IMG/VR virus record: IMGVR_UViG_2617270939_000002
Length of the DNA stretch: 34,039 bases
Direction: 5' to 3' (one strand)
DNA from: a virus
Lineage: Duplodnaviria; Heunggongvirae; Uroviricota; Caudoviricetes
In this document: one piece after another, positions 1 to 34,039 of the stretch
How the letters are laid out: every line of letters starts with the position of its first letter
How positions within the stretch are numbered: position 1 is the first letter of the stretch
The notes under the pieces: generated by a model
What the model was told of the DNA's origin: nothing
Seen by the model: the letters and a program-made list of their open reading frames with translations, nothing else
The model's database searches: none
Program-made: the position numbers and the translations under genes

Positions 1-333
1 TCAAAACTGCGCCAATGCCGCCTCAAGAGATATCGCAGCATCAGTGCTGTTGATAAAGTGCGTCACCCGCCTCATAACCTCAGCCTCTTCAGCTGCATCA
101 CCTTCGATCGCTTCGCCGTCATCCGTGATTAACGCTTTCCCCCTAAGCTTCGCAAACTGCGTCCGACCTCCGGACAGAATCAACAGCGCATCACCCTGCT
201 GTGGGCGCGTGACCGGGACGATGATCGCATAACCCGCCGACGTCTCGAGGATGCGACTGTCGGGAGTCATGCAGACACTGGCTGGCGTAACCCGCTGCTC
301 TATATAGTCGGTAGATGGTGAAGGAAAGCCCAT
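1..333 (-). CDS. Hypothetical phage protein, 5' part only (start ATG at 333, continues past window start)
   Basis: Open frame to position 1; ATG at 331-333 preceded by GAGGG Shine-Dalgarno; no family recognised. Confidence 0.35.
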   Translation of the reverse strand: MGFPSPSTDYIEQRVTPASVCMTPDSRILETSAGYAIIVPVTRPQQGDALLILSGGRTQFAKLRGKALITDDGEAIEGDAAEEAEVMRRVTHFINSTDAAISLEAALAQF

Positions 334-376
334 GTTTACGCCCTCTCTTGAATGCTGGATAAAAACACAGTATAAA

Positions 377-396
377 TACTGTATACCCATCCAGTA
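377..396 (+). promoter_or_regulatory. LexA-box-like (SOS box) operator upstream of DinI-like gene
   Basis: TACTGTATACCCATCCAGTA fits CTGT-N8-(A/C)CAG with the CCAG right half as I recall it from E. coli dinI; lies 16 nt upstream of the ATG and just before an AAGGAG RBS. Confidence 0.45.
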
Positions 397-411
397 AAGG
401 AGCAATGAGCA

Positions 412-654
412 ATGTTCGTGGAACTCGTTTATGACAAAAGGAATTTTGATGGTCTGCCCGGTGCAAAAGATATCATTCTGGGCGAGTTGACCAGGAGGGT
501 TCACCGGATCTTCCCGGATGCTGATGTCCGGGTTAAACCGATGATGACACTGCCGGCGATCAACACTGATGCCAGCAAGCATGAGAAAGAGCAGATAAGC
601 CGTACTGTTCAGGAAATGTTTGAAGAGGCTGATATGTGGCTGATTTCAGATTAA
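412..654 (+). CDS. DinI-like DNA-damage-inducible protein
   Basis: 80 aa; translation MFVELVYDK...FPDADVRVKPMMTL...EQISRTVQEMFEEADMWLISD resembles DinI family; RBS AAGGAG. Confidence 0.8.
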   Translation: MFVELVYDKRNFDGLPGAKDIILGELTRRVHRIFPDADVRVKPMMTLPAINTDASKHEKEQISRTVQEMFEEADMWLISD

Positions 655-788
655 ACGCCTTGAACCGTCATATTGCTTAAGTACAATCCGCCGTGACTGG
701 CAATCATTCAATACTCAAACTATCGAACGTTCGTCAGTCGGCCGCAATCATGCTCCTGCATACGGCGTGGTTGCGGCAACCATCATTT

Positions 789-2426
789 TTACTCCTGAGC
801 ATCCTGCTGATTTTGCTGACGCTTATATTCAGCTTTTTCGAACGCTTCACGTGTCTCTTCTTTCTTCTGGTTCCAGATACTGTCTTCAGACATTTCCACA
901 CGCACAGACACAAAAGAATCTGCCGGAATATCGATAGGATAACCGTTCTTGGTGGTTTCAGTGAAGGTGCCGTCATCATTTCTCACGCCAATTAGATTAC
1001 GCGCAAACTCAGGAGCGTCAGGGTGGGTGCGGTGATACGTCTTCACCAGCACAGAACCATCTGGGTTAACTTCATAATCCAGCCAAATGCGCGCCTGTTT
1101 ATTTTTATCCAGAGGGATTTCAAACCCGCCATCAATACCACCCCAGGCAGCGTCAGCATTAAGCCCGTTACAGCCAGATATAAGATAATTGCCCGCAGAA
1201 ATTCGGCTAACCTTACAGCCCTCGGATTCATCATTCATTTCAGCAGTGCCGTCAGCATAAATTTTCACCACTGGTGATGCGCGCTTAATAAAGCCATTGC
1301 TGTCAACGGTTGTATTGATGTCATCCCATAAGGTTCGGGCTGTCTTAATACCCTCACTCCCGCCGCCAAGTATCCTGACCGGAGATTCTGCATTAAAAGG
1401 AAGCGAGAGGATGGCTAAGGTGTCAACGGTTTGCAAAAACAACGACGGAGCGTAATTATATATACCCCAAGTTCCGGGAATATTTTTTTCACTCCGGAAG
1501 GGAACGAGTCCATATTCGCGTAAAGAATTCGCCAGATCCGTGACATTATTTATATTATTTACGCGAATTACACCATTTGGGCGACCAATTCCAAATCCAC
1601 CTACCCCCATGACATCTCCAGCATCCAGACCGACATTTTGGGTTGCGGCACTACCTAAACCTAATTTTGTTCGGGCGCCCGATGCTGTATTTGCTCCGGT
1701 TCCGCCGTCTGCGACAGTAACCGCACCGTTGCTCCCTTTCTGTGCCAGTTTACCGATGCCAGGGATGGTTACGGTGACGGTGATCGCGTTGCCGCTAACG
1801 GTGACCGTTGCTTTTGCCCCGTCTGAGGTTGCCACGCGGAACGAGGTATCTGAGGCGCTGGCAGGGTTAACCGTCACATTGAGCGTTGTGGTTGCGCCGA
1901 CGGCCACGCTTGCCGTGGCTTTGTCGAGAGTAACGCCGGTCACGGGGATATTCGGGGTACCGCTTTCTTCTGCCAGCTCCGGCTTGCCGGTATTGGTGAT
2001 TTTCGCTGTACGGGTAATGACCTCTTTTGCCGGAATGGCTTTACCCAGGCTGCTGCACCAGCCGCGGAAAACGTCGACGGTACCGTTCGGGTATTTGATT
2101 TTGTAATAGCGTACTGAGCCATCAATAAACCATGCGACCAGGTCTTTTTGCCCTTCTTCGCCCGGCTTCCAGGCGAGGGTAAACGAGGTATCGCCAGCAG
2201 ATTTTGCCCCCTGGGCCGTCGCGTTCCAGTCGGCATCCTCGTCGTCGAGGTAAGTGTCGTCATACGATTCGGCGGTCATTTCGCCCGGCGTCAGCTCTTT
2301 GATTTTCGCCAGGCGGTTCCAGTCGATATCAGAGAGTGGGTTAGCGAAAGCGTTGCCCGTTCCGGTGTAAAGCCAGAGCGTCGTACCGGCGCCTTTTACA
2401 GGAGCAAGTGGATTTGGTGTTGGCAT
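789..2426 (-). CDS. Phage major tail tube protein (lambda gpV-like) with Ig-like (Big_2) domain and a roughly 300 aa fibre-like C-terminal extension
   Basis: N-terminus [22 protein letters not shown]...VDVFRGW matches lambda V; C-terminal [18 protein letters not shown] motif typical of tail-fibre shafts. Confidence 0.8.
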
Positions 2427-2433
2427 GTTTTCC

Positions 2434-2832
2434 TCACATTTCGTAAGTGATTGAATATTTCATATCGGCGGAGGGCCACAGCCCCATCGCATCATCGCGC
2501 TGGTAATCGAAGCCTTGTGGAACCATGAGCGTTAACAGTGAATCGAGGCCGGGAACATCAGCGAGGGCCGGATAGATATGGCTTTCCATCCATTCATCCA
2601 GTTCGGAATCTGGTACCTGCGAGGACAGGAAGACCTCGATATGTAGCGTTGCCGCCCACATATCGGCATCAAGTTCTTCGCCGGTATACTCCGCATCGGT
2701 CAGATAGACCGCGACGGCAGGAAAATCCTCCTCCTCAATGACAGCCGGGCGCCCGTCAAAAAACATGACGTCGATCCCGATGGCCTCTTCAAGCACATCA
2801 ATAATTTTCTGGCGAATGAGAGTGTGTTTCAT
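2434..2832 (-). CDS. Phage minor tail protein U (lambda gpU-like)
   Basis: 132 aa; [16 protein letters not shown]...FFDGRPAV...[17 protein letters not shown]...IEVFL matches lambda gpU along its length. Confidence 0.9.
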
Positions 2833-2848
2833 CGTGTCAGATGCAACC

Positions 2849-3268
2849 TCAGTTGTTGCCTGAGGGCATATCCATATCCAGAAGAATGCCGTCTACACCC
2901 GGATCGCTGATTGCCTGCTGGAGGCGGGCGATGATGCCGTTGTACCCCGTCATCCCCGAATACGGCTGGAGTGAGCGGGTTTTACTGACCAGCGTCCCGG
3001 AAACAGGCAGCACCGCGATACCATCAGTAACCTGGTAGCTTCGCGCTGGTTTTGGGCCCATGTCCTCATCATCACCAAAGAGAGCCAGCGGTTCAGCCAT
3101 CTGCTCTGCACCTAGCGTCACGCCCGACACGGTGTCGGTCAGACGGGTGATACCTAACTGACCAGCGAGAGCACAAAAGAAAACCCGCGCATAGGCGGGT
3201 TCAAGTAAAAGCGGCTCATTGAAGGCCATACTGGCAATGTGCGGGAGATTACGCAGCTCTGGCGTCAT
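2849..3268 (-). pseudogene. Truncated S49-family prohead protease (lambda gpC N-terminal about 140 aa only)
   Basis: MTPELRNLPHIASMAFNEPLLLEPAYARVFFCALAGQLGI...YSGMTGYNGIIARLQQAISDPGVDGILLDMD matches gpC N-terminus; ORF stops long before expected length and abuts gpU. Confidence 0.75.
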
Positions 3269-3971
3269 CGGTCCCCTCCTCATTCGATTTTTTCAGTCCA
3301 GACTCAAAGGCCGAAGCCGCCCACGCTGGCGGTTTAAGTCCCGCTGCGCGACGCTCCATCGTTTCGCGAACCTGCTGGGCAAAGATTTCCTGATAATCTT
3401 CCCCCCGTTTGGCGCATTCCTTCTCATAGGTGCTCAGCCCAGCCTCAATGAGCATGACAGCCTCCTGCACCTCCTTCAGACCGTCAATGGCCATTCTCCC
3501 GGAGCCGATCCAGTCTGCATTTCCCCAGGCGCTTCTCGCCTCCTGAAAACTGAATCGGGCTTTAGACGGTAGTGTCACCACCCGGCGAACAATGGCCTCT
3601 TCCAGCCAGCATAAAAACATCTGACAGGCCTGGCGGGAGGCAACAAATTTGCGGCGCCCCATAAAGTACGCCCAGGACTCGTTAGCACTGGCGCGGGCGG
3701 TGGAATAACTCATCTGCGAATAGTTGCGAGAGAGTTGCTCATACGACACACCCAGCCCTGCAGCAATGTAGCGCACCTCCTTCCGTAATTTCTCATTCTC
3801 AATCGCCGCGTCGCGTGCGGAATACCATTCGATAGCCGCGGAAGATTCATAGAGGACCTCATTACCTTTTCCACCGCCACGTGCTACAGGCATTCCCTGA
3901 TCCTGCCAGTTCTGAATGGTTCGCACGCTGACCCCAAATATTTCAGAAAGACGCTTTTTGTTGACCTCCAT
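3249..3971 (-). pseudogene. In-frame fusion of terminase small subunit Nu1 N-terminus (about 66 aa) to portal protein gpB C-terminal region (deletion of terminase large subunit, W and most of B)
   Basis: MEVNKKRLSEIFGVSVRTIQNWQDQGMPVARGGGKGNEVLY is Nu1-like; downstream NYSQMSYSTARASANESWAYFMGRRKFVASRQ... is portal-like. Confidence 0.75.
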
Positions 3972-4148
3972 AGCTCACTCCATACACAAAAACAGAGAAA
4001 GGAAACGCCCTCTGGCTATTTAGCCGTTTTTAAGGCTTATCATTTCCTTTCTTTTCAGGGGGTGTTTACAGTTAAAACAATGAATTAGCGAGAAGAAGAA
4101 CGGAAACGGCAAATGCCTGAAAATTTTCATAAATAGCGAGAATCTGCG

Positions 4149-4160
4149 AGGTCGCCGCCC
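4149..4160 (-). other. Lambda-type cosN cohesive-end sequence (GGGCGGCGACCT on minus strand) with adjacent cosB-like sequence
   Basis: Reverse complement of 4149-4160 is GGGCGGCGACCT followed by TCGC...TCGCTATTTATGAAAATTTTC, about 180 bp upstream of Nu1 start as in lambda. Confidence 0.7.
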
Positions 4161-4218
4161 CGTAACAAGGCGGATCGCCGGAAAGGACCCGCAAACGATA
4201 ATAATTATCAATTGCATA

Positions 4219-4947
4219 CTATCGACGGCACTGCTGCCAGATAACACCACCGGGGAAACATTCCATCATGATGGCCGTGCGGACATAGGAAGCCAGTTCA
4301 TCCATCGCTTTCTTGTCTGCTGCCATTTGCTTTGTGACATCCAGCGCCGCACATTCAGCAGCGTTTTTCAGCGCGTTTTCGATCAACGTTTCAATGTTGG
4401 TATCAACACCAGGTTTAACTTTGAACTTATCGGCACTGACGGTTACCTTGTTCTGCGCTGGCTCATCACGCTGGATACCAAGGCTGATGTTGTAGATATT
4501 GGTCACCGGCTGAGGTGTTTCGATTGCCGCTGCGTGGATAGCACCATTTGCGATAGCGGCGTCCTTGATGAATGACACTCCATTGCGAATAAGTTCGAAG
4601 GAGACGGTGTCACGAATGCGCTGGTCCAGCTCGTCGATTGCCTTTTGTGCAGCAGAGGTATCAATCTCAACGCCAAGCGTCATCGAAGCGCAATATTGCT
4701 GCTCACCAAAACGCGTATTGACCAGGTGTTCAACGGCAAATTTCTGCCCTTCTGATGTCAGAAAGGTAAAGTGATTTTCTTTCTGGTATTCAGTTGCTGT
4801 GTGTCTGGTTTCAGCAAAACCAAGCTCGCGCAATTCGGCTGTGCCAGATTTAGAAGGCAGATCACCAGACAGCAACGCGCCACGGAAAAACAGCGCATAA
4901 AGCACTTCATTAGCAGCGCCAGATAGCGTAATGATTTTGTTACTCAT
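4219..4947 (-). CDS. Hypothetical phage protein (242 aa) between moron region and cos
   Basis: ATG at 4947 with AAGGA RBS; long ORF; no family recognised. Confidence 0.6.
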   Translation of the reverse strand: MSNKIITLSGAANEVLYALFFRGALLSGDLPSKSGTAELRELGFAETRHTATEYQKENHFTFLTSEGQKFAVEHLVNTRFGEQQYCASMTLGVEIDTSAAQKAIDELDQRIRDTVSFELIRNGVSFIKDAAIANGAIHAAAIETPQPVTNIYNISLGIQRDEPAQNKVTVSADKFKVKPGVDTNIETLIENALKNAAECAALDVTKQMAADKKAMDELASYVRTAIMMECFPGGVIWQQCRR

Positions 4948-5332
4948 GGAATATTTCCTTTTAGGCGTGAGCCTGTCGCACGGCAATGCCGCCCGAGAGG
5001 TAAACGCAACCTAACGGCATCACCCAGGCTCACTACTGAAAGACTCTCTTTGATGTGCGCGTGCGATGCGCGTAGAAGACTGATTTATCAACCTGTCTTT
5101 ATATCAGGATTCATTACCTGACTATTTGTGGGTAAAGTTCGTAGTGCGCTGATCGTGCAAAATGATTTTAGTTGGGAACAGTTCGCAACTCTGTCCCATA
5201 AAAATCAGCATATTCCCATCTATCCCATATCCAGCGCATTGACCATCGGGATACTGAAGGGAGATTCCATCATCTCTTAGAAAGATCACCATCTCTTTTG
5301 TTTCAATTTGCATATAGCTACCTGGAGGATTT

Positions 5333-5947
5333 ATGAATGCAAGGATTTTCATGGACTATTACCATGAGATTGATTTTCCATCTTTATTCGCGAGAGCAGT
5401 GGAAAGCGATGACGATGTGGGTACTACATTGCGCATTCACCTACTTTGTGAGCGCATGGTCGAAGCATGGATATGCGCATGCTGTGACTGCCAAGATCTC
5501 TTTGGAAGAGATAAAAACAAACTTTTAATCGAATGTAATACTAAAATATCCATGGCGGGAAACCTGGGAATCCCCCCGGAACTTATGAAATCACTTAAAA
5601 CCATCAACTCAATGCGTAATGACCTTGCACACAATCCATCAATACAAAGCATTGCTGATTCAAGGATCCAGAGCCTGAAGGATACTCTGACTGAATACTT
5701 TAAACAGCATCCAACGGAACCCAGCATGGAAGAATCAAAACTGGGTATTTTTAACGCCGAGAATCAATTAACCGAAGAAGTTTCCTTAGATAGTGACAGT
5801 TCAAAAAACAGACTTAAGTTAATCTTGCTGTTCAGCAAGTTAATGCAGGCGTTAATGCAATTAGTTGCAGCTAATCATAATGGGCGCTGGGATAACCAAT
5901 TTAGCCAATTCGTTTACCATGTGACCATGAACGCAACAAAGAGATAA
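5333..5947 (+). CDS. HEPN-like (Rx4H motif) protein, candidate abortive-infection/toxin RNase moron; alternative start at 5351
   Basis: Motif SMRNDLAHN (R-x4-H) in a predicted helical protein; opposite strand to surrounding phage genes; AT-rich; followed by hairpin terminators. Confidence 0.6.
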   Translation: MNARIFMDYYHEIDFPSLFARAVESDDDVGTTLRIHLLCERMVEAWICACCDCQDLFGRDKNKLLIECNTKISMAGNLGIPPELMKSLKTINSMRNDLAHNPSIQSIADSRIQSLKDTLTEYFKQHPTEPSMEESKLGIFNAENQLTEEVSLDSDSSKNRLKLILLFSKLMQALMQLVAANHNGRWDNQFSQFVYHVTMNATKR

Positions 5948-5983
5948 ATCCAAGCCCGTTTTGTACGGGCTGTTGCATTATCA

Positions 5984-6014
5984 CAGGCACTCAGTGAATG
6001 CCTGCTGTAATGCC
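5984..6014. repeat. 31-bp direct repeat copy 1 (contains hairpin CAGGCA-N9-TGCCTG)
   Basis: caggcactcagtgaatgcctgctgtaatgcc; second copy at 6371-6401 with one mismatch. Confidence 0.6.
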
Positions 6015-6030
6015 CGTCGTGATGACCATT

Positions 6031-6092
6031 AAAAAAGCCACTCGAAAGTGGCCTTTGTGATGGCAATAAAAAACCGCCCGTAGGCGGTTATA
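6031..6092. terminator. Two tandem hairpins flanked by A/T runs (bidirectional rho-independent terminators)
   Basis: gccact-cgaa-agtggc (6037-6052) and ccgcc-cgta-ggcgg (6074-6087), each with A-run upstream and T-rich downstream. Confidence 0.5.
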
Positions 6093-6108
6093 TTCAGCAG
6101 GTCGCATG

Positions 6109-6273
6109 TTATCTGTGAATGACAAACAGCGATTTACATTTAGGGCAAAGTAACGCCTGTTGTTGGCGTACTTTCGTGGTCGAGTGTGTGGATTTATGTC
6201 CGCATATCGGGCACATGACAGTCGTATTGGCTGCAAGCCCAACACGCTGCATTGCATAATCGAAAAATGACAT
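6109..6273 (-). CDS. Small zinc-ribbon protein (54 aa, two CxxC pairs)
   Basis: Own translation MSFFDYAMQRVGLAANTTVMCPICGHKSTHSTTKVRQQQALLCPKCKSLFVIHR; ATG at 6273; terminators immediately downstream; below the 60 aa ORF-track cutoff. Confidence 0.45.
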   Translation of the reverse strand: MSFFDYAMQRVGLAANTTVMCPICGHKSTHSTTKVRQQQALLCPKCKSLFVIHR

Positions 6274-6370
6274 GGTGGTTAACCTTTCAATGAATGGGGC
6301 TTATTATACCATGCATAGCTCAATTATTAATCAATCATCATCGCATGCTTGATGCCATTTAACTTTGTCG

Positions 6371-6401
6371 CAGGCACTCAGTGAATGTCTGCTGTAATGC
6401 C
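6371..6401. repeat. 31-bp direct repeat copy 2
   Basis: caggcactcagtgaatgtctgctgtaatgcc. Confidence 0.6.
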
Positions 6402-6714
6402 TGCTCAGCCAAGTTGAAGCACACCGTGTTCTTTTGAATCAGAGAATGCAACAAACCCAGTGTATTCGGGGATAGTGTTCCGTCATCAGCATCAAATGCT
6501 GAAATGGTTGCGTGAAGAATCAAAAATGCTCCAAATCCCGCGCCGCTGCTGCCCCTCGATGGTCAGAATCGTCAAGGAGGACCCGTTAAAAGGTAAGCAG
6601 AAAATCTGTGGTTAGAAGTGAAGGCTTTGACAACGTTCTAAATTTTATGACAGAAATAAAAAAGCATTACCTTTCAAGATAATGCTTTTTCACTCGAACT
6701 GAGTCTTATAACAA

Positions 6715-6888
6715 TTAGATTAATGTGATTTTAATATCATAGCTTTCAAGCCCAGTCATTTTTTCACGAGCATTAAACTGGATATCGGAAACTTCTTTTC
6801 CTGTCTTTTTTTTGAGTTCAATAATTTTTTTTGTGATGAATTCAGAAATATCCGCTTCAGTTTTTCTTTTTAAATCTTCGACGTTCAT
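6715..6888 (-). CDS. GnsA/GnsB-family small protein (57 aa)
   Basis: Own translation MNVEDLKRKTEADISEFITKKIIELKKKTGKEVSDIQFNAREKMTGLESYDIKITLI closely resembles E. coli GnsA/GnsB; RBS GAGAGGT. Confidence 0.8.
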   Translation of the reverse strand: MNVEDLKRKTEADISEFITKKIIELKKKTGKEVSDIQFNAREKMTGLESYDIKITLI

Positions 6889-7092
6889 TGTTTACCTCTC
6901 TTGATCTCTAACGTATCAACGCCAGGCATGTTACATTCCCCGTAGAGCACTTGTATAAGCGCTGATATGTTTAAAAGATAGAATAGAAAGACTCAATTAT
7001 CAATAGTTTGCAGTACAATCTTCATGCAAAAGAGCTCGCGACCACACAAACCACTGTACTAAAATCCGGGTCGGTCACGAAACAACCAGATC

Positions 7093-7323
7093 TCATTTCA
7101 AAAGCTTCGAGGCTGCCTCGAGGATCTCTTCTGAACTGACATCACGATCAGAGGCTACATAAACTATTTTATGGTCTCCTGTCAGAGATGGAAATCCCGC
7201 TGACATCACGGGTAGGTGTGCTTTTTCCCCATTGGGAAACTCACGCATTATCGTAGTAATACCTTTCATTACGGTTACAACAACTGCTGGTTCTGCATTA
7301 AAAAAAACGATGACTTTTTTCAT
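7093..7323 (-). CDS. Hypothetical small protein (76 aa)
   Basis: ORF with MKK start; weak RBS; no family recognised. Confidence 0.4.
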   Translation of the reverse strand: MKKVIVFFNAEPAVVVTVMKGITTIMREFPNGEKAHLPVMSAGFPSLTGDHKIVYVASDRDVSSEEILEAASKLLK

Positions 7324-7396
7324 AATTTTACCGTGATGTCTCTTACAGAGATTGTCGGTTCAGCATACAAAAAAGGCTCCATAAGGAGCCTGAAAT

Positions 7397-7612
7397 TTAT
7401 TTTCTGAATTCTAACGAAGACTGACCAGAACGAATGTACAGTGCAATATTATCAAATGTAATCATTGTTGATTTGCAAAAAATACATTTTGCTCCGAAAG
7501 GATTTTTTTCAGTAACATCAAAGTTTGACGTTCGGTACTGAGATCCGTGGCAACACGGACATCTGAAGTGAATATTATTAGTAATAACAGTTACCTTATA
7601 CAGCCACGACAT
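7397..7612 (-). CDS. Hypothetical zinc-ribbon-like small protein (71 aa; CPCC...CIFC)
   Basis: ATG at 7612; two Cys pairs about 22 residues apart; overlaps 3' end of csp gene by 17 nt; weak RBS. Confidence 0.3.
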
Positions 7613-7808
7613 TAACTGCCGTGGGGCCTTTAGGTCCCTGTTCAACACTAAATTCAACTTCCTGATTCTCATTCAACGTCTTGAAATCATTACTCTGGAT
7701 AGCAGAGAAGTGAACAAACACATCTTTACTACCATCTTTTGGAGTGATAAAACCAAAACCTTTTTCAGGATTAAACCATTTAACTAAACCAGTCATTTTA
7801 TTAGACAT
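7596..7808 (-). CDS. Cold-shock protein, CspA family (CspB-like)
   Basis: [53 protein letters not shown]... ; long AT-rich upstream leader typical of csp genes. Confidence 0.9.
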
Positions 7809-8240
7809 AAACATTACCTTTATTGAGTAAGCCCTTGGGCAGAATGGTCCGAAAAAAAATTATCAGAGAGAAAAGCTAACAAGGAAATCTCAACAGGAAC
7901 AAGGAATAAAATTATTACAGCGACTGCTTCAGATAAATTCGTTACAAACCAGACATTCATTAACGCATGATTAACCAGACATAGCAAGGTTTAGTTTTGT
8001 AAGTAAATCTCAGTGGGTTTTGATCTTAAAAATTAATTTAAATAGCTTAAATCGAAAATTATGTCATGCTGCGTAAGACCTTTATCTATCACCCTAAGTT
8101 GTCAGGGATTTTGACTCAAGGAAGAGTCGTATTTCCTTCATAGTAAAAATTCACAAATTTATCCACGAAAACCGTCAACATCTTAATTTATAGAGCTATT
8201 ATTTTTCCTCTACGGTTCATTGTTAGTATTTTTACGGACT

Positions 8241-8345
8241 CATAAATCCGCTCACATGTCATTCCTGCTCGGTAGTTTTCATCAGCGCGTTCAGCATGGT
8301 ATCGAGCTTCTTCTGCCAGGCTTCCTGGCATGTCTACGAGCATTG
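8241..8345 (-). pseudogene. Orphan 3' fragment duplicated from the gene at 9196..9669 (about 105 bp, about 80 percent identical to 9237..9341)
   Basis: Direct sequence comparison of the two stretches (ctcaca(t/c)gtcattcctgc...atcgagcttcttctgc...). Confidence 0.55.
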
Positions 8346-8380
8346 TGGTGTCATGGCGGATGGAAAGTTATGTTGATTCG

Positions 8381-8584
8381 TTAGTTATCGAGCTGTAGAA
8401 CGCTATGCTCTAGCGACTCGGAATAGGCAATCAGCCCGGTGTACTCAGGGATAACCTCGCCATCATCCGCTTCGAACTCAGGGATTGTTCCGGTAGTGAT
8501 GGTATATTGTGGCTGGCCATCTTCTTTTGCGAAGGCAGCCAGGTCTTCAATCTGCTTAGCTGTAAGAACTACTGTAATGCTCAT
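8381..8584 (-). CDS. Hypothetical acidic small protein (67 aa)
   Basis: ORF only; SD very close to ATG. Confidence 0.35.
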   Translation of the reverse strand: MSITVVLTAKQIEDLAAFAKEDGQPQYTITTGTIPEFEADDGEVIPEYTGLIAYSESLEHSVLQLDN

Positions 8585-8968
8585 TCCTCAGTTGTTAAAA
8601 AGCCCCGCTATTGCGAGGCTTGATTGATTATGGCTAACGACTACATCGTAACGGTTATAAAAGAAGCTATTAGCCAACATGTGGTGTATGGTTGTTAACC
8701 GCCCACCAGGACAATCAACATGTCGATACTCAAAGATATCAAGATGCGTACTTTACGCCATGTGAAAAGTACTTGTCCTCATTGCTCCCGCCAGTCAAAG
8801 CACAGTCTGTCGAGAATAAAAAACAATATAACGTTAATTTGCCCCTTCTGTGGAAACATCTATCTTCCATCGGAAAGCAAACCAATAAAGTAACTGATTG
8901 ACTACCAAATAAAACTCATACTCTCAGAATGTGGCAAAGCAGACATAACCTTTTATTGTTGTTCTCAT

Positions 8969-9199
8969 TTAAGAGAATGTAACACCCAGAGTGGAGAGGT
9001 TTTTTTTCTTCTCCACAATACGGCGATCAAGTTCAGCCACTGCATGCGGGCGTATGGCATCAAGAAAGGCGTTATCCTGATAGGTAGACTGGATTGTCAC
9101 ACCAAGTCCGGCACCACTTTCCAGTATGCTTTTCTGAAGTTGTAGTTCTTTTATATCGTTATTGAGGTAATACGCTTCACTTAGGTTTTCTGCGTTCAT
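8969..9199 (-). CDS. Hypothetical phage protein (76 aa)
   Basis: ATGA start/stop overlap with upstream gene suggests translational coupling. Confidence 0.5.
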
Positions 9200-9669
9200 C
9201 TTCTAACCCTGTTGTTGTTTGACTGCCTCACTGAGTCGTAAATGCGCTCACACGTCATTCCTGCCCGGTAGCTTTCGTCAGATCGCTCAGCATAATATCG
9301 AGCTTCTTCTGCAAGGCGTCCGAGCATGTCGGCGAGCACTGCGGCGTCGGCTCCGGCTGTTTTGCTTCTGACGGCAGTGGCAAGATCTGCGGTGTGCTTT
9401 GCGGCGTCCAGGCGAGTGGCAAGCTTTGTTGCTTCGGTACGCAGCTGGTTAACAGTGGCAGACAGGCCAGCAGCAGTGGCAGCGGATTTACCGACAATAA
9501 TTGCCCAGTCACTCAGGCTTAACCCTGCAATTCTGTCGGCCAACATCCAGGACACCTCTTTTGCTGTTTTAGCTGTTTCGGCATATGCCTTCGCTGATAC
9601 ACCGCAGCCGGTCAGCGTGGTTCCTGTTCCATATGAAAGTCTGCTGTAAATGGTGCTCATTCTGGTCAT
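9196..9669 (-). CDS. Hypothetical phage protein (157 aa)
   Basis: ATG at 9669 preceded by GGAGGTGAGG; Ala/Thr-rich helical protein. Confidence 0.6.
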
Positions 9670-9912
9670 AGCCTCACCTCCGATTATTCGGATGGCGCTG
9701 TGTGTTTGAAAAGGGTCAGGCTTCACGGGCTGGATTTATCAACAAAGCACGTAGCGGATGATTCCCGTGAGCCTGAAATAGAAAAGGCCACGCAAATGCG
9801 CAGCCTGTAACCAGAAATCAATATTGTCTTTACATCAATTTTTCTTAAGGTTAAATTCTTCTGACAAGTTGATGAAAGACAACTTGAATATTAGCTATTT
9901 GTTCTCTGTTAT

Positions 9913-9939
9913 GCCCGCAACCCAATGCGGGCTTTTTTT
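9913..9939 (+). terminator. Rho-independent terminator (gcccgca-acccaa-tgcgggc followed by T7)
   Basis: Perfect 7-bp GC stem followed by ttttttt on plus strand in an otherwise gene-free interval. Confidence 0.55.
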
Positions 9940-10113
9940 CGCCCTGCTAAAAGTTCCACCGTTGTGAGCCTTTTTGCTATGCAATAATGGATGCGTGGTG
10001 CCGGGTGTCTCCCGGTGATCCTTTGGCTGACAACCCATGCCTCACGAACATTTCACAACGGGATATAGAAAAGGCCATGCATTTGCATAGCCCTGAAAGA
10101 TGTTTATGCTTTA

Positions 10114-10611
10114 TTAATTCGCTGGAATATCTGGCATGGCGCGATCCATAGAAGAGCTAATTAACGCCTTAATAGCGTTGCATACCTGATAAAATCCACC
10201 CAGCTGAGATGAGACAGAAAAACGGGAGACGTCGTCTCCTGAGCCTACTTCAGCATAAAATGATGAGTTCTCATACCAGAGTGAGATGCTTACGCCCTGC
10301 CTGTAGCCACCTGTTAGCGGAGAATCATCAAGAGTGGTTGCAATCACGAAATTCAAGTGGTAACGGCTGTCCATATTGAGTTGGGGGATTAAGACAGGAA
10401 AGAACTTCCCCTCCTCCTCCCAAATACCAATGTCCACATAAGGCCATCTTGTTCCGTCAGAACCAGTCCACTCACGAGATGTAAGATCAAGAGAACCTGA
10501 ATACTCTCGTAGTAGTTCGCTCGCCTTCTCCTGAAGTTTATCCTGTAACTTCCATTGCGCCTCGACCAGTTTAGTGCGTTTTTCTTTCAGATCCTTAAAT
10601 GTTAATTCCAT
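10114..10611 (-). CDS. Hypothetical phage protein (alternative start 10647)
   Basis: ORF; ATG at 10611 with GGAG upstream. Confidence 0.5.
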   Translation of the reverse strand: MELTFKDLKEKRTKLVEAQWKLQDKLQEKASELLREYSGSLDLTSREWTGSDGTRWPYVDIGIWEEEGKFFPVLIPQLNMDSRYHLNFVIATTLDDSPLTGGYRQGVSISLWYENSSFYAEVGSGDDVSRFSVSSQLGGFYQVCNAIKALISSSMDRAMPDIPAN

Positions 10612-10836
10612 GCCACTCTCCAGACAACTTTTGAAAGGAATCTGCATAGTAACTCACCCTGAAAGCACATGGTTATATTTCACTTACACTGAGTGCGAAA
10701 AGCAAAAACCCCGCCGAATGGCAGGGTTCATAATCAGTTTCATTTGGATGCACGTATCCATGATTAGAAGCATACACGACAACTTCGGACAAAATCAAGC
10801 CCTGCGTCACGAAAATGCTAAATATCACGCGTATCG

Positions 10837-11037
10837 TCACACAAACTGGTCATCACCTGGAAGCTGCATTGTGATTTTCACAATGGAGGTCTTAAAGCGC
10901 TGTTTTAGCTTAGTGAACTGTGAGGCCCAATCCATGCCCATGCCGTCAATGATCGGCTTCATTGGGGTATACGGCTCACCATTGCGATTCACAACATAGA
11001 GTGCATTTCCGTGGAACGGGACGGTAATTGTATTCAT
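10837..11037 (-). pseudogene. Antirepressor N-terminal domain fragment (P22 AR N-term/Ant-like), truncated after about 66 aa
   Basis: MNTITVPFHGNALYVVNRNGEPYTPMKPIIDGMGMDWASQFTKLKQRF resembles phage antirepressor N-terminal domains; much shorter than typical. Confidence 0.45.
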
Positions 11038-11318
11038 AGCGTTTTGCCTTACTTTGAGATGAACCTTTGCCGCACAGGAGATCAGCCCGTCGAGGCTCGC
11101 CAGCACTAACTGACTCCTCAACGGCTCATTCCAAAAGGTTGGGTTCGACGTGATTGAATGCGCTGCGGTGCGCGGTGAAATGCAGATACAAAAAAGCCCC
11201 GGTATTAAACCGAGGCTTATAATTCTTTCTCTTTTTCAGAGAATGCGGATTAAAGAACGTGCTTCATTGCTGGTTTCATCACAGCTTGGCACATATTTAC
11301 TACTTTCATTTCTCATTT

Positions 11319-11540
11319 TCAATTTATTTTTTTTGCACAGTTAGCCTGCACTGATTTATTGTGCACCAATATGTCCCGCTTCGTCTGCTTATCCAGCACG
11401 GCAATATCGTGTTCAGTGAGGTAGATAATGTCCACCCAGTCACAGGCTGTGTCCGTTAATTCAGGTTTTGCGGGTAAAGTTTTCGCGCAACTCACGGTCA
11501 ACATCGTCATCAGGAAGATGATTAACAGTTTGCTGTACAT
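11319..11540 (-). CDS. Lipoprotein, putative o-spanin (Rz1-like), overlapping 3' end of upstream gene in another frame
   Basis: Signal peptide MYSKLLIIFLMTMLTVSC with Cys lipobox; overlap architecture typical of spanin pairs; position downstream of endolysin. Confidence 0.45.
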   Translation of the reverse strand: MYSKLLIIFLMTMLTVSCAKTLPAKPELTDTACDWVDIIYLTEHDIAVLDKQTKRDILVHNKSVQANCAKKIN

Positions 11541-11730
11541 CCCTGGCTCCTTTTGTTGTCTCTACCCGGCGTTCAGCAACAGCTTCAGTAGCTGTTGCAC
11601 GTTCTTCAGTGCGCTGCTGATCGGCTTTGGCTTCCGCTTTGCTGGTGCCGCGTGAATGACCAATGCCAAAAGCACCAGCGATAGCTGCCATTATCAGGGC
11701 AGCAATACCGACGATTGTTTCTAATCCCAT
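11461..11730 (-). CDS. Small N-terminally membrane-anchored charged protein, putative i-spanin (Rz-like, short)
   Basis: MGLETIVGIAALIMAAIAGAFGIG TM segment then charged coil; GAGGT RBS; immediately after endolysin. Confidence 0.45.
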   Translation of the reverse strand: MGLETIVGIAALIMAAIAGAFGIGHSRGTSKAEAKADQQRTEERATATEAVAERRVETTKGARDVQQTVNHLPDDDVDRELRENFTRKT

Positions 11731-11737
11731 AGTGACC

Positions 11738-12367
11738 TCACACCAGCACAGACTTCGCCAGGTTAAACAGCGCGCGGCGTTTATCCAGCCCGTTACGTCC
11801 GCCATTGATAAGCAGCGTGACGCGCTCCACATCGCCTGAATGGAGCAGGCATCCGTGCGAGACGTAGAACCATGCGGCGGAGCGCGCAGCGTATTCATCT
11901 CGTTCCAGTAGTTCTGGATACGAAACCAGATCCAGTTTGAGAGCCTGGCCGCAACTGCGATAGTTGCTAAGCCCGGTGATTTGCTTAAGGCCTCGGCCGC
12001 GATATTTCCAGCCATCACCAGCAACCTGGTTGCCCAGGTTCTTTTTGCCCCACTCACCGCCGTAAACCAGATTGGCTATCGCTTTCTGATTTGCCGGTTG
12101 CGTTGCCGTTCTGCCGAGTGCGGCGGCCTGCTGCGCAGTAATGCGATGCTTGCCGAACGTAGGTACCAGGTTTTCTGCCGCATAGTTCAGGTTTTCCACC
12201 AGCCGGGTGAAACCGCCGGACTCATGGCCCATCTGCGCGATAAACATGGCCTGATCGAGCGGCGCGGTTATGCCGAATTCCTTCACTGCAGCATCGATAT
12301 GCGAAAACCAGCGCGAAGCGAGCCCGGCGCTAATGCCAGCCGCCTTTTGAAATTGTGATTGGTTCAC
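11738..12367 (-). CDS. Phage endolysin, glycoside hydrolase family 19 (chitinase-like lysozyme); GTG start (alternative ATG at 12415)
   Basis: MFIAQMGHESGGFTRLVENLNYAAE...GRGLKQITGLSNY motifs; GTGA overlap with upstream gene stop. Confidence 0.8.
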   Translation of the reverse strand: MNQSQFQKAAGISAGLASRWFSHIDAAVKEFGITAPLDQAMFIAQMGHESGGFTRLVENLNYAAENLVPTFGKHRITAQQAAALGRTATQPANQKAIANLVYGGEWGKKNLGNQVAGDGWKYRGRGLKQITGLSNYRSCGQALKLDLVSYPELLERDEYAARSAAWFYVSHGCLLHSGDVERVTLLINGGRNGLDKRRALFNLAKSVLV

Positions 12368-12645
12368 GTTGTGCTTTCCCCTGCTATTCTTGCGATGTTG
12401 CCACGTGCTCGCCATACAGCTATGCAGACAACAAGGTTGACGACCAACTCTCCGTAGTCGACCTGCACGTAATCACCATGCCAGATGCGGAAAGCGGTAA
12501 ACGCTGGAGCGAGGATCAGCCCATAGGCCAGAAACTCCATCAGACGGCGGCGCCGTAAGCTCCGCTTCCTGAAGAACATCAGGCGTATGGTGATGAGGAT
12601 GCATGCAACAGCGTTAATGTTCAGGATCAGTGTTTGCCACGTCAT
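12364..12645 (-). CDS. Small two-TM membrane protein in lysis cassette (holin partner/antiholin candidate)
   Basis: Hydrophobic segments plus RKRSLRRRR basic patch; ATGA coupling to the upstream holin-like gene. Confidence 0.5.
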   Translation of the reverse strand: MTWQTLILNINAVACILITIRLMFFRKRSLRRRRLMEFLAYGLILAPAFTAFRIWHGDYVQVDYGELVVNLVVCIAVWRARGNIARIAGESTT

Positions 12646-13046
12646 TCTTCCCCCTTCAATCCGGGTAAGTCTCCTGTCTTCGACCGTTTGAGGATGCGAG
12701 CCAGGATGGTGACAGAAACCGATGAAGCCAGCAGGGCACCCATAGCTGGAGATACCTTCACGGAAACTGGAGGAGAAAGGTGACTTAATGCCGCATTGAT
12801 TAGCGCAGCGATGATTTCAGATGCTGTTCCGGCGCAGTAGACTCCACCAATGAATGAGATGAGCGCGAACAGTATCTGCTTCCAGATTTTGTGGTCTTCA
12901 CTGCTCAGGACATAAAGAGCAGCCCCGGCAAGTGAGCAAAGCATTACAGCGGGTGTCGCTTCTGGAAACATCGTCGCGAAGGTGATTCCGGTAGTGCCGG
13001 CGGCCACGCCTGCCGTTACCGTTGCAGATATCGGTTCTGCGGACAT
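12642..13046 (-). CDS. Putative holin (134 aa, multi-TM with charged C-terminal tail)
   Basis: ATG at 13046 with GAGGGGG RBS; TM-rich with C-terminal KRSKTGDLPGLKGEE; first large gene of lysis cassette. Confidence 0.55.
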   Translation of the reverse strand: MSAEPISATVTAGVAAGTTGITFATMFPEATPAVMLCSLAGAALYVLSSEDHKIWKQILFALISFIGGVYCAGTASEIIAALINAALSHLSPPVSVKVSPAMGALLASSVSVTILARILKRSKTGDLPGLKGEE

Positions 13047-13156
13047 TTTGCCCCCTCTTATTGCTGTTGATCCTCTCAGAAGGTTGAGGGGAAACAAAAA
13101 AGGCCACCGTGAGGTGGCCTATATATGATTGAAATTTTTGATTTGGTAAGGCTTGA

Positions 13157-13351
13157 TCAGACCGGCAATGCCTTCGGCTTGCCCATGTGATATGTAACAA
13201 GGCTGCTTTTGCTGCCATCTTCCCAGACTGTAGAGCTCTCGGTGATCTTCAAAATCACCCAGCCTTTAGAAAGGCCCAAATTGACTTGCTCCACATCCTC
13301 TACCGTCCGTACTTCCTGAATTTTACTCAACAAGTTTTCATCTGCGCTCAT
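13157..13351 (-). CDS. Hypothetical small protein (64 aa), first ORF downstream of tR'-like terminator
   Basis: ATG at 13351 with GAGGG RBS. Confidence 0.4.
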   Translation of the reverse strand: MSADENLLSKIQEVRTVEDVEQVNLGLSKGWVILKITESSTVWEDGSKSSLVTYHMGKPKALPV

Positions 13352-13413
13352 CAACTGACCCTCAGTTAAAAAACACAACATAACAAACGCATTGAAGAAA
13401 AACCTTGCTGGAA

Positions 13414-13442
13414 ATAAAAAAACCCGCGCTGAGGCGGGTTTG
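13414..13442 (-). terminator. Rho-independent terminator on minus strand upstream of lysis genes (lambda tR'-like position)
   Basis: Minus-strand hairpin aaacccgc-ctcagc-gcgggttt followed by TTTTTTTATTT. Confidence 0.5.
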
Positions 13443-13829
13443 ATGTCGTGTAGGCGTAATATCCCACGATGGAAAGCATACAGGACATTTTTATGCAAAG
13501 TCAACACTAACGTGCAAAAAAGTGTCGCTACCGTAACCCGTACCAGACCCGCCACACATTCGCCACCAGACACATTAGCCAGGGCGTAAACCTTTTCTGG
13601 CTTGCCGGGCAGATGGGGCATAAAGGGCCGGAAATGCTGTTCCGCAATTACGGTAAATACCTGGCTGAATACGACGGGAAAACCGCCATTTCAGCAGCTC
13701 TGTAGCGTCGTGAGTATTTCAAAATGTTGGACGGAATCAGGACGTTAGAGGGACCACGATATGCACGTAAAATGCACTTGAGGCCTTTCAAAAAAGACAA
13801 AACATTAATATTCAATAGGTTAAGCATTA

Positions 13830-13864
13830 TTCGGACACGGGTTCAACTCCCGCCAGCTCCACCA
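13830..13864 (+). other. 3'-terminal fragment of tmRNA (ssrA)-like sequence ending in CCA; att core, not an intact RNA gene
   Basis: TTCGGACACGGGTTCAACTCCCGCCAGCTCCACCA matches the E. coli ssrA 3' end as I recall it (one difference); upstream sequence does not match the ssrA body. Confidence 0.7.
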
Positions 13865-13899
13865 AATATTGATGTACTGAAGTTCAGTAAAGTCTACTA

Positions 13900-13932
13900 A
13901 GCCCGCACAGCACAAGCTCTGCGGGCTTTTTT
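13900..13932 (+). terminator. Rho-independent terminator following the ssrA-like 3' end
   Basis: agcccgca-N12-tgcgggct followed by TTTTTT. Confidence 0.65.
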
Positions 13933-14030
13933 ACGTCTATTGTAGTCTAGTGAGAATTGCTGAGAACTACGAGTTATGGCACCCTGAATGGGACCCACGA
14001 AGATGGGTCCTAAAATCGAGGGTCCCAAAC

Positions 14031-15260
14031 ATGGCCAAAATCGCTAAGAAGCTCACTGACACTGAAATCAAAAGCACCAAACCTGCCGAAAAAGAGGTTA
14101 ACCTTTTTGACGGCGATGGTTTGCTGTTGCGAATCGCTCCCCTGGCGAAGGGAGGGAAGAAAAATTGGTATTTCAGATATGCAGTGCCTGTGACCAAAAA
14201 GCGAACTAAGGTGAGCTTAGGAACCTATCCTCACCTTACACTTGCGAAGGCACGAGCTTTACGTGATGAATACTTGTCGTTGCTTACAAATGGTATAGAC
14301 CCCCAAGTTCATAACAACCAAAAAGCCAATGCACTGAAAGATGCCACGGAACATACATTTCAAGCAGTAGCCAAGAAGTGGCTTGATGAGAAAGTCAAAA
14401 CGTCAGGCATCTCCCAAGATCATGCTAACGACATCTGGCGAAGCCTAGAGAGAAATATCTTTTCCACATTGGGTGATACCCCAATTAAGGAGATTCGCCC
14501 TAAAATGCTTAAACAGCATTTAGAACCCATAGAAAAACGAGGTGTCCTTGAAACACTTCGCCGCATCATATCCCGCCTGAATGAAATTTTCCGCTATGCA
14601 GCAACAGAAGAACTCATAGAATTCAACCCGGCAGACAACCTGGGGCAACGGTTCAGCAAGCCAAAAAAACAGAATATGCCAGCATTACCCCCTTCCGAAC
14701 TCCCTCGCTTCTTGGTTGCTCTAAACAATGCTTCTATCCGTTTGGAAACAAGGCTACTGATTGAGTGGCAACTTCTCACATGGGTTCGCCCAGGTGAAGC
14801 TGTTCGCACAAGATGGTCAGATATTGATATTGAAACTGGCATGTGGAACATCCCGGCGGAGTTTATGAAAATGAAGAAGCCTCACAAAGTTCCACTGAGC
14901 AAAGAAGCTTTGCGAGTTTTGGATTTAATGAAAGTCATCAGCGGGCATAGAGAGTGGGTGTTCCCCAGTATCAAAGCTCCACTCAATCACATGCATGAAC
15001 AAACAGCTAATGCGGCCATAATCCGTATGGGTTTCGGAGGTGAGCTTGTAGCTCACGGTATGCGATCCATTGCTAGAACGGCTGCTGAGGAGTCTGGCAA
15101 GTTTAGGACTGATGTCTTAGAAGCCGCCCTTGCCCACTCGAAGAAAGATGAAATAATTGCAGCCTACAATCGTGCAGAGTATCTCACTGAACGGGTGGTT
15201 CTCATGCAATGGTGGAGTGACTATGTTTCGTCTCAAAAATGCAAAGTTATTGCCGCATAA
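14031..15260 (+). CDS. Tyrosine integrase, P4 family (IntA-like), 409 aa
   Basis: MAKIAKKLTDTEIKSTKPAEKEVNLFDGDGLLL...WYFRY... N-terminus and C-terminal HGMRS...LAHS...Y catalytic region; adjacent to ssrA-type att. Confidence 0.9.
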   Translation: MAKIAKKLTDTEIKSTKPAEKEVNLFDGDGLLLRIAPLAKGGKKNWYFRYAVPVTKKRTKVSLGTYPHLTLAKARALRDEYLSLLTNGIDPQVHNNQKANALKDATEHTFQAVAKKWLDEKVKTSGISQDHANDIWRSLERNIFSTLGDTPIKEIRPKMLKQHLEPIEKRGVLETLRRIISRLNEIFRYAATEELIEFNPADNLGQRFSKPKKQNMPALPPSELPRFLVALNNASIRLETRLLIEWQLLTWVRPGEAVRTRWSDIDIETGMWNIPAEFMKMKKPHKVPLSKEALRVLDLMKVISGHREWVFPSIKAPLNHMHEQTANAAIIRMGFGGELVAHGMRSIARTAAEESGKFRTDVLEAALAHSKKDEIIAAYNRAEYLTERVVLMQWWSDYVSSQKCKVIAA

Positions 15261-15542
15261 CTCTCCCATGATGGATTAACTATCTTGATTTAGTTAAAGA
15301 ATTAATAATCACACCATTAACCTATGTGGACTAAGCATAGCCATTTACAAATGGGGACATTGAGTCCACATAACGAAAGCTGTCGGTCATATCAGCTAAA
15401 TAATTCACATCTCTTCTCGATTATCATACACCTCGAAGATCTACCAAATTCGCTCTAATCAATGATAAAACAGTTGAATTCGGTTAAAATTTGATCAATT
15501 TTATCCTCTACATTGTATTGAATCATCCATGAGGTTTCGTGC

Positions 15543-17099
15543 ATGGCTAGCGAAAATGACAAAAATCATAGAGTTAGGGTCGCGCAGTACTTGAGGATGT
15601 CTACCGACCATCAGCAATATTCTTTACATAATCAGTCCGAATATATCAAAGATTATGCTGAAAAGAACAATATGGAAATCGCTTATACCTACGATGATGC
15701 AGGTAAGAGCGGAGTCAGTATCGTAGGCAGGCATTCTTTGCAGCAGTTACTTAGCGATGTAGAACAAAAGAAAATAGATATACAGGCTGTATTATTTTAT
15801 GATGTGAGCCGTTTTGGTCGTTTTCAAAATAGTGATGAAGCGGCATATTATTCCTTTCTATTTGAGAGAAATGGTGTAGATCTTATATATTGTTCCGAAC
15901 CTATACCCACTAAAGATTTCCCTTTAGAGTCCTCTGTTATACTGAATATAAAAAGATCTAGTGCTGCATATCACAGCAGGAATTTATCTGAAAAGGTATT
16001 TATAGGGCAAGTAAATTTAATAAAGCTTGGTTATCATCAAGGCGGTATGGCTGGTTATGGGCTGAGACGTCTTTTAGTAGACGAAAATGGCATAGCTAAA
16101 GAAATATTGAGTTTCCGCAAAAGAAAGAGTATTCAAACAGATAGGGTAATATTAATTCCGGGACCAAAAAATGAAATAAAAATTGTAAATAGAATATATG
16201 ATCTCTTTATAGATAATAACGTCCCAGAATTCATTATTGCTGAGAGATTAAATGAACAGAACATACCTGCAGAAAATGGAACATTATGGACTCGTGCAAA
16301 AATACATCAAATTTTGACAAATGAAAAATATATTGGAAACAACATATATAACAAAACCTCATCTAAATTAAAAAGTAGGCTTGTAAAAAACCCCAAACAT
16401 GAATGGGTTAGATGTGACAAGGCATATAAACCTATTATTTCAAAGAAAAAATACAATAAAGCTCAAGAAATAATTCAGCTCCGATCCATTCATTTGACTA
16501 ATGAAGATCTATTAGAAAAACTAAAACAAAAATTAGAATCTAATGGAAAACTATCAGGCTTTATCATTGATGAAGATGATACAGGCCCTTCATCTTCTGT
16601 TTATAGAACCCGATTTGGTGGTCTTTTAAGAGCATATACTTTGATTGGTTATAAGCCAGAACATGATTACAGCTATCTCAAAATAAATGAAGCACTAAGA
16701 TCATTTCACTCAGAGATAATTGAGGATTTTAAGGGTGAAATTTTAAAAAGTAACTGTCATATAGACGAGTATAAATATGCCCCAATGCTTTACATCAATG
16801 ATGAGTTTTTAATTTCCGTCCTTGTTACTAAATGCATACATATGAAATCAGGTAAACTTAGATGGAAAGTCCGGTTTGATAACTCACAGAAAGCAGACAT
16901 AACAATTGTTATACGAATGAATTCACAAAATATTTCACCTCTTGATTTTTATATCATACCAAAGATTGAAAACGAATATAATAAAATGTGCATGACGGAA
17001 ACAAACAACATTCGATTAGATCTCTATAGATTTGATAATCTTGATAAACTTCTACAAATTATTACTCGCATGAAAGTGAGGGAACTATATGCTGCCTGA
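15543..17099 (+). CDS. Large serine recombinase (resolvase/invertase catalytic domain plus recombinase and zinc-ribbon domains)
   Basis: VAQYLRMSTDHQ catalytic serine motif near N-terminus; 518 aa; AT-rich. Confidence 0.85.
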   Translation: MASENDKNHRVRVAQYLRMSTDHQQYSLHNQSEYIKDYAEKNNMEIAYTYDDAGKSGVSIVGRHSLQQLLSDVEQKKIDIQAVLFYDVSRFGRFQNSDEAAYYSFLFERNGVDLIYCSEPIPTKDFPLESSVILNIKRSSAAYHSRNLSEKVFIGQVNLIKLGYHQGGMAGYGLRRLLVDENGIAKEILSFRKRKSIQTDRVILIPGPKNEIKIVNRIYDLFIDNNVPEFIIAERLNEQNIPAENGTLWTRAKIHQILTNEKYIGNNIYNKTSSKLKSRLVKNPKHEWVRCDKAYKPIISKKKYNKAQEIIQLRSIHLTNEDLLEKLKQKLESNGKLSGFIIDEDDTGPSSSVYRTRFGGLLRAYTLIGYKPEHDYSYLKINEALRSFHSEIIEDFKGEILKSNCHIDEYKYAPMLYINDEFLISVLVTKCIHMKSGKLRWKVRFDNSQKADITIVIRMNSQNISPLDFYIIPKIENEYNKMCMTETNNIRLDLYRFDNLDKLLQIITRMKVRELYAA

Positions 17100-17985
17100 A
17101 AAAAATGAATTCCCAATAATTCAAATTGAGATTGCAAAAATAAAATTTCTTAACCCACGAACAAGAAATAAGTTAGTGCATGAAGAAATAAAGGAAAGCA
17201 TAAAAAAAAGAGGATTAAGCAAGCCTATAAGCGTAAGAGCTATTGATGAAGGCGATTTCAAATATGCTTTAATTTGTGGTCAAGGGAGAATAGAGGCTCT
17301 CGTTGCATTAGGTGAAACTATTATTCCAGCAATTATAAGAGATGTATCAGAAGAAGATGCTTACGTTATGAGTTTAGTTGAAAACATTGCAAGGAGAAGA
17401 CCACGTTCTAATGAGTTATTACAGGTGATTAAAGACATGAAAATCAGAGGACTTTCAGACTCCGAAATAAGTGAGATTACTGGATATTCATCGAACTGGG
17501 TGAGCAGTATTAATATGCTACTTGATAAGGGAGAGCATAAACTTCTCTCAGCAGTCGAACGGGGTAATTTGCCTCTGTATCTCGCAGTGCAATTTGCAAG
17601 ATGTGAAACTGAGGAAGCACAAGATATTCTTACCGAAGCATATGATAAAAAATTAATAAAAAGTCGGGACATTATAAAGATAAAACACATTCTAAATCAA
17701 AGAACAGTTGGGAATAAAGGTGCAAAAGCAGCCGGATTTTATTATCACAAACCATCAAAAAGGATGACTGCAGAGGAGTTGATTGAGCTTTATGAAAATA
17801 GTATCGCTGAACATAAATCTGTTTATAACAACTCAAAATTCATAAAAACCAACCTACTAATAGTAAATGAGATTTTTAACATCATAATGATGAATAAAAG
17901 CTTTCAACATATACTTGAACAAGAGAATCTTTCAGAACTACCATCTCAGATATTAACCCCAATAAACAAAGAGGTATTAAAATGA
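17089..17985 (+). CDS. ParB-like N-terminal domain protein with HTH (paralog 1)
   Basis: ISVRAIDEGDFKYALICGQGRIEALVALGETIIPAIIRDVSEEDAYVMSLVENIARR matches ParB/Spo0J N-domain pattern; 11-nt overlap with recombinase. Confidence 0.7.
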   Translation: MLPEKNEFPIIQIEIAKIKFLNPRTRNKLVHEEIKESIKKRGLSKPISVRAIDEGDFKYALICGQGRIEALVALGETIIPAIIRDVSEEDAYVMSLVENIARRRPRSNELLQVIKDMKIRGLSDSEISEITGYSSNWVSSINMLLDKGEHKLLSAVERGNLPLYLAVQFARCETEEAQDILTEAYDKKLIKSRDIIKIKHILNQRTVGNKGAKAAGFYYHKPSKRMTAEELIELYENSIAEHKSVYNNSKFIKTNLLIVNEIFNIIMMNKSFQHILEQENLSELPSQILTPINKEVLK

Positions 17986-18878
17986 TTCAGATACGTTTTG
18001 GCGATAATTTTATTTACCTGGAAACTAATAAGTTAATTCCATCTAAGGAATTATTAGAAAACGTAAAGCGAAGCCATAAATATCATCAAATAGTTACCTC
18101 TATCGAAAGCTTAGGTATTATTGAACCAATAATAGTATTCTATGACAAAGATAAAGATGTCACTAAGATACTTGATGGCCATTTAAGGGTTGAGGCTTTA
18201 AAAGACTTAGGTATAGAAAAAGCTCCATGTATACTTTCGAGCATAGATGATGCTTTCACTCCTAACAAACAAGTGAATCATATAAATGTAGTTGAAGAAC
18301 ATAGAATGATAATTAAGTCTCTGGCAAAAGTATCAATTGAAAAACTTAGTGCTGCTTTGGGCATATCTGTTGATGCCATAAAAGATAAAGCGAATGTGAT
18401 GAACGGCATAGATCCAAGTGTAATTGCGAAACTTTCTGATAAACCTATACCTAAGGCTACATTTGACGTTTTGAGGAAAATGAAGCCAATTCGCCAAATT
18501 GAAGCAGTCGGTACAATGATTAATTTTGATAATTATAGTAAAAAATTTGCAATGAGCATCTTGGATGCAACACCGGCATCGATGATAGTAAATAAAGGGA
18601 AAAACACTCCCTATAAAAAGGATATAAAAAAAACCATACTTCGTCTGGAACAAGAAATGGCAACAACTTCGGAAGAAACGAAAAAGCTTCAAACCGAGTA
18701 TGGTTCAGATATGTTGAAATTCGTTATAATCCAGTCATATATTAATAAATTACTTGGCAATTCTAAAGTTCTTCATTGGTTCTTAGAAAACGAGGTTGAT
18801 TATCTTAATGAGTTAAAAAGAATTTCTAGAATAAATTCTTTGGATGATAAGACTCTTACTGAAAACAGCAAGTCATAG
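17982..18878 (+). CDS. ParB-like N-terminal domain protein with HTH (paralog 2)
   Basis: IIEPIIVFYDKDKDVTKILDGHLRVEALKDLGIEKAPCIL...; ATGA overlap with paralog 1. Confidence 0.65.
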   Translation: MIQIRFGDNFIYLETNKLIPSKELLENVKRSHKYHQIVTSIESLGIIEPIIVFYDKDKDVTKILDGHLRVEALKDLGIEKAPCILSSIDDAFTPNKQVNHINVVEEHRMIIKSLAKVSIEKLSAALGISVDAIKDKANVMNGIDPSVIAKLSDKPIPKATFDVLRKMKPIRQIEAVGTMINFDNYSKKFAMSILDATPASMIVNKGKNTPYKKDIKKTILRLEQEMATTSEETKKLQTEYGSDMLKFVIIQSYINKLLGNSKVLHWFLENEVDYLNELKRISRINSLDDKTLTENSKS

Positions 18879-19532
18879 TCATGTTTTATATAGCCTAAAT
18901 AAACCAAGAAGTATACTTACACAACGACCTTCACGCCGAAGAAGCTGTCAGATACGCCAGCAACCAAAGCATTACGTTTAAGTGTCAGTCATTGATACGA
19001 AGGGATAACTGCGTATCAGCAGCCGGACATTGAGTCGAATAAAGGCTGGTAGAGAGGGACAGTTCTGTGTCACCGGGAGATTCGTCAGAAACATCAGCGG
19101 CAGAACAGATGAACCAGCAATTGGTAGTGCACAGAAAACTCTCCAGTATTTAATTATTCAACTTAACACTAAAAAAAATCACATATTTAATATCATAATT
19201 TTTCTTTGGTCTACGTATGCGAGAGTTATTGTGGCTTTAACCGGGTATTAGGAGTCGTTTCAGATAAAAGATGTTCTTCGATTCGACTGGACTTGGTAAT
19301 AGCAATAAGTAATCGTTAATATTGAAGGACGAAAGGCTACTTCAAAACAAAGTAACCTTTCCAATATTCCCATCTATGGGACAAGTGGTACATTAACTGC
19401 ACATAGTGCAGGATACATATGACATAAAACTTTTTATTTATGGCATACATTATAAATAACTTGTATTTTATGAATGTCAATAGGTTCTTGTTTAATACTT
19501 TTAAAATAATTAATTGATTGTTTTTATTATAG

Positions 19533-19552
19533 CTTCGCTTGTACAAGCGAAG
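19533..19552. repeat. Perfect 9-bp inverted repeat around a central TA dinucleotide (CTTCGCTTG-TA-CAAGCGAAG)
   Basis: Read directly; the 2-nt spacer argues for a DNA-level protein-binding or crossover site rather than an RNA hairpin. Confidence 0.6.
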
Positions 19553-19587
19553 ATCCTATTGTTCTTGAATGAATAATGCCAATTATA

Positions 19588-19631
19588 AGAGAAGCAAGGG
19601 CTAACTCTGCGAAGCCGCTGCGCTTGCTTCT
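19588..19631. other. GC-rich stem-loop (10-bp perfect stem gagaagcaag/cttgcttctc, 24-nt structured loop) inside an AT-rich ORF-free gap
   Basis: Read directly; followed on plus strand by a C/T-rich tract. Confidence 0.5.
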
Positions 19632-20612
19632 CCGGTTTCCCCTTGCTTTTCTTCCCTTCGGTTAGAAAAGAAAAACCTGGTCTTTCTCTTTCAATGTCTG
19701 CACATTTACTACAACAGATTAGACAATCGCAACTATTTATTTTATATGGAAAACTAGTGCTTAAATTGCAGCTCTCATTTTTATCAATCATTTTGCATAA
19801 GATAAATTTAAGTTTATATACCAAGGCATCCCGTTAGTTTTTACACGTAGGTAAACTAATAGTCAAAATCGAACTTTGAATTGTAGATTCTTTTAATTTA
19901 ACTCTATCCATCCGGTTAGAGGTAAAGGGAGGTTCATTTCAAGATATCATTGAACACAGTTCCAGATTAATATTATCAAAGAATTGAAAAAGATAATTAT
20001 TATTGCAATCCGTTAATGAGTCCACTTCAATTTTCCGTTCTTCTTACAGCGTTCTGAACAGTTAAACATATGATAGCTATTTAAAACCTTCGGTAATCTT
20101 ATCCAATACGGACTTGTCTGGTTTGATAATTACCAGAATCACACTATGCTCTTCAGTCTAATTTGTCAGTGATAAGGAGATCCGACCTATCGAACTTGCG
20201 TCATTTCCTAAATTTAGTGATTATAAATGTGGTTATCTATGGTCTTGTTGTGAAGATGTAGGCTGGAATTATCATGACGAACTGCAGCCTACATAAGCCG
20301 ACAGTACGGCTTTGATCGAATCATTAACTCTTTTATCATCTCAGGAACTGTGCAGACATTCCAGTTCAATTTTATAACGTTCAGTAAAAATTTAAAAAGG
20401 TGACAGCCCATGATCTCAATTGCAGACAATCAACCGTCTTTGATGATCATGGGTATATAAGTTTAACAAGATGTCTTCATCTCATGTGATTAAAATATAT
20501 AACAACACTAATTTAAAAATCGATTCTTAACTCTTCCAAAATATCACCCTTTATATTTCATTAAATTAATATCATAACTACACATACTAATTAGATAGTG
20601 TGTTAATTAAAT

Positions 20613-22739
20613 TCATCTAACTGACTCAATGATCTTTTGTTCTATAACTCGCCCACCTTGCTTTCCAGACAAAGGACCAATTAGTACTTTAAAGTCGGCA
20701 TAGTCATCTGCCTCAGGCCTATGCTCTATAATAACAATTGCATTGAATAATTTAGATTTTTGATATATAAAATTCAGCACCTTCGAAGCCGTCTCAGAAT
20801 CAAGTCCAGCGACAGGTTCATCAATAAACAATATTTTGTTTGTTTTTCTGGACTTAGATAGTATTTCACATAATTTTATTCTACGCATTTCACCACCTGA
20901 CAGGGACTGCGTTTTTCTATTAAGTTTCAAATGTGATATTCCAAGATAATGGATAGTTTCAAGAATAGTATTAATCTTAGTGTTATTAAAAAAAGAGCTT
21001 AACTCTTTCAACTCAGTATCATATACATCTATTATATTCATACCATTAATCTGAGACTTTACTTCATCTATATTGTGGTCAAACAGTTTACCCTCACATT
21101 TATGACATGATATGTAGATATCCTTTTCAAAACCCCTTTCATATTTTATCACGCCCTTACCTTCACAAACTTTACATCCACCAAGTTTGTTTGGAAGGAA
21201 ATACTCTATATCTAATTTTGTTATATCGGAGAAAAATTCTGCAATTAATTTATTCAAATCCGTGATAGTTGCGACAGTAGAACGTCCTGTATATGATGAC
21301 AATTTTTGGCTTATATAAATCGAATCGGTAAGACTACAAATAGCTTTAGCTAAAGATGATTTCCCCGATCCGGAGATTCCAGAAAAAACAGTAACACACT
21401 CTTTAGGGATACGTATATTTTGATTAATGATGTTATTTTTATTAAGCCCTTCAAAATAATAGTAATCAGATATATTATTTTTGGGATTGAGGTTCCTTTG
21501 CGGCTGAATTTTTTCTTTTTCACAAATTTCCCCACCAGAAGAACCAGCGTATTTACCAACATGGATTTGCTGATCAGCAAGATCTATGAAATACTGCGAG
21601 TGCTCTACTAAAATAACTGTGTTTTTTTCTGATAATTTTTTTAGCTTTTGAAAGATAACTTCAAAATCGACAGGGTTAATTTGGGATGATATTTCATCGA
21701 TAACAATCAGAATACCTGTTGTATTAGATGTTAAAAGCCTGCTGAAAATAAGTTTTTGTATTTCCCCCCCAGAAAGACTGGGAATTGAACGAGACAAATT
21801 TAAATATCCCAATCCCATATTATTTATTGAGGACAACACTCTAATTAATACTGAGTCACCTATAGTTTTTTTCAGGGTATTACATAATTCAGATATAGGA
21901 GATAGTAAAAATTCATCAAATGTAAATCCTAAAACATCAAGTTGGGCTGTTTCTTGGTTAATTCTGCTTCCATTACAAAATGAGCAATTTTCTTCCTTTT
22001 TATACTTTGAATTGTTTTGGCTCCGTCCTATATTCGAATTAGCAAAAGACATTACGCCTTTATAAAAAGCTCTTCTTTGCTTCGTTTTTCCTTTGTGTTT
22101 AAATCTAAAAGATAATTTCTCAGCGCTTTCTCCATATAGTATTAGGTTTTTCTTTTCAAGTGATAGTGAATCAAAAGTATCATCTACTTTTATATTATTT
22201 TTATCACAATAGACCATAAGTAATTGGTGATAATAATCAGATAACTCACCAGTCCGCCAACATAAAAATGGTTTTTGATCTAGTCTACATTTTTCATTAA
22301 TTAATTCAGATTCATCCACACTAACTATCTCGCCAAGGCCTAAGCAGTGTGGACATTCATTTCTATAATTGTTTATTTTTAATTTATCATAATTAGGTAC
22401 TGCTACGTTTCTTTTGATTTTTAAAGATGACAAAGCTTGAGCTATATTCAGATATGAATATATAGTTGAACGAGGGTTGTTATTTGTGTTTCTTTGTGGT
22501 ATCGCAACAGCGGGAATTAACCCACTGAAATTTGCAACTTTATAATCACTTTCATTCAAATAACCGTTTTCTACAGCATCAAACTCATCTTTGCATAATT
22601 GATAAATTGATGAAAATGCTAAAGAACTTTTTCCTGCGCCCGAACGGCCATAAATAGCGGTTATTGTATTAAATGGTATAGTAACATCTAAATTTTTTAA
22701 ATTATGGGTGGCTATTCCCTCAAAAATGATCTTATTCAT
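20613..22739 (-). CDS. UvrA-like double-ABC ATPase with zinc-finger insertions (708 aa)
   Basis: Two Walker A motifs (GRSGAGKSS, GISGSGKSS), two ABC signatures (LSGGEIQKL, LSGGEMRRI), several CxxC pairs; AGAGGA RBS; ATG overlaps upstream stop as ATGAATAA. Confidence 0.85.
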   Translation of the reverse strand: MNKIIFEGIATHNLKNLDVTIPFNTITAIYGRSGAGKSSLAFSSIYQLCKDEFDAVENGYLNESDYKVANFSGLIPAVAIPQRNTNNNPRSTIYSYLNIAQALSSLKIKRNVAVPNYDKLKINNYRNECPHCLGLGEIVSVDESELINEKCRLDQKPFLCWRTGELSDYYHQLLMVYCDKNNIKVDDTFDSLSLEKKNLILYGESAEKLSFRFKHKGKTKQRRAFYKGVMSFANSNIGRSQNNSKYKKEENCSFCNGSRINQETAQLDVLGFTFDEFLLSPISELCNTLKKTIGDSVLIRVLSSINNMGLGYLNLSRSIPSLSGGEIQKLIFSRLLTSNTTGILIVIDEISSQINPVDFEVIFQKLKKLSEKNTVILVEHSQYFIDLADQQIHVGKYAGSSGGEICEKEKIQPQRNLNPKNNISDYYYFEGLNKNNIINQNIRIPKECVTVFSGISGSGKSSLAKAICSLTDSIYISQKLSSYTGRSTVATITDLNKLIAEFFSDITKLDIEYFLPNKLGGCKVCEGKGVIKYERGFEKDIYISCHKCEGKLFDHNIDEVKSQINGMNIIDVYDTELKELSSFFNNTKINTILETIHYLGISHLKLNRKTQSLSGGEMRRIKLCEILSKSRKTNKILFIDEPVAGLDSETASKVLNFIYQKSKLFNAIVIIEHRPEADDYADFKVLIGPLSGKQGGRVIEQKIIESVR

Positions 22740-23814
22740 ACTTTCCTCTACACCAATCACATTCAGGATCACGTGGAACATCTTGGACGTTAAAAGATAA
22801 ACTTCTAAGACTAAATTCGACTCTTTTATTTTCTTGTTGCAAGTGATCTACTTTCCCGGCAAGTAATTTTATAGCGTCCAAGCTTGCAAGGCTTGCAGCC
22901 AGACCTGATAGTGGTGAAAATGAACCTAATTTTCGTTTTACCCGGTGCAATTTCTTCACATTAACAAGGTCTTTGCTATTTATTTTTCCTAAAAATAGGT
23001 TAAAACAATTAAAGCATGCTGACTTAAATGGAATAATTGTCTGACCGATAAGGGTTTGATGAAGATTATATCCCCCGCCAACTATATGTGGGATATTATG
23101 AATCATACTAAAGAGGGCGATTATTTTACTGGTGTAATCCACATTAGGTTCATCAGCGCAGTTTATTATCAAATCTATATCAGAGGGTAGAATATTTCTT
23201 TTAAAAAAATCATCATCGATAATGTCATTGATAATGTCAATCTTAATATCTGGAGATATCTTTTTCAAAGAGTTGAGTAACGCTATATTTTTATCAGAGT
23301 TAATTTCATCCTCGAAATAAAACTGACGATGTAAATTACTTATATCTACATTATCGTGATCTACAAATATTATCGAACCAACATTGCAATGAGCAAGATA
23401 CGTTGCCACATTACTACCGACTGCTCCAATACCTACAATCATTACTTTTGATTTTTTAAGATTAATTATACATTCTAAAACCTCACTGGTGGTATGACAG
23501 TAGTCTTCAAATGTATTGATCATTCTATATTGTTCAGTGACAAGCTCTGCAGGGTATTGGCAATCTTGATCGATAATTATATTGTTTTCATTCAAAAACA
23601 AAGCTAATTTTTCAAGTTGTTGAATATCGATTCCTGAATAATTTGCTACAATTTCTTGAAGAGAAGTTTGCCCATCAAACATCTTTAAGAGTTCAACTAT
23701 ATTTGGAAAGTTGATTTTTATTTTTATACTTTCTCTAATATTGGATTTAAAAAACTCTACAGTATCATCATTTACGACGATACCAATACTTTGTCGCAGT
23801 CTAAAATTATTCAT
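22732..23814 (-). CDS. E1-like adenylyltransferase (ThiF/MoeB/MccB family) with PqqD-like N-terminal peptide-binding domain, paralog B (alternative GTG start at 23832)
   Basis: KVMIVGIGAVGSNVATYLAHCNVGSIIFVDHDNVDISNLHRQ nucleotide-binding motif; N-terminal LLKMFDGQTSLQEIV; C-terminal CFNC...CDWC. Confidence 0.8.
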   Translation of the reverse strand: MNNFRLRQSIGIVVNDDTVEFFKSNIRESIKIKINFPNIVELLKMFDGQTSLQEIVANYSGIDIQQLEKLALFLNENNIIIDQDCQYPAELVTEQYRMINTFEDYCHTTSEVLECIINLKKSKVMIVGIGAVGSNVATYLAHCNVGSIIFVDHDNVDISNLHRQFYFEDEINSDKNIALLNSLKKISPDIKIDIINDIIDDDFFKRNILPSDIDLIINCADEPNVDYTSKIIALFSMIHNIPHIVGGGYNLHQTLIGQTIIPFKSACFNCFNLFLGKINSKDLVNVKKLHRVKRKLGSFSPLSGLAASLASLDAIKLLAGKVDHLQQENKRVEFSLRSLSFNVQDVPRDPECDWCRGKYE

Positions 23815-24931
23815 TACAGATTTTGCATCCACTTTGTTTTACCAATTCAAAATTAGTCATTTTGCCTTCGTTTGGAAGGTATTCATACCGACTATTTACA
23901 TATGAAAATGCTGAATCATCCAACAGGAAGTGAATTAATTTCATGCAACTTAGATTAGCTGAAAAACCATTCATCATTGCTAATCCACCAGGCCCTCCTG
24001 GAATATAATTATCATAGACAGATTTTGAAAGGTCCAGTTGAGGATTATTGACTATACTATATACAGGCTTCCATCCTTTTAATGCCTTTGAAAACGTATT
24101 TTGGGCACAATCTATACAGGGTGTATGTGGAGGGAATATTAATTCTCCTGAACTCATTAAGTGGGCGTCAAATCCACCTGATACATACAGCGGAATAGCT
24201 CTTGCTTGTGCATATCTACCAAGTTTTAAAGAAGTATGACCTATATAAGGCTCATCACAAGTATTAATAATCAGATCTGTATCATCAGAAATGATAGAGG
24301 ATAGATTAGTAGTAGGTATAAGTTTTTCAAAATGTTTTGTTATTATTACTCGACTATCGATCCAACTCAAAAATTCTGACAGGACATCTACCTTTGGTTT
24401 TCCGATTTTCTTATAGTTATAATAACAATGCCTTGCTGCATTTGACTTTGAAAGGGACTTATAATCAACCAAAACTATATTTTTAACACCTGCGCGGACA
24501 AGTATTTCTATAATTTTGGCTCCTACAGCTCCACACCCAAATAAAACAACCTTTTTGCTCTCCAAGATATGTTGAGTTTCTACACCAGGTCGTTCAAGGA
24601 CAAAATCGTCCCAAAATGTAATTTGTCGTGAAAAACGAGGTTCAATATCGCAAATGTTATTTACATCATAAATAAAATGTTGATTTAGTAAAAAAGCAAT
24701 TAGTTTATCGACATCTTTTGAGCGTAGGGACCCCATCTCAGTAACTATATCATTTATAGTTTTTATACCATCAAGGCTGGCAATAAATCGAGCGACATTT
24801 TTATTAGTTTTTATTTCTAATCTATCACGCGTTGTCATCACATGAAATGTGAGTTTGACATTATCAGTATTATCTTCATTCGATATAAAAATATCCACAG
24901 TTTCTTTTATTTTATATTTTTTGGAGTCCAT
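23807..24931 (-). CDS. E1-like adenylyltransferase (ThiF/MoeB/MccB family) with PqqD-like N-terminal peptide-binding domain, paralog A
   Basis: KKVVLFGCGAVGAKIIEILVRAGVKNIVLVDYK motif; N-terminal FIASLDGIKTINDIVTEMG; C-terminal CIDC...CKIC. Confidence 0.8.
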   Translation of the reverse strand: MDSKKYKIKETVDIFISNEDNTDNVKLTFHVMTTRDRLEIKTNKNVARFIASLDGIKTINDIVTEMGSLRSKDVDKLIAFLLNQHFIYDVNNICDIEPRFSRQITFWDDFVLERPGVETQHILESKKVVLFGCGAVGAKIIEILVRAGVKNIVLVDYKSLSKSNAARHCYYNYKKIGKPKVDVLSEFLSWIDSRVIITKHFEKLIPTTNLSSIISDDTDLIINTCDEPYIGHTSLKLGRYAQARAIPLYVSGGFDAHLMSSGELIFPPHTPCIDCAQNTFSKALKGWKPVYSIVNNPQLDLSKSVYDNYIPGGPGGLAMMNGFSANLSCMKLIHFLLDDSAFSYVNSRYEYLPNEGKMTNFELVKQSGCKICNE

Positions 24932-24945
24932 TGTATATTCCCAAT

Positions 24946-24970
24946 AAAATCGCCCATCAAGGGCGATTTT
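24946..24970 (-). terminator. Perfect 10-bp hairpin (aaaatcgccc-atcaa-gggcgatttt) between small ORF and first E1-like gene; candidate attenuator/partial terminator
   Basis: Read directly; placement between a small ORF and enzyme genes is the classic precursor/processing arrangement. Confidence 0.5.
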
Positions 24971-24979
24971 GAATTTAGA

Positions 24980-25180
24980 TTAATATTGGAGAACGCCGGC
25001 GTTAACCTCCAAGTATTTTTCCCAAGCATCTAAATTCGACGCTGAGTTTTGCTCGTCGTTACCAGCTCGCGTGCATACACGAGTACAACAGTCACTACGT
25101 TCTCCAGAGCAACCACCCGTATAGTTGGCGGTAGCATTGGTATTGCTGATGACTTCAAATGTTAAATCTAAACACTGCAT
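24980..25180 (-). CDS. Small Cys-rich protein (66 aa), candidate precursor/substrate peptide of the E1-like operon
   Basis: ATG at 25180 with AAGGA RBS; MQCLDLTFEVISNTNATANYTGGCSGERSDCCTRVCTRAGNDEQ...; GC content higher than the enzyme genes, so assignment is tentative. Confidence 0.4.
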   Translation of the reverse strand: MQCLDLTFEVISNTNATANYTGGCSGERSDCCTRVCTRAGNDEQNSASNLDAWEKYLEVNAGVLQY

Positions 25181-25610
25181 ATCAGGTCCTTTGCAAGTCA
25201 ATTGATTAGCAAGCTAAGCATTCTCTTTGATATAGCTTAATTTTAAGAAAAAACTTACCCTTCATGATGATTAAATCACAAAACTTCTGTTCATGGGAAT
25301 GGTAATTTTTTGTGCGGATTCAATGCCAAATCTCATCAACAGATCGTCCTAAATAGATGCTCGGAATAGTAAAACAGTTTGAGGGAACTCAGCACGCACT
25401 GAGCGAAGCAGATCGTAGCACTTCTTCTCCGTAGCGAACGATGCCCGATACATAAAACGCTTCATAAAACCCATGACAAGACCCACACCCGCAGATTGAT
25501 CACCATGCTGATGTAGCATCGTGGTGACCGTGGCAGAGACACTGCCAAAACGCTCAGCTATGCCCGTTCATCCACTGAGCGTTGGATAAACTGGTTTACA
25601 GTTTCGAGGA

Positions 25611-26156
25611 TTGAAGACCAGAAATCGTTGCCTAAGCGATATTCTTAAAGCGTCGGCGGAACGTTCAGACAAACCCACTGGAGCTGTGCTACAGCATCTT
25701 ATTGGAGCCAAACTCCAATTGCGCTTTCCCAATGTTAAAATCGGCAGTGACAGAGCCAATGCAGCTGACTTACACACTGACCGTGAGGGTGATTTTCAGG
25801 TGGGTACTACTGCATTCCACGTGACCACCGCACCTATGGAGAAATTGATTTCGCGCTGTGTCGAAAACAAACGTGCAGGCTACAGGCCGGTCATCCTAAC
25901 TCTTGAAAGCAAAGTCATTGCAGCACGCCAGATGGCTGATAACGTTGGTATGTCTGAACAGATAGCCGTCCAGGCAGCCGAAACTTTCATCGGTAACAAT
26001 ATTGAAGAGATTGCTATCTATGACGGCGATAAAATCCGTGAGGGTCTCGCAAGACTGATACGTACGTACAACGTCCGTATCAATACTATCGAGATAGATA
26101 AATCCCTTATGATTGATGAGCCTCGTTGGATCGTTAACTTACTGACCGACTCCTGA
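25611..26156 (+). CDS. Hypothetical protein, possibly 5'-truncated gene remnant (TTG start in ORF track), in a segment of E. coli-like GC content
   Basis: 181-aa ORF without a convincing start or RBS; composition differs from flanking AT-rich DNA. Confidence 0.4.
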   Translation: MKTRNRCLSDILKASAERSDKPTGAVLQHLIGAKLQLRFPNVKIGSDRANAADLHTDREGDFQVGTTAFHVTTAPMEKLISRCVENKRAGYRPVILTLESKVIAARQMADNVGMSEQIAVQAAETFIGNNIEEIAIYDGDKIREGLARLIRTYNVRINTIEIDKSLMIDEPRWIVNLLTDS

Positions 26157-26701
26157 AATACATAGAGATCAGCAAGCTTAACGAGTCGCTTTTTTCCACC
26201 ATACCTAATCCCCAGAACTAAAGCACTACGGCTTGGTTGGGCTGGCGTAAGTCTGCACACTGGGCCTTTTGCATTATGATTTACTCAGAATATATAACCA
26301 ATATGTCGGAAAAGGTTTAAAGTGAATGATTCGTTTTGACGGGATACTTACGATTATCATAGCACCATCACATATTGTGTCTCAGACACAAAGTTGAAAA
26401 TTAAACCTGGAGTAAAAGATATAACATTCCCCCGCTACAATAAGATTCGCCTCAAACATAAAATCTTTAATGGAACACATTTCCTCCTAAGCATTGGGAA
26501 ACAAAAACCCACCAATCAACCGCGAAATAAAAAAAAGCACTTTTTGCTAAATATAAATTTATTTATATAAAACATCGCATTAAATTAATCATATAAAAAG
26601 AAAACGTTTACTTATTTTTCATTATTAAAAATAAATTTGATTTTTAATTATTTAATAATATATATTCATTCCATCAATAAAAATAATAAAGGAGAATAAA
26701 A

Positions 26702-27142
26702 ATGAAAAAACAAAACCACTCAACCCTGACAAGTTACCTCTCTAAAACAAAAAAGAATACAGACCTCTACCGCCTGTATAACCCGCACTTCTCAGTATTC
26801 TGTAAAAATAGCACTGAAGATCATGATTTTTATCTTAATTATTTTTCCAGACATATGGTGACGGAAAGAAACATTCTGACCATATTTGCTATCCATACCT
26901 TTTTCTCTTATGGCATGGACAAAAAAGAGACCATAAAAGCCTTTACTCGTTTCCTTAAAGAGGAGAATAACGACGCTTTTTATCAGTCATTTTCTTTTCG
27001 TGGCTGCAATATCATTTACACAAACAAAAAAAGAGAAGTGAAAGAGATCTCATGGTTTTCCTTTTCACGGATCTATGACGAGATCGTTAAGATAAAAGAA
27101 TATGAATACAACAATAATACCTGGCACAAAATGGCCGCTTAA
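26702..27142 (+). CDS. Hypothetical protein (146 aa), AT-rich, preceded by a strongly AT-rich upstream region
   Basis: ATG with AAGGAG RBS. Confidence 0.55.
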   Translation: MKKQNHSTLTSYLSKTKKNTDLYRLYNPHFSVFCKNSTEDHDFYLNYFSRHMVTERNILTIFAIHTFFSYGMDKKETIKAFTRFLKEENNDAFYQSFSFRGCNIIYTNKKREVKEISWFSFSRIYDEIVKIKEYEYNNNTWHKMAA

Positions 27143-27156
27143 AAAAGGAGCCCCCC

Positions 27157-28110
27157 ATGAGTAACTATACAGAAGATAATTTATTTGACAGCATATCTAA
27201 AAAAGACGTCCAGAATTGCATTGCTGCAGGCATTGACATTAACACACTAAATGAACACGGTGAAAACGCCCTTTTCGGTTGCGACAGTATCGGGGCTTTA
27301 AAAGCTATGATTGAAGCAGGCATAGCGCTGAACCATACAGATTGTTATGGTAATAATGCCCTGTTTAGCAGAAAAAGCCCACGAGCACTGGGGCTATTGA
27401 TAAAATCAGGTATTAACGTTCATCACAAAAATAATAAAGGCCTGTCCTGTCTTCACTGGCAGCACTACGACATAGATTGTGCGGAACTCCTCATTAACGC
27501 GGGCGTTGATATCCACAGCACAGATAATGAAGGTCAAACGCTTCTTTACAACCTCCACGATCATGACGTCTTTGATTACTGGGTAAATAAAGGGTGTGAC
27601 ATAAACCACAGAGATTATAATGGCAAAGCGGTGCTGGACCTTCCGACTGACGACGAGTGGTGGATATATGATTTCAGTATTAATGCCCTCAAACGCCATG
27701 TTGACAGAATAGACAGCACACCAGTTTTATTTAAACATATTTCAACTGAGGCGTTGCCTCTGATTGCTTTGCTTCATGAAAAAGGGCGTAATATCCTTAT
27801 CGCTGAACACTGTACCTTCGCATTATATGTCAAAAACATGAAGTCCTTCTTTACCTCACTGAAAAAATATACCGATATCAGTCATGTTCAGTTTTATAAT
27901 TGTTATCATGACAGACATATTGGTGTCTATACTGGTATTGAGACAGTAAAATGGTTTATTCGAAATGGTATCAGAGTGGACGACGATATACTGAGACAGC
28001 GTGCTGACTCTGATAAAATTTTTGACTATATAAGCGGAAGAGAGAAAAAAGATTTTCTCAAAATCATGAAACCAGAAATCACCCATGCGCCGAAGAGAAA
28101 AAGAATGTGA
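27157..28110 (+). CDS. Ankyrin-repeat protein (N-terminal ANK repeats, unknown C-terminal domain)
   Basis: Repeated ...G(I/V)(D/N)(I/V)N..(D/N)..G..AL(F/Y/H)... units (NEHGENALF, DCYGNNALF, NNKGLSCLHW, DNEGQTLLY, DYNGKAVLDL). Confidence 0.75.
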   Translation: MSNYTEDNLFDSISKKDVQNCIAAGIDINTLNEHGENALFGCDSIGALKAMIEAGIALNHTDCYGNNALFSRKSPRALGLLIKSGINVHHKNNKGLSCLHWQHYDIDCAELLINAGVDIHSTDNEGQTLLYNLHDHDVFDYWVNKGCDINHRDYNGKAVLDLPTDDEWWIYDFSINALKRHVDRIDSTPVLFKHISTEALPLIALLHEKGRNILIAEHCTFALYVKNMKSFFTSLKKYTDISHVQFYNCYHDRHIGVYTGIETVKWFIRNGIRVDDDILRQRADSDKIFDYISGREKKDFLKIMKPEITHAPKRKRM

Positions 28111-28174
28111 TAATTTAGCCCTTTATTCAGCCTGAGCAGGTTTCATTTCATGATAACTGACCTGATAAATCCTG

Positions 28175-28207
28175 ATAAGTAAGCCATTCAGCCAATGGCT
28201 TACTTAT
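28175..28207 (+). terminator. 14-bp perfect inverted repeat followed by T-run; terminator after ANK gene and/or oriT-like inverted repeat upstream of mobC
   Basis: ataagtaagccatt-cagcc-aatggcttacttat then ttttatttt. Confidence 0.5.
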
Positions 28208-28307
28208 TTTATTTTCTCTGATTATATGCATTATATTTCACATGACGTATTGACTTATTTACATCATCCGTTATCTGTAGTAATAAACAAACAATACAAG
28301 GATAACT

Positions 28308-28697
28308 ATGAATAATGACATAACAAGACTATCAAGGCGTGGAAAATTCCATACTGACAAACTTCCGCCTGATGAAAGACGAAGCCACTGCGTCAGTGTC
28401 AGATTAAATGAAGAAGAATTAACTATTCTCGACAGTAAAAGAGGCCAGTATAAAAAAGGGGAATGGTTGAGAATGGCTTCCCTGAACAAACTCCCACCGG
28501 TTCTGCCCGAAATAAATCGCGAAGCATGGATTAAACTCGGCAGCCTTTCCCAGGATTTAAATTACCTACTGAATCATCTTGACAAGAAAAGTCCTGACAG
28601 CGAACTAACCCGTACAGAACTCTTTGCCCTGCGCAGACAAATCAAAACGCTTCGGGATCACCTTATTCCCTCAACATTTCTGGAGCAAGACCGATGA
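28308..28697 (+). CDS. MobC-like relaxosome accessory protein (ribbon-helix-helix)
   Basis: RRSHCVSVRLNEEELTILDSKRGQYKKGEWLR pattern; ATGA coupling to relaxase. Confidence 0.65.
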   Translation: MNNDITRLSRRGKFHTDKLPPDERRSHCVSVRLNEEELTILDSKRGQYKKGEWLRMASLNKLPPVLPEINREAWIKLGSLSQDLNYLLNHLDKKSPDSELTRTELFALRRQIKTLRDHLIPSTFLEQDR

Positions 28698-29953
28698 AAG
28701 GCATGCAGAAAATAAAAAGGGGTAAACAGTTTGCAGGAGTGGTGCTTTACAGCCTCAAATCCGGTCCACACCACAACGTTATGCCTTATGTCATCGGTGG
28801 TAATATGATCGGAAGTTCGGTGGCTGAGCTTATCAGTGAGTTTGAAATTTCTAAACAATTGCGTCCCGATGTCGCCAAACCCGTCTGGCATAATTCACTT
28901 CGCCTGCCAAAGGGAGAAACACTGTCAGCCAGACAGTGGGCGGCATTCGCCGACGATTATATGACCCGGATGGGGTTCACTGAAACGCACCTTCGCTGTT
29001 ATATCCTTCACGATGATACCGACGGGCAGCATATCCATATCATTGCAAGTCGCATTAACATGGCCGGTGGAAAGCTGTACCTGGGGAAAAATGAAAATCT
29101 CATCAGCACCCGCATTATCAGCGAACTGGAGCGAATACACGGACTCACTGAAACAACACCTGCAACCAGCAGTCGCCCTCAGGCTAAAAGAAAACCCTCA
29201 CGCAATGAGCTGATGATGGCAGAACGAACAGCAGTTCCCTGCCCTAAGTCTCAGTTGCAGACCCTGATTGATAATGTCTTAACGCATCGTCCCGATTTAC
29301 TGACTTTTATCGACATGCTGGAACAGAAAGGTGTGACCTGTAAACCCAATATCGCGTCGACCGGAAAAATGAATGGATTTTCATTTCAGTACCAGGGTAT
29401 TGCCTTTAAAGCGTCTCAGCTTGGAAAAAAGTATGGCTGGTCTTCTCTGCAAACGCAGATTGATTTTACACCAGAGCACCTGGCCTTACTGAAAAAAGAG
29501 CAACAACAGACTGTACCAGTGCCAGTGCCAGTGCCAGTGCCAGTGCCAGTGCCAGTGCCAGTGCCAGTGCCAGTGCCAGTGCCAGTGCCAGTGCCATCAT
29601 GCGAGCCTGAAGAACAGGTTGCAAACCGGGAAACGATTCTGGAGAAAATCCTTCAGCTTGAAGAAAAAATTCGTCTGGAAAGACAACAGGAAACAGTGGG
29701 TGTCATTCAACTCAGGAGCAAACTGCACAATACAGCTCGTCAGATACCCCGCCAGCGTCGTCTGCATTCGTGGTTTGTATTGCTCGGCCATATTGTGGCA
29801 CTTCTCAGGCGCAGGGGCATGTCTCTGTTACATGCCACTGCACATCCTTTCCACCAAATCCTGCACCTGCATCTTCTGACACCCTGTCATTCCATGACAA
29901 CAAATCCCATTAAAGAACAATTAGTTAAAAATAACCCCCATCCTGCACCATAA
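28694..29953 (+). CDS. Mobilisation relaxase (MobA/VirD2-like) containing a (VP)14 linker
   Basis: HLRCYILHDDTDGQHIHIIASRINMAGGKLY histidine-triad region; follows MobC-like gene. Confidence 0.75.
   Translation: MKGMQKIKRGKQFAGVVLYSLKSGPHHNVMPYVIGGNMIGSSVAELISEFEISKQLRPDVAKPVWHNSLRLPKGETLSARQWAAFADDYMTRMGFTETHLRCYILHDDTDGQHIHIIASRINMAGGKLYLGKNENLISTRIISELERIHGLTETTPATSSRPQAKRKPSRNELMMAERTAVPCPKSQLQTLIDNVLTHRPDLLTFIDMLEQKGVTCKPNIASTGKMNGFSFQYQGIAFKASQLGKKYGWSSLQTQIDFTPEHLALLKKEQQQTVPVPVPVPVPVPVPVPVPVPVPVPVPVPSCEPEEQVANRETILEKILQLEEKIRLERQQETVGVIQLRSKLHNTARQIPRQRRLHSWFVLLGHIVALLRRRGMSLLHATAHPFHQILHLHLLTPCHSMTTNPIKEQLVKNNPHPAP
29514..29597 (+). repeat. Hexanucleotide microsatellite (GTACCA + 13 x GTGCCA) encoding (Val-Pro)14 inside relaxase
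   Basis: Read directly from sequence. Confidence 0.95.
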
Positions 29954-30138
29954 GTTAACTAATCCATATTTTAGTGATAGTCAATAAAATATTGATCGTT
30001 TATATAGATCGATAATCTTGTTATGATAGTTATAACCTATTAACAGAGATCCATCGATCGGTACAAGCAATTTTACTAAAGCGGATCATTCATCGAAAAT
30101 GTTCAAAAATACATCACCTTAAATCAGGCCACGGAGTC

Positions 30139-30414
30139 ATGATGGATAATAAAACGATTAGCTGCCCCTTCTGCTTTACACAAAGCCCGCACGGCGTGCG
30201 GATTTGCAAAGGCTGCCATGCAAAAGTCGCCTACGGTGAGAGTCCGCTCAGTGTGGCATTCCTGTTTCAATTCGTGGCATTAGCTCTCGCCTGGTTAGTA
30301 TTTTCATTGACCGGCAGCACTCCTGTCTCAGTCATTACGTTTTTTGCCAGCGTCATTATTCTTATCTGCATTATTAAAAAGAAATATGCAGACAGAGTTG
30401 TTTTTATACGGTGA
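30139..30414 (+). CDS. Small membrane protein with N-terminal zinc-ribbon (CPFC...CKGC) and two TM segments
   Basis: GGAG RBS; ORF. Confidence 0.5.
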   Translation: MMDNKTISCPFCFTQSPHGVRICKGCHAKVAYGESPLSVAFLFQFVALALAWLVFSLTGSTPVSVITFFASVIILICIIKKKYADRVVFIR

Positions 30415-30463
30415 TATTAATTTCATACCACCGCAAACATAAAAAATTAATATGAGAGAACTT

Positions 30464-30850
30464 ATGAACAGATTCATGATTTCTGTGTTTTTTATTTCTG
30501 CTTTCCTTATTTCTGGTTGTTCAACATCAGGCAACCAGCATCTAAAAAAAGAAACAGCACAAAGTCTGCAGTCGAAAATTATAAAAAATAAAACAACGAA
30601 ATCAGAAATCATTACCGCATTAGGTGAGCCCGAAACCAAAACTACACTTGATAGTGGCAATGAAGAATGGACTTATTCGATGGATAACAATCAGTTTGAT
30701 GCCACCACATTCATTCCAGTGGTCGGGTTGCTGACAGGCGGTTCACAGACGCAGGCCAAAACGCTGGAAATCGAATTTAAAGGCGAAACGGTCAGTAAGT
30801 GGACGATCTCTGAAAACAACAGCAAGATGAAAACCGGCCTTATTCAATAA
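30464..30850 (+). CDS. Lipoprotein (signal peptide with LISGC lipobox)
   Basis: MNRFMISVFFISAFLISGC...; GAGAG RBS before ATG at 30464. Confidence 0.6.
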   Translation: MNRFMISVFFISAFLISGCSTSGNQHLKKETAQSLQSKIIKNKTTKSEIITALGEPETKTTLDSGNEEWTYSMDNNQFDATTFIPVVGLLTGGSQTQAKTLEIEFKGETVSKWTISENNSKMKTGLIQ

Positions 30851-30876
30851 CGTACTCTACAGTCTGGGATTATTTT

Positions 30877-31197
30877 ATGAAAACATATGCATTTACCACA
30901 CTCATTGCGTCCATTTTTTTGCTGAGTGGCTGTACCGGTGAACCGTCTGAGCAGGATATTTACACTGCGATGAATAAGGTCATGGAGCAGACGAATGCCA
31001 TCGTTAAATCCATAGCAGGTAAAGATGTCCCGAAAGACGCACTGCGGGAATTAAAATCTGTCAAAAAGCATGACTGCGAAAAACTATCGGATAAAAGCTA
31101 TAAATGCAATGTAACAGCTGTTGTCGATAACGAAAAACGCACAGCGGCTGTCACGCTGATCAAAACGGATGATGGCTGGCAGGTCATTGATAAGTAA
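30877..31197 (+). CDS. Lipoprotein (signal peptide with LLSGC lipobox)
   Basis: MKTYAFTTLIASIFLLSGC... Confidence 0.6.
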   Translation: MKTYAFTTLIASIFLLSGCTGEPSEQDIYTAMNKVMEQTNAIVKSIAGKDVPKDALRELKSVKKHDCEKLSDKSYKCNVTAVVDNEKRTAAVTLIKTDDGWQVIDK

Positions 31198-31333
31198 GAC
31201 CACAGTAAAACAATCCCGCCAGGCAGGACACCAGACCGGTGGCTCCTGCCTTTTTAATGCCCGGTAATGTCTTGCGGGAAACGACTGCTTTTATGTCACT
31301 CTGCCATCCCCTGTCCAGTACGTATCCGCTGCC

Positions 31334-31759
31334 TCACAGCCTTTTCCTGACCACGGATCCTGGTGGTGTATAAGCCAGAGAACGTGCAATGCGTTTCTTT
31401 TCATACTGTGCCAGTAAATCAGCATAAATGTGCTCTGCTTCATCCAGATTGCCTGAAATATAATTCACGAGCGAATTCAGGCAATGCAGTAATGTGTCAC
31501 TGTTTGCGAGTTGCCTGAGCAGAGGGGCCTTCAGGGTAGAAACGACACCCATAAACATCTGCATGATATTATCAACGTGATAACACGAATTGCGATATTG
31601 CGCCCGTGAATAAAAATACTTCAGATGGTATCCAGCGAAAAGCACATAAAGTTTTCTGTAAAAAATATTGTTATTAACACTGTCGCGATGCTGTGTTATA
31701 TATTTATCAACAACAAATATAAACTTTTCTTCCTGAGAAGAAACACAAATATTACTCAT
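31334..31759 (-). CDS. Hypothetical protein (141 aa)
   Basis: ORF only. Confidence 0.45.
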   Translation of the reverse strand: MSNICVSSQEEKFIFVVDKYITQHRDSVNNNIFYRKLYVLFAGYHLKYFYSRAQYRNSCYHVDNIMQMFMGVVSTLKAPLLRQLANSDTLLHCLNSLVNYISGNLDEAEHIYADLLAQYEKKRIARSLAYTPPGSVVRKRL

Positions 31760-32214
31760 AACCCTCTCCTTTTTTGTTTTTATAATTAAGTACTATCAGC
31801 TTTAAAATTTAAATCAATACAAAATTGAAAATATTTTATTTTAAAATGACAACTATTTATTCTTTTAATACTGGAAACAGCTTACGCTGTTGCAATGTTG
31901 AGTCCGATCGATTGCATTACCACTTCCTTTTTTCAAAAGCCAGGTAGTTTCCAGATTTCAGATAAAACCCCTTCAGGAATTTTTTTGAGAGAGTGCTACG
32001 CACCGGCTCACGCCCCCGACGACAGATATATGTAGATTATTTTTACCCGTCAGATGAAAACCCAACGTTTAATCCCTCTTGCAGCGCCGCTGAGTGCCCA
32101 CAGCACTCACTCGCTGAAGCAGAAAGGATTTTTCCGAAGGGGTTCCGGCGTGAGCCGTATTAAGTTAACGGGTAAATCATGTAGTCGGGTCCACTCTTTC
32201 GCTAAACTCAGCAG

Positions 32215-32305
32215 TCTGAATCTCTGCGCGAAGCGTATTTGTGCTGAGAGCTAAACCCAACTGTCTGAACTCCTGCGCGAAGCGTATTTCTACTGACAGT
32301 TAAAC
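32215..32305. repeat. Two tandem 42-bp direct repeats (period 49 bp, about 80 percent identical)
   Basis: tctgaatctctgcgcgaagcgtatttgtgctgagagctaaac / tctgaactcctgcgcgaagcgtatttctactgacagttaaac. Confidence 0.7.
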
Positions 32306-32466
32306 ACTATAGCAATGTTCTGAAGCCCAGTGGCGCAACATACAGGTGCGCAGGCTTCACTTAAGGAATAATATTACGAAGGAAAATCAGCAATAGCAGT
32401 GTTTATCAAACTGGCTTTGTTGAATAAATCAGATTTCGGGTACCGAAGCAGTCCTCTGCGGAGAAA

Positions 32467-32748
32467 GTGGGTGATACATGGTTAATGCTGGAAGAGCTAC
32501 GTTTTGTCATGGAGCAGTTCGCTCAGGCAACTAACGTTGGGCCGTTGATGCAGCACCTTATCCGCTTCTGCGTTTATGCTGGCGGGCAGCGACCGTTTGA
32601 AATGATTGCCAGCCAATGGAGCGCGATTGACTGGCAGCAAAAGACGTTACTGGTCATAGCCGATGTATCGAAAAACAAACGGGAGCACCTGATCCCATTG
32701 ACTGAATCGGCATTAAGTGAATTAGCCTCAGTGAAAGAACTGATGTAG
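32467..32748 (+). pseudogene. Tyrosine integrase internal fragment (5'-truncated, 3' end interrupted by IS insertion)
   Basis: GGQRPFEMIASQWSAIDWQQKTLLVIADVSKNKREHLIPLTESALSEL resembles start of integrase catalytic domain; stop codon created at IS junction. Confidence 0.55.
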
Positions 32749-32804
32749 CCCCCTGAAACACCGGACAGTAGCTGTATCTCCAGATAAGAGATAGGCTTGA
32801 ATAT

Positions 32805-33200
32805 ATGTCTAACACTAACGCCAATTTTGAGATGACCGGGATCCTGTTAGGGCAAGAAGTCCGTAAACGTAAAACTCCTCAGGAGAAGATCGCCATTATC
32901 CAGCAGACGATGGAGCCGGGTATGAATGTCTCCCATGTCGCCCGCCTGCATGGTATCCAGCCCAGCCTGCTGTTTAAGTGGAAGAAGCAATATCAGGAAG
33001 GCAGCCTCACCGCCGTTGCGGCTGGAGAGGAAGTCGTTCCTGCTTCTGAGCTTACTGCTGCTCTGAAGCAGGTCCGGGAGCTTCAGCGCCTTCTGGGCAA
33101 GAAGACGATGGAAGTTGAGATCCTGAAAGAAGCCGTGGAGTACGGTCAGTCGCGAAAATGGATAGCGCACGCGCCCTTGTTGCCAAAGGACGGGGAATAG
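32805..33200 (+). CDS. IS3-family transposase OrfA (IS2 InsC-like, HTH)
   Basis: [53 protein letters not shown]...[17 protein letters not shown]. Confidence 0.85.
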
Positions 33201-34039
33201 CCATGGTCAGCCGGACCATGGGCGTGTCGCGTGCGCAACTGTCACTGCGGATTAACCGTTCTGCCGACTGGCAGGACAGGCGCTGTAACCGGCGTAATGA
33301 AGAAGCAGACGCAGAAATACTGTCGGCTATCCTCAACATTATCAGCGATATGCCGAGTTATGGTTATCGACGCGTGTGGGGCATCCTGCGCAAGCAACGT
33401 CGCACAGAGGGACAGCCACCTGTGAATGCCAAACGGCTTTACAGGATAATGAGCGAGCATAACCTGTTGTTGTTGCATCACAAACCAGAGCGACCGAAGC
33501 TTGAACATAAGGGCAAGATAGCGGTGGCAGAAAGCGATATGCGCTGGTGTTCAGATGGCTTCGAGTTCGGCTGCGACAACGGCGAAAAACTGCGGGTAAC
33601 GTTCGCGCTGGACTGCTGCGACCGTGAGGCCATAGACTGGGCAGCAAGCACGGGAGGCTATGACAGTTCGACCGTGCAGGATGTGATGCTGAGGTCGGTG
33701 GAAAAGCGCTTCGGCGACAGGTTGCCCGACACAGCGGTGCAGTGGCTGACGGATAACGGTTCAGCGTATACCGCGTATGAAACGCGGAGGTTCGCGAGAG
33801 AGCTGAATCTGGAGCCCTGCACAACAGCGGTGAGCAGCCCGCAGAGTAATGGCATGGCCGAACGGTTCGTGAAAACGATGAAAGAAGACTATATCGCGTT
33901 CATGCCAAAACCGGATGTGAGAACAGCACTGCGAAACCTTGCAGTAGCGTTCACGCATTACAATGAAAACCACCCGCACAGCGCGCTGGGATATCACTCC
34001 CCGAGGGAATACCGGCGGCAGCGGACATCGTTAACTTAA
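33158..34039 (+). CDS. IS3-family transposase OrfB (IS2 InsD-like, DDE catalytic domain)
   Basis: RWCSDGFEF...[18 protein letters not shown]...WLTDNGS...[15 protein letters not shown]...[14 protein letters not shown]. Confidence 0.85.

Follow-up and report, generated by a model that had tools for sequence, protein, structure and literature searches.

E. coli K-12 carries in DLP12 (cos-nohD region) a defective lambdoid prophage that forms no particles and keeps lysis genes, cos and nu1, and we take the Qin cryptic prophage to be comparable in this respect. Recombination between DLP12 and lambda has a hotspot at the DLP12 cos, which is thought to stimulate exchange with the infecting phage, and DLP12 nu1, R and Rz are functional once moved into lambda (PMC3945230). 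In strains MF532 and MF713 of Feiss, a cos-bearing chromosomal prophage fragment is a start/stop site for helper terminase, with a second prophage in tandem and the two cos sites one genome length apart (PMC4669245). The PICI EcCICFT073 lies in the chromosome, measures about 15 kb and has a lambda/phi80-type cosN on which both lambda and phi80 act (PMC6092414). The locus described here, part of a window of 34,039 nt (the whole stretch of DNA that was analyzed), is another case of a known class, the cryptic prophages that keep cos and nu1. It is a commonplace decayed phi80/lambda-type prophage in the E. coli chromosome, real but ordinary. Unlike DLP12, it lies at ssrA with other deletion end-points, its nu1 breaks off after codon 66 and continues into portal, and it is known from sequence alone.

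We estimate a probability of about 0.9 that window positions 1-13832, together with 1.2 kb to their left, constitute a dead lambdoid prophage of ~15 kb belonging to one E. coli lineage (Table 1). The insertion site is the 3′ end of ssrA, with the full gene at one boundary (in locus L003, the distance from window position 1 out to the complete tmRNA gene is 1.2 kb) and, at the other, 32 nt that repeat its 3′ end. The layout is collinear with phi80, lambda and the intact prophage L002, against which the remnant aligns as three collinear blocks (95.3%, 99.9% and 98.2% identity) interrupted by gaps of 3763 and 3515 bp, in agreement with a first-pass annotation that had called a lambdoid prophage remnant. 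From ~13522, what is left of the integrase has 95-97% DNA identity to the 3′ ends of phage integrases. Holins, endolysin and spanins are kept, and essentials for excision, replication and morphogenesis are lost or truncated; the called genes of loci L003-L006 include no AlpA, primase, repressor or O/P-type gene and no AlpA or primase domain, and the remnant has no Q gene. In all likelihood, the surviving genes can neither excise nor replicate the element nor assemble a particle.

Table 1. Coordinates of features in the window
Feature	Positions	Strand	Basis or remark
umuD-like cargo gene, intact, 110 aa	1..333	-	PHROG UmuD-like, 1e-40
dinI-like cargo gene, intact	412..654	+	Pfam DinI, 5.4e-21
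Side tail fiber, C-terminal two thirds	789..1772	-	Pfam Phage_tail_C_2, 2.1e-56; PHROG tail fiber
gpV major tail protein, codons 1-218	1773..2426	-	Pfam Phage_TTP_12 and Big_2
gpU tail terminator, intact, 132 aa	2434..2832	-	Pfam Phage_tail_U 1-130/130, 2.4e-58
Tail gene Z, last 14 codons and stop	2829..2874	-	three-way junction alignment
gpC (S49 head protease) stub, 139 aa	2849..3268	-	PHROG head maturation protease, 9e-48
Portal (gpB) codons 357-530 and stop, in frame with Nu1 codon 66	3249..3773	-	junction alignment
Nu1 (small terminase) codons 1-66 and native ribosome-binding site	3774..3971	-	Pfam Phage_Nu1, PDB 1J9I
cosB (R3, I1, R2, R1)	3993..4108	-	100% identical to phi80
R1 of cosB	3993-4010	-	conserved
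R2 of cosB, inverted	4036-4058	-	conserved
I1 region of cosB, predicted IHF binding	about 4059-4091	-	within cosB
R3 of cosB	4092-4108	-	CGTTTCCGTTCTTCTTC
cosN, 12-nt cohesive end, lambda/phi80 type	4149..4160	-	exact match to GGGCGGCGACCT
cosQ side of cos	4161..4215	-	aligns with lambda, L001, L002
phi80-like right-end genes upstream of cos	4219..6014		PHROG matches
PHI80_66 homologue	4219-4986	-	right-end gene
PHI80_63 homologue	5333-5947	+	right-end gene
Tyrosine integrase, last 64 codons	13511..13705	+	translation RHTFAT...MLFRNYGKY
ssrA 3′-end duplicate (att)	13833..13864	+	GGACACGGGTTCAACTCCCGCCAGCTCCACCA; far boundary of the remnant

The first-pass annotation had noted that cosN survives, and the whole of cos bears this out. 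The 12-nt sequence GGGCGGCGACCT, identical to the ends of lambda and phi80 and with the conserved left half GGGCGG, has one exact match in the window, with 0.04 expected from shuffles. The 7-bp cosQ GGGTCCT, which is conserved among lambda-like phages (PMC4669245), lies at 4184-4190 on the minus strand and is shared with lambda, phi80 and the prophages L001 and L002; the cosQ side matches the region annotated cosQ/R4 in phi80 save for one base further upstream. With the subsites of cosB defined as in PMC4669245, R3 (CGTTTCCGTTCTTCTTC) is an exact match to lambda bp 53-69, including bp 56, 58 and 59, and stands at lambda's spacing from cosN, with no indel between them. I1 with the predicted IHF site, an inverted R2 and R1 follow, R2 and R1 being conserved. 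From cosN bp 1 to the Nu1 ATG is 189 nt, the same distance as in lambda and phi80, so that cos stands ~190 bp ahead of the TerS gene. The recognition helix of this TerS fits the R sites, with Gln20 and Asp24 where lambda has Gln20 and Glu24. Over 269 bp, the cos region is identical to that of phi80 at 268 positions, and the likeness extends at 97.9% identity over 2.2 kb read across cos (window 3774-6014). Judged from this conservation, cosQ, cosN and cosB very probably escaped every deletion and would amount to an effectively working phi80 cos.

A functional-looking cos of the type that lambda and phi80 mobilize in EcCICFT073 (PMC6092414), the size of about 15 kb and the P4-type integrase island adjoining the remnant could also be taken as marks of a helper-dependent satellite, a PICI or similar cos-bearing hitchhiker that kept cos for packaging in helper capsids. 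However, PICIs by definition lack structural and lysis genes (PMC6092414), whereas the remnant holds, beside its lysis genes, gpU and fragments of Nu1, B, C, Z, V and fiber collinear with intact phages. EcCICFT073 has intact int, alpA and pri-rep, replicates into concatemers and bears a distinct cosB; the remnant has its own integrase down to 64 codons, no alpA, primase-replicase or regulator genes, no replication of that kind to be expected and a full phage cosB, and it is located at the prophage att site at ssrA. A satellite is for these reasons highly improbable, and helper-induced excision, replication and high-frequency transfer of the remnant appear implausible from its gene content.

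Alignment with L002 and phi80 mapped the junctions and confirmed that Nu1 and portal are not separate genes. At junction B (window 3774/3775, with 2 shared nucleotides, CA, in the L002 alignment), Nu1 aa 1-66 are joined to portal aa 357-530 in an ORF of 240 aa (3249-3971, minus strand) with Pfam matches to Phage_Nu1 (1.5e-34) and Phage_portal_2 (3.8e-13). Residues 1-67 match the lambda gpNu1 DNA-binding domain (PDB 1J9I) and residues 63-240 match the lambda portal (8K38, portal 356-533), upholding the in-frame fusion of a Nu1 N-terminus to a portal C-terminal segment that had been annotated. The Nu1 segment is nearly the whole winged-helix DNA-binding domain and agrees with phi80 gp1 at 66/66 residues; the portal segment and its counterparts in L001 and L002 are 99.9% identical as DNA. 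The Nu1 part gives way to portal at nearly the exact edge of the DNA-binding domain.

Junction A (2865-2874) is an imperfect 10-nt microhomology, out of frame with the gpC remnant. The gpC stub begins at its native start (3268) and runs for 133 native residues (2870-3268) before MPSGNN and a stop, compared with 445 aa for gpC in L002, and no Pfam S49 domain remains in it. A gpC of about 140 aa directly beside gpU had been annotated; the length was right, but the two do not adjoin, the remnant of Z lying between them in a frame different from that of gpC (frame check). Intact gpU is identical to gpU of L002 at 130/132 residues. A third scar, absent from the first-pass annotation, is a gpV::fiber ORF of 545 aa (789-2426, minus strand), which is also in frame. 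Its gpV segment comprises the tube domain and most of the Ig-like domain and is 100% identical over aa 1-218 to gpV of phages Flotzy and LLS, with V homology ending past codon 218. The fiber part shows 46% identity to the Flotzy fiber from ~aa 108-121 on and 45% to the HK140 fiber, and the crossover (junction C) is placed approximately, at ~1772. The dinI-like gene adjoins the fiber gene in the usual phi80-type position, an order found in both Flotzy and phi80, and the position of the umuD-like gene matches Flotzy; these two intact genes occupy 1-654, and the scarring ascribed to all of 1-4250 is found elsewhere in that interval.

The late region is a mosaic. Its cos/Nu1 and U-V segments are phi80-like (about 93-95% identity to phi80 JX871397 for the latter), whereas the portal-protease segment is 83.5% identical to phi80 and 99.9% to other prophages, resembling a set of prophages from Citrobacter and E. 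coli. In phi80 coordinates, junction B joins 387 to 3901 and junction A joins 4811 to 8562; at junction C, the V match ends at 9664 and the fiber partner lies at ~21958, as estimated from protein alignments. Whereas phi80 is a complete, viable phage with another integration site, the remnant has nothing that corresponds to phi80 nt 388-3900, 4812-8561 and about 9665-21957, and the entire early region is missing too.

We propose that at least four illegitimate deletions gutted the prophage. Deletion B would have taken out about 3.5 kb between Nu1 codon 66 and portal codon 357, deletion A about 3.75 kb between gpC codon 133 and the final 14 codons of Z, and deletion C about 12.3 kb between gpV codon 218 and ~codon 121 of the tail fiber. 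Deletion D (junction at about 13522-13530) would have begun within int and ended shortly before the holin, taking with it all early genes and Q. Missing are TerL, W, the portal N-terminus, the protease core, the scaffold, D, E, FI, FII, Z apart from its final 14 codons, and the genes from G to J. At junctions A and B there are microhomologies of 2-10 nt and no IS element. Because three junctions remove TerL, head and tail genes, no particle could be assembled, as the first-pass annotation had concluded from the loss of terminase large subunit, capsid and most tail genes. Its several deletions stand as three separate junctions with the gene losses listed, but their independence does not follow, no intermediate deletion forms having been found.

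Two long open fusion ORFs and a Nu1 end at a domain boundary are readable as selection; chance and recency account for both. The scars had been described as in frame, which holds for B and C and not for A, and chance, which would put two of three junctions in frame roughly a quarter of the time (p≈0.26), explains this. We favor fusion ORFs that are by-products of deletion and would still be open because the deletions are recent. The alternative is a domesticated function, in which expressed Nu1::portal binds cosB of incoming phi80- or lambda-type phages or poisons portal or terminase assembly as a packaging-interference defense, with gpV::fiber perhaps selected too. Retention of aa 1-66 of the 68-aa DNA-binding domain (PDB 1J9I) with the native ribosome-binding site would suit such a role, as would the intactness of both fusion ORFs in most carriers; however, one variant (P0050) is frameshifted, variants of the V::fiber protein show few allelic differences, too few for a selection test, and the 99.9% identity to live phages points to a recent origin. 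Nu1::portal fusions have also arisen independently elsewhere: three are in frame with different junctions (P0031, P0054, P0086), cosN lies 189 nt upstream in both contexts fetched (P0054, P0086), and relatives at the Qin site in other strains (L013-L015) combine a Nu1::portal fusion with further scars. This recurrence is biased, however, since a protein search detects in-frame fusions only and out-of-frame Nu1 stubs exist (P0131, P0134), and Nu1 is kept to aa 66, 103, about 158 or about 167, with no common architecture. Q is also missing, and there is no excess of promoter-like sites (6 against 6.0 expected). We consider a domesticated function very unlikely.

The exact 240-aa Nu1::portal protein occurs on 172 contigs and in 332 blocks (NCBI, ENA, Logan), one contig being 5.2 Mb long, and across all junctions, four loci fetched from separate samples agree at 99.98-100% identity. 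An artefact, with chimeric contigs joining pieces of one or more intact prophages, might be suspected from the frequent breakage of short-read assemblies at repeated lambdoid prophages and from the absence of the remnant's junctions from all 5426 complete RefSeq E. coli genomes. Yet the same layout recurs at 99.98% identity in independent NCBI and Logan assemblies, and the chance of an assembly artefact is therefore close to nil. The carriers are one near-clonal E. coli lineage in which the prophage is still losing DNA and decaying: another 3.46 kb are gone from locus L006, and P0050 is frameshifted.

Initiation of packaging requires only cosN and cosB, whereas termination needs cosQ and cosN at a downstream cos (PMC4669245), which for cos-type terminases lies roughly one genome length away (PMC4669245, PMC6687093). 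Plasmids with cloned phi80 or lambda cos are transferable by both phages (PMC6092414), and partial prophages with cos are packaging partners only in cos-to-cos tandems (PMC4669245). By its sequence, the remnant cos could plausibly be cut by a phi80- or lambda-type helper: the terminase of a phage of either specificity growing in a carrier would bind cosB and nick the chromosomal cosN, and DNA would be threaded leftwards from cos, via the scars and the dinI- and umuD-like genes, toward ssrA and smpB. Unlike MF532 and MF713, the remnant has one visible cos; no second cosN occurs in the 10.9 kb readable downstream of it, a range that would not take in a second cos at 35-50 kb. Without a second cos one genome length away, packaging would stay unfinished, and efficient transduction is hardly to be expected. 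Of the earlier suggestion that a helper could package adjacent DNA, the start at cos is thus plausible, but not its completion. The realistic results would be a chromosomal break and cos-stimulated recombination in which phages acquire remnant DNA. Of the effects that cos may have in a dead prophage, such recombination with infecting phages is better documented, having been shown for DLP12 (PMC3945230).

A joint reading, in which the remnant cos is a natural in-situ cos-to-cos start/stop site or the Nu1-portal fusion a cosB decoy, is decidedly unlikely. Both ssrA att copies are kept in the remnant, and if this reading were true, a second phage of phi80/lambda specificity at ssrA would sit in tandem in the same orientation. 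A packageable segment would then lie between two cos sites, as it does in laboratory helper-packaging strains, and the remnant's cargo and neighboring DNA would be packaged in situ. A cosB decoy, made of the Nu1 DNA-binding domain and the portal C-terminus, would interfere with phages of phi80/lambda specificity.

The minus strand of the window, from 4250 down to 789, holds the start of a lambdoid late operon from which large pieces are missing. The Nu1::portal open reading frame (ORF), the gpC stub and the cosN sequence reported in the first-pass annotation were all present on this strand, Nu1 and portal forming one ORF and not separate intact genes. In a search of solved structures, residues 1–67 of the 240-aa product matched 1J9I, the 68-residue DNA-binding domain of lambda gpNu1, and residues 63–240 matched the lambda portal 8K38, corresponding to portal residues 356–533. 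DNA alignment with the intact prophage L002 (E. coli EC2001) recovered all three surviving blocks in unchanged order, with 3763 and 3515 bp of L002 between the blocks having no counterpart in the window. At junction B, within the fusion, Nu1 codon 66 runs in frame into portal codon 357 across a shared CA (2 nt). Junction A, from gpC codon 133 into Z, carries an imperfect 10-nt microhomology (GGCATAGCCA versus GGCGTATCCA) and is out of frame, so that the truncated gpC stops after six foreign residues. Junction C follows gpV codon 218; upstream of it, the protein and the gpV of phages Flotzy and LLS show 100% identity. Past it, a side tail fibre runs on in frame from approximately residue 121, with 46% identity to that of Flotzy. 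No exact parent of the tail-fibre part was found, the best DNA matches being 67–75% identical, and for this reason we consider a TCACCG-type microhomology at junction C only plausible.

Features of the remnant and the neighbouring island, in window coordinates
Feature	Position	Strand	Details
umuD-like and dinI-like genes	within 1–654	divergent	both intact
LexA-box-like motif	355–370	−	between umuD-like and dinI-like genes
LexA-box-like motif	379–394	+	between umuD-like and dinI-like genes
gpV::fibre ORF	789–2426	−	545 aa; lambda tail-tube domain, Big_2 Ig-like domain, tail-fibre C-terminal domain
L002 block	1772–2874	−	95.3% identity
L002 block	2865–3775	−	99.9% identity
L002 block	3774–4216	−	98.2% identity
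gpU	downstream of 240-aa ORF	−	full-length; Pfam 1–130/130
Z remnant	downstream of 240-aa ORF	−	last 14 codons
gpC (S49 head protease) stub	downstream of 240-aa ORF	−	139-aa N-terminal piece
Nu1::portal fusion ORF	3249–3971	−	240 aa; Pfam Phage_Nu1 and Phage_portal_2; PHROG small terminase and portal families
cosN	4149–4160	−	single occurrence
cosQ	4184–4190		GGGTCCT
cspA-type thermoregulator RNA	7537–7953	−	Rfam RF01766, 141 bits; upstream of prophage cold-shock gene
Truncated second lysis cassette	9196–9726		DUF2514/Rz-like ORF, match to C-terminal half only
Antirepressor N-terminal fragment	within 9196–13097		accompanies truncated lysis cassette
Complete lysis cassette	11461–13097		two holins, GH19 endolysin, spanin
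Prophage integrase remainder	13511–13705		last 64 codons
Second copy of ssrA 3′ end	13833–13864
Integrative island	13833–30900 and beyond		low GC (31–34%)
P4-type integrase	13950–15260		island
Large serine recombinase	15543–17099		island
Two ParB_N/RepB proteins	17089–18878		island
Candidate defence cluster	20613–24931	−	island
DUF4928 gene	25611–26156	+	C-terminal half; breakpoint 25633/25634
MobA/VirD2-type relaxase	28694–29953		island
IS3-family transposase pair	32805–34039	+	HTH_Tnp_1, then rve; extends past right end

Complete maps were obtained against phi80, lambda and L002, and the module is of the phi80/lambda/N15 type. The remnant keeps phi80 coordinates 1–387, 3901–4811, 8562–9664 and ~21958 onwards, the last figure being an estimate from protein alignments and the others coming from DNA alignment; ~19.6 kb of head and tail genes have therefore been lost relative to phi80, namely TerL, W, the portal N-terminus, the protease core and scaffold, D, E, FI, FII, Z, and G through J. 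The earlier statement that the element cannot form particles is sound, given the absence of TerL, D, E and G through J. That two of the three junctions are in frame might be taken as a sign of selection, a reading we rejected because this outcome has p ≈ 0.26 (7/27). The remnant is a fully mapped example of decay, in which several microhomology-mediated deletions within the morphogenesis operon spared the cis-acting cos. Automated pipelines annotate the 240-aa ORF as "phage portal protein" and the 545-aa ORF as "phage tail protein"; both are deletion chimeras and need flagging.

Homology search with the 240-aa fusion returned three other in-frame Nu1::portal proteins with different junctions, which keep Nu1 residues 1–103 (P0054), ~1–158 (P0031) and ~1–167 (P0086). 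Both contexts fetched, those of P0054 and P0086, are decayed lambdoid prophages distinct from this one, in which cosN precedes the fusion by 189 nt; one occupies the Qin site. Also recovered were Nu1 stubs whose tails are frameshifted (P0131, P0134) and a protein in which Nu1 continues in frame into a TerL fragment (P0138). Because a protein query recovers in-frame joins only, being blind to out-of-frame Nu1::portal fusions, and because no junction position is common to all, we take the recurrence to mean that remnants have lost the large-terminase region repeatedly, and see in it neither evidence of selection nor a conserved architecture. Deletions that remove TerL and spare cos and the 5′ end of nu1 have thus arisen repeatedly in E. 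coli remnants, and higher interest would attach to them only if cos or the Nu1 fusion proved to be functionally selected. A consensus scan for a promoter belonging to the fusion operon gave 6 sites against 6.0 expected, which is no enrichment, and the Q gene is absent from the remnant; there is therefore no evidence that the fusion is expressed. This operon is scarred by independent sets of several deletions in other E. coli lambdoid remnants as well, and all of them have lost the large terminase gene: L013 (8001–11559, at the Qin site) has Nu1::portal, intact C and D, and a truncated E adjoining a tail-fibre assembly gene, and L016 (8001–13296) has Nu1::portal followed by C through a shortened Z that directly abuts L.

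The remnant as a whole is a fresh example of a well-known type of cryptic lambdoid prophage, like DLP12 of K-12 in keeping cos and the 5′ end of nu1; Qin in K-12 likewise keeps both. Its identity as a PICI or satellite was rejected on gene content, since lysis and structural sequences are present without intact int, alpA or pri-rep. The fetched loci extend past window position 1 and have, 1.2 kb beyond it, a full tmRNA gene and then smpB, and the second copy of the ssrA 3′ end is followed by the island with the P4-type integrase. What remains of the prophage integrase is joined at ~13522–13530 to sequence that related phages carry upstream of their holin genes (junction D), and a fourth deletion therefore took what is missing of int along with Q and every early gene. 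Besides the scars, the ~15-kb remnant holds lysis genes, a cold-shock/Gns cluster and SOS-type cargo. A cspA thermoregulator upstream of a cold-shock gene is typical of Qin-like cold-shock/Gns cargo clusters, and it was the only structured RNA in an Rfam scan, lying outside the scarred late region. The umuD-like and dinI-like cargo adjoining the fibre gene occurs also in phages Flotzy and phi80. The looser motif CTGT-N8-CCAG occurs three times in the window versus 0.54 expected, a LexA consensus scan allowing up to three mismatches gave no match, and the phi80 annotation places predicted LexA sites at the position equivalent to window 355–394; the paired motifs and their excess suggest that the surviving cargo genes are SOS-regulated.

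The exact 240-aa protein was found in 172 contigs (332 index blocks), in E. coli only, and four fetched loci were 99.98–100% identical to the window over 14 kb; judged by this identity, the carriers are one near-clonal lineage. None of the complete RefSeq E. coli genomes contained any of the junctions (0/5426). An assembly artefact was rejected as the source of the layout, which is identical in many independent assemblies. Decay is continuing in the lineage. In one strain (L006) a further 3.46 kb, window 9207–12665, is gone (L006 4766–4768). Elsewhere a frameshifted copy of the fusion ORF exists (P0050), and alleles of the V::fibre ORF lie one to three amino-acid substitutions apart. The L006 loss and the truncated second lysis cassette show that scars are also found beyond window 1–4250.

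The low-GC island directly after the duplicated ssrA 3′ end has different neighbours in two of the loci that carry it (L010 and L011) and is therefore mobile. Its candidate defence cluster comprises a 722-aa UvrA-like ABC ATPase (PADLOC mad3, 2.8e-44) and, after it, a pair of ThiF/E1-like proteins (PADLOC E1-E2, ~1e-16 to 1e-18), a combination not known as a named system. The islands of L010–L012, identical in other respects, have approximately 1.8 kb that the window lacks, comprising a C5 DNA methylase and the N-terminus of DUF4928; a probable restriction-modification pair has been deleted in the window's strain.

The single occurrence of GGGCGGCGACCT (cosN), for which 0.04 chance matches are expected, lies 189 nt upstream of the Nu1 ATG at 3971. 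In the alignment with lambda, cosN is identical, cosQ, R2 and R1 are conserved, and R3 equals lambda R3 at bp 53–69 with no indel from R3 to cosN; R3 bp 56, 58 and 59 and the R3–cosN spacing are critical for recognition (Feiss et al., PMC4669245). The 269-bp stretch that begins 80 bp upstream of cosN and ends at the Nu1 start codon matches phi80 at 268 positions, the 66 retained Nu1 residues are identical to those of phi80 gp1, and window 3774–6014 is 97.9% identical to phi80 read across cos. With these elements conserved and phi80 identity near complete, cos is, on sequence grounds, structurally intact and of the phi80/lambda type. The prophages L001 (13799–13810) and L002 (18655–18666) carry the N15/phiD326-type cohesive end GGGCGGCGTCCG, not the lambda/phi80 type, in a cos region otherwise 98% identical to the window. 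Natural variation at cosN bp 9 and 12 has been described (PMC4669245), and we interpret GGGCGGCGTCCG as natural swapping of these positions within one cosB type.

Most likely, the coding content of the remnant is inert but its cis site is not. Cloned phi80 and lambda cos sites are each used by both phages (PMC6092414), and the near-identity to phi80 suggests that terminase of phi80 or lambda specificity would bind cosB and nick cosN; keeping to the cosB/Nu1 side, it would translocate leftwards, first over the 5.3 kb that separate the site from ssrA and then into smpB, recN and grpE. To complete packaging, terminase needs another cos, with cosQ and cosN, about one genome length downstream (PMC4669245, PMC6687093). 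Of the proposal that a helper phage could package adjacent DNA, initiation would thus hold for a cos of this type but completion would not, no second cosN having been found within the 10.9 kb read downstream of cos; the expected products would be a cos-specific chromosomal break and unfinished heads. Such heads would resemble the "doc" particles of lambda reported by Sternberg and Weisberg (1975). By analogy with DLP12, where recombination with an infecting phage is stimulated near cos and whose nu1, R and Rz genes are functional once moved into lambda (PMC3945230), recombination with infecting phage should be stimulated near this cos. Co-resident helpers can package defective prophages in O157 (PMC2669165), but those prophages can still excise or become co-amplified, which the remnant cannot do by itself. 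The finding matters little beyond annotation; in this lineage, a chromosomal cos identical to that of phi80 is likely to be a recombination hotspot and cleavage site during growth of phi80- or lambda-type phages, which would be relevant where carrier strains serve as hosts or indicator strains.

Follow-up and report, generated by a model that had tools for sequence, protein, structure and literature searches.

A tail tube–tail fibre fusion gene in a phi80-like Escherichia coli prophage as a relic of microhomology-mediated deletion

The 545-codon open reading frame (ORF) at positions 789 to 2426 (minus strand) of a 34,039-nt viral record (IMG/VR IMGVR_UViG_2617270939_000002; the whole stretch is called the window below) joins most of a phage tail tube gene, V, to the distal part of a tail fibre gene. 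This ORF is almost certainly the chimeric relic of one microhomology deletion in a phi80-like E. coli prophage. In the scenario that we favor, a phi80-like lambdoid prophage integrated beside smpB would have undergone one illegitimate, microhomology-mediated deletion of about 11.8 kb, running from V nt 655 to fibre nt 368. The deletion would have kept the reading frame by chance, and the ORF of the relic would simply not have decayed yet. RecA-independent illegitimate recombination or replication slippage could account for such an event, and a single-step deletion is more parsimonious than stepwise loss. Prophage decay by deletion is well established, notably from the cryptic prophages of E. 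coli K-12. To our knowledge, this particular junction has not been described before; it is an ordinary deletion scar, and what is new is one undescribed instance of a known phenomenon. Its interest is that of a clean, base-resolved example of lambdoid prophage decay.

Domain organization of the chimeric ORF

The 545-codon ORF was confirmed, with an ATG start. It begins 7 nt past the stop codon of the upstream gene and retains a native ribosome-binding site (GAGGA) located 5 nt 5' of the ATG. Its product is identical to KDX36574.1 and WP_283235265.1 of E. coli, annotated at NCBI as “phage tail protein” (P0122 in our protein set).

The lambda-type tail tube domain (PF16461) is complete: it covers residues 18 to 152 (window 1971-2375, minus strand) and profile positions 1 to 135 of 135, with an E value of 4e−67 in Pfam. 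It is followed by a Big_2 Ig-like domain at residues 161 to 223 (from window position 1946 down to the junction, minus strand), truncated in that only profile positions 1 to 60 of 79 are matched. The C-terminal part carries a complete PF25670 domain, “Phage tail protein C-terminal domain” (residues 371 to 513; window 888-1316, minus strand; profile positions 1 to 132 of 133; E value of 2e−56). PHROGs profiles divided the protein in a similar manner, with residues 1 to 226 assigned to the major tail protein family phrog_41 and residues 163 to 544 to the tail fibre family phrog_1591, the latter at profile positions 114 to 478 of 484. The 18-residue Gly/Thr-rich segment corresponds to residues 241 to 258, and the V part is richer in G+C (57%) than the fibre part (48%). 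In the PDB, the V half matched 9MFE, 6P3E (E value of 8e−92), 2K4Q, and 2L04.

The earlier note on this DNA, made from the sequence alone, had described a tube protein with an extension of roughly 300 residues, the first 230 residues or so being collinear with lambda gpV including its Ig-like domain. The ORF is real, the extension is of the fibre type, and the tube domain is complete; the extension comprises 327 residues, the V part is 218 residues long, and the Ig-like domain is cut. The domain search proposed in that note for the C-terminal part found the PF25670/phrog_1591 fibre. Structure prediction, also proposed there, gave an AlphaFold2 model of residues 219 to 545 that was too poor to be used in a fold search (mean pLDDT of 49, pTM of 0.34); it was built from a shallow alignment of 26 sequences, as a monomer model of a trimeric fibre.

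Parent genes of the two halves

The parents of both halves could be identified. The fusion protein was searched by tblastn against 50,697 phage records, 416 of which matched. The major tail protein V (247 aa) of phages Flotzy (XNS37972.1) and LLS was 100% identical to residues 1 to 218, those of mEp043 and mEp213 were 99% identical, and that of phi80 (gene 13) was 95% identical; every one of these matches ended at residue 218. In the same records, residues 200 to 545 showed 45% identity to the “tail fiber” of HK140. The ORF DNA matched 38 of 5,426 complete E. coli genomes, never past ORF nt 655, and the 80-nt stretch directly after this position matched annotated tail fibre genes in 27 of these genomes. 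The V gene of the CX21 prophage is likewise 96.3% identical at the DNA level up to nt 655 and unrelated beyond it. Between the V part and the Flotzy V gene there are 26 synonymous and no nonsynonymous differences. Apart from lacking its last 29 residues (of 247), this half is a regular phi80-type V.

The closest relatives of the other half are 449-aa proteins whose only Pfam domain is PF25670 (P0002 to P0005), with 95 to 96% identity over residues 200 to 545 of the query (its last 63%). Residues 123 to 449 of P0002 to P0004 are identical to residues 219 to 545 of the chimera at 326 of 327 positions. The sole difference is P513S, and the ancestral proline is kept in P0121, the commonest allele of the fusion. 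The gene encoding P0005 lies in a normal tail module (locus L003), where H-M-L-K-I-J and three small ORFs precede the fibre gene. Relative to this intact fibre gene, the fibre part differs at 6 nt of 981 (1 synonymous and 5 nonsynonymous). When these differences were polarized with P0002 to P0004, four of the five amino acid changes belonged to the L003 lineage, and only P513S was derived in the window. We had considered the substitution pattern as a test of relaxed constraint and dropped it, since one derived change is too few events.

Comparison with the fibre genes of intact relatives showed collinearity from fibre residue 123 to residue 449. The N-terminal 122 residues (MLYNTGTIAINGNTATGTG...), conserved in the fibres of CX21, Flotzy, MEI4O1-23, and L003, are missing here; they presumably form the tail-attachment region. 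The fibre parent is no homologue of lambda Stf; it is of the PF25670/phrog_1591 type, which in phi80-like phages takes the stf position, behind J and cor. This refines the side-tail-fibre gene named as a possible fusion partner in the earlier note.

The deletion junction and the lost interval

The junction was mapped by three-way DNA alignments of the window with the V gene of the CX21 prophage and the L003 fibre gene. V ...ATCACCGTCACCG meets fibre TAACCATCCCT... in frame and without filler DNA. Across the junction, the V parent reads ...GCGATCACCGTCACCG and continues past the breakpoint with GCGTG, the fibre parent reads ...GGGACCACCG and continues with TAACCATCCCT, and the window reads ...GCGATCACCGTCACCGTAACCATCCCT. 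Both parents share the 5-nt microhomology CACCG (V nt 651 to 655 and fibre nt 363 to 367), which lies at window positions 1772 to 1776 (minus strand), and the switch between them is base precise. The V-derived part (window 1772-2426, minus strand) thus consists of V nt 1 to 655, that is, residues 1 to 218 plus the first base of codon 219. The fibre-derived part (window 789-1771, minus strand) consists of fibre nt 368 to 1350, encoding residues 123 to 449 of the 449-aa fibre, and the stop codon. The reading frame accordingly passes from V codons 1 to 218, through a hybrid codon 219, to fibre codons 124 to 449. A microhomology of at least 5 nt is expected at a random junction about 0.3% of the time (~0.003). 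These alignments demonstrate an origin by deletion at microhomology.

The intact prophage of CX21 has 11,814 bp between the two breakpoints. The interval lost relative to CX21 comprises the last 89 nt of V; the genes G, T, H (tape measure), M, L, K, I, and J; and, at its distal end, two small ORFs, cor, and the first 367 nt (122 codons) of the fibre gene. The same gene order is found in L003, in E. coli MEI4O1-23 (locus L004), and in phage Flotzy. We found no further similarity anywhere in the window to the interval of the MEI4O1-23 locus (4.6 to 15.8 kb) that holds the deleted tail genes.

Both flanks of the scar are native. On the V side, the neighbor upstream is the intact tail terminator gene U (window 2434-2832, minus strand; 132 aa; profile positions 1 to 130 of 130 of Phage_tail_U), collinear with the MEI4O1-23 locus. 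On the other side, J and cor are deleted upstream of the fibre remnant, and the genes downstream of it are native: a DinI-family gene (Pfam DinI; window 412-654, plus strand), in the position that it has after the fibre gene in intact relatives, and next to it a UmuD-like gene (phrog_3469; window 1-582, minus strand). The order fibre-DinI-UmuD is that of Flotzy and MEI4O1-23. The two possibilities raised in the earlier note had been a deletion fusing V to the distal part of a fibre gene and a natural decorated tube protein. The first of these is borne out by the intact parents, the base-precise junction, the 11.8 kb that separate its two sides in relatives, and two further deletions in the same operon.

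Rearrangement by a DNA invertase was considered as another route to the fusion and rejected: the junction lies in the N-terminal third of the fibre gene, the two genes are on the same strand 11.8 kb apart, and there is no invertase gene downstream. In CX21 (locus L001, 27103-30655), fibre C-terminal cassettes in the opposite orientation and a recombinase gene come after the fibre gene. A Gin-type tail-fibre shufflon has been described in an Enterobacter prophage (PMC13418256). The CX21 cassettes resemble this shufflon, whereas the fibre remnant of the window has neither cassettes nor an invertase.

Further deletions in the same late operon

The locus of E. coli MEI4O1-23, 99.8% identical in the flanking segments, served as the reference for further deletions. 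About 1.3 kb upstream of the chimeric ORF, a second in-frame fusion of 240 aa (window 3249-3971, minus strand) joins the N terminus of Nu1 to the C terminus of the portal protein (Pfam Phage_Nu1 and positions 311 to 354 of 354 of Phage_portal_2). Its junction, at 3774-3775, shows a CA microhomology. It leads from about Nu1 codon 65 into the portal gene, of which the C-terminal 175 codons remain, and about 3.5 kb is gone (the remainder of Nu1, all of A and W, and the larger part of B).

The third deletion lies between these two fusions. Here, an N-terminal fragment of the head protease gene C (~138 codons; phrog_53 positions 2 to 125 of 583) is joined to the last 43 nt of Z (window 2849-3283, minus strand). 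The junction at about 2869-2871 shows a TA microhomology and is out of frame, leaving a 144-codon ORF; about 3.7 kb is missing, beginning near codon 138 of C and reaching to within 43 nt of the end of Z. Together, the three deletions took out head and tail genes amounting to about 19 kb, leaving an element incapable of particle formation.

Distribution of the fusion

In the protein database, the fused protein forms one 90% cluster of 18 distinct sequences. The allele P0121, one residue away from the window protein, was found on at least 145 contigs, which reach 5.2 Mb in length, and is listed in 254 blocks of the index. All the 36 carrier contigs that we read (24 plus 12) were from E. coli and carried the same series: the Nu1-portal fusion, the C fragment, U, the V-fibre fusion, and DinI. 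A hemerythrin-like gene, a second DinI gene, and smpB lie downstream of the scar in these contigs, and all of them lack G, T, H, M, L, K, I, J, and the head genes. Because the same decayed context stands next to smpB in every contig read, the relic must be inherited vertically within one E. coli lineage. Fused alleles are 0 to 3 residues apart, and this near-identity may reflect a young clonal lineage. An exact search with 35 nt of the junction in one genome per species gave no match, the species-representative genome of E. coli being free of the scar. In one assembly (GCA_037022425.1; locus L014, 3001-4639), an additional A in an A-run at ORF nt 734 splits the gene into ORFs of 258 and 273 aa, either by real pseudogenization or by a homopolymer sequencing error. 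The scar offers a convenient lineage marker for its E. coli clone.

A misjoining of V and the fibre gene by an assembler could in principle produce the same ORF, since the parents share a short similar patch at the junction (T-V-T codons). However, the 5-nt overlap is too short to mislead an assembler, and the identical junction was recovered in eight independent assemblies made with different runs and pipelines (SRR27242129, SRR15376354, GCA_049823745.1, SRR1186798, ERR11807273, DRR063305, ERR10505196, and GCA_037022425.1). The protein also occurs on the long contigs mentioned above. Such an artefact is excluded for practical purposes, because the ORF shows only 0 to 2 nt differences at seven loci that come from different sequencing runs, and we hold it to be extremely improbable.

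The chimera might alternatively be a natural decorated tube protein, that is, a working member of a class of V proteins with a fibre-like C-terminal appendage. Tube proteins with C-terminal decoration domains do exist: lambda gpV carries an Ig-like domain (as in 2L04, matched here), and SPP1 gp17.1* has an FN3 extension. The fusion resembles them in that an additional module follows the tube domain on its C-terminal side, and its ORF is intact and in frame. In those proteins, however, the modules are whole domains in intact phages, whereas in the chimera a piece of a different structural gene makes up the module, and the phage is dead: the Ig-like domain stops midway (profile position 60 of 79), the extension starts mid-fibre (profile position 114 of 484), and the carrier contigs lack the tail and head genes listed above. 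Moreover, none of the 416 matching phage records and none of the 5,426 complete E. coli genomes covered at least 80% of the query with the V-plus-fibre architecture. In a phmmer search against 1.84 billion cluster representatives, the best-scoring match of each of the top 150 lay within query residues 1 to 243 or 166 to 545, and none of these representatives had both halves. One match that looked collinear (P0150) proved to be a PF25670-only fibre and not a fusion. With a fibre as its C-terminal part and the fused architecture absent from the matching phage records, the decorated-tube alternative of the earlier note falls away, and we give it next to no credence.

Two other proteins of the database do join a V tube domain to parts of downstream tail genes. 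One (P0154, 373 aa) continues into the C-terminal receptor-binding domain of J, and the other (P0163, 370 aa) into a partial JAB domain and the NlpC/P60 domain of K. These are probably independent deletion scars of a like kind; with V-J and V-K fusions in the database, fusions of V to downstream tail genes thus seem to recur in decaying prophages. Such recurrent pseudoarchitectures can contaminate surveys of domain architecture in phage tail proteins. For the V-fibre protein, the database labels “phage tail protein” and “bacterial Ig-like domain family protein” carry the risk that a relic is mistaken for a new tube architecture, and the protein merits a flag as a chimeric relic.

Possible function of the chimeric product

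We infer that the chimeric product plays no role in tail building and is functionless, because the tape measure, the tip/tube initiator, and the chaperones have been lost, V has only part of its Ig-like domain, and the fibre is without its N terminus. Counting against an inert relic, the ORF is intact and in frame, has a native ribosome-binding site, and varies hardly at all among many isolates.

On another reading, which we consider very unlikely, the chimera arose by deletion and its in-frame product is expressed and kept because it helps the host. One variant of it, for which we see equally slim chances, is that the protein is made upon SOS induction or by read-through and acts as a dominant-negative tube subunit or decoy against superinfecting phi80-like phages. 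A polymerizable V domain carrying a bulky trimerizing fibre might poison tube assembly; alternatively, the gene might serve as a reservoir of fibre-tip alleles for recombination with incoming phages. On the decoy reading, a dead prophage scar would have been co-opted as an antiphage factor, and its in-frame state would be selected rather than accidental. In favor of a benefit to the host, a complete tube domain and a complete distal fibre domain are retained together with the native ribosome-binding site, and many isolates still have the scar. Of the three deletions in the operon, two are in frame, yet by our own calculation this would happen by chance about 26% of the time.

Several observations speak against such a benefit. 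The ORF is split by a frameshift in at least one assembly. The differences among the fused alleles that we read, in DNA or protein, are all amino acid changes, and a young clone explains the near-identity of these alleles better than selection does. A nonexhaustive search recognized neither a late promoter nor a Q antiterminator gene in the window, including the stretch between the lysis genes and the neighboring island. The V-J and V-K scars show how readily fusions of this type originate. A promoter and terminator scan of positions 500 to 6200 gave 5 promoter-like sites, versus 6.1 ± 2.6 in shuffled sequences, and is uninformative on expression. A relic that has kept its ORF by chance remains our preferred reading.

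Comparison with known systems

The N-terminal part of the chimera shares with phi80- and lambda-like V proteins (lambda gpV, PDB 6P3E, 2K4Q, and 2L04) the complete tube domain and the U gene upstream. It differs from them by the absence of the last 29 residues, the cut Ig-like domain, and the 327 foreign residues, and the gene is not followed by G, T, and H or any tail module. With the phi80-like tail fibres (the 449-aa P0002 to P0005, Flotzy XNS37985.1, and HK140), the other part shares the GGTGA...ARTxLGLG motif, the complete C-terminal domain, and the native DinI and UmuD-like neighbors downstream. Unlike them, it lacks the N-terminal 122 residues and is not preceded by J or cor. As in the deletion fusions of defective lambdoid prophages, there are microhomology junctions, lost morphogenesis genes, and several deletions per operon; the most direct analogues are the Nu1-portal fusion of the window and the V-J (P0154) and V-K (P0163) proteins.

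The sole PDB relative of the fibre half is SU10 gp12, a long-tail-fibre proximal protein (7Z47, chain D), matched with an E value of 3e−91 over gp12 residues 517 to 784, its C-terminal third. Only residues 1 to 90 of gp12 were built in 7Z47 (PMC9509320), so there is no experimental structure for the fibre domain. We therefore rejected 7Z47_D as a solved structure of the fibre part, the homologous region of gp12 not being modeled (PMC9509320).

Other features of the window

Small cargo genes (YnfU-like, GnsA/B toxin, YmcF, and CspG) occupy positions ~6000 to 9730 and are flanked by two DUF2514 (spanin-like) lysis gene remnants. A 119-nt repeat is present at 8234-8352 and 9230-9348, with about 81% identity between the copies. 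A second lysis cassette, with a GH19 endolysin (11738-12415) and a holin (12642-13097), follows this cargo.

The window also contains a mobilizable island with an integrase (13950-15260), a serine recombinase (15543-17099), two ParB genes, and a relaxase (28694-29953). Inside it, a three-gene cluster of low G+C content (about 32%; 20613-24931, minus strand) encodes a UvrA-like double ABC ATPase (722 aa; PADLOC mad3, 3e−44) and two paralogous ThiF/E1-like proteins of 366 and 374 aa. An island of E. coli E423, otherwise 92% identical, encodes NACHT and RelA/SpoT proteins in its central part instead of this cluster, which is why the center of the island looks like a variable cargo region, possibly for defense genes. 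A 181-aa ORF at 25611-26156 (plus strand) matches positions 156 to 329 of 331 of a type II restriction endonuclease model (E value of 5e−102) and is probably a truncated restriction endonuclease gene, of which only the C-terminal half is left. An IS3-family transposase pair (HTH_Tnp_1, then rve) lies at 32805-34039 (plus strand) and runs off the end of the window.

Follow-up and report, generated by a model that had tools for sequence, protein, structure and literature searches.

The DNA analysed here (hereafter the window) is a stretch of 34,039 nucleotides from a virus of the Caudoviricetes (IMG/VR record IMGVR_UViG_2617270939_000002). The gene under study lies on its plus strand between lysis and moron genes on one side and cos together with a Nu1-like gene on the other, and all credible genes flanking it are encoded on the minus strand (Table 1). 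The reading frame opens with an ATG codon that is preceded by a Shine-Dalgarno sequence, GGAGG, at positions 5324-5328. Its GC content is 40.5%, compared with 52.5% in positions 1-4000 of the window and 49% in the adjacent gp49-like gene, and the morons to its right are just as rich in AT. A first-pass annotation made from the sequence alone had described an AT-rich frame for 204 aa at 5333..5947 as an opposite-strand moron among minus-strand phage genes. This description held in every point, the gene running against the minus-strand late genes exactly at these positions.

Table 1. Features of the tai/ati locus and its surroundings (all positions are those of the window)
Feature	Position	Strand	Basis or remark
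taiEcA allele, 204 aa	5333..5947	+	99.5% aa identity to phi80 PHI80_63
HEPN Rx4H motif codons, R95-N96-D97-L98-A99-H100	5615..5632	+	Conservation and HepS alignment
Spacer between divergent start codons, 19 bp, holds the taiEcA GGAGG	5314..5332		Sequence
atiEcA allele (PHI80_64, 'putative Fur-regulated protein'), 63 aa, late-operon counter-defence	5122..5313	-	98.7-100% identity to phi80/Nissle
GC-rich 7-bp hairpin, weak candidate terminator	5953..5971		6 nt past the taiEcA stop; -12.5 kcal/mol, z=-3.0
gp49-like gene, 242 aa, PHI80_66 homologue ('similar to N15 gp59')	4219..4947	-	
Nu1-like fragment, chimeric 240-aa ORF with Nu1-like N-terminus	3249..3971	-	
YnfU-, GnsAB-, YdfK-, YmcF- and Csp-like morons	6109-7814	-	
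Lysis gene, Rz-like spanin	near 9196-9726	-	

Comparison with sequenced genomes showed that the locus itself is already known. Positions 5000-6015 are 100% identical to a prophage of E. coli Nissle 1917, positions 5023-6014 share 99.4% identity with phage phi80, and the longer stretch 4149-6014 matches the phi80 right end with 97.6% DNA identity. In the phi80 genome (GenBank JX871397) the corresponding genes are PHI80_63 and the divergent PHI80_64, which are flanked by rha (PHI80_62), PHI80_65 and PHI80_66. The locus tags PHI80_62 to PHI80_66 correspond to orf62-orf66 of He et al. (2024; PMC11364771), such that taiEcA is orf63 and atiEcA is orf64. The TaiEcA protein is filed as AFV29200.1 and YP_007947985.1 for phi80 and as WP_000993911.1 for E. 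coli Nissle. Both ORFs of the window are full length and 100% identical to the Nissle copy, and their products share 99.5% (Tai) and 98.7% (Ati) of their amino acids with the phi80 proteins. The identification is further supported by the computed mass of TaiEcA with a 3xFLAG tag, 26.08 kDa as against a published 26.1 kDa (PMC11364771), and by the Yersinia-like loci L029-L032, where we found Tai and Ati identities of 48% and 40-42% as against 47% and 40% published for TaiYerA and AtiYerA (PMC11364771). Of 5426 complete E. coli genomes, 110 contain the module, that of Nissle 1917 included, and in 90 of the 110 the identity is at least 99%. We are confident, short of certainty, that ORF 5333..5947 is an intact taiEcA allele that has been kept together with its antidote gene atiEcA in a heavily deleted phi80-like prophage. 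While the locus is the published TaiEcA/AtiEcA defence and counter-defence pair of phi80, it is new in the present analysis that TaiEcA is a HEPN protein homologous to HepS of the prophage Gifsy-1 and that the Rx4H motif is absolutely conserved throughout the family.

In the original work (He et al., 2024, Nat Commun 15:7539; PMC11364771), taiEcA was characterized as a 'tail assembly inhibition' defence gene, the product of which is made constitutively in the lysogen. The rival lambdoid phages HK106, HK544 and HK578 inject and replicate their DNA normally in the presence of phi80 TaiEcA and give rise to tailless progeny. Electron microscopy revealed tailless capsids and no free tails, cos-plasmid transfer was normal, and escape was due to mutations affecting the C-terminal region of J, the central tail fibre. 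Protection acts at the level of the population and at low MOI only; at high MOI, infected Tai+ cultures still lyse and capsids are released. The J protein of phi80 itself would be targeted, and AtiEcA is produced from the Q-dependent late operon, which runs antisense through taiEcA. Phage phi80 ∆atiEcA suffered from autoimmunity and acquired IS insertions in taiEcA, its lysogens being viable and only the lytic titre falling. When orf62, orf64, orf65 and orf66 were deleted singly, a reduced titre was seen for orf64 only. Furthermore, TaiSalB and its cognate AtiSalB interacted in a two-hybrid assay, defence was assayed with Tai proteins produced from pBAD in the absence of Ati, and the phenotype was explained by direct interference with J (all PMC11364771). 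The proposal of the first-pass annotation that the gene is an Abi-like defence or toxin gene therefore stands in its first part, given that population-level defence has been shown for the 99.5% identical phi80 taiEcA (PMC11364771), but not in the sense of a toxin of the toxin-antitoxin type.

The prophage in which the module resides has suffered extensive deletions. Positions 3774-4160 correspond to phi80 1-387, comprising cos and the start of the small terminase gene, and are joined straight to sequence resembling phi80 3901-4811 (portal/protease), thereby creating the chimeric ORF with the Nu1-like N-terminus. Positions 1834-2874 match phi80 8562-9602 (tail genes). As judged from these segment junctions, the large terminase gene and many head and tail genes have been deleted and the prophage is a deletion remnant. 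Homology with phi80 stops at position 6014, 67 nt past the taiEcA stop; to the right of this point, phi80 carries rha and the window a different set of morons. This minus-strand moron run (6109-8900) encodes a YnfU-like zinc ribbon protein, a member of the GnsA/B family, a YdfK/YnaE-like protein, a YmcF-like frame overlapping the gene for a CspA-family cold-shock protein and ORFs with matches in PHROGs only.

Further to the right, a low-GC (31-36%) island at 15543-24931 adjoins a gene for a P4-type integrase (13950..15260). The island encodes a serine recombinase, two ParB/RepB-like proteins, two tandem ThiF/E1-like proteins (PADLOC E1-E2, ~1e-16 to 1e-18) and a UvrA-like ABC ATPase of 722 aa (PADLOC mad3, 2.8e-44) and may represent a cassette for defence or conflict carried by an integrative element. 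The match of the plus-strand ORF 25611..26156 (181 aa) to a PADLOC Type II REase model (E=5e-102) is confined to the C-terminal half of the model (156-329 of 331), and the ORF is probably a truncated REase gene. It is followed by genes for an ankyrin-repeat protein (27157..28110) and a MobA-type relaxase (28694..29953).

A partner gene had been considered not obvious in the vicinity of the HEPN candidate. This did not hold, as the start codon of atiEcA (5122..5313) lies only 19 bp upstream of that of taiEcA. The product of atiEcA is a counter-defence protein and neither a co-effector nor an antitoxin in the classical sense. The phi80 annotation of atiEcA begins 13 codons earlier, at position 5352, and would overlap taiEcA by 20 nt. 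In all diverged homologues, the start corresponds to M14 of this long ORF, and the internal methionine leaves 18-25 bp between the divergent start codons, a spacing shared by 15 distinct loci, including some in which Tai identity is as low as 30%. Substitutions in atiEcA are distributed over the codon positions in the order 3>1>2, a coding-like pattern. An Ati-like ORF is located divergently upstream of tai in 27 of 28 IMG/VR viral loci and in one Pantoea genome, and it adjoins Tai homologues with identities of only 36% (L035/L036) and 30% (L038/L039). The Ati-like versions found here outnumber the five reported by He et al. (PMC11364771). An Ati-like ORF was absent at L024 and L037, beside more remote members of the family, which are located on a plasmid or in other contexts outside late operons (L042-L047), and at hepS in Gifsy-1. 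Members of the Tai family also occur in other hotspots (L035, 1968-2747; L044, 2191-2763; L043). One Tai/Ati pair lies within the tail-tip module itself, flanked by the tail genes M (Phage_min_tail) and L (Phage_tail_L). A more distant Tai homologue adjoins a resolvase gene on a Rep3/ParA plasmid, and another Tai-family gene lies beside that for an AlpA-type regulator, suggesting a satellite-like element.

The AF2 model of AtiEcA is a four-stranded beta-meander (pLDDT 84), for which no significant structural relatives were found; the sequence had no matches in Pfam or among PDB sequences. A resemblance seen by eye between 'GNMLIFMGQ' in AtiEcA and 'GNQIFMND' in lambda J raised the possibility that AtiEcA mimics the J trigger peptide, which is described below for HepS. 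This candidate was rejected, as hhalign returned a probability of 0.44% and Pfam and PDB gave no match. With respect to the label 'Fur-regulated' carried by PHI80_64, no Fur-box-like site better than 12/19 was detected within positions 4900-6100. Two overlapping 15/19 matches at 4191-4215, just downstream of the gp49-like stop and near cos, score higher than any other site in the phi80-like part of the window and may underlie this label.

A sigma-70 consensus was not detected upstream of taiEcA, either by scan or by eye. Since the divergent start codons are separated by the 19-bp spacer only, the taiEcA promoter must be located within atiEcA or on its far side, and transcription of the late operon yields RNA antisense to the whole of taiEcA. 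This arrangement agrees with the noncontiguous operon and the Q-dependent decrease of TaiEcA described by He et al. (PMC11364771). The gene had also been credited with terminator hairpins of its own. There is indeed a hairpin directly behind the stop codon, which marks the right end of the phi80-homologous module, but it lacks a clean U-tract and was not called by the terminator consensus scan, and a better, bidirectional terminator-like hairpin at 6037-6052 is located beyond the module.

The assignment of the protein to the HEPN superfamily had been based on an R-x4-H motif, SMRNDLAHN. The motif is present (R95...H100). TaiEcA contains two Rx4-6H matches (at R4 and R95) and by our own estimate about 0.5 are expected by chance in 204 aa, so that a single match is uninformative and its significance derives from conservation. 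R95, N96, A99 and H100 are invariant among 19 close homologues. In an alignment of 100 homologues with a mean column identity of 20%, the sole invariant columns are R95, N96 and H100, and RNxxAH is found near position 95 in nearly all of 150 listed family representatives. The family as collected by exhaustive HMMER search comprises 210 representative clusters of proteins of ~170-200 aa.

HepS of Gifsy-1, a prophage of Salmonella, is a solo HEPN abortive-infection anticodon nuclease (Sargen et al., 2026, Nature 652:201; PMC13043305; PDB 9OIJ/9OIK). It is made constitutively as an inactive tetramer (PMC13043305). Binding of a 32-residue peptide from the J central straight fibre (lambda J 902-933, with F924 as the key residue) opens two HEPN active sites (R100/H105), and the enzyme then cuts tRNA-Thr/Ile/Ser; the formation of infectious particles is blocked, and DNA replication is little affected (PMC13043305). 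The R100A and H105A variants have lost both defence and RNA cleavage, and the authors suggested that binding of J also blocks its folding and trimerisation, adding to defence (PMC13043305). The words HEPN, nuclease and tRNA do not occur in the Tai paper (PMC11364771), neither Tai nor phi80 is mentioned in the HepS paper (PMC13043305), and in the literature searched we found no publication linking Tai with HEPN or HepS.

General HMM collections, the use of which had been proposed as a check, were nearly blind to TaiEcA. Pfam, its HepT-like model included, and NCBIfam gave no match, the best hit in PADLOC v2 was a CARF_HEPN model with an E value of only 0.004, and the match in PHROGs (PHROG 5483) is a family of unknown function. 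A phmmer search of the PDB sequences with the single TaiEcA sequence yielded nothing useful. Only the profile built from 100 family sequences detected HepS in the PDB sequences (hmmsearch, E=8.6e-16). The same relationship was seen by hhalign of the family profile with HepS (97.85% probability, E=6.7e-13) and by pairwise BLASTP of TaiEcA and HepS over the motif region (E=3e-5), R95/N96/H100 being aligned to HepS R100/N101/H105 by all three methods. By BLASTP, HepS matches 148 of the proteins collected here, for example P0161 with 30% identity over 196 aa (E=9e-26). The HepS sequence used was pieced together from three partial database proteins, and its residue numbering agrees with that of PMC13043305; a tblastn search of the phage collection with a HepS fragment found nothing.

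Structure prediction pointed in the same direction. The AF2 model of TaiEcA, calculated from an alignment of 19 homologues (pLDDT 86.5, pTM 0.83), consists of an all-alpha core, a beta-hairpin (137-150) and a disordered tail (189-204, pLDDT <50). The alpha-helical core of the model has the HEPN fold, and the conserved Rx4-6H motif contains the polar residue following R that is typical of HEPN proteins. In Foldseek searches with this model, the top four matches were HepS chains (probability 1.00, TM 0.50-0.57), and the next-best were the non-catalytic HEPN-like proteins MtlR/YggD. The HEPN assignment of the first-pass annotation was thus borne out by fold and by motif conservation. The structural correspondence with HepS extends over the full length, including the region beyond the HEPN core; sequence homology as found with the profile and with hhalign is limited to the N-terminal ~110 residues. 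At positions of the HepS tetramer interface, F57 (for HepS F66) is invariant among the close homologues and L78 (for L83) nearly so, but K78 corresponds to S73. Of the HepS residues implicated in tRNA and trigger contacts, K71 and K78 align to I66 and S73, and no recognisable sequence counterpart was found in TaiEcA for Y20, I107, S13/D15 and S202/T203. The Tai proteins have conserved residues of their own at the N-terminus (M1, F6, M7, Y9, I13, D14) and in the C-terminal tail (W186, N188, Q192), and the last 16 residues of TaiEcA are modelled as disordered, like those of apo-HepS. Based on the profile, hhalign and Foldseek results and on bridging homologues such as P0161, TaiEcA and HepS belong to one continuous family. 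As the tRNA- and trigger-contacting residues of HepS are not conserved, the trigger epitope and the RNA target may differ between the two proteins.

A J-like sequence was noticed in the product of the gp49-like gene, which belongs to the late operon. Residues ~83-142 resemble the J central straight fibre (BLASTP against phi80 J 1063-1129, E=2e-4, 33% identity), and the same segment scores 23.1 bits with Pfam Phage_Tail_Tip at a cut-off of 22. Its counterpart in lambda J, residues 874-940, covers the trigger peptide of HepS, and the segment keeps a phenylalanine equivalent to F924 ('NGVSFIK' as compared with 'NGQTFIR' in phi80 J and 'GNQIFMN' in lambda), valine being present at the position equivalent to Q922. 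Judging from the sequence, this product could be a decoy or an anti-defence protein directed against heterologous Tai/HepS sensors. However, the gene accompanies tai only in phi80-like loci, and deletion of orf64 was the only one for which He et al. observed a titre defect. On the same grounds, PHI80_66 was rejected as a conserved partner of Tai.

By analogy with HepS, it is rather likely that TaiEcA is a J-activated HEPN RNase. According to this model, TaiEcA would rest as an inactive oligomer and would be switched on when newly made J is bound. The active protein would then cleave tRNA anticodon loops, and the tailless phenotype would be the combined outcome of J sequestration and an arrest of translation at a late stage of infection. 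In the lytic cycle of phi80 itself, TaiEcA would be bound and kept inactive by AtiEcA, acting as a protein inhibitor. The RNase activity of TaiEcA is the part that we infer from HepS, and several points speak against a nuclease. Nuclease activity, toxicity or tRNA cleavage have been reported for no Tai protein, the lysis and capsid release at high MOI indicate that there is no early shut-off of translation, and the part of TaiEcA that is homologous to HepS by sequence is the N-terminal ~110 residues only, with the tRNA and trigger residues not conserved.

In a different explanation, which goes back to He et al., TaiEcA is a purely stoichiometric binder of J that blocks tail-tip assembly, the HEPN scaffold being a mere platform and Rx4H being non-catalytic. 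Tailless capsids without free tails in electron microscopy, normal replication and cos-plasmid transfer and the absence of reported toxicity all agree with such a binder, as do the suggestion of the HepS authors that J binding blocks folding and trimerisation and the finding of MtlR/YggD as the next-best structural matches. Nevertheless, we regard it as possible but rather unlikely. That R95, N96 and H100 are the only invariant positions in 100 homologues is hard to explain without catalysis, exchange of the equivalent residues in HepS (R100A/H105A) abolishes defence as well as RNA cleavage, and TaiEcA at its constitutive level in the lysogen would have to titrate a late structural protein stoichiometrically.

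The expression pattern of the two genes makes it extremely improbable that TaiEcA is a classical toxin-antitoxin component or stand-alone toxin, i.e. a constitutively active HEPN RNase whose neighbour serves as an antitoxin without which the host would not survive. Lysogens contain TaiEcA, whereas atiEcA belongs to a Q-dependent late operon that is active in the lytic cycle only. Moreover, ∆atiEcA lysogens are viable, Tai can be made from pBAD without Ati, the genes are divergent rather than co-transcribed, and an MNT/nucleotidyltransferase or other Pfam domain is lacking in the neighbours. As the prophage has lost the large terminase gene, part of the portal gene and many head and tail genes, it could also be argued that taiEcA is an inert passenger of a decaying element in this particular genome, intact by chance, unexpressed and without a phenotype. 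We consider this improbable, because both ORFs are full length and 100% identical to those of Nissle 1917, the module is found in 110 of 5426 E. coli genomes, and taiEcA is expressed on its own in lysogens, independently of late genes (PMC11364771, phi80 allele).

We lean slightly towards the more general view that the Tai systems and HepS constitute one family of tail-tip-sensing HEPN anticodon nucleases and that the tailless phenotype is largely downstream of J-triggered tRNA cleavage and J sequestration. If this is true, this class of sensor-nucleases would have its first known protein inhibitor in AtiEcA, which could serve as a tool and as a model for how HEPN sensor-nucleases are switched off by a phage. 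Members of the same family would then have reached self-immunity in two ways, Gifsy-1 by a silent variant of J and phi80-like phages by an inhibitor that is expressed late. The mechanism of Tai would need to be revisited if its proteins were HepS-type nucleases, because catalytic mutants were never tried. The HMM sets of defence finders (Pfam, NCBIfam and PADLOC v2 miss TaiEcA) could in that case unite both systems in one family. The useful result of the present work is the cross-link between two recent systems that had been described separately.

The module may also be of practical relevance. DH5alpha, DH10B, NEB 5-alpha/10-beta and HST04, which contain phi80 lacZ-deltaM15 remnants, match positions 3000-6015 of the window at 94% in two joined pieces. 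The match reaches the right boundary of the tai/ati module, and the features listed there name neither gene. These phi80-derived cloning strains probably carry taiEcA/atiEcA, as far as can be told from the sequence match, and the presence of tai/ati in cloning hosts might bias experiments with lambdoid phages.

The closest known system is TaiEcA/AtiEcA of phi80 itself. The copy in the window shares with it the site between the lysis region and the cos/packaging region, the divergent layout of a noncontiguous operon and the neighbour PHI80_66, but it resides in a deleted, non-inducible remnant in which rha is replaced by another moron cluster. HEPN-MNT (HepT/MntA) type VII toxin-antitoxin systems differ in their MNT partner, and neither an MNT nor a nucleotidyltransferase domain was found in the neighbours of TaiEcA, which is also larger and has an extra beta-hairpin and a C-terminal helix. 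Another prophage-encoded HEPN effector, reported in 2024 and cited in PMC13043305, resembles Tai in that a tail protein is the trigger and that autoimmunity is avoided by regulation or an immunity factor. According to the description given by the HepS authors, it is an entirely different system, a non-specific RNase with another tail trigger.

The phenotypes of Tai, comprising escape mutants in J, normal replication, absence of tails and protection confined to low MOI, have close parallels in those of HepS. In contrast, the identity between HepS and TaiEcA is only ~14-21%, and the C-terminal halves are not alignable by sequence. The hepS gene of Gifsy-1 lies in the early-right region, is co-oriented with its neighbours and has no Ati-like gene beside it, whereas the TaiEcA clade keeps its Ati partner. 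The two phages also differ in the way self-targeting is avoided. Gifsy-1 has a silent J variant with Ile in place of F924 (PMC13043305), whereas phi80 relies on the inhibitor AtiEcA. The J protein of phi80 retains a phenylalanine at the position of lambda F924, which would explain why phi80, unlike Gifsy-1, needs an inhibitor and is consistent with the autoimmunity of phi80 ∆atiEcA.

Follow-up and report, generated by a model that had tools for sequence, protein, structure and literature searches.

A ~40-nt stem-loop at cassette joints in the late operons of lambdoid and P22-like phages: a candidate RNA hairpin and homology patch for gene exchange

A defective lambdoid prophage of 34,039 nt, the whole stretch of DNA that we analysed and refer to as the window, has its late operon on the minus strand, and within this operon a very small gene lies between two nearly identical sequences. 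The question raised by this locus is what these sequences are: a sequence-only reading of the window had taken them either for the footprint of a small inserted cassette or for a repeated protein-binding site. The pair with its one mismatch is real. On the plus strand, 31-mers at 5984-6014 and 6371-6401 differ solely by C or T at 6001/6388, which confirms the coordinates reported earlier, and the chance expectation for a 31-mer match, estimated by dinucleotide shuffles, is 0. Similarity extends past the 31-mer to 37 nt with 92% identity (5978-6014 and 6365-6401), and a covariance model recognizes both repeats as 40-nt elements on the minus strand, with none further in the 34-kb window. On the minus (late-operon) strand the sequence of the ~40-nt element is GGCATTACAGCAGGCATTCACTGAGTGCCTGTGATAATGC, a stem-loop that was previously unannotated.

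Copy 1 (5975..6014, minus strand; sequence GGCAUUACAGCAGGCAUUCACUGAGUGCCUGUGAUAAUGC) is intact and scores 66.5 bits with the covariance model (E = 8e-15). Its fold consists of a 6-bp lower stem, a CA/GA 2x2 internal loop, a 10-bp upper stem and an ACU loop, with an energy of -22.1 kcal/mol and z = -5.75, and the same 40-mer occurs without a single change in phi80, Nissle 1917 and Klebsiella phages. Copy 2 (6362..6401, minus strand; 59.4 bits) is eroded: a G-to-A change in the 5' stem arm creates an A.C mismatch on the minus strand, the lower stem is degraded, the 3' block reads CGACAAAGU instead of YGAUAAUGC, and the fold is weak (-9.6 kcal/mol, z = -1.0). Thus, the CAGGCA-N9-TGCCTG dyad that had been ascribed to each copy holds for copy 1, as part of a longer fold, but fails in copy 2 because of the A.C mismatch. 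The copy 2 variant is found 5' of ynfU in two loci (L001, L064) and 5' of a different gene block in three (L033, L063, L121).

The 54-aa CxxC...CxxC open reading frame noticed earlier between the repeats is present at 6109..6273 on the minus strand (ORF list and Pfam). Its product is a zinc-ribbon protein that matches the Pfam family YnfU (PF23499) with 32.3 bits, at a cut-off of 27, and the identical protein in strain EC2641 bears the RefSeq name 'YnfU family zinc-binding protein'. A putative sigma-70-type promoter at 6303..6330 (minus strand; TTAATA, a 16-nt spacer, TG-n-TATAAT), a match to the consensus only, agrees with it at 10 of 12 positions and has in addition the TG of an extended -10. 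Both terminator hairpins reported between the repeats are there too, and both are of the intrinsic type on the minus strand. Terminator 1 (6062..6089, minus strand; AACCGCCTACGGGCGGTT + TTTTATT) has a 7-bp stem with five G-C pairs, followed by TTTTATTGCC, and terminator 2, read from the sequence (6030..6052, minus strand; GCCACTTTCGAGTGGC + TTTTTT), has the form GCCACU-UUCG-AGUGGC followed by UUUUUU. The stem of terminator 2 is also listed on the plus strand by the terminator scan. Morons of lambdoid phages, as known from the work of Juhala and Hendrix, are promoter-gene-terminator units in late operons, and the segment between the copies, with its own predicted promoter, ynfU and two terminators, is a textbook moron. 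Neither a transposase nor terminal inverted repeats are found in the sequence and ORF list of this 348-nt cassette. The ynfU unit, the cargo of the cassette, occurs in 10 loci, next to two upstream genes and at least three downstream contexts, with the element 89-91 nt 5' of its start in 8 of the 10.

The surroundings of the cassette in the window are those of a late operon. Its lysis region includes an endolysin-like gene (11738-12415, minus strand) and a DUF2514 spanin (9196-9726, minus strand); after the lysis genes come small accessory genes (csp, YmcF-like, GnsB) and then the ynfU unit, and 3' of that unit on the late strand follow a Nu1-like packaging gene fused to the end of a portal gene, and the tail genes U and V. 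Next to copy 2 lies a frameshifted remnant of a 67-aa accessory gene (6411..6526, minus strand), recognized by tblastn in two frames and by the frame translations and assigned to phrog_9518 through the PHROG match of an intact 67-aa family member; its C-terminal frame (...HGVLQLG, then stop) ends a few bases before copy 2. Beyond copy 1 lies the ORF of a convergent 204-aa accessory gene (5333..5947, plus strand; phrog_5483, PHROG match E = 1.6e-80), which in another locus (L107) is flanked by two elements. The DNA of this gene up to the element is 100% identical in Nissle 1917 and 99.9% identical in phi80 lysogens. Between this gene and copy 1, the sequence AGCCCG-N7-CGGGCT (5953..5971, no strand assigned) can be read as a hairpin; phi80 and Nissle 1917 have kept it along with the 204-aa gene, and it is probably a terminator for convergent transcripts.

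When positions 5300-7000 were compared by megablast with 5,426 E. coli genomes, two kinds of matches were obtained, both of which broke at copy 1. One, to Nissle 1917 and the phi80 lysogens (DH5-alpha, DH10B), covered 5300-6014 and ended at the last base of the repeat; the other, to strain EC2641, began at 5975 and continued onward. The corresponding site of Nissle 1917 and phi80 has one copy only, adjoined directly by a 65-aa gene or rha, and no ynfU; thus, the intervening segment, whose presence or absence elsewhere had been proposed as a check, is indeed absent from these two. E. coli genomes with the element have it at one place only. The Qin prophage of E. coli K-12, which has ynfU, gnsB and cspI, contains no copy (best match 15.5 bits), and since K-12 is without the element, the published K-12 end-mapping and RNase data sets are not usable for it.

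Outside this species the element is widespread. A 43-nt query detected it in 53 GenBank phage records, including phi80, mEp390, phiP27, cdtI, ST64B, Fels-1 and many Klebsiella prophages, as well as Pectobacterium ZF40, Edwardsiella GF-2 and an Actinobacillus phage; the P22 copy was found by covariance-model search. In phi80 the element occupies 44298-44337, and in ST64B 39243-39280. An exact 24-nt core matches more than 120 IMG/VR viral contigs. Among 127 instances from IMG/VR and reference loci, there are 112 distinct combinations of flanks, unrelated on both sides, and the similarity between the instances begins at GCATTA and stops at TAATG. A structure-aware pattern matched 94 places in the one-genome-per-species GTDB, of which 79 are true copies and the remaining 15 are about the chance number estimated from the 19 fixed bases of the pattern. 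Nearly all the true copies are in Enterobacterales (Enterobacter, Klebsiella, Citrobacter, Kluyvera, Kosakonia, Pantoea, Erwinia, Pectobacterium, Serratia, Rahnella, Edwardsiella, Salmonella). One true GTDB copy is in a record labelled Chryseobacterium (L190).

The position of the element is fixed. In annotated phages the order is always lysis genes, element, packaging genes (terminase), with the element on the late strand. Loci were scanned with nhmmer and the covariance model, and P22, phiP27, one Klebsiella phage and the window, when scanned at full sensitivity, had copies only in the lysis-to-packaging interval: one in P22 (41.7 kb; 40309-40348, between rha and orf80), one in phiP27 (42.6 kb; between L33 and an HNH endonuclease gene), three in Klebsiella phage ST11-VIM1phi8.2 (48 kb; one of them weak, 19.1 bits, all in the lysis-to-terminase interval), and the two in the window (34 kb; 5975-6014 and 6362-6401). 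An extra P22 match inside eaA (16.6 bits, E = 0.05) is weak and was taken as spurious. The finding that would have refuted the sequence-only reading, a common genome-wide repeat unrelated to this locus, is half borne out: copies are very frequent among phages, but each scanned genome has them in this one interval only, and they are tied to loci of this kind. Clustering of ORFs from 203 loci places clusters of spanins, endolysins and holins 0.9-2.2 kb upstream of the element and those of terminases and portal proteins 0.8-3.3 kb downstream, all co-oriented with it. In about 125 of 183 contexts, the upstream gene has its stop codon -2 to +4 nt from the element, and downstream start codons are mostly 10-60 nt past it.

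At many loci, arrays of two to four copies on the late strand separate single accessory genes. The length between copies is 271 nt for the 81-aa DUF2560 gene (P22 orf80 family; copies spaced at 311 nt), 303-314 nt for a small membrane protein, 348-352 nt for ynfU, ~705 nt for a BamE-like lipoprotein, 988 nt for rha, 1004 nt for the 204-aa gene of the window, which stands in reverse orientation, and ~295 nt for a unit without a clear ORF. The recurrence of such single-gene units between copies indicates that the element punctuates single-gene cassettes. A gene in an array often has copies of different sequence variants on its two sides.

Comparison of loci that share one side of an element showed how the cassettes are joined. 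Copy 1 together with the DNA downstream of it, which carries the 204-aa gene, is constant behind four different upstream contexts (the ynfU terminators, Rha, the 65-aa gene and the context in L107), and copy 2 together with the DNA upstream of it, which carries the remnant of the 67-aa gene, is constant before two different downstream blocks. By this comparison, both window copies are mosaic joints, at which one side stays constant, the other is replaced, and the switch falls inside the element or at its edge. The variable 3' block of the element travels with the downstream cassette. A variant with A for G in the stem has two upstream and three downstream contexts, which suggests scattered crossovers rather than one fixed point of exchange. 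The junction pattern as such is predicted by homologous and by site-specific exchange alike. About 30 bp is quoted as the minimum homology for Red-beta recombination (PMC3945230), and since the 31-40 bp of identity between elements reach this minimum, phage recombinases could use them. Cassettes would then be gained, lost and shuffled through homologous recombination between elements. As the two window copies are of the same variant and 92% identical, ynfU should be easily lost again.

What is kept among the copies was examined in 93 distinct variants of the first locus set and in 141 after the GTDB loci had been added. The element has two conserved blocks, CATTACAG and YGATAATG, and a conserved 2x2 internal loop with C-A opposite G-A, a conservation that is overstated, as the sequences are related to one another and the collecting patterns themselves fixed some columns (the core in IMG/VR, the flanking blocks in GTDB). 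Secondary array copies, which are free of the constraints of both collecting patterns, show the same design. The upper stem is 9-10 bp long and is closed by loops of 3-7 nt, and its sequence varies with the pairing kept: CAGGCA/TGCCTG, CAGCCC/GGGCTG, GAGCCA/TGGCTT, AAGCTC/GAGCTT, AAGTCA/TGACTT and GAGGCT/AGCCTC all occur. Nine diverse variants share one fold with energies from -15 to -25 kcal/mol; z is between -5.2 and -7.0 in eight of them and -3.0 in the ST64B variant.

In an alignment of 85 distinct sequences out of the first 93 variants, 95.1% of cells are paired. Shuffles gave 87.1% (0 of 500 reached the observed value, which is not to be read as a probability, as the sequences are related to one another), and sliding the partners gave 32-45%. 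Double changes are frequent at three stem pairs (CG/AU/GU, GC/CG and AU/CG), and the P22 copy has a compensated change from A-U to G-C at an otherwise invariant pair. G.U pairs are common (250 of the 2073 pairs in the predicted folds). Of the 141 variants, 130 fold more stably as the late strand than as its complement; the average energies are -18.4 kcal/mol for the late strand and -14.4 kcal/mol for the other. The lower stem is without covariation, and its outermost pairs are poorly kept.

We compared the element with features that could account for a sequence of this kind. With E allowed up to 10, no Rfam 15 family gave a match overlapping either copy, and no gathering score was reached in the window or in 13 related loci. 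At the P22 copy there is no Rfam match on the same strand; the only overlapping one, AaHKsRNA82, is on the opposite strand and sub-threshold (21.7 bits, against a gathering score of 51.4). In none of the papers searched is the sequence of the element printed, papers on prophage transcriptomes and on the Lula/phi80 phage make no mention of it, and it is unannotated in the carefully annotated P22 and phi80 records. The M3 RNA of phi80, an RNase P substrate considered as a possible identity of the element, was rejected, since the phi80 record places it at 36229-36288 as the oop homologue, 8 kb away from the element. A coding remnant (ALQQAFTECL, then two stops, on the minus strand) was rejected, as unrelated upstream genes have their own stop just before the element and the flanks differ. 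The ATG of UAAUG does not appear to serve as a start codon: an ORF of at least 45 codons follows in 33 of 181 contexts, about the rough chance rate.

Several regulatory and mobile signals were rejected as well. The hairpin is not an intrinsic terminator, since it has no U-tract, is followed by GAUAAUGC and is absent from the terminator scan. The element contains a -10-like GATAAT, preceded by TG in about two thirds of variants, but it is not a full sigma-70 promoter, as there is no -35 at 16-18 bp and the promoter scan lists nothing at either copy. A sigma-54 promoter is resembled by GGCAC-N10-TGC on the plus strand, but the spacing from GG to GC is two bases too long. The core sites of attC, R'' (RYYYAAC) and R' (GTTRRRY), are not found at the base of the hairpin, where the blocks CATTACAG and YGATAATG stand instead. 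No IntI, attI or Pc was found next to the array; the neighbours of the element are lysis and packaging genes, and the annotated integrases of phiP27 and of the Klebsiella phage are far off, at the prophage end. A REP/BIME identity was dismissed in view of one to three copies per scanned phage genome, all in one interval, versus many dispersed chromosomal copies. Finally, no partner protein emerged: when 7217 ORFs from 203 loci were clustered, even the most frequent family reached no more than 75 loci, and the leading clusters consist of alternative spanins, endolysins, holins and terminases.

With high confidence, then, the element is a widespread, structured, inter-cassette element and mosaic joint. 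The reading that we consider probable is that this ~40-nt late-operon stem-loop of lambdoid and P22-like Enterobacterales phages is both an intercistronic RNA hairpin and a homology patch for the exchange of cassettes; in the mechanism, RNA punctuation together with homologous exchange, we place moderate confidence. Covariation, strand bias and constant orientation all speak for a role as an RNA hairpin, which would be kept in the Q-antiterminated late transcript. There it would act as intercistronic punctuation and protect the 3' end of the upstream message, and it might be cut by a host double-strand RNase and keep adjacent genes insulated. The conserved internal loop and flanking blocks may be read by a putative factor, since conserved unpaired bases call for a specific reader, and because no phage protein co-occurs with the element, a host-encoded reader is more likely than a phage-encoded one. 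For any particular nuclease or binding factor our confidence is low.

Other explanations start from the same features. The element might be a composite regulatory cassette similar to the PeSL motifs of T4-type phages, in which TGnGATAAT serves as an extended -10 promoter that provides each downstream cassette with a transcript of its own in the lysogen, the hairpin shields it from transcription coming from upstream, and recombination is a by-product. The 3' end of the commonest variant, TG-N-GATAAT, does match the extended -10 consensus, the downstream start codons lie mostly 10-60 nt past the element, and PeSLs flank ORFans and mediate shuffling (PMC2839356, PMC4122927). However, a -35 is absent at 16-18 bp, the TG is missing in about one third of variants (column 31 = T), the hairpin without its U-tract is no intrinsic terminator, and this reading gives no reason for the conserved block CATTACAG at the 5' end or for the conserved unpaired C and A. 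In the window, moreover, a promoter in copy 1 would point straight into a terminator and be antisense to the 204-aa gene, the -10-like hexamer is no longer present in copy 2, and ynfU has its own predicted promoter. We therefore hold this possibility to be doubtful. An insertion footprint, namely a mobile ynfU element that duplicated a 31-37 bp target, would account for the difference between the occupied site, with two copies, and the empty site of Nissle 1917 and phi80, with one, and the part of the earlier proposal that saw a small inserted cassette bracketed by the repeats stands, as those genomes have one copy and no ynfU and the ynfU unit occurs elsewhere with other neighbours. The duplication itself does not stand: this 40-nt element is found beside many genes unrelated to each other, in several hundred loci of phages and prophages, array copies around one gene are often different variants, and the cassette holds only ynfU, a promoter and terminators, with no transposase or terminal inverted repeats in its 348 nt. 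Known target duplications are far shorter than 37-40 bp, and we give this origin almost no credence.

An attC-like or IS200/IS605-like site-specific recombination site, folded as single-stranded DNA and used by a putative recombinase to capture and excise cassettes, would fit the anatomy, with conserved, partly inverted base blocks, a variable paired centre, co-oriented single-gene arrays and strand-specific folding, and it would also fit the 3' block that moves with the downstream cassette. However, neither a recombinase nor any other family consistently co-occurs (the best cluster is in 75 of 203 loci), the base blocks differ from the attC core sites, the contexts of the A-for-G variant suggest crossovers on both sides, and phage recombinases already account for exchange at 30-40 bp of homology; such a site is unlikely. 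An operator in double-stranded DNA, bound by a dimeric regulator (Rha or a late regulator, for example), would explain the dyad symmetry and the highly conserved outer blocks, and corresponds to the repeated protein-binding site of the sequence-only reading. It fits poorly, as compensatory stem changes preserve pairing rather than sequence, G.U is tolerated only on the late strand, the orientation relative to transcription is fixed and no regulator consistently co-occurs, and we regard it as very improbable. A broader reading, to which we assign a low though not trivial likelihood, is an integron-like cassette platform of the late operon, in which the hairpin would be a dedicated signal governing both the expression and the capture and loss of cassettes, read by a putative conserved factor; this factor may act on the late transcript, as a nuclease or RNA-binding protein would, or on the folded DNA strand, in which case it would be a recombinase.

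The intercistronic hairpin and homology patch that we favour bears on the long debate about phage mosaic joints, in which the conserved 'linker' sequences of the modular theory are set against random illegitimate joining followed by selection. The element is a concrete and widespread linker in the best-studied group of phages, including P22 and phi80: 40 nt, a length usable by recombinases, placed exactly at the joints of accessory cassettes, among them virulence-type and defence-type morons. Its covarying, strand-specific hairpin with a conserved internal loop makes it a candidate for a new cis-acting RNA motif of late transcripts. In practice, the motif locates accessory cargo in enterobacterial prophages, offers a natural landing pad for phage engineering and gives direct experimental access to the gain and loss of morons.

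The element recalls several known systems without coinciding with any of them. The intercistronic RNase III hairpins of T7 and the sib site of λ are hairpins with internal loops in a long phage transcript, and provide the upstream message with a protective 3' hairpin. REP sequences are imperfect palindromes of ~35-40 nt, transcribed, located just after the stop codons of operons, and stabilize the upstream mRNA; a chromosome contains hundreds of them, and they are associated with RAYT transposases. By its placement after stop codons and by its upper stem, small internal loop and A-U lower stem, the element recalls both the T7 RNase III sites and the REP stabilizers. It shares with the former the intercistronic position, the internal loop and sequence conservation among sites, but is shorter (~16 bp plus a 2x2 loop, or ~18 helical positions). 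The preferred substrate of RNase III is ~22 bp (PMC6212723), and the predicted shape of the element would be compatible with an RNase III site, though a short one. With REP/BIME it shares the size, the palindrome and the location just after stop codons, but there are one to four copies per phage, in one interval only, and the sequence is unrelated.

The nearest described counterpart of the element is the PeSL (promoter-early stem-loop) of T4-type phages, a conserved stem-loop motif that lies beside ORFans and brings about the shuffling of modules (Arbiol et al. 2010, PMC2839356; Comeau et al. 2014, PMC4122927). In both cases, short conserved stem-loop motifs flank small accessory genes in a plastic region of the phage genome, the indel or replacement joints between related phages fall in the motif, and the logic of the cassettes is integron-like without a dedicated recombinase. 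PeSLs, however, combine a strong sigma-70 early promoter with a real terminator, whereas the element has neither a -35 nor a U-tract; they belong to several hyperplastic regions of virulent T4-like myoviruses, in contrast to one late-operon interval of temperate phages, and the conserved internal loop and covarying stem are features of the element. The likeness to attC is one of anatomy only, and consists in a conserved base, a variable centre with kept structure, strand-specific folding and arrays of co-oriented cassettes; an integron integrase, attI or Pc is not found nearby, the core sequences are different, the length is 40 nt rather than 57-141 nt, and crossovers in the element are seemingly not at one point. 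Morons, for their part, have been described as insertions between genes with no flanking sequence in common, whereas here a structured, shared element marks the points of insertion.

The window encodes an ORF (3249-3971, minus strand) in which the N-terminal ~98 residues of a Nu1 small terminase are fused to the C-terminal ~44 of a lambda-type portal protein, directly followed by the tail genes U and V. As the start of Nu1 is joined in this way to the end of the portal gene, with U and V next in order, the large terminase and head genes have been lost and the prophage is defective. Between Nu1 and the 204-aa gene lie two further minus-strand ORFs, of 255 aa (4219-4986) and 76 aa (5122-5352). 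No copy of the stem-loop element was found in the window around either of them; in the related locus L107, a weak copy (14 bits) is present on the far side of the 204-aa gene. The phi80 lysogen DH10B, in its match to the window, carries an ORF at the position equivalent to that of the 255-aa ORF, and in the phi80 record the ORF adjoining cosQ is noted as similar to N15 gp59.

The late operon of the window also contains a cold-shock moron block on the minus strand, composed of a cspA-thermoregulator 5' UTR (Rfam RF01766, 141 bits, 7537-7953), a CspI/CspG-like gene 3' of it (7596-7814), and, overlapping it, an ORF with a match to Pfam YmcF-like (7397-7672). A GnsB-family gene (6715-6888) is located nearby. 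After an intact 67-aa phrog_9518 gene (8381-8584, minus strand) comes an isolated piece of the spanin gene's C-terminal end (8188-8343, minus strand; the spanin gene itself is at 9196-9726), and a second, frameshifted copy of the 67-aa gene (6411-6526, minus strand) lies just before the eroded copy of the element. It looks as if the csp/gns block was inserted via recombination between duplicated segments of the end of the lysis module. A second zinc-ribbon mini-ORF of the window (57 aa, CPHC...CPFC, 8720-8893) is on the opposite, plus strand, and no element copy adjoins it there. Its counterpart in E. coli EC2641 is likewise annotated as a YnfU-family protein.

In other phage and prophage loci the element occurs in arrays, of four copies in L065 and L087, and of three in L023, L053, L073, and L075, in which adjacent copies differ in their stem variant. 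A unit of ~295 nt recurs between the copies of these arrays, without a convincing late-strand ORF, and could encode either a small RNA or a tiny protein. The two copies in L012 (890-929 and 977-1016) are separated by only ~47-49 nt, and this closely spaced pair looks like an empty cassette.

In P22, the start of the annotated orf25 (25 codons, 40329-40406) falls within the element (40309-40348), and orf25 is unlikely to be a genuine gene. Three related loci carry STnc100 (Rfam, 83-86 bits) on the late strand, upstream of their lysis genes, namely L023 (4210-4395), L053 (5622-5810), and Fels-1 (4264-4482). In these phages, STnc100 possibly corresponds to the short leader transcript from pR'.

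Follow-up and report, generated by a model that had tools for sequence, protein, structure and literature searches.

Q-Dependent Late Control and Lysis Cassettes in Lambdoid Phages

In phage lambda, late control comprises the activator Q, the promoter pR', the qut site, the 6S RNA and the terminator tR', and Q loads at a sigma-dependent pause next to the Q-binding element (PMC7171158, PMC9191641). The stretch of viral DNA analysed here in full, hereafter the window, spans 34,039 nucleotides (Caudoviricetes record IMGVR_UViG_2617270939_000002) and contains a lambda-like arrangement, with a short, terminated leader ahead of the lysis genes and a missing activator that is a lambda-Q homologue in all relatives. 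The −35 hexamer of its promoter, TTGACT, is identical to that of lambda, and in the relatives of the window the promoter lies immediately after Q. Unlike lambda, however, the window lacks Q and has a second terminator just before the holin gene, and its predicted leader RNA, ending at a tR'-like terminator, measures about 55 nt versus 194 nt in lambda. The Q proteins of the relatives also differ from lambda Q in having a Cys-x-x-Cys-rich insertion of about 55 aa, and the lysis protein families of the window (Phage_holin_8 and Phage_holin_3_7, a GH19 endolysin and short overlapped spanins) are unlike the S-R-Rz/Rz1 set of lambda.

DLP12 and Qin of E. coli K-12 are likewise defective prophages that keep a holin-endolysin-spanin cassette able to kill or remodel the host (essD-rrrD-rzpD/rzoD and essQ-rrrQ-rzpQ, respectively), although their insertion sites and gene families differ from those of the remnant at ssrA described below. 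Both presumably still carry Q homologues (quuD and quuQ) upstream of their cassettes, whereas the remnant in the window has lost Q precisely and retains just the Q target site. Control by Q, RpoE and Hha has been reported for the lysis genes of DLP12, together with an effect on vesicle production (PMC7918800).

The Hendrixvirinae-like lambdoid phages Fostie, LMessi and AsXd-1 share the gene order of the window, with 82–89% nucleotide identity over the cassette and 85–98% over the promoter unit. Their genomes are complete, including Q and the replication, immunity and structural modules, and their integrases are unrelated to the integrase fragment of the window. The locus is likely to represent the late-control and lysis end, deprived of Q by one deletion, of a lambdoid prophage that inserted at ssrA in a lineage of E. 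coli and is now defective, with a cassette that is probably silent.

The Prophage Remnant at ssrA

The region derives from a lambda-like prophage of E. coli and is a commonplace case of prophage decay. Its att repeat, defined by the longest exact match to ssrA of the sequence L012, forms the right end of a remnant of roughly 15 kb and lies 396 bp from the tR'-like hairpin, close to the 400 bp or so given in the preliminary description. The complete ssrA gene is located about 1.2 kb to the left of window position 1 (tmRNA at 8029–8391 of L012); ARAGORN and Rfam detected no tmRNA in the window, where the sole Rfam match was a cspA thermoregulator situated elsewhere. The remnant is att-flanked at ssrA and has the composition of a defective (cryptic) prophage, in which essential genes for excision, replication and morphogenesis have been lost or truncated: repressor, replication and Q genes are absent, the integrase is reduced to 64 codons, and fusion ORFs (Nu1::portal and V::tail-fibre) are present. 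The next internal deletion is indicated by the antirepressor gene, which keeps just the first half of its P22_AR_N domain. Further downstream, at 9196–9726, there is another lysis cassette, which has been destroyed, so the history of the remnant is more complex than one deletion; two DinI genes also occur in the remnant. An island with defence-like genes adjoins the remnant, and the right end of the window consists of an IS3 element. A look-up of the ORF at positions 1–582 gave no record.

The core flank of the remnant matches an E. coli chromosome with 100% identity, and the context of the remnant was found in 22 of the 24 longest contigs encoding this exact holin. The E. coli species representative in GTDB does not carry the remnant, and none of the complete RefSeq E. 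coli genomes reaches 80% coverage of positions 11000–14000. The genome NZ_LR536431 was set aside, its core flank being 100% identical but its ssrA bearing another island.

Table 1. Features of the lysis region and of the adjoining part of the prophage remnant, with positions in the window.
Feature	Positions	Strand	Evidence and details
Truncated antirepressor gene	10837-11037	-	Pfam P22_AR_N positions 2-59/115; PHROG 524 Ant positions 4-70/317
Terminator-like hairpin and T-run downstream of the cassette	11184-11218	-	-18.3 kcal/mol
o-Spanin, Rz1-like lipoprotein, 73 aa	11319-11540	-	PHROG 1275 (3.5e-30)
i-Spanin, Rz-like, 89 aa, N-terminal TM helix	11461-11730	-	PHROG 1026 (1.9e-32)
GH19 endolysin, 209 aa	11738-12367	-	Pfam Glyco_hydro_19 PF00182; PHROG 181 (1e-85); PDB 4OK7 endolysin (3e-73)
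Second holin-family membrane protein, 93 aa	12364-12645	-	Pfam Phage_holin_3_7 PF05449 (3e-17); PHROG 217 holin
Holin, 134 aa	12642-13046	-	Pfam Phage_holin_8 PF16931 (8e-14); PHROG 198 holin (1.5e-33)
Second terminator-like hairpin and T-run	13091-13120 (hairpin 13120-13101)	-	-15.5 kcal/mol
Conserved 64-codon ORF, first ORF past tR'	13157-13351	-	No Pfam or PHROG match
tR'-like intrinsic terminator	13412-13441	-	Stem 13441-13420, 8 GC-rich pairs, then T-run TTTTATTT
Candidate sigma-dependent pause element	13462-13471	-	CATCGT then GGGA (nATnnT + GG), initially transcribed region
pR'-like sigma-70 late promoter	13475-13504	-	-35 TTGACT, 18-nt spacer, -10 TATGCT; promoter scan
Tyrosine integrase 3' fragment, last 64 codons and stop	13511-13705	+	Pfam Phage_integrase positions 128-165/172; PHROG 1 integrase
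Deletion junction	13522-13528		blastn alignments end at 13522 (int) and 13528 (Fostie)
att repeat	13838-13864	+	27-nt exact copy of the ssrA (tmRNA) 3' end; single copy in the window

The Lysis Cassette

The holin-like gene, the small transmembrane protein, the GH19 endolysin with its GTG start and GTGA coupling, and the overlapped spanin-like pair that had been described from the sequence were all confirmed by Pfam and PHROG matches and by their coordinates (Table 1). The canonical parts of a Gram-negative lysis cassette are present without exception, namely a holin, a predicted muralytic endolysin and a two-component spanin. The holin shares 100% identity with its counterpart in L008, a phage contig that appears intact, and 94% with that of AsXd-1. 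The second holin-family protein, which is 100% identical in AsXd-1 and L008 and whose gene is joined to the first holin gene by an ATGA overlap, could be a holin partner or an antiholin. The GTG start codon of the endolysin gene, at 12367, shares GTGA with the TGA stop codon of the preceding gene, and the protein equals that of AsXd-1 in length, with 97.6% identity. It can also be aligned over its full length, in a sequence comparison only, with the endolysin PDB 4OK7 (E = 3e-73), which we take to be a GH19 endolysin of the Salmonella phage SPN1S type. No N-terminal hydrophobic (signal-anchor) segment was visible in the endolysin when its sequence was judged by eye and, thus, its export is probably holin-dependent. 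The i-spanin is 75% identical, at equal length, to its homologue in Fostie. The 3' end of its gene is overlapped over 80 nt, in a different frame, by the o-spanin gene, which encodes a signal peptide ending in LTVSC, read as a lipobox-like motif. All of the lysis ORFs are full length and preceded by Shine-Dalgarno-like sequences, and both holins and the endolysin show 94–100% identity and equal lengths when compared with phages that have complete late regions.

The cassette could have been domesticated, being expressed at a low, regulated level independently of Q, either by terminator read-through or from a host-factor-dependent promoter, and serving the host, as suggested for S-R-Rz/Rz1 of DLP12, in vesicle production, biofilm formation or the remodelling of its envelope. 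The persistence of five intact ORFs amid modules shredded into fusion ORFs, the fixation of the remnant in a widely sampled lineage, and the precedent of DLP12 with its vesicle effect (PMC7918800) are in keeping with such a role, which nonetheless seems improbable. A consensus scan, which weak or alternative-sigma promoters in 13100–13412 may escape, detected no promoter-like site between the two serial terminators and the holin gene. Moreover, the holins are 100% identical to those of a phage contig that appears intact, which is as compatible with a recent acquisition as with purifying selection, and the carrier assemblies are all at least 99.96% identical and, therefore, provide no signal of selection within the lineage.

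Promoter, Leader and Terminators

The interval 13443–13829, in which the preliminary description had proposed to search for a Q remnant or a pR'-like promoter, contains no Q remnant, but does contain an intact pR'-like promoter and, in addition, a remnant of int. The promoter is almost invariant across 8 related phages. Downstream of its −10 element, CATCGT followed by GGGA parallels the lambda pause sequence AACGAT + GGG (NC_001416) and may act as a sigma-dependent pause element, a concept described elsewhere (PMC9191641); the nATnnT + GG register is kept in all nine aligned sequences, those of the window and the 8 phages. The motif TGnGATATT (13466–13458) was also considered as a pause element and discarded, its register varying among the relatives, unlike that of nATnnT + GG. 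The spacer block TGTCCTGTA, kept even in the most divergent relative, is no more than suggestive of a Q-binding element.

The hairpin and T-run reported earlier on the minus strand are indeed present, and the leader with this tR'-like hairpin folds at about −18 kcal/mol (RNAfold). The layout of promoter, leader, hairpin and U-run is kept in all 8 related phages, with stems of different sequence; the stems of the relatives were folded individually, several of them being out of register in the ungapped alignment, with most pairs invariant. The raw number of terminator-like hairpins in the region (6 found versus 3.7 ± 1.9 expected) is not above chance, nor do the counts of promoter-like and terminator-like sites exceed those of shuffled sequence. 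These counts would agree with fortuitous matches, in which the hairpin and promoter have no regulatory role and the cassette is dead DNA. Such an interpretation is hardly credible and is already contradicted by the exact promoter-leader-hairpin layout conserved right after Q in 8 phages and by the occurrence of the promoter core with an upstream Q in 65 other genomic and metagenomic sequences. Judging by the layout conserved in the 8 related phages, the predicted tR'-like hairpin is genuine despite the chance-level raw counts.

The hairpin does not lie directly upstream of the holin gene, as had been stated at first, since a 64-codon ORF and a second terminator intervene. The product of this ORF shows 98% amino acid identity in Enterobacter sichuanensis L025, and phage Fraca has a 64-aa CDS annotated at the matching place, with DNA 92.8% identical over the stretch. 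Lambda orf-64 was rejected as its homologue, the lengths being equal with no homology, and a 154-aa ORF at 13157–13621, annotated as a gene in some assemblies, spans the promoter and terminator and is spurious. The second terminator, located 55 nt upstream of the holin start codon, falls within the block homologous to AsXd-1 (11338–13121). The only promoter-like site is separated from the holin gene by two intrinsic terminators in series; to our knowledge, intrinsic terminators are never 100% efficient.

Absence of Q and Linkage of the Promoter to Q

The statement that the window has no Q gene was upheld by tblastn searches of the whole window with five Q proteins, which gave nothing better than E = 0.15. 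The late-unit promoter stands here without an upstream Q gene, and the sequence beyond 13528 is antisense integrase sequence. In the 8 phages compared (Fostie, AsXd-1, Fraca, SaltyDalty, CharmingMan, a Klebsiella prophage, ENT39118 and Fels-1), a Q gene of 260–271 aa invariably ends just upstream of the unit homologous to window 13528–13412. The Q proteins of these relatives belong to the lambda family (Pfam PF03589; 33% identity to lambda Q, E = 2e-38) and match the PDB lambda-Q entries 7UBM and 4MO1.

Outside the window, the promoter core was found in these 8 phages, in 5 species-representative genomes and in 61 metagenome contigs, 60 of which could be assessed. Q lies upstream of it in 8/8 phages, 5/5 genomes and 60/60 assessable contigs, and ends 17–50 nt upstream of the promoter core in all 73 occurrences. 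In 72 of them, Q is retained, either whole or for as far as the sequence extends; one is truncated (among the contigs, 59 of 60 are consistent with an intact Q and 1 is truncated). One genome locus is cut 181 nt upstream of the promoter and, therefore, includes just the final 45 codons of Q. Regarding recurrent independent loss of Q beside this promoter, that one truncated case was the only other found among the 73.

A deletion that removes Q and stops within 17 nt of the Q stop codon, sparing the whole promoter-pause-terminator unit, next to an intact cassette and in a remnant adjoining an island with defence-like genes, might suggest a Q-sensing suicide switch. The promoter-terminator-lysis unit would then be a decoy late operon retained by selection, and the cognate Q of a superinfecting or induced phage would also switch on this copy, whose additional holin, endolysin and spanins would trigger premature lysis with a smaller burst, resembling abortive infection; if true, this would be a defence made from the prophage's own late switch. 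It is, however, very unlikely, given that the loss does not recur in the other promoter occurrences, apart from the independent truncation, and that the junction of the window is confined to a single clonal lineage. In addition, an infecting phage fires its own lysis genes simultaneously from the same signal and, thus, the gain in lysis timing may be small.

The Probable Deletion Junction

The integrase fragment holds the HxxR...Y catalytic end, is transcribed toward att and is 97% identical in nucleotides to the PhiR12_5 integrase from 13522 onward. Homology to the Q-bearing phages ends at 13528, 17 nt past the position of the Fostie Q stop codon. The short microhomology at the junction, in which the integrase and late-region homologies overlap, reads GCGACAC in the window, GCGCACAC in int and GCGACAC in the phage. 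The order of lysis genes, promoter, integrase 3' end and att is collinear with the map of Fostie except for a segment of about 10 kb that is absent here and comprises Q, the genes for replication, the repressor region, xis and five-sixths of int from its 5' end. The relatives' Q-promoter unit, the mapped junction and this collinearity support the earlier proposal of a deletion that took Q together with the entire early region. The same 40-nt junction occurs in five independent assemblies, with at least 99.96% identity over 12–20 kb, and gave 0 exact matches in the GTDB one-genome-per-species set; GCA_900450495.1 is an example of an assembly from a carrier strain.

A PhiR12-like integrase together with this type of Q and pR' was not found in any database phage and, therefore, the junction could have joined two tandem prophages. 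In such a hybrid origin, illegitimate recombination would have involved two different tandem ssrA prophages, or else a phage entering a cell with a resident remnant; the int fragment and the lysis cassette would never have been in one genome, and the functional outcome would still be a late unit without Q. The unrelated integrases of the closest relatives of the cassette (Fostie and AsXd-1), the absence of this promoter from PhiR12-type phages, and the occurrence of two serial lysis cassettes, one intact and one destroyed, and of two DinI genes point in this direction. A hybrid is unlikely, if by no means negligible: gene order and orientation exactly match a single lambdoid map, only one internal att copy is present, when prophages in tandem should have left a copy between the two, and lambdoid mosaicism alone accounts for unusual module combinations.

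A Probably Silent Lysis Module and Its Significance

Under the favoured explanation, that of one deletion in a lambdoid prophage, a single illegitimate recombination at a 7–8-bp microhomology would have fused the 3' end of int to a point 17 nt past the Q stop codon, with the loss of about 10 kb that included a lambda-family Q, the genes for immunity and replication, xis and the larger part of int. The Q-utilisation unit survives complete and consists of the late promoter, the region of the candidate pause element and tR', followed by the small ORF, the second terminator and the intact five-gene lysis cassette. Host RNA polymerase would initiate constitutively at the late promoter, as at lambda pR', and, since this promoter survives, an abortive RNA of roughly 55 nt is expected. 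Without Q, the polymerase would stop at tR', and those molecules escaping it would stop at the second terminator, so the lysis genes would remain untranscribed and be tolerated by the cell. With Q deleted and the promoter, terminators and lysis genes left in place, the latter are probably switched off; the notion of a lethal module silenced by its terminator, put forward in the preliminary description, fits this anatomy of two terminators and intact lysis ORFs. A Q of matching specificity, supplied by a co-resident or superinfecting phage, could load at the site and lead to read-through into the lysis genes. The window lacks the 17 nt that follow the Q stop codon and that most relatives conserve, and if they belong to the Q-binding site, trans-activation would fail.

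For general biology, the locus brings nothing new, since Q-dependent late control and the lysis cassettes of cryptic prophages are textbook knowledge. It offers a case, resolved to the base pair, in which prophage decay would disarm a lethal module by removing its dedicated activator while the killer genes stay untouched. For its carriers, the cassette would be a dormant risk or asset; any phage or prophage that provides a matching lambda-family Q could set it off, and this may affect the outcome of superinfection or the induction of co-resident prophages.

The lysis cassette and the prophage remnant around it

The lysis cassette is complete by the ORF listing and family searches; the holin, small transmembrane protein, GH19 endolysin (GTG start, GTGA coupling) and overlapped spanin pair read earlier from the sequence alone are all present, with Pfam, PHROG and PDB matches. 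An ATGA overlap couples the second holin-family gene to the first, the endolysin GTG start shares its GTGA with the TGA stop of the preceding gene, the two spanin genes overlap by 80 nt, and Shine-Dalgarno-like sequences precede all lysis ORFs. Moreover, each lysis ORF is equal in length to its homologue from phages with complete late regions. Both holins match, at 100% identity, their counterparts from an apparently intact phage contig (L008) with genes for Q, terminase, portal, capsid and tail; the endolysin shares 97.6% identity with that of phage AsXd-1 and the i-spanin 75% with that of phage Fostie. AsXd-1 (L005, MH178096), labelled an Aeromonas salmonicida phage, is 88.6% identical in DNA (its 5017-6797) to the remnant across the cassette; its other matches are enterobacterial, and its host label looks doubtful.

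Features of the prophage remnant and the adjoining island
Feature	Position	Strand	Basis or remark
Lambda-type tail tube V::tail-fibre C-terminal domain fusion	789-2426	minus	
Tail-terminator U gene	2434-2832		intact
Portal/protease fragment	2849-3283	minus	
Nu1 (residues 1-98)::portal C-terminus fusion	3249-3971	minus	
GnsAB-family ORF	6715-6888	minus	moron block
cspA thermoregulator leader	7537-7953		Rfam RF01766
Cold-shock-domain gene	7596-7814	minus	moron block
Holin'::Rz fusion	9196-9726	minus	second, destroyed lysis cassette
Antirepressor	10837-11037		truncated
Third hairpin + T-run	11218-11194	minus	consensus scan; after cassette
o-Spanin, Rz1-like lipoprotein, 73 aa	11319-11540	minus	PHROG 1275
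i-Spanin, Rz-like, 89 aa	11461-11730	minus	PHROG 1026
GH19 endolysin, 209 aa	11738-12367	minus	PF00182, PHROG 181, PDB 4OK7 (3e-73)
Second holin-family protein, 93 aa	12364-12645	minus	Phage_holin_3_7, PHROG 217
Holin, 134 aa	12642-13046	minus	Phage_holin_8, PHROG 198
Second hairpin + T-run	13120-13101, T-run to 13091	minus	consensus scan; just upstream of holin
Conserved 64-codon ORF	13157-13351	minus	ORF listing; between first two hairpins
First hairpin + T-run (tR'-like)	13441-13420, T-run to 13412	minus	consensus scan
Sigma-70-like promoter, TTGACT-18 nt-TATGCT	13504-13475	minus	consensus scan
Tyrosine integrase 3' end, last 64 residues (RYRNPYQTRHTFATRH...GHKGPEMLFRNYGKYL)	13511-13705	plus	translation, Pfam, PHROG
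att repeat	13838-13864		27-nt exact copy of ssrA 3' end
P4-type integrase	13950-15260		
Serine recombinase	15543-17099		
Two ParB_N/RepB-like proteins	17089-18878		
ABC ATPase	20613-22781		PADLOC mad3
Two ThiF/E1-like proteins	22732-24931		
Type II restriction enzyme	25611-26156		truncated
IS3 element	~32738-34039		

To the left of the window stand grpE-nadK-recN-bamE-ratA-smpB-ssrA (tmRNA at 8029-8391 of locus L012, where window position 1 is 9590), in a flank that matches an E. coli chromosome at 100% identity, and no tmRNA gene was found within the window. The cassette therefore sits in a prophage remnant of ~15 kb between ssrA and the 27-nt repeat. Exact-protein look-ups recovered the same locus from several NCBI assemblies and sequencing runs; the same 40-nt junction occurs in five independent assemblies (at least 99.96% identity over 12-20 kb), and the remnant context in 22 of the 24 longest contigs coding for this exact holin. 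The remnant is missing from the complete RefSeq E. coli genomes, none of which covers 80% or more of 11000-14000, and the exact junction is missing from the GTDB species representatives.

In contrast to the intact lysis ORFs, the remainder of the remnant is shredded, and the in-frame fusion ORFs of the morphogenesis region arose by internal deletions. Since the holin'::Rz fusion starts with a weak match to a holin family and ends as an Rz-like spanin (DUF2514, PHROG 312), it has lost the endolysin gene that stood between the two; one sister assembly labels an 85-aa ORF embedded in it (9255-9512, minus) as RzoQ-like. A Qin-prophage-like moron block occupies 5100-8000 (minus), and sister assemblies call a YmcF-like ORF at the corresponding place. 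To the right of the att repeat lies a separate island (13950-31000) with a P4-type integrase and defence-like genes, among them those tabulated from the serine recombinase to the truncated type II restriction enzyme.

The promoter unit and its association with Q

The search for a pR'-like promoter proposed in the preliminary description yielded an intact one, 34 nt ahead of the first hairpin. By consensus scan the remnant has no other sigma-70-like site on the minus strand before the cassette; a third minus-strand consensus match (13966-13939) lies beyond the att repeat. The hairpin and T-run described earlier stand, but not directly upstream of the holin, because a 64-codon ORF and a second hairpin intervene. 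The product of this ORF is 98% identical to its Enterobacter sichuanensis prophage counterpart, and the annotation of phage Fraca places a 64-aa CDS at this position, in DNA 92.8% identical (H28). Neither Pfam nor PHROG gives a family for the window ORF, and despite equal length and matching position it is not a homologue of lambda orf-64. One or more public assemblies (L006 among them) call as a gene a 154-aa ORF (13157-13621, minus) that crosses promoter, leader and terminator; this call is almost certainly spurious.

A 126-nt promoter-terminator query matched 17 phage records, and in all eight phages examined (six of these, Fostie and AsXd-1) a Q gene of 260-271 aa ends directly upstream of the unit. 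These Q proteins belong to the lambda family (PF03589; PDB lambda-Q entries 7UBM and 4MO1), with 33% identity to lambda Q (E = 2e-38). Promoter-core scans found the core in five species-representative genomes, where a Q match ends ~45 nt upstream of the -35 in every case (the L027 sequence breaks off 181 nt ahead of the promoter and so includes just the final 45 codons of Q), and in 61 metagenome contigs, where it ends 23-50 nt upstream in all 60 assessable ones. In contig Ga0308162_1000505 (L058), only the last ~47 Q codons are left upstream of the same late promoter, preceded by unrelated sequence rich in stop codons, a truncation independent of the Q loss in the window. Q is thus disrupted in two of 74 promoter occurrences, the window lineage being one.

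A nine-sequence alignment has near-invariant blocks: -35 TTGACT, spacer TGTCCTGTA, -10 TATGCT, nATnnT and GG in fixed register, and next a GC-rich hairpin with a U-run; on individual folding the layout is kept, while stem sequences vary. The lambda promoter (NC_001416) reads TTGACT-17-TAAATT and then AACGAT-GGG, paralleling TTGACT-18-TATGCT and nATnnT plus GG here, and AACGAT-GGG is the sigma-dependent pause element at which Q loads (PMC9191641, PMC7171158). Judged by sequence, the retained promoter unit is the predicted Q target site.

Probable deletion junction and absence of Q

Over the cassette, window positions 11338-12366 are homologous to Fostie and 11338-13121 to AsXd-1, and homology restarts over the promoter unit to reach 13528-13530. 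From 13522 onward, the integrase fragment is 97% identical to the PhiR12_5 integrase, which likewise adjoins an ssrA-type att. Fostie Q ends in ...EFEKATTY-TAA, and the shared GCGACACTTTTTTGCACGTTAG-GTTGACT starts 17 nt later; in the window, GGTTACGGTA (antisense integrase) stands before it. Since GCG(C)ACAC is found at the crossover in both parental sequences, the event looks like an illegitimate, microhomology-mediated deletion. The order of lysis genes, promoter, integrase 3' end and att follows the Fostie map except for a missing segment of ~10 kb, which in Fostie carries Q, primase/helicase, repressor region, antirepressor, xis and the greater part of int. When five Q proteins from two Pfam families were used as tblastn queries, no Q remnant appeared in the whole window (best E = 0.15). 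The proposed deletion of Q and the whole early region is supported, and its junction is now located at base resolution.

Alternatively, the junction may connect parts of two different prophages and not two sites within a single one, as no database phage combines this integrase type with this promoter type and two lysis cassettes are present; the function would be the same either way. That the deletion spares the target site very precisely, next to a defence-like island, makes a Q-sensing defence an attractive idea, but the arrangement does not recur, which speaks against it.

Functional implications

The locus adds one more case to a familiar class, that of cryptic lambdoid prophages whose late operon has been orphaned, and its general interest is low. 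The cassette may have a domesticated role of the kind proposed for DLP12 (PMC7918800); against this, the consensus scan gives no promoter past the terminators, and the clonality of the lineage leaves no signal of selection to read. Following the lambda paradigm, we infer that RNA polymerase would start at the retained promoter, yield a leader of roughly 55 nt and, without Q, stop at the first terminator (13441-13412), with the second (13120-13091) as a back-up. The cassette would thus remain silent, so that an intact lethal module would be tolerated. If a matching Q of the lambda family were provided in trans, it could load at the surviving site and allow transcription past both terminators.

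Follow-up and report, generated by a model that had tools for sequence, protein, structure and literature searches.

A displaced 35-nt ssrA 3' end as a hybrid attachment site between a lambdoid prophage remnant and an IntA/P4-type island

Tandem accretion and cis-mobilizable elements (CIMEs) have been described for ICESt1-type elements in Streptococcus, and the ssrA locus is reportedly covered by Williams in 'Traffic at the tmRNA gene' (2003). Among integration targets, the tmRNA gene shows the strongest enrichment (PMC4383910). Each element brings its own copy of the 3' end of the target gene, and the ends of an island are marked by the regenerated target together with a displaced fragment; Islander tandem arrays with at least two members number 125, those with at least three number 4 (PMC4383910). 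In the traditional view, tandem prophages have a common att site, and ssrA is listed among the prophage sites of STEC (PMC8112680). The phenomenon described below is already known, an ordinary and well-documented outcome of site-specific integration, and arrays of elements in tandem at ssrA are well established (Islander; K-12 CP4-57). What the present locus adds is a clear case with every site reconstructed (attP, attB, attL and attR), which leaves current understanding unchallenged, base-precise boundaries for two mobile elements, and an explanation for a 35-nt 'tmRNA-like' match inside phage DNA.

The window (the whole stretch of DNA analysed, 34,039 nucleotides) resembles K-12 CP4-57 in having an IntA-type integrase gene immediately downstream of the ssrA sequence and a short repeat of the ssrA 3' end as boundary, and both integrases pass NF007246. 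However, psaA of K-12 (CCGCCAGC-CCACCA) is a degenerate repeat that closes a single island on its right, whereas the window tail is longer, a nearly perfect 35-nt hybrid of phage attP and island arm lying between two elements. The cargo also differs, the window island (island B) having a relaxase, a serine recombinase and ParB genes. As in Islander arrays, the gene has been rebuilt at one end and displaced fragments lie at the boundaries, but the tandem rule of Islander asks for an integrase and a fragment for each member, and since the middle element here has lost its integrase, the rule would merge or overlook it. Phage LMessi (PP925823.1) shares with the window its integrase type, its attP arms and a 35-nt ssrA-like core carrying the A allele, and a prophage at ssrA in strain E94 shows this tandem layout complete, its int being intact; the window copy, by contrast, is integrated, about 15 kb in length, and without most of int, the early region, Q, and the head and distal tail genes. 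Like a CIME, it is a recombinase-less element flanked by att sites beside a related, integrase-bearing element. Unlike in CIMEs, the neighbouring IntA/P4-type integrases show no relationship to the integrase that the phage has lost (26% over 205 aa) and cross over elsewhere in the core, so that cis-mobilization of the remnant is only a possibility.

The ssrA fragment and the island to its right

The tail lies on the plus strand and reads TTCGGACACGGGTTCAACTCCCGCCAGCTCCACCA. Aligned with the annotated intact ssrA of E. coli C and of an NCTC genome (described below), the tail corresponds to the final 35 nt of the gene apart from a single mismatch, A13837, where the gene has G, and it is closed by CCA at 13862–13864. 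A preliminary description had recognised this 35-nt ssrA end, closed by CCA and followed by a terminator and a P4-family integrase, and all of these are borne out; the positions given for the first base of the tail (13830) and for the integrase start codon (14031) are exact. The fragment matches the 3' end of its target gene in the orientation of that gene, ends at the CCA, and is adjoined on both sides by integrase genes, that of island B beginning 167 nt downstream and the stub of a phage int gene ending 125 nt upstream. It is a true leftover copy of the ssrA end that marks two elements lying back to back, and as an attachment site it is a hybrid, serving as attR of the phage remnant and as attL of island B (Table 1). 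It was very probably left behind when two elements integrated site-specifically at this end of the tmRNA gene.

Chance similarity is refuted for the 26-nt core of the tail (GGGTTCAACTCCCGCCAGCTCCACCA), which is present as a single copy within the window and has 0 matches in 100 dinucleotide-preserving shuffles. Nor does the junction look like an assembly chimera, as it recurs in two independent NCBI assemblies (GCA_000704025.1, and a 5.2-Mb contig of GCA_900450495.1) and related junctions are found in complete genomes; the probability that either accident lies behind the match is practically negligible.

The fragment is also far from being a tmRNA gene. ARAGORN predicts neither a tRNA nor a tmRNA in the window, and Rfam at gathering threshold finds no tmRNA, its only match in the window being a cspA thermoregulator located elsewhere. 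When 13300–14100 was scanned permissively, the tmRNA model (RF00023) scored 30.2 bits, below its gathering score of 47; the alignment passes over 306 positions of the model and is limited to the T-arm, the acceptor 3' strand and the CCA. A tmRNA gene is recognised by its tRNA-like domain, tag reading frame and pseudoknots and by a score at the gathering level, and 13830–13864 falls short of this. Immediately upstream of 13830 there is, by both ARAGORN and Rfam, no tmRNA body; that DNA belongs to a phage, as had been proposed, and consists of an int stub, an attP arm and a lysis cassette.

The same permissive scan aligned the Rfam family IsrM to 13855–13932 (E = 1.5e-11), which would be compatible with the tail and terminator forming a functional small RNA gene of IsrM type, or else an active, truncated piece of tmRNA. 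This reading is highly improbable. The IsrM match (RF02763) reaches 46.3 bits where the gathering score is 376, skips 272 of 329 model positions, and is confined to the ssrA end and the terminator hairpin, while the tmRNA match is reduced to the 3' end alone and no promoter-like site occurs on the plus strand in 13100–14100. Both the IsrM and the tmRNA_permuted matches were ruled out as RNA genes on score and coverage. The 35-nt feature is a recombination scar with no sign of a function of its own.

Table 1. Features around the hybrid attachment site, with predicted functions (window coordinates)
Feature	Position	Strand	Basis or remark
Lambdoid prophage remnant, in-window part	1–13521	−	Gene content; runs on 1,198 bp left of the window to the other att
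gpV-like tail tube gene	789–2426	−	Remnant
gpU gene	2434–2832	−	Remnant
Nu1/portal fusion ORF	3249–3971	−	Remnant
GH19 endolysin gene	11738–12415	−	Lysis cassette of the remnant
Holin gene	12364–12645	−	Lysis cassette of the remnant
Holin gene	12642–13097	−	Lysis cassette of the remnant
Deletion junction, GTGT(A)CGCTA microhomology	13522–13530		Overlap of int and late-region homologies
Phage tyrosine integrase stub, last 60 residues and stop (61 codons)	13523–13705	+	Match to LMessi Int; PF00589
Phage attP P arm, int stop codon to core	13706–13829	+	Contiguous with the core in LMessi
Candidate arm-type Int-binding motif ATGCACGTAAAATGCAC	13761–13777	+	Position and copy number
Displaced ssrA 3' fragment (T-arm 3' half, acceptor 3' strand, CCA)	13830–13864	+	Alignment to intact ssrA
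Identity block, 27 nt, common to attP, attB, attL and attR	13838–13864	+	A/G at 13837 on the left, divergence past CCA on the right
Crossover of IntA-type islands, last 6 nt (CCACCA)	13859–13864	+	T-deletion in right-end repeats of islands (GCCAGC-CCACCA)
Rho-independent terminator (hairpin and T-run)	13899–13932	+	Identical directly after intact ssrA in E. coli C
Island B tyrosine integrase, IntA/P4 type, 409 aa	14031–15260	+	PF13356, PF22022, PF00589; NF007246
Island B body, mobilizable island	15543–34039	+	Right end beyond the window
Large serine recombinase, island B	15543–17099	+	Domain search
Two ParB-like genes, island B	17089–18878	+	Domain search
Low-GC cargo, island B	19.5–25 kb	+	Composition
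Ankyrin gene, island B	27157–28110	+	Domain search
MobA/VirD2-type relaxase, island B	28694–29953	+	Domain search

Island B is predicted to be a mobilizable island; NCTC9100 is among the strains that have it at ssrA. Its integrase shows three domains, Arm-DNA-bind_3 (PF13356, 5.6e-23; this is DUF4102, the N-terminal domain by which the P4/IntA family is recognised), Phage_int_M (PF22022, 3.4e-24) and Phage_integrase (PF00589, 8.1e-20), and it passes the NCBIfam model NF007246 with 444.6 bits (cutoff 434). Identity is 48% to IntA of K-12 CP4-57 (E = 6e-137) and 35% over full length to P4 Int (E = 3e-86), and with these homologies, the domains and NF007246 the label 'P4-family' holds. When 13300–14500 was searched by megablast against 5,426 complete E. 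coli genomes, many matches of 99.9% were found to start exactly at 13830, with ssrA annotated beneath them. E. coli C has the order smpB, intact ssrA, the identical terminator, integrase WP_001062342, the serine recombinase and the ParB genes, and its junction of ssrA and island, to which an alignment had been suggested as a check, equals the window base for base from 13838 on (99.9% from 13830). The terminator belongs to the left arm of island B and serves ssrA in strains that carry the island only.

Attachment sites and crossover points

The left flank of the tail was tied to a phage by rejoining in silico the int tail of the window, the adjacent arm, the core and the arm from the far end of the remnant. 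The resulting attP of 743 nt aligns with phage LMessi as one contiguous piece (100% coverage, 93.8% identity). With an LMessi-type attP restored on the left and the ssrA-island junction of other E. coli matched on the right, the suggestion of a tandem junction between two mobile elements is supported. On sequence comparison, all four sites of the Campbell model are recovered. In attP (LMessi) the P arm is on the left, the position equivalent to 13837 is A, and the right flank begins CTTTTGATAGG; attL (NCTC genome) has the same right flank, with the ssrA body on the left and G; attR (window) consists of the P arm with A13837, then TTCGGACaCGGG...CCACCA, then AATATTGATG...; and attB (E. coli C) combines the ssrA body and G with the right flank of the window, AATATTGATG.

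The A/G allele travels with its own left flank in all of these, which places the phage strand exchange to the right of 13837 and within the identity block shared by the four sites (13838–13864). Since the window has the phage allele at 13837, at least 13830–13837 derives from the phage attP, and original ssrA DNA is present only to the right of the crossover. The preliminary description had taken the whole tail for the displaced original 3' end of the gene; this stands for the part beyond the crossover point, while the first eight positions are phage DNA. Islands of the IntA type can be placed in a similar way. Their right-end repeats lack one T (GCCAGC-CCACCA), and as this deletion keeps to the island side, they cross over in the last 6 nt, CCACCA. 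Two unrelated integrase families use the end of one tmRNA gene at different crossover points.

Each phage arm, that of the window as well as the far one of the source contig, has a single copy of a 17-nt motif (ATGCACGTRAAATGCAC); the two copies point the same way, and one more occupies the equivalent position in E94. From its position and copy number only, it is a candidate arm-type Int site.

The prophage remnant and its two left ends

The left element is best read as a lambdoid prophage remnant of about 15 kb. Left of 13530 lies a lambdoid late region on the minus strand, composed of a 64-aa ORF, two holins and a GH19 endolysin, and the remnant also has a DinI module, a moron block (cold-shock/GnsB/YnfU) and a second lysis relic. 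At the window start, the gene product called at the locus of ORF 1–582 (minus strand) is shorter, 110 aa (1–333). The early, head and tail genes do not form a complete set: Q is absent, Nu1 and portal are fused, and the gpV-like gene is directly adjoined by the DinI module. The fusion ORF and this adjacency indicate the loss of head and distal tail genes.

The int gene is truncated. A complete integrase with all catalytic residues is not found in the left element, where the 60 C-terminal residues are left; they are 95% identical to residues 356–414 of the 415-aa LMessi Int, also match the integrase of the ssrA prophage in E94, and cover only positions 128–165 of the 172 of the PF00589 profile, and the reading frame upstream of them is riddled with stops. 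The deletion fuses int codon ~330 to a point that in intact relatives lies 16 bp downstream of the end of the Q gene. These relatives have the Q antiterminator gene (PF03589) upstream of the equivalent late region, and in one of them homology to the window begins 16 bp past the Q stop codon. As the int and late-region homologies meet in a microhomology past Q, a single deletion running from int codon ~330 through Q is indicated, which would have taken the N-terminal part of int, xis, the immunity and replication regions, and Q. The junction follows the pattern ACGTGCAAAAAAGTGTCGCTACCGTAACCC, and an exact-match scan for it gave 0 hits in a species-representative genome collection, as is to be expected of a collection with one genome per species. 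With int cut to its last 61 codons, the remnant is incapable of excising by itself, and an excision circle is expected to be absent unless Int and Xis are supplied in trans. The earlier designation of the element as a lambdoid phage was right as to its kind, if not as to its state, since it has been reduced to a remnant without a working integrase.

The far end of the remnant was found in the NCTC genome, where contig UGGI01000001.1 (5.2 Mb, GCA_900450495.1) is 99.987% identical to window 1–23351, with 3 mismatches. Its tmRNA gene is intact at 363 nt, encodes the tag ANDENYALAA and has the G allele; CTTTTGATAGG... comes after it, and smpB-ratA-rnfH-bamE-recN form its neighbourhood. The CCA of this gene is 1,198 bp left of the equivalent of the window start, and the 26-nt core forms a direct repeat, with the ssrA copy 15,062 bp upstream of the copy at the window junction; that is, an intact gene stands at one end of the element and its core is repeated at the other. 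The gene therefore lies at this very locus and has an att-like repeat, rather than at an unrelated one. Two Logan assemblies have a left end like that of the NCTC genome.

The source contig (JNQD01000103.1, GCA_000704025.1), a 100% match to window 1–12426 over 12,426 bp, presents a different left end. At the position of ssrA in the NCTC genome it has GGGACGCCAGC-CCACCA joined to the identical phage arm, and this is preceded by the right end of a further island (island A). Of the roughly 13 kb by which this contig extends beyond the window start, 9.2 kb were read and contained no tmRNA gene; the source strain would have its intact ssrA more than 9 kb further left. An intact ssrA beyond the window start, as had been expected, was accordingly found in the NCTC genome, and not within those 9.2 kb of the source contig, where a third element intervenes. 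The DNA left of this degenerate att contains genes for ankyrin, SIR2 and an ATPase, an Mrr-like nuclease, and DUF4365-TPR. In strain 2273-PO3, a ~31-kb island has a right end of this very sequence (100% identity); the island lies at ssrA with its own IntA-type integrase and has the degenerate repeat at its end, followed by ypjA. IntA-type islands of NCTC9100, 873.10 and K-12 end in this degenerate repeat as well, the K-12 copy being annotated as the 14-nt pseudogene psaA. In 873.10, the 40 nt past the degenerate att were considered as a phage arm and rejected, having only a loose likeness to the ypjA-proximal flank. The order in the source lineage would be ssrA, island A, degenerate att, remnant, 35-nt att, island B.

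The remnant has all of its deletions in common between the two left-end states, from which it follows that the gain or loss of island A is younger than the remnant. Two left ends on otherwise identical remnants suggest that recombination at the core continued once the remnant existed, and we infer that the att copies may be active in recombination at the present day. Copies of the ssrA end bracket the remnant and IntA-type integrases cross over in CCACCA, so excision as a composite is conceivable, with the integrase-less 15-kb remnant as cargo that would be excised and transferred together with island B or island A. The probability of this is low. If it does occur, a mobilizable island (island B has a relaxase) would accrete the lysis, cold-shock and DinI genes of a phage and mobilize them in cis.

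Order of arrival and later events

The very probable history of the site is as follows. The attP of an LMessi-like lambdoid phage would have borne a 35-nt copy of the ssrA end beside the 3' end of int, and the phage integrase would have recombined this copy with ssrA inside the 27-nt identity block (13838–13864). Integration would have made ssrA whole again at the attL end, on the far side of the prophage, leaving the hybrid copy at the attR end, joined to the DNA then downstream of ssrA. That DNA was most probably the left arm of a resident island, with the terminator and the IntA/P4-type integrase gene. Deletions that came later left about 15 kb of the prophage, and one such deletion fused the last 61 codons of int to DNA just past Q. 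In the source lineage, a further IntA-type island would have entered the rebuilt ssrA by a crossover in CCACCA or, less simply, have been retained there.

Integration of the phage at ssrA beside an island, as first proposed, is borne out by the four att sites, and the pre-existing status given to that island is a reading of the distribution of the two arms. Among the 5,426 complete E. coli genomes searched by megablast, the arm of island B beside intact ssrA is common, with 532 records having a best match of at least 99% (ssrA is annotated under the match in 9 of the 30 matches listed), while the phage arm is at the junction in only 8. This distribution favours the island as first comer, and it most probably preceded the phage. 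The two could also have come in reverse, the phage entering ssrA first and island B later choosing the displaced attR copy instead of the rebuilt gene. Either order would give the identical final sequence, and the attR copy, with its 35 nt of ssrA-like sequence including CCACCA, is a possible secondary target for an island. Yet the arm of island B is widespread after intact ssrA at 99.9% identity, the phage arm is rare there, and the only insertion with a readable target, that of island A in the source lineage, is on the intact-ssrA side of the remnant and not at the displaced copy. The reverse order is for these reasons rather unlikely.

The integrations may instead have taken place in other lineages, with homologous recombination later bringing in the entire array or reshuffling it. 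Strains present a strongly mosaic picture at ssrA, with differing cargo in equivalent slots and other tandem arrays, and near-identical remnants are seen with two different left neighbours. Homologous import would, however, leave the identity of the 35-nt site unchanged, and the difference between the left ends falls exactly at the att core and carries the T-deletion typical of islands, the signature of site-specific and not of homologous exchange, which makes such an import improbable. With site-specific integration at the core as the preferred explanation, the array apparently reached three elements in one lineage.

Deletion in the phage remnant

The lambdoid prophage remnant, some 15 kb lying to the left of the displaced ssrA 3' end, has lost its whole early region through a single deletion. 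By reference to intact relatives, the last 61 codons of the integrase are joined at the deletion junction (see the table of features) to a point 16 bp beyond the end of Q. Just downstream of the expected position of Q, there is a promoter-like site (TTGACT-18-TATGCT) and after it a strong terminator (13441-13420, with a T-run); the pair resembles a lambdoid pR'/tR' late-promoter arrangement with its antiterminator gone.

Positions of the features discussed (window coordinates unless L016, the source contig, is named)
Feature	Position	Strand	Detail
Degenerate att copy	L016 13624-13637		GCCAGC-CCACCA; ~1.2 kb left of window start
DinI module	1-654		also at L029-L038, loci in compared genomes
gpV-like tail tube gene, DinI gene directly after it	789-2426	-
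Residual head and tail region	789-3971	-
Nu1/portal-matching ORF	3249-3971	-	240 aa
cspA thermoregulator match	7537-7953	-	Rfam, full-length
Promoter-like site and terminator	13410-13504	-
Deletion junction	13522-13530		GTGT(A)CGCTA microhomology
Partial IsrM match	13855-13932		Rfam
GGGWCCC repeats	13982-14034
Island B cargo	20613-24931	-	GC 31-33%
Restriction enzyme-like ORF	25611-26156	+	181 aa

The left boundary and the displaced ssrA end

A third element adjoins the phage remnant on the left, the order at the boundary being its right end, a degenerate att copy, and then the remnant. This copy is identical in type to psaA, the 14-nt ssrA pseudogene annotated in K-12. The third element is itself an ssrA island, and carries SIR2 and ATPase genes, an Mrr-like nuclease and a DUF4365-TPR protein.

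At the displaced ssrA end, Rfam gives a partial match to IsrM (46 bits; gathering score 376). The alignment is limited to the first 8 and the last ~50 model positions, which correspond to the end of ssrA and to the terminator carried by the island. This suggests that Salmonella IsrM terminates in a homologue of the ssrA terminator at 13899-13932. Between this terminator and the start codon of the island integrase, GGGWCCC repeats make up an imperfect 19-nt inverted repeat; they may serve the IntA-type integrase as arm-type sites or as an operator.

Other genes of the phage remnant

The residual head and tail region is without head genes and distal tail genes. One of its ORFs matches the Pfam families of both lambda Nu1 and portal proteins, and so has the look of a Nu1/portal fusion. 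The module DinI / 110-aa / hemerythrin / DinI is terminal in prophages of the lambdoid, P2-like and Mu-like kinds that occupy several different chromosomal sites, with the same 110-aa protein in all those compared, and looks like a widespread moron cassette adjoining att sites. The cspA thermoregulator match (141 bits; gathering score 78) is upstream of a cold-shock-domain gene carried by the prophage; YmcF-like, GnsAB and YnfU genes are in the same block.

Cargo of island B

The cargo of island B, the mobilizable ssrA island on the right, includes a 722-aa ABC-type ATPase (PADLOC mad3 match, 2.8e-44) and two ThiF/E1-like ORFs. Taken together, these genes have the look of a candidate defence system. 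In the equivalent slot E. coli NCTC9100 has NACHT and RelA/SpoT genes, and strain E94 a type I R-M system; with contents that vary in this way, the slot is apparently a hotspot for cargo. The restriction enzyme-like ORF is probably a truncated relic of a type II enzyme, matching the C-terminal half only (profile positions 156-329 of 331).

Follow-up and report, generated by a model that had tools for sequence, protein, structure and literature searches.

Large serine recombinases (LSRs) rank among the major tools of genome engineering; how accessory proteins control them is only partly understood. They rely on unrelated helpers: the directionality factors SprB and gp3 serve SprA and the phiC31 integrase, XisH/XisI accompany XisF, and comparable functions for other recombinases are supplied by the NTP switches IstB, TnsC and MuB. 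To our knowledge, no ParB-type partner protein has been described for any recombinase. The known roles of ParB-type CTP switches are chromosome and plasmid segregation, nucleoid occlusion and transcription control; VirB is reportedly, according to a preprint, one case of an orphan ParB-type regulator. Orphan ParB-CTPase proteins are frequent on mobile elements, and some of them are regulators (PMC12704722). Here, we analyze a locus in which an LSR is coupled to two ParB-type proteins, a trio for whose function our literature search returned no published account.

The window, the whole 34,039-nt stretch analyzed, is an Escherichia coli mobilizable island at ssrA. Three genes on one strand (+) encode the LSR (15,543–17,099; 518 aa), ParB1 (17,089–17,985; 298 aa) and ParB2 (17,982–18,878; 298 aa). 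The LSR and ParB1 reading frames overlap by 11 nt and those of ParB1 and ParB2 by 4 nt, with the ATGA start of ParB2 overlapping the ParB1 stop. The GC fraction is 0.31 to 0.35 across ∼15.5 to 25 kb and 0.45 to 0.55 in the flanks on both sides. A preliminary description, made from the sequence, had reported three overlapping or coupled genes in an AT-rich block, and the reading frames lie exactly where it placed them, at 31 to 35% GC. We regard the trio as a single operon-level cassette and not as a partition locus.

The LSR resembles phage and transposon enzymes (TP901-1, phiC31, SPbeta SprA with SprB, TnpX, SCCmec CcrA/CcrB and Anabaena XisF with XisH/XisI) in its N-terminal resolvase and recombinase domains and in its location on mobile DNA, frequently at the edges of elements. 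It matched the Pfam families Resolvase (PF00239, 7.7e-22) and Recombinase (PF07508, 6e-22, residues ∼210–312). The nucleophile Ser20 lies in the motif YLRMSTDHQ, with D87, R90 and R93 as further catalytic residues; S20, R18, D87, R90 and R93 are each kept in 109 to 113 of 114 distinct homologues. The best PDB sequence matches were TP901-1 integrase, TnpX and SprA/YokA, the last through the recombinase domain, and the best NCBIfam match was CcrB, at a score far under the CcrB cut-off. Unlike the known enzymes, the trio LSR has two ParB-type partners, and its C-terminal 200 residues (313–518) match no family at E ≤ 0.01. No zinc-ribbon or coiled-coil domain was detected: there was no PF13408 match, and zinc-ribbon cysteines are absent, a single cysteine being invariant. 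The enzyme may therefore work differently from phage LSR integrases. Its structure model is confident to approximately residue 315 and of low confidence past ∼345, where the modeling alignment held 6 diverse sequences because the searches gave mostly near-identical E. coli proteins; a very divergent version of the zinc ribbon is possible in this region.

ParB1 is a canonical-looking ParB. It matched ParB_N (1.5e-13, 51 bits), RepB (32.9 bits, cut-off 30) and, above its cut-off, TIGR00180 (60 bits), and its closest sequence matches were Spo0J (2e-12), Myxococcus xanthus ParB, Noc and KorB. It contains box I, GQGR (GxxR) at residues 64 to 67 within GQGRIEA, ENIARR at 98 to 103, an HTH and a RepB-type C-terminal part. 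Residues G64, G66, R67, E98, N99 and R102 are kept in 116 or 117 of 117 homologues. ParB2 is divergent; it matched RepB strongly (2.2e-24, 87 bits), ParB_N just below the cut-off (25.8 versus 26.3 bits) and PHROG 31451 along its full length. It carries DGHLR at 65 to 69, an HTH region and a long C-terminal helix (∼212–259), with N95 and E106-H107 instead of ENxxR, so that of the two CTP boxes of ParB1 (GxxRxxA and ENxxR) it has only the GxxR-type box. D65, G66, N95, S40, E48, R171 and Q172 are invariant in 129 of 129 homologues, R69 is kept in 128, and E106 is nearly invariant. The ParB2 structure model (pLDDT 79) gave its best Foldseek matches, over ∼200 columns, to ParB-CTPγS, Noc, Spo0J and KorB; serine kinase and sulfiredoxin matched over only ∼85 residues, with E-values much weaker than those of the clamps. 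At a clustering identity of 50%, the ParB2 family numbers 112 clusters for E ≤ 1e-30 and 497 for E ≤ 1e-10. Judged by sequence, ParB1 and ParB2 are only distant paralogues (30% identity across 63 residues, E = 0.001). The residue patterns predict an intact CTP switch in the ParB1 pocket and a divergent, equally conserved NTP pocket in ParB2, and both proteins probably bind nucleotide and DNA. The near-invariance of catalytic and pocket residues in all three proteins points to purifying selection on function.

Profile and fold searches thus agree with the preliminary description, which had assigned a ParB-type N-domain and an HTH to both downstream proteins; the two calls pass either kind of search. 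Together with the lack of ParA, this is the architecture of orphan clamps, recognizable by sequence in ParB1 and by fold in ParB2. A ParB-nuclease pair, which had also been suggested, is not favored, as both proteins have the full clamp architecture of N domain, HTH and C-terminal helices, with RepB-type central and C-terminal parts, and not the stand-alone ParB-like nuclease or sulfiredoxin form. Orphan clamps such as KorB of RK2 (with KorA), Noc and VirB share with ParB1 the ParB_N fold with GxxR and ENxxR, and the HTH. Like orphan clamps, both trio ParBs also occur without ParA, and they are carried by mobile elements, as has been noted for many orphan ParBs (PMC12704722). In contrast to KorB, Noc and VirB, the trio ParBs are tandem paralogues translationally coupled to a recombinase, and ParB2 has other invariant residues in place of the ENxxR box; unlike KorB of RK2, moreover, the trio has no KorA-like partner.

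A search for the three-gene synteny in other genomes, which the preliminary description had proposed, recovered the trio in E. coli and well beyond. It is present in the same order, and still coupled, in 661 of 5426 complete E. coli genomes (663 places; about one in eight, or ∼12%). Outside E. coli, it occurs in at least 570 genome stretches of other species at 30 to 60% protein identity, spread over hundreds of species, on plasmids and at prophage edges. All three genes keep their order and strand in 78 of 80 loci from other species, and the arrangement is therefore not due to chance. Viral-contig loci show the complete order without exception, unless a contig end interrupts them, and the overlapping starts and stops recur in four distant plasmids; gene content, coupling and strict synteny are direct observations. 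A trio is also present on a non-circular 7.5-kb contig labeled as a bacteriophage (MT837206), which contributes no further context. Most alphaproteobacterial copies are four-gene units, the additional member being a small HTH-like gene transcribed divergently upstream. This gene is conserved in ∼50 loci and, in the alphaproteobacterial and betaproteobacterial copies, is related to no Pfam family; we consider the small divergent regulator to be part of the cassette in many bacteria.

In the window, the trio occupies the first slot of the variable, defense-rich cargo region of the island. An ssrA 3′ fragment (13,840–13,864) precedes the P4-type, PRK09692-type tyrosine integrase of the island (14,031–15,260, + strand; the RefSeq start corresponds to 14,031). 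A block from 15,261 to 19,322 is missing from related trio-less ssrA islands in E. coli. It begins with a non-coding leader (15,261–15,542, + strand) between the integrase stop and the LSR start and ends with a non-coding tail (18,879–19,322) that contains an IS3-family remnant. These limits are only approximate. Close relatives diverge as early as 48 nt past the ParB2 stop, and E. coli offers no precise empty site, integrases at least 91% identical all coming with the trio and trio-less relatives being 79 to 86% identical. The block is followed by backbone common to trio-less islands (19,323–19,677), comprising a hairpin (∼19,331–19,361) that directly follows the integrase in those islands, a 20-bp palindrome (19,533–19,552), a conserved ∼85-bp segment (19,591–19,673) and a recurrent junction (19,672–19,677) at which the backbone ends and the variable cargo starts. 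Elsewhere, the trio adjoins host genes at the edge of an ICE (L162), of a Raoultella island (L102) and of predicted prophages, and in Rhodobacteraceae 87 to 95% DNA identity is limited to ∼3.56 kb with differing flanks. The trio thus behaves as a discrete cassette. Sharp boundaries are not proof of self-mobility, because defense operons typically show them too.

We searched these loci for DNA sites on which the proteins might act. The leader contains an imperfect 24 + 2 + 24 palindrome (15,323–15,372), which was rejected as a conserved recombination or centromere site since, among ∼75 loci, this 50-bp element is conserved only in close enterobacterial copies; palindrome scans of the same loci found no family-wide palindrome in the 450 bp upstream of the LSR. 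The leader also contains a candidate operator half-palindrome, GGTTAAAATTTGATC (15,482–15,496), and the candidate operator GGTTAAAWTTTAACC was not enriched in the window (4 matches versus 1.8 expected). Flanking direct or inverted repeats above chance were absent from ∼70 loci, and transposon-like terminal repeats were discarded: the longest words shared between the 700-bp flanks did not exceed those of shuffled controls in all but two loci, where they were unrelated 14-mers. The palindrome at 19,533, put forward earlier as a substrate of the recombinase, is a poor candidate, lying outside the trio block in the backbone of trio-less islands and occurring in degenerate form in a trio-less island. 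The suggestion that the trio is the integration module of a nested element remains compatible with the indel block and the bounded Rhodobacteraceae cassette; no att sites or flanking repeats were found. A circularly permuted element was also rejected; the upstream region comes in three variants, which either are homologous stretches of promoter and N terminus or carry the small divergent gene. The right end of the Rhodobacteraceae cassette is a hairpin, which was rejected as an att site; the changes in its arms are compensatory or leave G-U pairs, so that pairing is preserved and the hairpin looks like an RNA terminator.

Our leading interpretation, held tentatively and somewhat short of probable, is that the trio forms a recombination module complete in itself, with the recombinase targeted or gated by an NTP-switch complex of ParB1 and ParB2. 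The LSR would be the catalytic engine, performing site-specific DNA cutting and rejoining, and ParB1 and ParB2 would be produced in a fixed ratio to it. The two ParBs would most likely assemble on DNA into a mixed complex or clamp, which would pick or mark the DNA substrate of the recombinase and gate the reaction. The three proteins would act jointly, with recombination as the output of the cassette; the overall result would be integration/excision or rearrangement, to the benefit of either the cassette itself or its carrier element. Mobilizable islands, ICEs, plasmids and prophages carry the cassette as cargo in their variable regions. IstB (IS21), TnsC (Tn7) and MuB offer a functional analogy only, as recombinases there are co-encoded with a nucleotide-dependent DNA-binding switch; they are AAA+ ATPases working with DDE transposases and have no sequence or fold kinship to the trio ParBs, whereas the switch here would be a ParB-type CTPase fold paired with a serine recombinase. 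Against the recombination module, no recombination sites were found, and none of the 661 trio-carrying E. coli genomes (663 places) showed an inversion polymorphism. Many carriers (in E. coli, Salmonella, Dickeya and Buttiauxella) already have a tyrosine integrase and therefore do not need the LSR for their integration. The more specific proposal that a heteromeric ParB-type switch, using CTP or another NTP, is a targeting or licensing subunit of the serine recombinase strikes us as rather unlikely. Possible versions of it are a compact mobile element built on a serine recombinase, with target DNA chosen or immunized by the ParB pair in analogy to IstB, TnsC and MuB, and a conflict system that would load onto incoming plasmid or phage DNA for the recombinase to break or capture. 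Either, if true, would be a previously undescribed role of the ParB-CTPase fold in recombination. The strictly conserved LSR–ParB operon hints at a mechanism in which site-specific recombination is tied to an NTP-gated DNA clamp.

The profile matches could also be taken at face value. ParB1 and ParB2 match ParB/RepB partition profiles, ParB1 at the TIGR00180 cut-off, and RefSeq names both partition proteins, as expected of a partition system that works without ParA, or with ParA in trans, for an excised island or plasmid. We give this explanation hardly any credence. The window contains no ParA, and tblastn with Soj found none within ±8 kb in 103 of 105 related loci and one 7 kb away in the other two; nor was a ParA family among the families shared by the two nearest ORFs on each side of ∼60 loci. 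The earlier statements that the locus lacks ParA and is not a standard partition system, which an adjacent ParA in related elements was to have refuted, therefore stand. Unlike ParABS and RepABC, the trio has no ParA/RepA, and no repeated parS-like palindrome was found near its genes. Neither ParB has a ParA-activating peptide or an Arg/Lys-Gly-Leu-type motif at its N terminus, where there is no room for one because the ParB_N fold begins at about residue 10 in both. All E. coli copies are chromosomal, and we know of no chromosomal ParA in E. coli that they could borrow; in a 30-kb Paraburkholderia plasmid with the cassette, ParA is encoded at a locus of its own, at a distance of 20 kb. The present evidence contradicts the annotation as partition proteins. 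Improbable, though less so, is a housekeeping function in which the ParBs are KorB- or VirB-like regulators or anti-silencers and the LSR resolves multimers or cointegrates of the element. ParB1 is as similar to KorB and Noc as to segregation ParBs, regulators are among the orphan ParB-CTPases of mobile elements noted above, and the AT-richness of the E. coli block makes H-NS silencing plausible. In a Piscinibacter plasmid, the LSR starts 93 bp after tniQ, behind tniA-tniB-tniQ, a position that we take to be the resolvase slot of Tn5053-type transposons; this TniQ adjacency is not among the neighbor families common to at least two of ∼60 loci, and the Paraburkholderia plasmid comes with a tyrosine recombinase of its own. 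Anti-silencing of the AT-rich cargo, as proposed in the preliminary description, is unlikely: the trio is equally conserved in high-GC alphaproteobacteria and betaproteobacteria beside unrelated genes, trio-less relatives in the same island family (L105 and L165) have similar cargo, and cargo genes may be on the same strand as the trio or on the opposite one. All three genes also remain intact in chromosomal island remnants that no longer offer anything to regulate.

The main rival to the recombination module, which we consider somewhat doubtful, is a conflict or defense role, whether antiphage, antiplasmid or between elements, or as an addiction module; foreign DNA would be sensed by the ParB pair, or the pair would load onto it, with the recombinase as the effector that breaks or rearranges DNA. 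We know of no defense system with a serine recombinase as effector, and none like this is described in the literature that we searched. In favor of the rival, the E. coli trio lies in the first cargo slot of a defense-carrying island at the tmRNA site, which is hotspot #9 (PMC10121019), and the same region of related islands carries AAA+PLD, type I RM, Kiwa, NACHT or UvrA-like/ThiF genes. Neighbors across ∼60 loci include ParE toxins, AbiEii, Fic, RES, WYL, PLD, type I and type III restriction enzymes and helicases. Prophage copies lie at the accessory end, adjoining GmrSD, type I RM, HipA and a UvrD-like gene, and the Paraburkholderia plasmid, which has its own Rep, ParA and tyrosine recombinase, holds the cassette amid Abi, TA and RM genes. 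Guilt by association, however, cannot tell defense from selfish or maintenance genes, to all of which hotspots are common. No PADLOC-DB 2.0 model describes the trio: the LSR had no match, and the ParBs matched only weakly and over part of their length (E 0.007 and 2e-07), in each case to methyltransferase models with a ParB domain. The trio could alternatively be an unrecognized cargo system of defense islands. Intact trios persist in the IS-truncated island remnants of BL21(DE3) and NT1F34. The function of the trio is directly testable in standard strains, as K-12 lacks it and BL21(DE3) has an intact copy beside ssrA.

Three genes on one strand make up the trio. ORF1 (15543-17099, 518 aa) is a large serine recombinase (LSR), since it carries the Pfam Resolvase and Recombinase pair that defines this class. 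It overlaps ORF2 (ParB1; 17089-17985, 298 aa) by 11 nt, and ORF2 overlaps ORF3 (ParB2; 17982-18878, 298 aa) by 4 nt. The block from ~15.5 to 25 kb has a GC content of 31-35%, against 45-55% in the flanks, which bears out the preliminary description of three overlapping ORFs in AT-rich DNA. ParB1 matched Pfam ParB_N at 51 bits and RepB at 32.9 bits (cut-off 30), and ParB2 matched RepB at 87 bits and ParB_N at 25.8 bits (cut-off 26.3); with the NCBIfam family TIGR00180 (ParB/RepB/Spo0J), ORF2 scored over the cut-off and ORF3 under it. An AlphaFold model of ParB2 built from 83 homologues (mean pLDDT 79) had as its best solved-structure matches Myxococcus xanthus ParB with CTPgammaS, Noc, Spo0J, and KorB (E 1e-9 to 1e-5), spanning the N domain and the helix-turn-helix (HTH) over ~200 aligned columns, whereas the matches to a serine kinase and sulfiredoxin covered only ~85 residues and were far weaker. 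Profile and fold searches thus agree with the initial ParB-like calls for both downstream proteins. Judged by sequence, the two, 30% identical across 63 residues, are distant paralogues.

Conservation of key residues was counted in 114 (LSR), 117 (ParB1), and 129 (ParB2) distinct sequences. LSR residues R18, S20, D87, R90, and R93 are kept in 109 to 113 of 114; the catalytic domain resembles those of TP901-1 integrase and TnpX, and the recombinase domain that of SPbeta SprA. A family search with the last 200 residues returned no match, a weak "homing endonuclease associated repeat" (E=0.04) being the sole hint. This region, for which the structure model is of low confidence, holds a single invariant cysteine and therefore no apparent zinc ribbon. 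ParB1, whose nearest solved relatives are Spo0J, M. xanthus ParB, Noc, and KorB, looks like a canonical CTP-switch ParB because G64, G66, R67, E98, N99, and R102 are kept in 116 to 117 of 117 sequences. ParB2 retains a GxxR-type box and has its ENxxR box replaced; D65, G66, N95, S40, E48, R171, and Q172 are invariant (129/129), with R69 kept in 128 and E106 in 116. From these residues, all three proteins look functional.

The arrangement is strictly conserved and widespread. With ParB2 as tblastn query, plasmids yielded 103 records at 33 to 38% identity, and in Agrobacterium pAtC58 and in Piscinibacter, 30-kb Paraburkholderia, and Aminobacter conjugative plasmids the match is the last of three genes in the same operon, with overlapping starts and stops and the E. 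coli sizes (~520, 298, and 298 aa). Identity to the E. coli proteins is 42 to 46% for LSR, 31 to 38% for ParB1, and 33 to 38% for ParB2. Scanning one genome per species gave at least 570 confirmed stretches, mostly from alpha-, beta-, and gammaproteobacteria, with one from an Opitutaceae metagenome-assembled genome. The preliminary description had called for a search for this synteny in other genomes; all three genes occur in order in 78 of the 80 loci kept (one exception has ParB2 alone and the other lies at a contig end), and the same order recurs in 52 IMG/VR loci as far as their contigs extend. Against representatives of 50%-identity clusters, ParB2 had 112 relatives at E<=1e-30 and 497 at E<=1e-10. 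The trio is a conserved operon, lacking ParA, in which the genes for a serine recombinase and two ParB-type proteins, all intact, are translationally coupled.

This operon spreads horizontally as one block, carried in accessory regions of mobile elements. Among Rhodobacteraceae of different genera, 87 to 95% DNA identity is restricted to ~3.56 kb amid unrelated flanks, beginning at the LSR gene's 5′ end and stopping 213 to 220 nt beyond the ParB2 stop. The right end is formed by a hairpin; its arms co-vary and allow G-U pairs, and from this pattern we read it as a probable terminator. In other clades, identity ends 2 to 16 nt past the ParB2 stop. The trio often sits at an element edge adjoining host genes, 3′ of the type IV secretion genes of an integrative conjugative element or at the terminus of a mobilizable island in Raoultella, and in prophage predictions it lies at the tail-gene end beside a GmrSD, type I restriction-modification (RM), HipA, or UvrD-like gene. 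Across ~60 loci, upstream neighbors include tyrosine integrases (7) and ParE toxins (7), and downstream neighbors include helicases, restriction subunits, PLD, WYL, RES, Fic, and MobA. On the Piscinibacter plasmid NZ_CP136338.1 (locus L004:1-5087), LSR starts 93 bp past tniQ of a tniA-tniB-tniQ set, a position that we take to be the resolvase slot of Tn5053-type transposons. In ~50 alpha- and betaproteobacterial loci (including L003, L005, L006, L094, and L100), a small divergent gene lies directly 5′ of LSR. Its product of ~115 to 135 aa shares the N-terminal motif "..TGASERTVKNW..GPSG.HL", carries a C-terminal DeoR-type HTH in some copies, and matched no Pfam family and only, weakly, PHROG 23106 (function unknown); the 282-bp spacer 5′ of the E. 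coli LSR holds no such gene.

The window is E. coli DNA, and the trio is carried by an integrative mobilizable island inserted at ssrA, the tmRNA gene; a survey of E. coli defence islands lists this locus as hotspot #9 (PMC10121019). From left to right, the island holds a P4-type tyrosine integrase (14031-15260), with the final 25 nt of ssrA (13840-13864) in front of it, then the trio, a variable cargo, and a conserved right arm of ankyrin-repeat genes and a NikA-like/relaxase pair (28308-29953). ARAGORN and Rfam found no whole tmRNA gene in the window; only the ssrA 3′ end precedes the integrase, which points to a second element in tandem upstream, and 1-13864 seems to be that different element, the two being integrated in tandem at ssrA. 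The trio is present in 661 of 5,426 complete E. coli genomes, chromosomal every time. The left arm boundary falls at 19672-19677 in most genomes, and none of the complete E. coli genomes searched covers at least 80% of 13800-34039. Cargo here is a UvrA-like ATPase with two ThiF-like genes; in E24377A it is Type I RM and Kiwa, and in NCTC9100 NACHT and RelA/SpoT. Related ssrA islands without the trio exist. Strain C 236-04A (integrase 79% identical) joins the integrase stop directly to homologues of 19323-19483 and 19591-19673, so that block 15261-19322 is an indel, and another strain (integrase 86% identical) has AAA and PLD proteins in the trio's slot. The IS-truncated remnants in NT1F34 and BL21(DE3) keep the integrase and an intact trio; in BL21(DE3) (NC_012971.2, 2622524-2628467) the order is ssrA-integrase-LSR-ParB1-ParB2, with IS1A directly 3′ and the remaining island missing.

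The initial view that this is not a standard partition system held up, and partition is effectively excluded. A query with Soj, a ParA protein, picked up ParA-like genes at just 2 of the 105 loci, each 7 kb away from the trio; no ParA family is among the Pfam families common to at least two of ~60 loci (two nearest ORFs per side), and gene-called contexts with precomputed Pfam agree. Neither ParB has an N-terminal tail able to carry a ParA-activating peptide. The 30-kb Paraburkholderia plasmid encodes Rep, ParA, and a tyrosine recombinase of its own away from the four-gene unit (the trio plus the small divergent gene), which lies amid Abi, toxin-antitoxin, and restriction genes. Such genomic context suggests a defence or inter-element conflict system, which we consider somewhat unlikely; PADLOC gave no match for the trio. 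KorB/VirB-like regulation and resolution on behalf of the carrier is improbable: sister ssrA islands do without the trio, which is conserved in high-GC hosts beside unrelated genes and stays intact in remnants without cargo.

We tentatively favor, at a little under even chances, a single recombination machine formed by LSR, ParB1, and ParB2. LSR would cut and rejoin DNA, and a ParB1/ParB2 complex, probably nucleotide-gated, would select the DNA or license the reaction, by analogy the counterpart of the unrelated accessory proteins that govern other LSRs; the reaction would integrate/excise or rearrange either the cassette or the element carrying it. Trio loci showed neither direct nor inverted repeats in their flanks beyond chance expectation and no upstream palindrome common to the family, the window no enrichment of an operator-like motif, the E. 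coli copies no inversion polymorphism, and the E. coli islands no filled-site/empty-site pair close enough to read a junction. The components are of known families, and our literature search found no paper describing the combination. A 2025 survey of the ParB-CTPase fold reports many orphan ParBs on mobile elements, its main text being free of the terms "recombinase," "resolvase," and "integrase" (PMC12704722), and a Paracoccus virome includes a cluster of 11 prophage serine recombinases without an identifiable att site (PMC6536676), which may be the trio LSR. We class the trio as a module in which a serine recombinase has an accessory pair of a novel type; that it is categorically new, for example a serine recombinase guided by an NTP switch or a conflict system of a new kind, we hold to be unlikely.

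Several further features accompany the island. An ~85-bp segment (19591-19673) with internal dyad symmetry (AGAAGCAAGGG ... CCCTTGCTTTTCT) ends at the exact start of the variable cargo; it is 96% conserved in a trio-less ssrA island (L105:12001-12083) and could mark a cargo exchange site in this island family. The cargo at 20613-24931 (-), a candidate defence-type module, encodes a 722-aa UvrA-like double ABC ATPase with a UvrA DNA-binding domain (PADLOC mad3, 2.8e-44); next come two ThiF/E1-like genes (366 and 374 aa) that overlap. In E. coli ST540 (NZ_CP007265.1), a truncated fadB beside pepQ-trkH directly follows the integrase and 210 nt of trio leader, no IS lying between them; this junction, at 15470 of the window and 72 nt 5′ of the LSR start, may reflect an assembly error and not a rearrangement, since the record has several frameshifted genes. 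In the upstream element, the cspA thermoregulator RNA family (RF01766) is matched over its full length at 7537-7953 (-), with 141 bits, and a 49-bp tandem pair, 82% identical, lies at 32201-32298 near the right end of the conserved arm. Within the relaxase gene (28694-29953), ~15 tandem copies of the hexamer GTGCCA (29501-29614) would encode a Val-Pro type repeat that could vary in length.

Follow-up and report, generated by a model that had tools for sequence, protein, structure and literature searches.

A candidate origin of transfer in the non-coding gap of a mobilizable island integrated at ssrA

What is the role of 1.7 kb of DNA without any credible open reading frame (ORF), lying between two convergent operons at positions 18,879–20,612 of the window (the whole 34,039-nt stretch of DNA analysed)? 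An earlier note had described this gap as AT-rich and ORF-free, with a perfect palindrome and a stem-loop as its salient features. We found that it is a mosaic of decayed DNA around an 83-nt element, inside a mobilizable island integrated at ssrA, and that this element is the single strongly constrained part of the gap. Our main reading, to which we give a probability of about 0.6 as a whole, is that the element is the island's origin of transfer (oriT), or the core of it, and that the gap is the non-coding backbone of an integrative mobilizable element at ssrA (Table 1).

Table 1 Features of the gap, of its structured element and of the surrounding island, in window coordinates.
Feature	Position	Strand	Basis or remark
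Left attachment repeat of the island	13830–13864	+	35-nt copy of the ssrA (tmRNA gene) 3' end
P4-type tyrosine integrase of the island	13950–15260	+	Pfam Arm-DNA-bind_3, Phage_int_M, Phage_integrase
Large serine recombinase	15543–17099	+	Pfam Resolvase and Recombinase
Two ParB/RepB-like genes	17089–17985, 17982–18878	+	Pfam ParB_N and RepB
Degenerate IS3-family fragment, 5' part of transposase gene	~18928–19147	−	Nucleotide similarity and NCBI annotation
Conserved non-coding module (416 bp) of one island subfamily, upstream of the element	19175–19590	+	Sequence conservation
Perfect 20-bp palindrome, CTTCGCTTGT/ACAAGCGAAG	19533–19552		Two abutting inverted (R)CAAnCGAAGC copies
Structured 83-nt element, candidate oriT	19591–19673	+	Alignment, consensus fold, covariance model
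P1	19592–19600 with 19640–19648		Helix of the element
P2a	19603–19607 with 19634–19638		Helix of the element; weakened in the window copy
P2b	19611–19615 with 19626–19630		Helix of the element
P3	19646–19652 with 19664–19670		Helix of the element; CC/GG mini-stem in its loop
Stem of the earlier note, GAGAAGCAAG/CTTGCTTCTC	19589–19598 with 19623–19632		10-bp perfect stem, 24-nt loop
Cargo-linked spacer (939 bp)	19674–20612		No ORF, no conserved feature
NikA-like ribbon-helix-helix accessory protein gene	28308–28697	+	Sub-threshold NikA-like matches in 7 of 16 homologues
MobA/VirD2-type (MOBP-like) relaxase gene	28694–29953	+	Pfam Relaxase PF03432

Make-up of the gap and of its island

Homology to Escherichia coli E24377A begins at position 13,830 of the window, which corresponds to the inside of the annotated ssrA gene; no tmRNA gene was found in the window, and the island lies in tandem behind a decayed lambdoid prophage. 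Islands of this family occupy ssrA in hundreds of E. coli genomes and differ in their defence cargo, which includes type I restriction-modification, Kiwa and Gabija-like genes and, here, a UvrA-like/E1-like set. The gap extends from the stop codon of the second ParB-like gene (18,878, + strand) to that of a UvrA-like ATPase gene (20,613, − strand), the convergent UvrA-like/E1-like operon forming its right border. That some 1.7 kb lack ORFs was borne out: the longest frame in the ORF lists has 104 aa, a TTG start and low complexity, and none of six gap ORFs had a match in Pfam. AT-richness, by contrast, does not distinguish the gap, with 34% G+C against 31–36% in the adjoining genes; the whole island segment between 15.5 and 25 kb is AT-rich.

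Free of ORFs as it is, the gap is not featureless, since part of it is an IS3 transposase pseudogene fragment. Positions 18,928–19,061 share 71% nucleotide identity over 134 nt with ISSen4-type IS3 transposase genes, and the NCBI pipeline annotates the equivalent of 18,952–19,063 in other genomes as a pseudogene on the − strand ('IS3 family transposase', frameshifted, incomplete). The fragment contains no intact ORF and may extend to ~19,147, if the adjoining sequence (CTGGAGAGT...) is read as an IS629-like leader. The module that follows holds the palindrome, an AT-rich stretch and several small hairpins that do not vary. It is 82–83% identical in islands integrated at mutS (L003, L034), its final ~290 bp also occur in Salmonella diarizonae (L011), and its variants differ by frame-breaking indels; they were too few, and varied too little, for a covariation test of structure across the 416 bp. 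The spacer on the other side of the element, which lies downstream of the UvrA-like/E1-like operon, is probably decayed DNA: outside the window it was found only in a single E. coli genome (of 5,426) and in Enterobacter adelaidei, it diverges about three times faster than the adjoining coding sequence and shows a 15-bp indel. When the window was compared with Rfam at gathering and permissive thresholds, a cspA thermoregulator was found outside the gap and only chance-level matches inside it. Phage and plasmid collections gave nothing among plasmids and, among phages, a single Salmonella chromosomal contig filed there (locus L006).

A structured 83-nt element linked to mobilization genes

A pattern scan detected the element at 64 genuine loci in at least 20 genera of Enterobacterales. 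The pattern consisted of a 12-mer and a 10-mer, which are therefore invariant by construction among these loci, so that their conservation is not independent evidence. In the alignment, 96.9% of the paired cells were complementary, against 30–63% when the partners were slid, and eight pairs in P2a, P2b, P3 and the mini-stem of the P3 loop carried compensatory double changes, a number that none of 500 shuffles reached. The covariance model matched the window once, with 91 bits. G-T wobbles (12 sequences at one P1 pair and five at each of two other pairs) favour folding of the + strand. The flanks are unrelated between subfamilies from the very first base of the element and again past its last hairpin. 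The 10-bp stem with a 24-nt loop that the earlier note had placed at 19,588–19,631 is real, one base away from those coordinates; shuffles of the gap predict 0.11 such stems. Its pairing is confined to one subfamily, where it competes with the fold common to the whole family.

The element was absent from 72,556 plasmids (PLSDB) and matched no Rfam family, and a literature search retrieved no description of its motif in a relevant context. An island of 10 kb at mutS, the smallest encountered, comprises an integrase, small hypothetical and HTH genes, a relaxase, the accessory gene and one cargo gene; since both module and element are retained even there, they belong to the island backbone. Compact subfamilies carry the element without repeats or AT-rich leader. 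A GTCAAT motif was considered as a fixed promoter −35 box or IHF site and discarded because it lies anywhere between 13 and 116 nt from the element.

The relaxase of the island scored best with MOBP-type models, not MOBQ, with sub-threshold NCBIfam matches to TraI_MobP_relax, Bacteroid_MobB and MbpB, and a plasmid relative is typed MOBP; PDB searches with the relaxase and the accessory protein were uninformative. In the ~45 loci with detected mobilization genes, the accessory and/or relaxase gene lies downstream of the element on the same strand. The exception, L060, has a partial 65-aa MobC-like match ~950 nt upstream. The accessory gene begins 200–300 nt past the start of the element in ~30 loci, some of which (e.g., L005) have a separate promoter for this gene in the interval. 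Elsewhere, 1–12 kb of cargo, sometimes on the opposite strand, are intercalated (~8.6–8.7 kb to the accessory gene in the window) and the element is still kept, which fits a cis-acting DNA site working at a distance. An alternative oriT directly upstream of the accessory gene was sought and rejected, since all that this region holds is a conserved promoter and a terminator, the latter with compensatory changes.

In a Pseudomonas plasmid with a 50% identical relaxase, GGGCTAAC, a hairpin and GTTCC lie ~100 nt upstream of the accessory gene and give a weak covariance-model match of 15 bits. Two other candidates were discarded: OX345050, with a relaxase 64% identical, is a 3.6-kb 'plasmid' that corresponds to an island fragment without the element, and pWES-1 has no covariance-model match and only a loose AGCAAGG..TAAC resemblance. 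A metagenome scan with the relaxase gave 80 loci, only two of them with the element and both of the mutS-island type; these loci carried 6-kb flanks, too short for the clade of the window relaxase. In that nearest clade the element usually lies more than 6 kb from the relaxase, and linkage is by synteny only.

The element as a candidate oriT and alternative readings

From its anatomy, conservation, covariation and linkage to mobilization genes, from the junctions described below and from its independence of the serine recombinase and ParB genes, we infer that the element functions as oriT. Two features expected of such a site are present: cis-linkage with a relaxase and an accessory gene in fixed orientation, and an inverted repeat beside conserved sequence (P1/P2 and the conserved P3 loop). 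The best reading is an undescribed oriT family with candidate accessory-protein sites, that is, an ordinary kind of element and a new family of it. The NikA-like ribbon-helix-helix protein would bind the (R)CAAnCGAAGC motifs, namely the palindrome and the CGAAGC/GCTTC arms of the inner hairpin. The MOBP-type relaxase would recognise the hairpin and the invariant GCAAGGGCTAAC (GTTAGCCCTTGC on the other strand) and nick one strand beside it, and a co-resident conjugative plasmid would provide the mating channel. The distance of 8.6 kb between the putative oriT and the mobilization genes would be due to defence-type cargo that built up between them in this E. coli lineage. The remainder of the gap comprises the IS3 remnant, the subfamily-specific conserved leader and the decaying spacer.

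The layouts of the RP4 (TraI/TraJ) and R64 (NikB/NikA) oriTs provide the basis for comparison with MOBP systems. As in these, an inverted repeat adjoins a conserved single-strand recognition sequence, the site lies upstream of accessory and relaxase genes transcribed away from it, (candidate) repeats for the accessory protein occur both next to the hairpin and within it, as such sites do in known oriTs, and there is one copy per element. In contrast with them, the element lacks the nick motif YATCCTG|Y on both strands (neither ATCCTG nor CAGGAT occurs in 19,591–19,673 or in the family consensus), has three helices including a second, A/T-rich hairpin (P3) and is separated from the mobilization genes by kilobases of cargo in many islands. 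It resembles no plasmid in PLSDB, and hence no similarity to an experimentally validated oriT was found. MOBQ-type oriTs (RSF1010/R1162, pSK41 NES) have a hairpin and, ~8 nt away, a nick in ...GTGCGCCCT.... They offer a lead, since the hairpin-then-conserved-run layout recurs here and a GCCCTT core occurs twice, in GTTAGCCCTTGC on the − strand, immediately 3' of P2, and as YGCCCTTCGG on the + strand in the P3 loop. However, the spacing differs and, as mentioned, the relaxase is closest to MOBP-type models.

A location for oriT would show which islands are still mobilizable and what DNA is the first to enter a recipient, and would explain why cargo diversity starts at one exact base. The element is also a compact marker, easy to search for, by which this island family can be traced throughout Enterobacterales. 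A preprint takes the first intergenic region upstream of chromosomal relaxases as the place for oriT candidates, reports 52 new oriT families and 'iOriT' islands, and describes defence systems that cluster near oriT in integrative mobilizable elements (bioRxiv 10.64898/2026.01.13.699239). The layout of the island studied here, with defence cargo near the putative oriT, matches that description. Our family, undescribed with respect to PLSDB, Rfam and the literature, may coincide with one of those 52. In contrast with the candidates of that preprint, the element in the window lineage is located elsewhere than in that first intergenic region, and this method, like others with the same restriction, would probably miss it.

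Some of the evidence can be read in other ways. An inverted repeat that is recognised by a protein dimer can also change symmetrically without ever folding into a hairpin, and P1 with the T-rich run that follows also looks like an intrinsic terminator. The strand evidence is discordant: the G-T wobbles point to folding of the + strand, the island junctions to a nick in the − strand. It is conceivable, although unlikely, that the element acts as a + strand RNA: it could be a small RNA, or its P1/P2 hairpin and T-rich run could serve as an intrinsic terminator or insulator. The G-U pairs in the covariation exist on the + strand only, CTTTTC or TTTTTTC directly follows the long hairpin, and in L005, L023 and L033 the element stands directly behind the stop codon of a + strand gene. 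However, a simple terminator scan was empty and Rfam gave no match, the T-run is engaged with a downstream A-run in P3, so that termination would be less efficient, and conservation at the sequence level over 20 genera and dozens of gene contexts is abnormal for terminators. Moreover, the invariant CGAAGC motif is common to dispersed DNA repeats, and the gene that precedes the element in L006 is encoded on the other strand. A conserved promoter is lacking as well, the 5' flank being entirely different right up to the first base of the element. The same unrelated flank, the lack of an Rfam match and the subfamily-specific pairing speak against the proposal of the earlier note that its stem-loop is the 3' end of a small RNA.

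Comparison between islands revealed at least six independent pairs that are near-identical rightwards from the first base of the element and unrelated leftwards, with the polymorphisms of the element travelling with the mobilization side. Homology between islands also ends at the 3' edge. Such junctions might point to a dedicated site-specific recombination site at which cargo or modules dock independently of conjugation, comparable to integron attC/attI. The long imperfect hairpin with its 2-nt bulge, the AAC...GTT flanks at the base of the inner helix (reminiscent of attC R-boxes), an inner stem conserved more in structure than in sequence and the position at the boundary of variable cargo all recall attC. 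We consider this quite unlikely: there is one copy per island instead of one per cassette, with no cassette array, the scanned genes include no IntI, the outer arms do not vary in sequence, the exchanged segments are many kilobases long with no second site bounding their far side, and the constant partner of the element is the relaxase. Relaxases themselves catalyse oriT-specific recombination, as do TrwC of R388 and MobA of R1162, so that the junctions need no separate recombination system.

Within the oriT reading, junctions at the 5' edge are what initiation or termination at the nick site would produce. We tentatively suggest, as a doubtful extension of that reading, that the nick lies at this edge and that oriT is also the point at which islands re-assort. 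If a relaxase started at one oriT and ended at that of a second island (e.g., a tandem neighbour in the same att site), an integration module would become fused to a different cargo-plus-mobilization module exactly at the nick, which would fall at ~19,590/19,591 on the − strand, after GTTAGCCCTTGCTT. If so, conjugative processing would be a mechanism that shuffles defence cargo among enterobacterial islands, and relaxase-mediated recombination at the junctions would provide a concrete and testable mechanism by which defence islands exchange modules.

Upstream of the element in related islands, the half-site motif of the palindrome occurs as two to eight direct repeats of the form CAAGCGAAGC, spaced ~44 and 60 bp beside AT-rich DNA; CGAAGC is the most enriched hexamer there (16-fold), and the half-site motif also makes up the 5' arm of the element's inner hairpin. 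Such spaced repeats of one motif next to AT-rich DNA would also suit a replication origin of the excised island, with CAAnCGAAGC iterons in the module and the hairpin as a rolling-circle double-strand origin. This seems very unlikely to us, since neither the 10-kb minimal island nor the surroundings of the element in compact loci contain a recognisable Rep or primase gene, and the compact subfamilies dispense with both repeats and AT-rich leader. Some relaxases of integrative elements also start rolling-circle replication at oriT, as in ICEBs1; with the relaxase as initiator, this explanation would merge with the oriT one.

The palindrome and the neighbouring recombinase and ParB-like genes

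The palindrome is present exactly where the earlier note had placed it and is not a chance product: it is the sole perfect 10+10 palindrome in the window, where dinucleotide shuffles predict 0.05 (0.003 in the gap). No further copy was found in the window, even at three mismatches. Its arms are invariant in 10 loci, with TA or TG at the centre. From its sequence and from the repeated half-site, we regard it as a probable binding site for a dimeric protein of the island backbone. Of the two functions that the earlier note had proposed, an operator or protein-binding site is thus compatible with the repeated motif, whereas a recombinase att core is unsupported.

Two upstream neighbours have to be considered as partners. 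ParB and RepB proteins bind palindromes of 16–20 bp, and the palindrome lies downstream of a pair of such genes; a parS-like centromere for these two proteins is nevertheless highly improbable, because islands that lack both ParB-like genes also have the palindrome and its half-site repeats. Least probable of all, and largely refuted by its distribution, is a crossover core (att or res) or operator of the large serine recombinase: the palindrome lies ~650 bp downstream of the recombinase/ParB operon and has a perfect 9-2-9 symmetry that is improbable by chance, but it is single, internal to the island and away from its boundary, islands that have no serine recombinase conserve it too, and its half-site is a dispersed direct repeat where only a tyrosine integrase lies upstream (related islands with the order integrase, repeats, element have no serine recombinase). 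For large serine recombinases, a symmetric central dinucleotide such as TA cannot give an att site its polarity. The adjacency of palindrome and recombinase operon is itself secondary, given that the IS3 remnant lies between them.

A literature search retrieved no account of the recombinase/ParB trio. In other islands, neither the palindrome nor the element shows linkage to this trio, which is absent beside the module or element in L003/L075, L041, L044 and L047. The palindrome is also present in islands with neither a serine recombinase nor ParB genes nearby, most clearly in the 10-kb mutS-integrated island of E. coli GW-AmxH19, where the only recombinase is a tyrosine integrase.

The gap and its 83-nt element

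An AT-rich gap without ORFs had been reported at 18879-20612 in the earlier note. No credible ORF was indeed found between the stop codons of the second ParB-like gene (18878) and a convergent UvrA-like ATPase gene (20613), the longest starting with TTG and reaching 104 aa, and none of six candidates matched Pfam. Its composition is not distinctive: the gap has 34% G+C and is not richer in AT than its neighbours. Comparison with other genomes resolved it into five pieces: an IS3-family fragment, a 416-bp conserved non-coding module, an 83-nt structured segment (hereafter, the element), a spacer and short linkers between the others. We consider the element a candidate origin of transfer (oriT), with a probability of about 0.6 based on comparative sequence analysis.

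Features of the island and its surroundings, with the helices of the element
Feature	Position	Strand	Details
Decayed lambdoid prophage	1 to ~13.6 kb		
cspA thermoregulator	7537-7953	-	Rfam RF01766, full-length match, 141 bits
Prophage-island tandem at ssrA	13600-13864		
Copy of ssrA 3' end	13830-13864		35 nt, partial, one mismatch
Serine recombinase and two ParB/RepB-like genes	15543-18878		518 aa (CcrB-like, low score); 298 aa each, overlapping
IS3-family fragment	~18928-19147	-	71% identity to ISSen4-type transposase genes; frameshifted, incomplete pseudogene (NCBI pipeline)
Module	19175-19590		recurs in other islands
TGTCAAT(A) motif	19473-19480		
Palindrome	19533-19552		CTTCGCTTGT/ACAAGCGAAG
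Alternative 10-bp stem	19589-19598 with 19623-19632		
Element	19591-19673		
P1			AAGCAAGGG / CCCTTGCTT
P2a			AAC.. / ..GTT
P2b			GAAGC / GCTTC; GATGC / GCATC in five sequences
P3			CTTTTYY / RRAAAAG
P3-loop mini-stem			CC / GG
Spacer	19674-20612		found elsewhere only with this rare cargo (one E. coli genome, Enterobacter adelaidei)
Cargo operon	20613-24931	-	UvrA-like ABC ATPase (722 aa), two E1/ThiF-like proteins (366 and 374 aa)
ORF upstream of cargo operon	24980-25201		73 aa
Truncated type II restriction endonuclease gene	25611-26156	+	DUF4928, profile positions 142-306 of 306
Terminator hairpin	28170-28215		
Accessory gene	28308-28697	+	NikA-like ribbon-helix-helix
Relaxase gene	28694-29953	+	MobA/VirD2-type

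The module occurs at 82-83% identity in islands integrated at the mutS 5' end (L003, L034, L155 and L157), with partial copies in Salmonella diarizonae and Enterobacter. Several hundred of the 5,426 complete E. coli genomes contain the first 795 bp of the gap together with the sequence just upstream. The homology of the window to eight other islands always ends at 19672-19677; the DNA beyond the element diverges at ~3 times the rate of the neighbouring coding sequence, contains a 15-bp indel and is most simply a decaying spacer.

The element was first noticed as a 90-nt sub-segment matching alone in two E. coli islands (L004, L005) and one of Salmonella houtenae (L006), whose copy forms a near-perfect 23-bp hairpin, bulged by 2 nt, with another small hairpin after it. 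A pattern search covering one genome for each species retrieved 68 loci, 64 of them in Enterobacterales, in genera including Escherichia, Salmonella, Citrobacter, Enterobacter, Klebsiella, Serratia, Yersinia, Pectobacterium, Brenneria, Erwinia, Pantoea, Rahnella, Photorhabdus and Xenorhabdus; chance matches in other phyla account for the remaining four. A covariance model detected a single copy in the window (91 bits).

Helices were drawn from an alignment of 45 distinct copies, in which the outer 12-mer and 10-mer were set by the search pattern. In the correct register 96.9% of the cells were paired, against 30-63% when partners were slid by 1-3 columns, and compensatory double changes affected eight pairs, a number reached in none of 500 shuffles. 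P2a is weakened in the window copy. A 10-bp stem, previously proposed as the possible 3' end of a small RNA, does exist, one base away from where it had been placed, and is the fold of lowest energy for this copy. It pairs the GAG of a subfamily-specific 5' flank with CTTGCTTCTC, present only in the long-loop subfamily, and is an alternative pairing, not the family fold. The paired changes can alternatively reflect recognition of the inverted repeat by a protein dimer, with no hairpin formed. That the element acts as a plus-strand RNA or terminator is unlikely, and a stand-alone docking site slightly more so.

In Erwinia sp. OLFS4 (L010, 685-714) the P1 arm is expanded to two or three tandem repeats (AAGCAAGCAATC) directly 5' of the element, which suggests slippage or duplication at this edge. 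A TGTCAAT(A) motif lies 13-116 nt upstream of the element in ~30 of 69 loci (e.g., 8001-8008 in L006; also L029, L030 and L031), a count inflated by flank relatedness; some copies are compatible with the IHF core TCAAnnnnTT.

Mobilization genes and the upstream palindrome

When the window proteins were run by tblastn against all loci, the accessory and/or relaxase gene was detected in ~45, downstream of the element and on the same strand in all but one, the E. adelaidei locus (L060), which has only a partial 65-aa MobC-like match ~950 nt upstream. In ~30 loci the element start and the accessory-gene start are 200-300 nt apart, L005 having a separate TTGACA-17-TATAAA promoter between them; in the remaining loci the two are separated by 1-12 kb of cargo or ankyrin genes (8.7 kb in the window, 11.7 kb in E. 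coli E24377A). Immediately upstream of the accessory gene of the window, comparison with 44 distinct metagenomic relatives revealed nothing but a terminator hairpin and a conserved promoter. The relaxase matches MOBP-type models with scores under the curated cut-offs, a plasmid relative is typed MOBP, and 7 of 16 accessory-protein homologues gave sub-threshold NikA-like matches. The element was absent from PLSDB plasmids. A Pseudomonas plasmid with a 50% identical relaxase carries GGGCTAAC-hairpin-GTTCC ~100 nt upstream of its accessory gene, a marginal match (15 bits).

Equivalents of the terminator hairpin lie between ankyrin and accessory genes in L081-L159, wholly changed in sequence between clades with pairing retained (ATAAGTAAGCCATT / GGGTATACTATT / GAGCAGATTA variants); the strongly conserved promoter, TTGACTTATT-N-GTTATCTGTAGTAAT, is located 3' of it.

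The smallest island found, 10 kb at mutS in E. coli GW-AmxH19 (L003/L075; NZ_CP048647.1, 1150270-1160500), carries genes for a tyrosine integrase, the relaxase, the accessory protein and an HTH protein, besides four small hypothetical genes and a single cargo gene, and retains module and element at its far end. It is integrated at the mutS 5' end, with a 485-aa tyrosine recombinase adjoining intact mutS and, at the far end, a second copy of the initial ~55 nt of mutS; Escherichia ruysiae L034 has the same arrangement.

The perfect palindrome noticed earlier, which lies within the module, was confirmed and occurs once in the window, where shuffles predict 0.05 such palindromes (0.003 in the gap). 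In a second island subfamily, devoid of serine recombinase and ParB, ~580 bp of non-coding DNA separate the integrase gene from the element, and the stretch upstream of the element holds 2-8 direct (R)CAAnCGAAGC copies and occasional inverted ones (GCTTCGCCTG). CGAAGC is the top enriched hexamer of that stretch (16-fold) and recurs within the element as the 5' arm of P2b. Aligned to this subfamily, the palindrome halves fall on an inverted and a direct copy, there 27 bp apart. A replication origin is an improbable reading of the element.

In ten module-bearing loci the palindrome arms are invariant around a central TA or TG, and four of these loci lack serine recombinase and ParB genes beside the module; in the mutS-type island, checked over its whole length, the tyrosine integrase is the sole recombinase. 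The persistence of the palindrome and its half-sites without either gene excludes a dedicated role with them, which makes a parS-like centromere very improbable and leaves the serine-recombinase att core proposed in the earlier note with the poorest odds. The same distribution suggests a protein of the shared backbone, most obviously the ribbon-helix-helix accessory protein, as the putative binder.

Exchange at the element and possible nick sites

E. adelaidei L060 is 97.8% identical to the window from 19591 onward, over >4 kb, and unrelated leftwards. The same pattern was seen for L012 with L045 and L047, L040 with L009, L072 with L057 and L065, and L002 with L054, identical or near-identical rightward from the element's first base and at random-level identity leftward. 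All element-internal polymorphisms of these pairs go with the right-hand (cargo and mobilization) side, and islands with a common left flank differ within the element (e.g., window CTCCGGTTTC, E24377A CTTCGAGTTC). The exchange point therefore lies within or just before the invariant AAGCAAGGGCTAAC. The main interest of the element is that it marks the exact base at which islands re-assort.

If the element is an origin of transfer, the accessory protein would bind the CGAAGC-type repeats, the relaxase would recognise the hairpin and the adjacent invariant run and then nick, and a helper plasmid would provide the mating channel. The nick may possibly lie on the minus strand at the 5' edge of the element, immediately 3' of GTTAGCCCTTGCTT; the order would then be canonical (hairpin, conserved run, nick, variable DNA), the mobilization genes would be the last to transfer, and the junctions at this edge would be explained. 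Another possible position is the plus strand in the conserved P3 loop (YGCCCTTCGG), ~8 nt after P1, an option favoured by G-T wobbles on that strand; GCCCTT loosely resembles MOBQ nick cores. The MOBP consensus ATCCTG is absent from both strands. The element behaves like a MOBP- or MOBQ-style oriT, but it matched no validated oriT, plasmid or RNA family. Numerous new candidates for chromosomal oriTs, and defence genes near oriTs in integrative elements, are reported in a 2026 preprint (bioRxiv 10.64898/2026.01.13.699239).

The island and its cargo

The window derives from an Escherichia-type chromosome. The RF01766 match lies within the decayed prophage, indicating the leader of a prophage-borne cold-shock gene. 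Prophage and island stand in tandem: the apparent prophage integrase gene ends at ~13705 (read by eye), followed by the partial ssrA copy; the window contains no intact tmRNA gene. Behind this copy come a P4-type tyrosine integrase, a large serine recombinase, two ParB/RepB-like genes and the gap; beyond it follow, on the opposite strand, the UvrA-like and two E1/ThiF-like genes, and then a truncated restriction enzyme gene, an ankyrin-repeat gene, the small ribbon-helix-helix-like gene and the relaxase gene. E24377A has the same backbone at ssrA, where its cargo consists of type I restriction-modification and Kiwa. Since the backbone is shared with other E. coli and the cargo differs, the island is an integrative mobilizable element with variable defence cargo.

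For the serine recombinase/ParB trio, separated from the remaining backbone by the IS3 remnant, PADLOC yielded nothing except a weak ParB-domain match, and we found no literature. The cargo operon matched no complete known defence system: the ATPase had mad3 as best PADLOC match, and the E1/ThiF-like proteins matched PADLOC E1-E2 models and are cap2_3-like (NCBIfam 6A-MBL). Present in only one of the 5,426 E. coli genomes, where IS1 truncates it, and in E. adelaidei, this operon may be an undescribed defence system. The DUF4928 remnant, in a patch of 49% G+C with the AT-rich cargo on one side and ankyrin genes on the other, is probably a leftover of earlier cargo.
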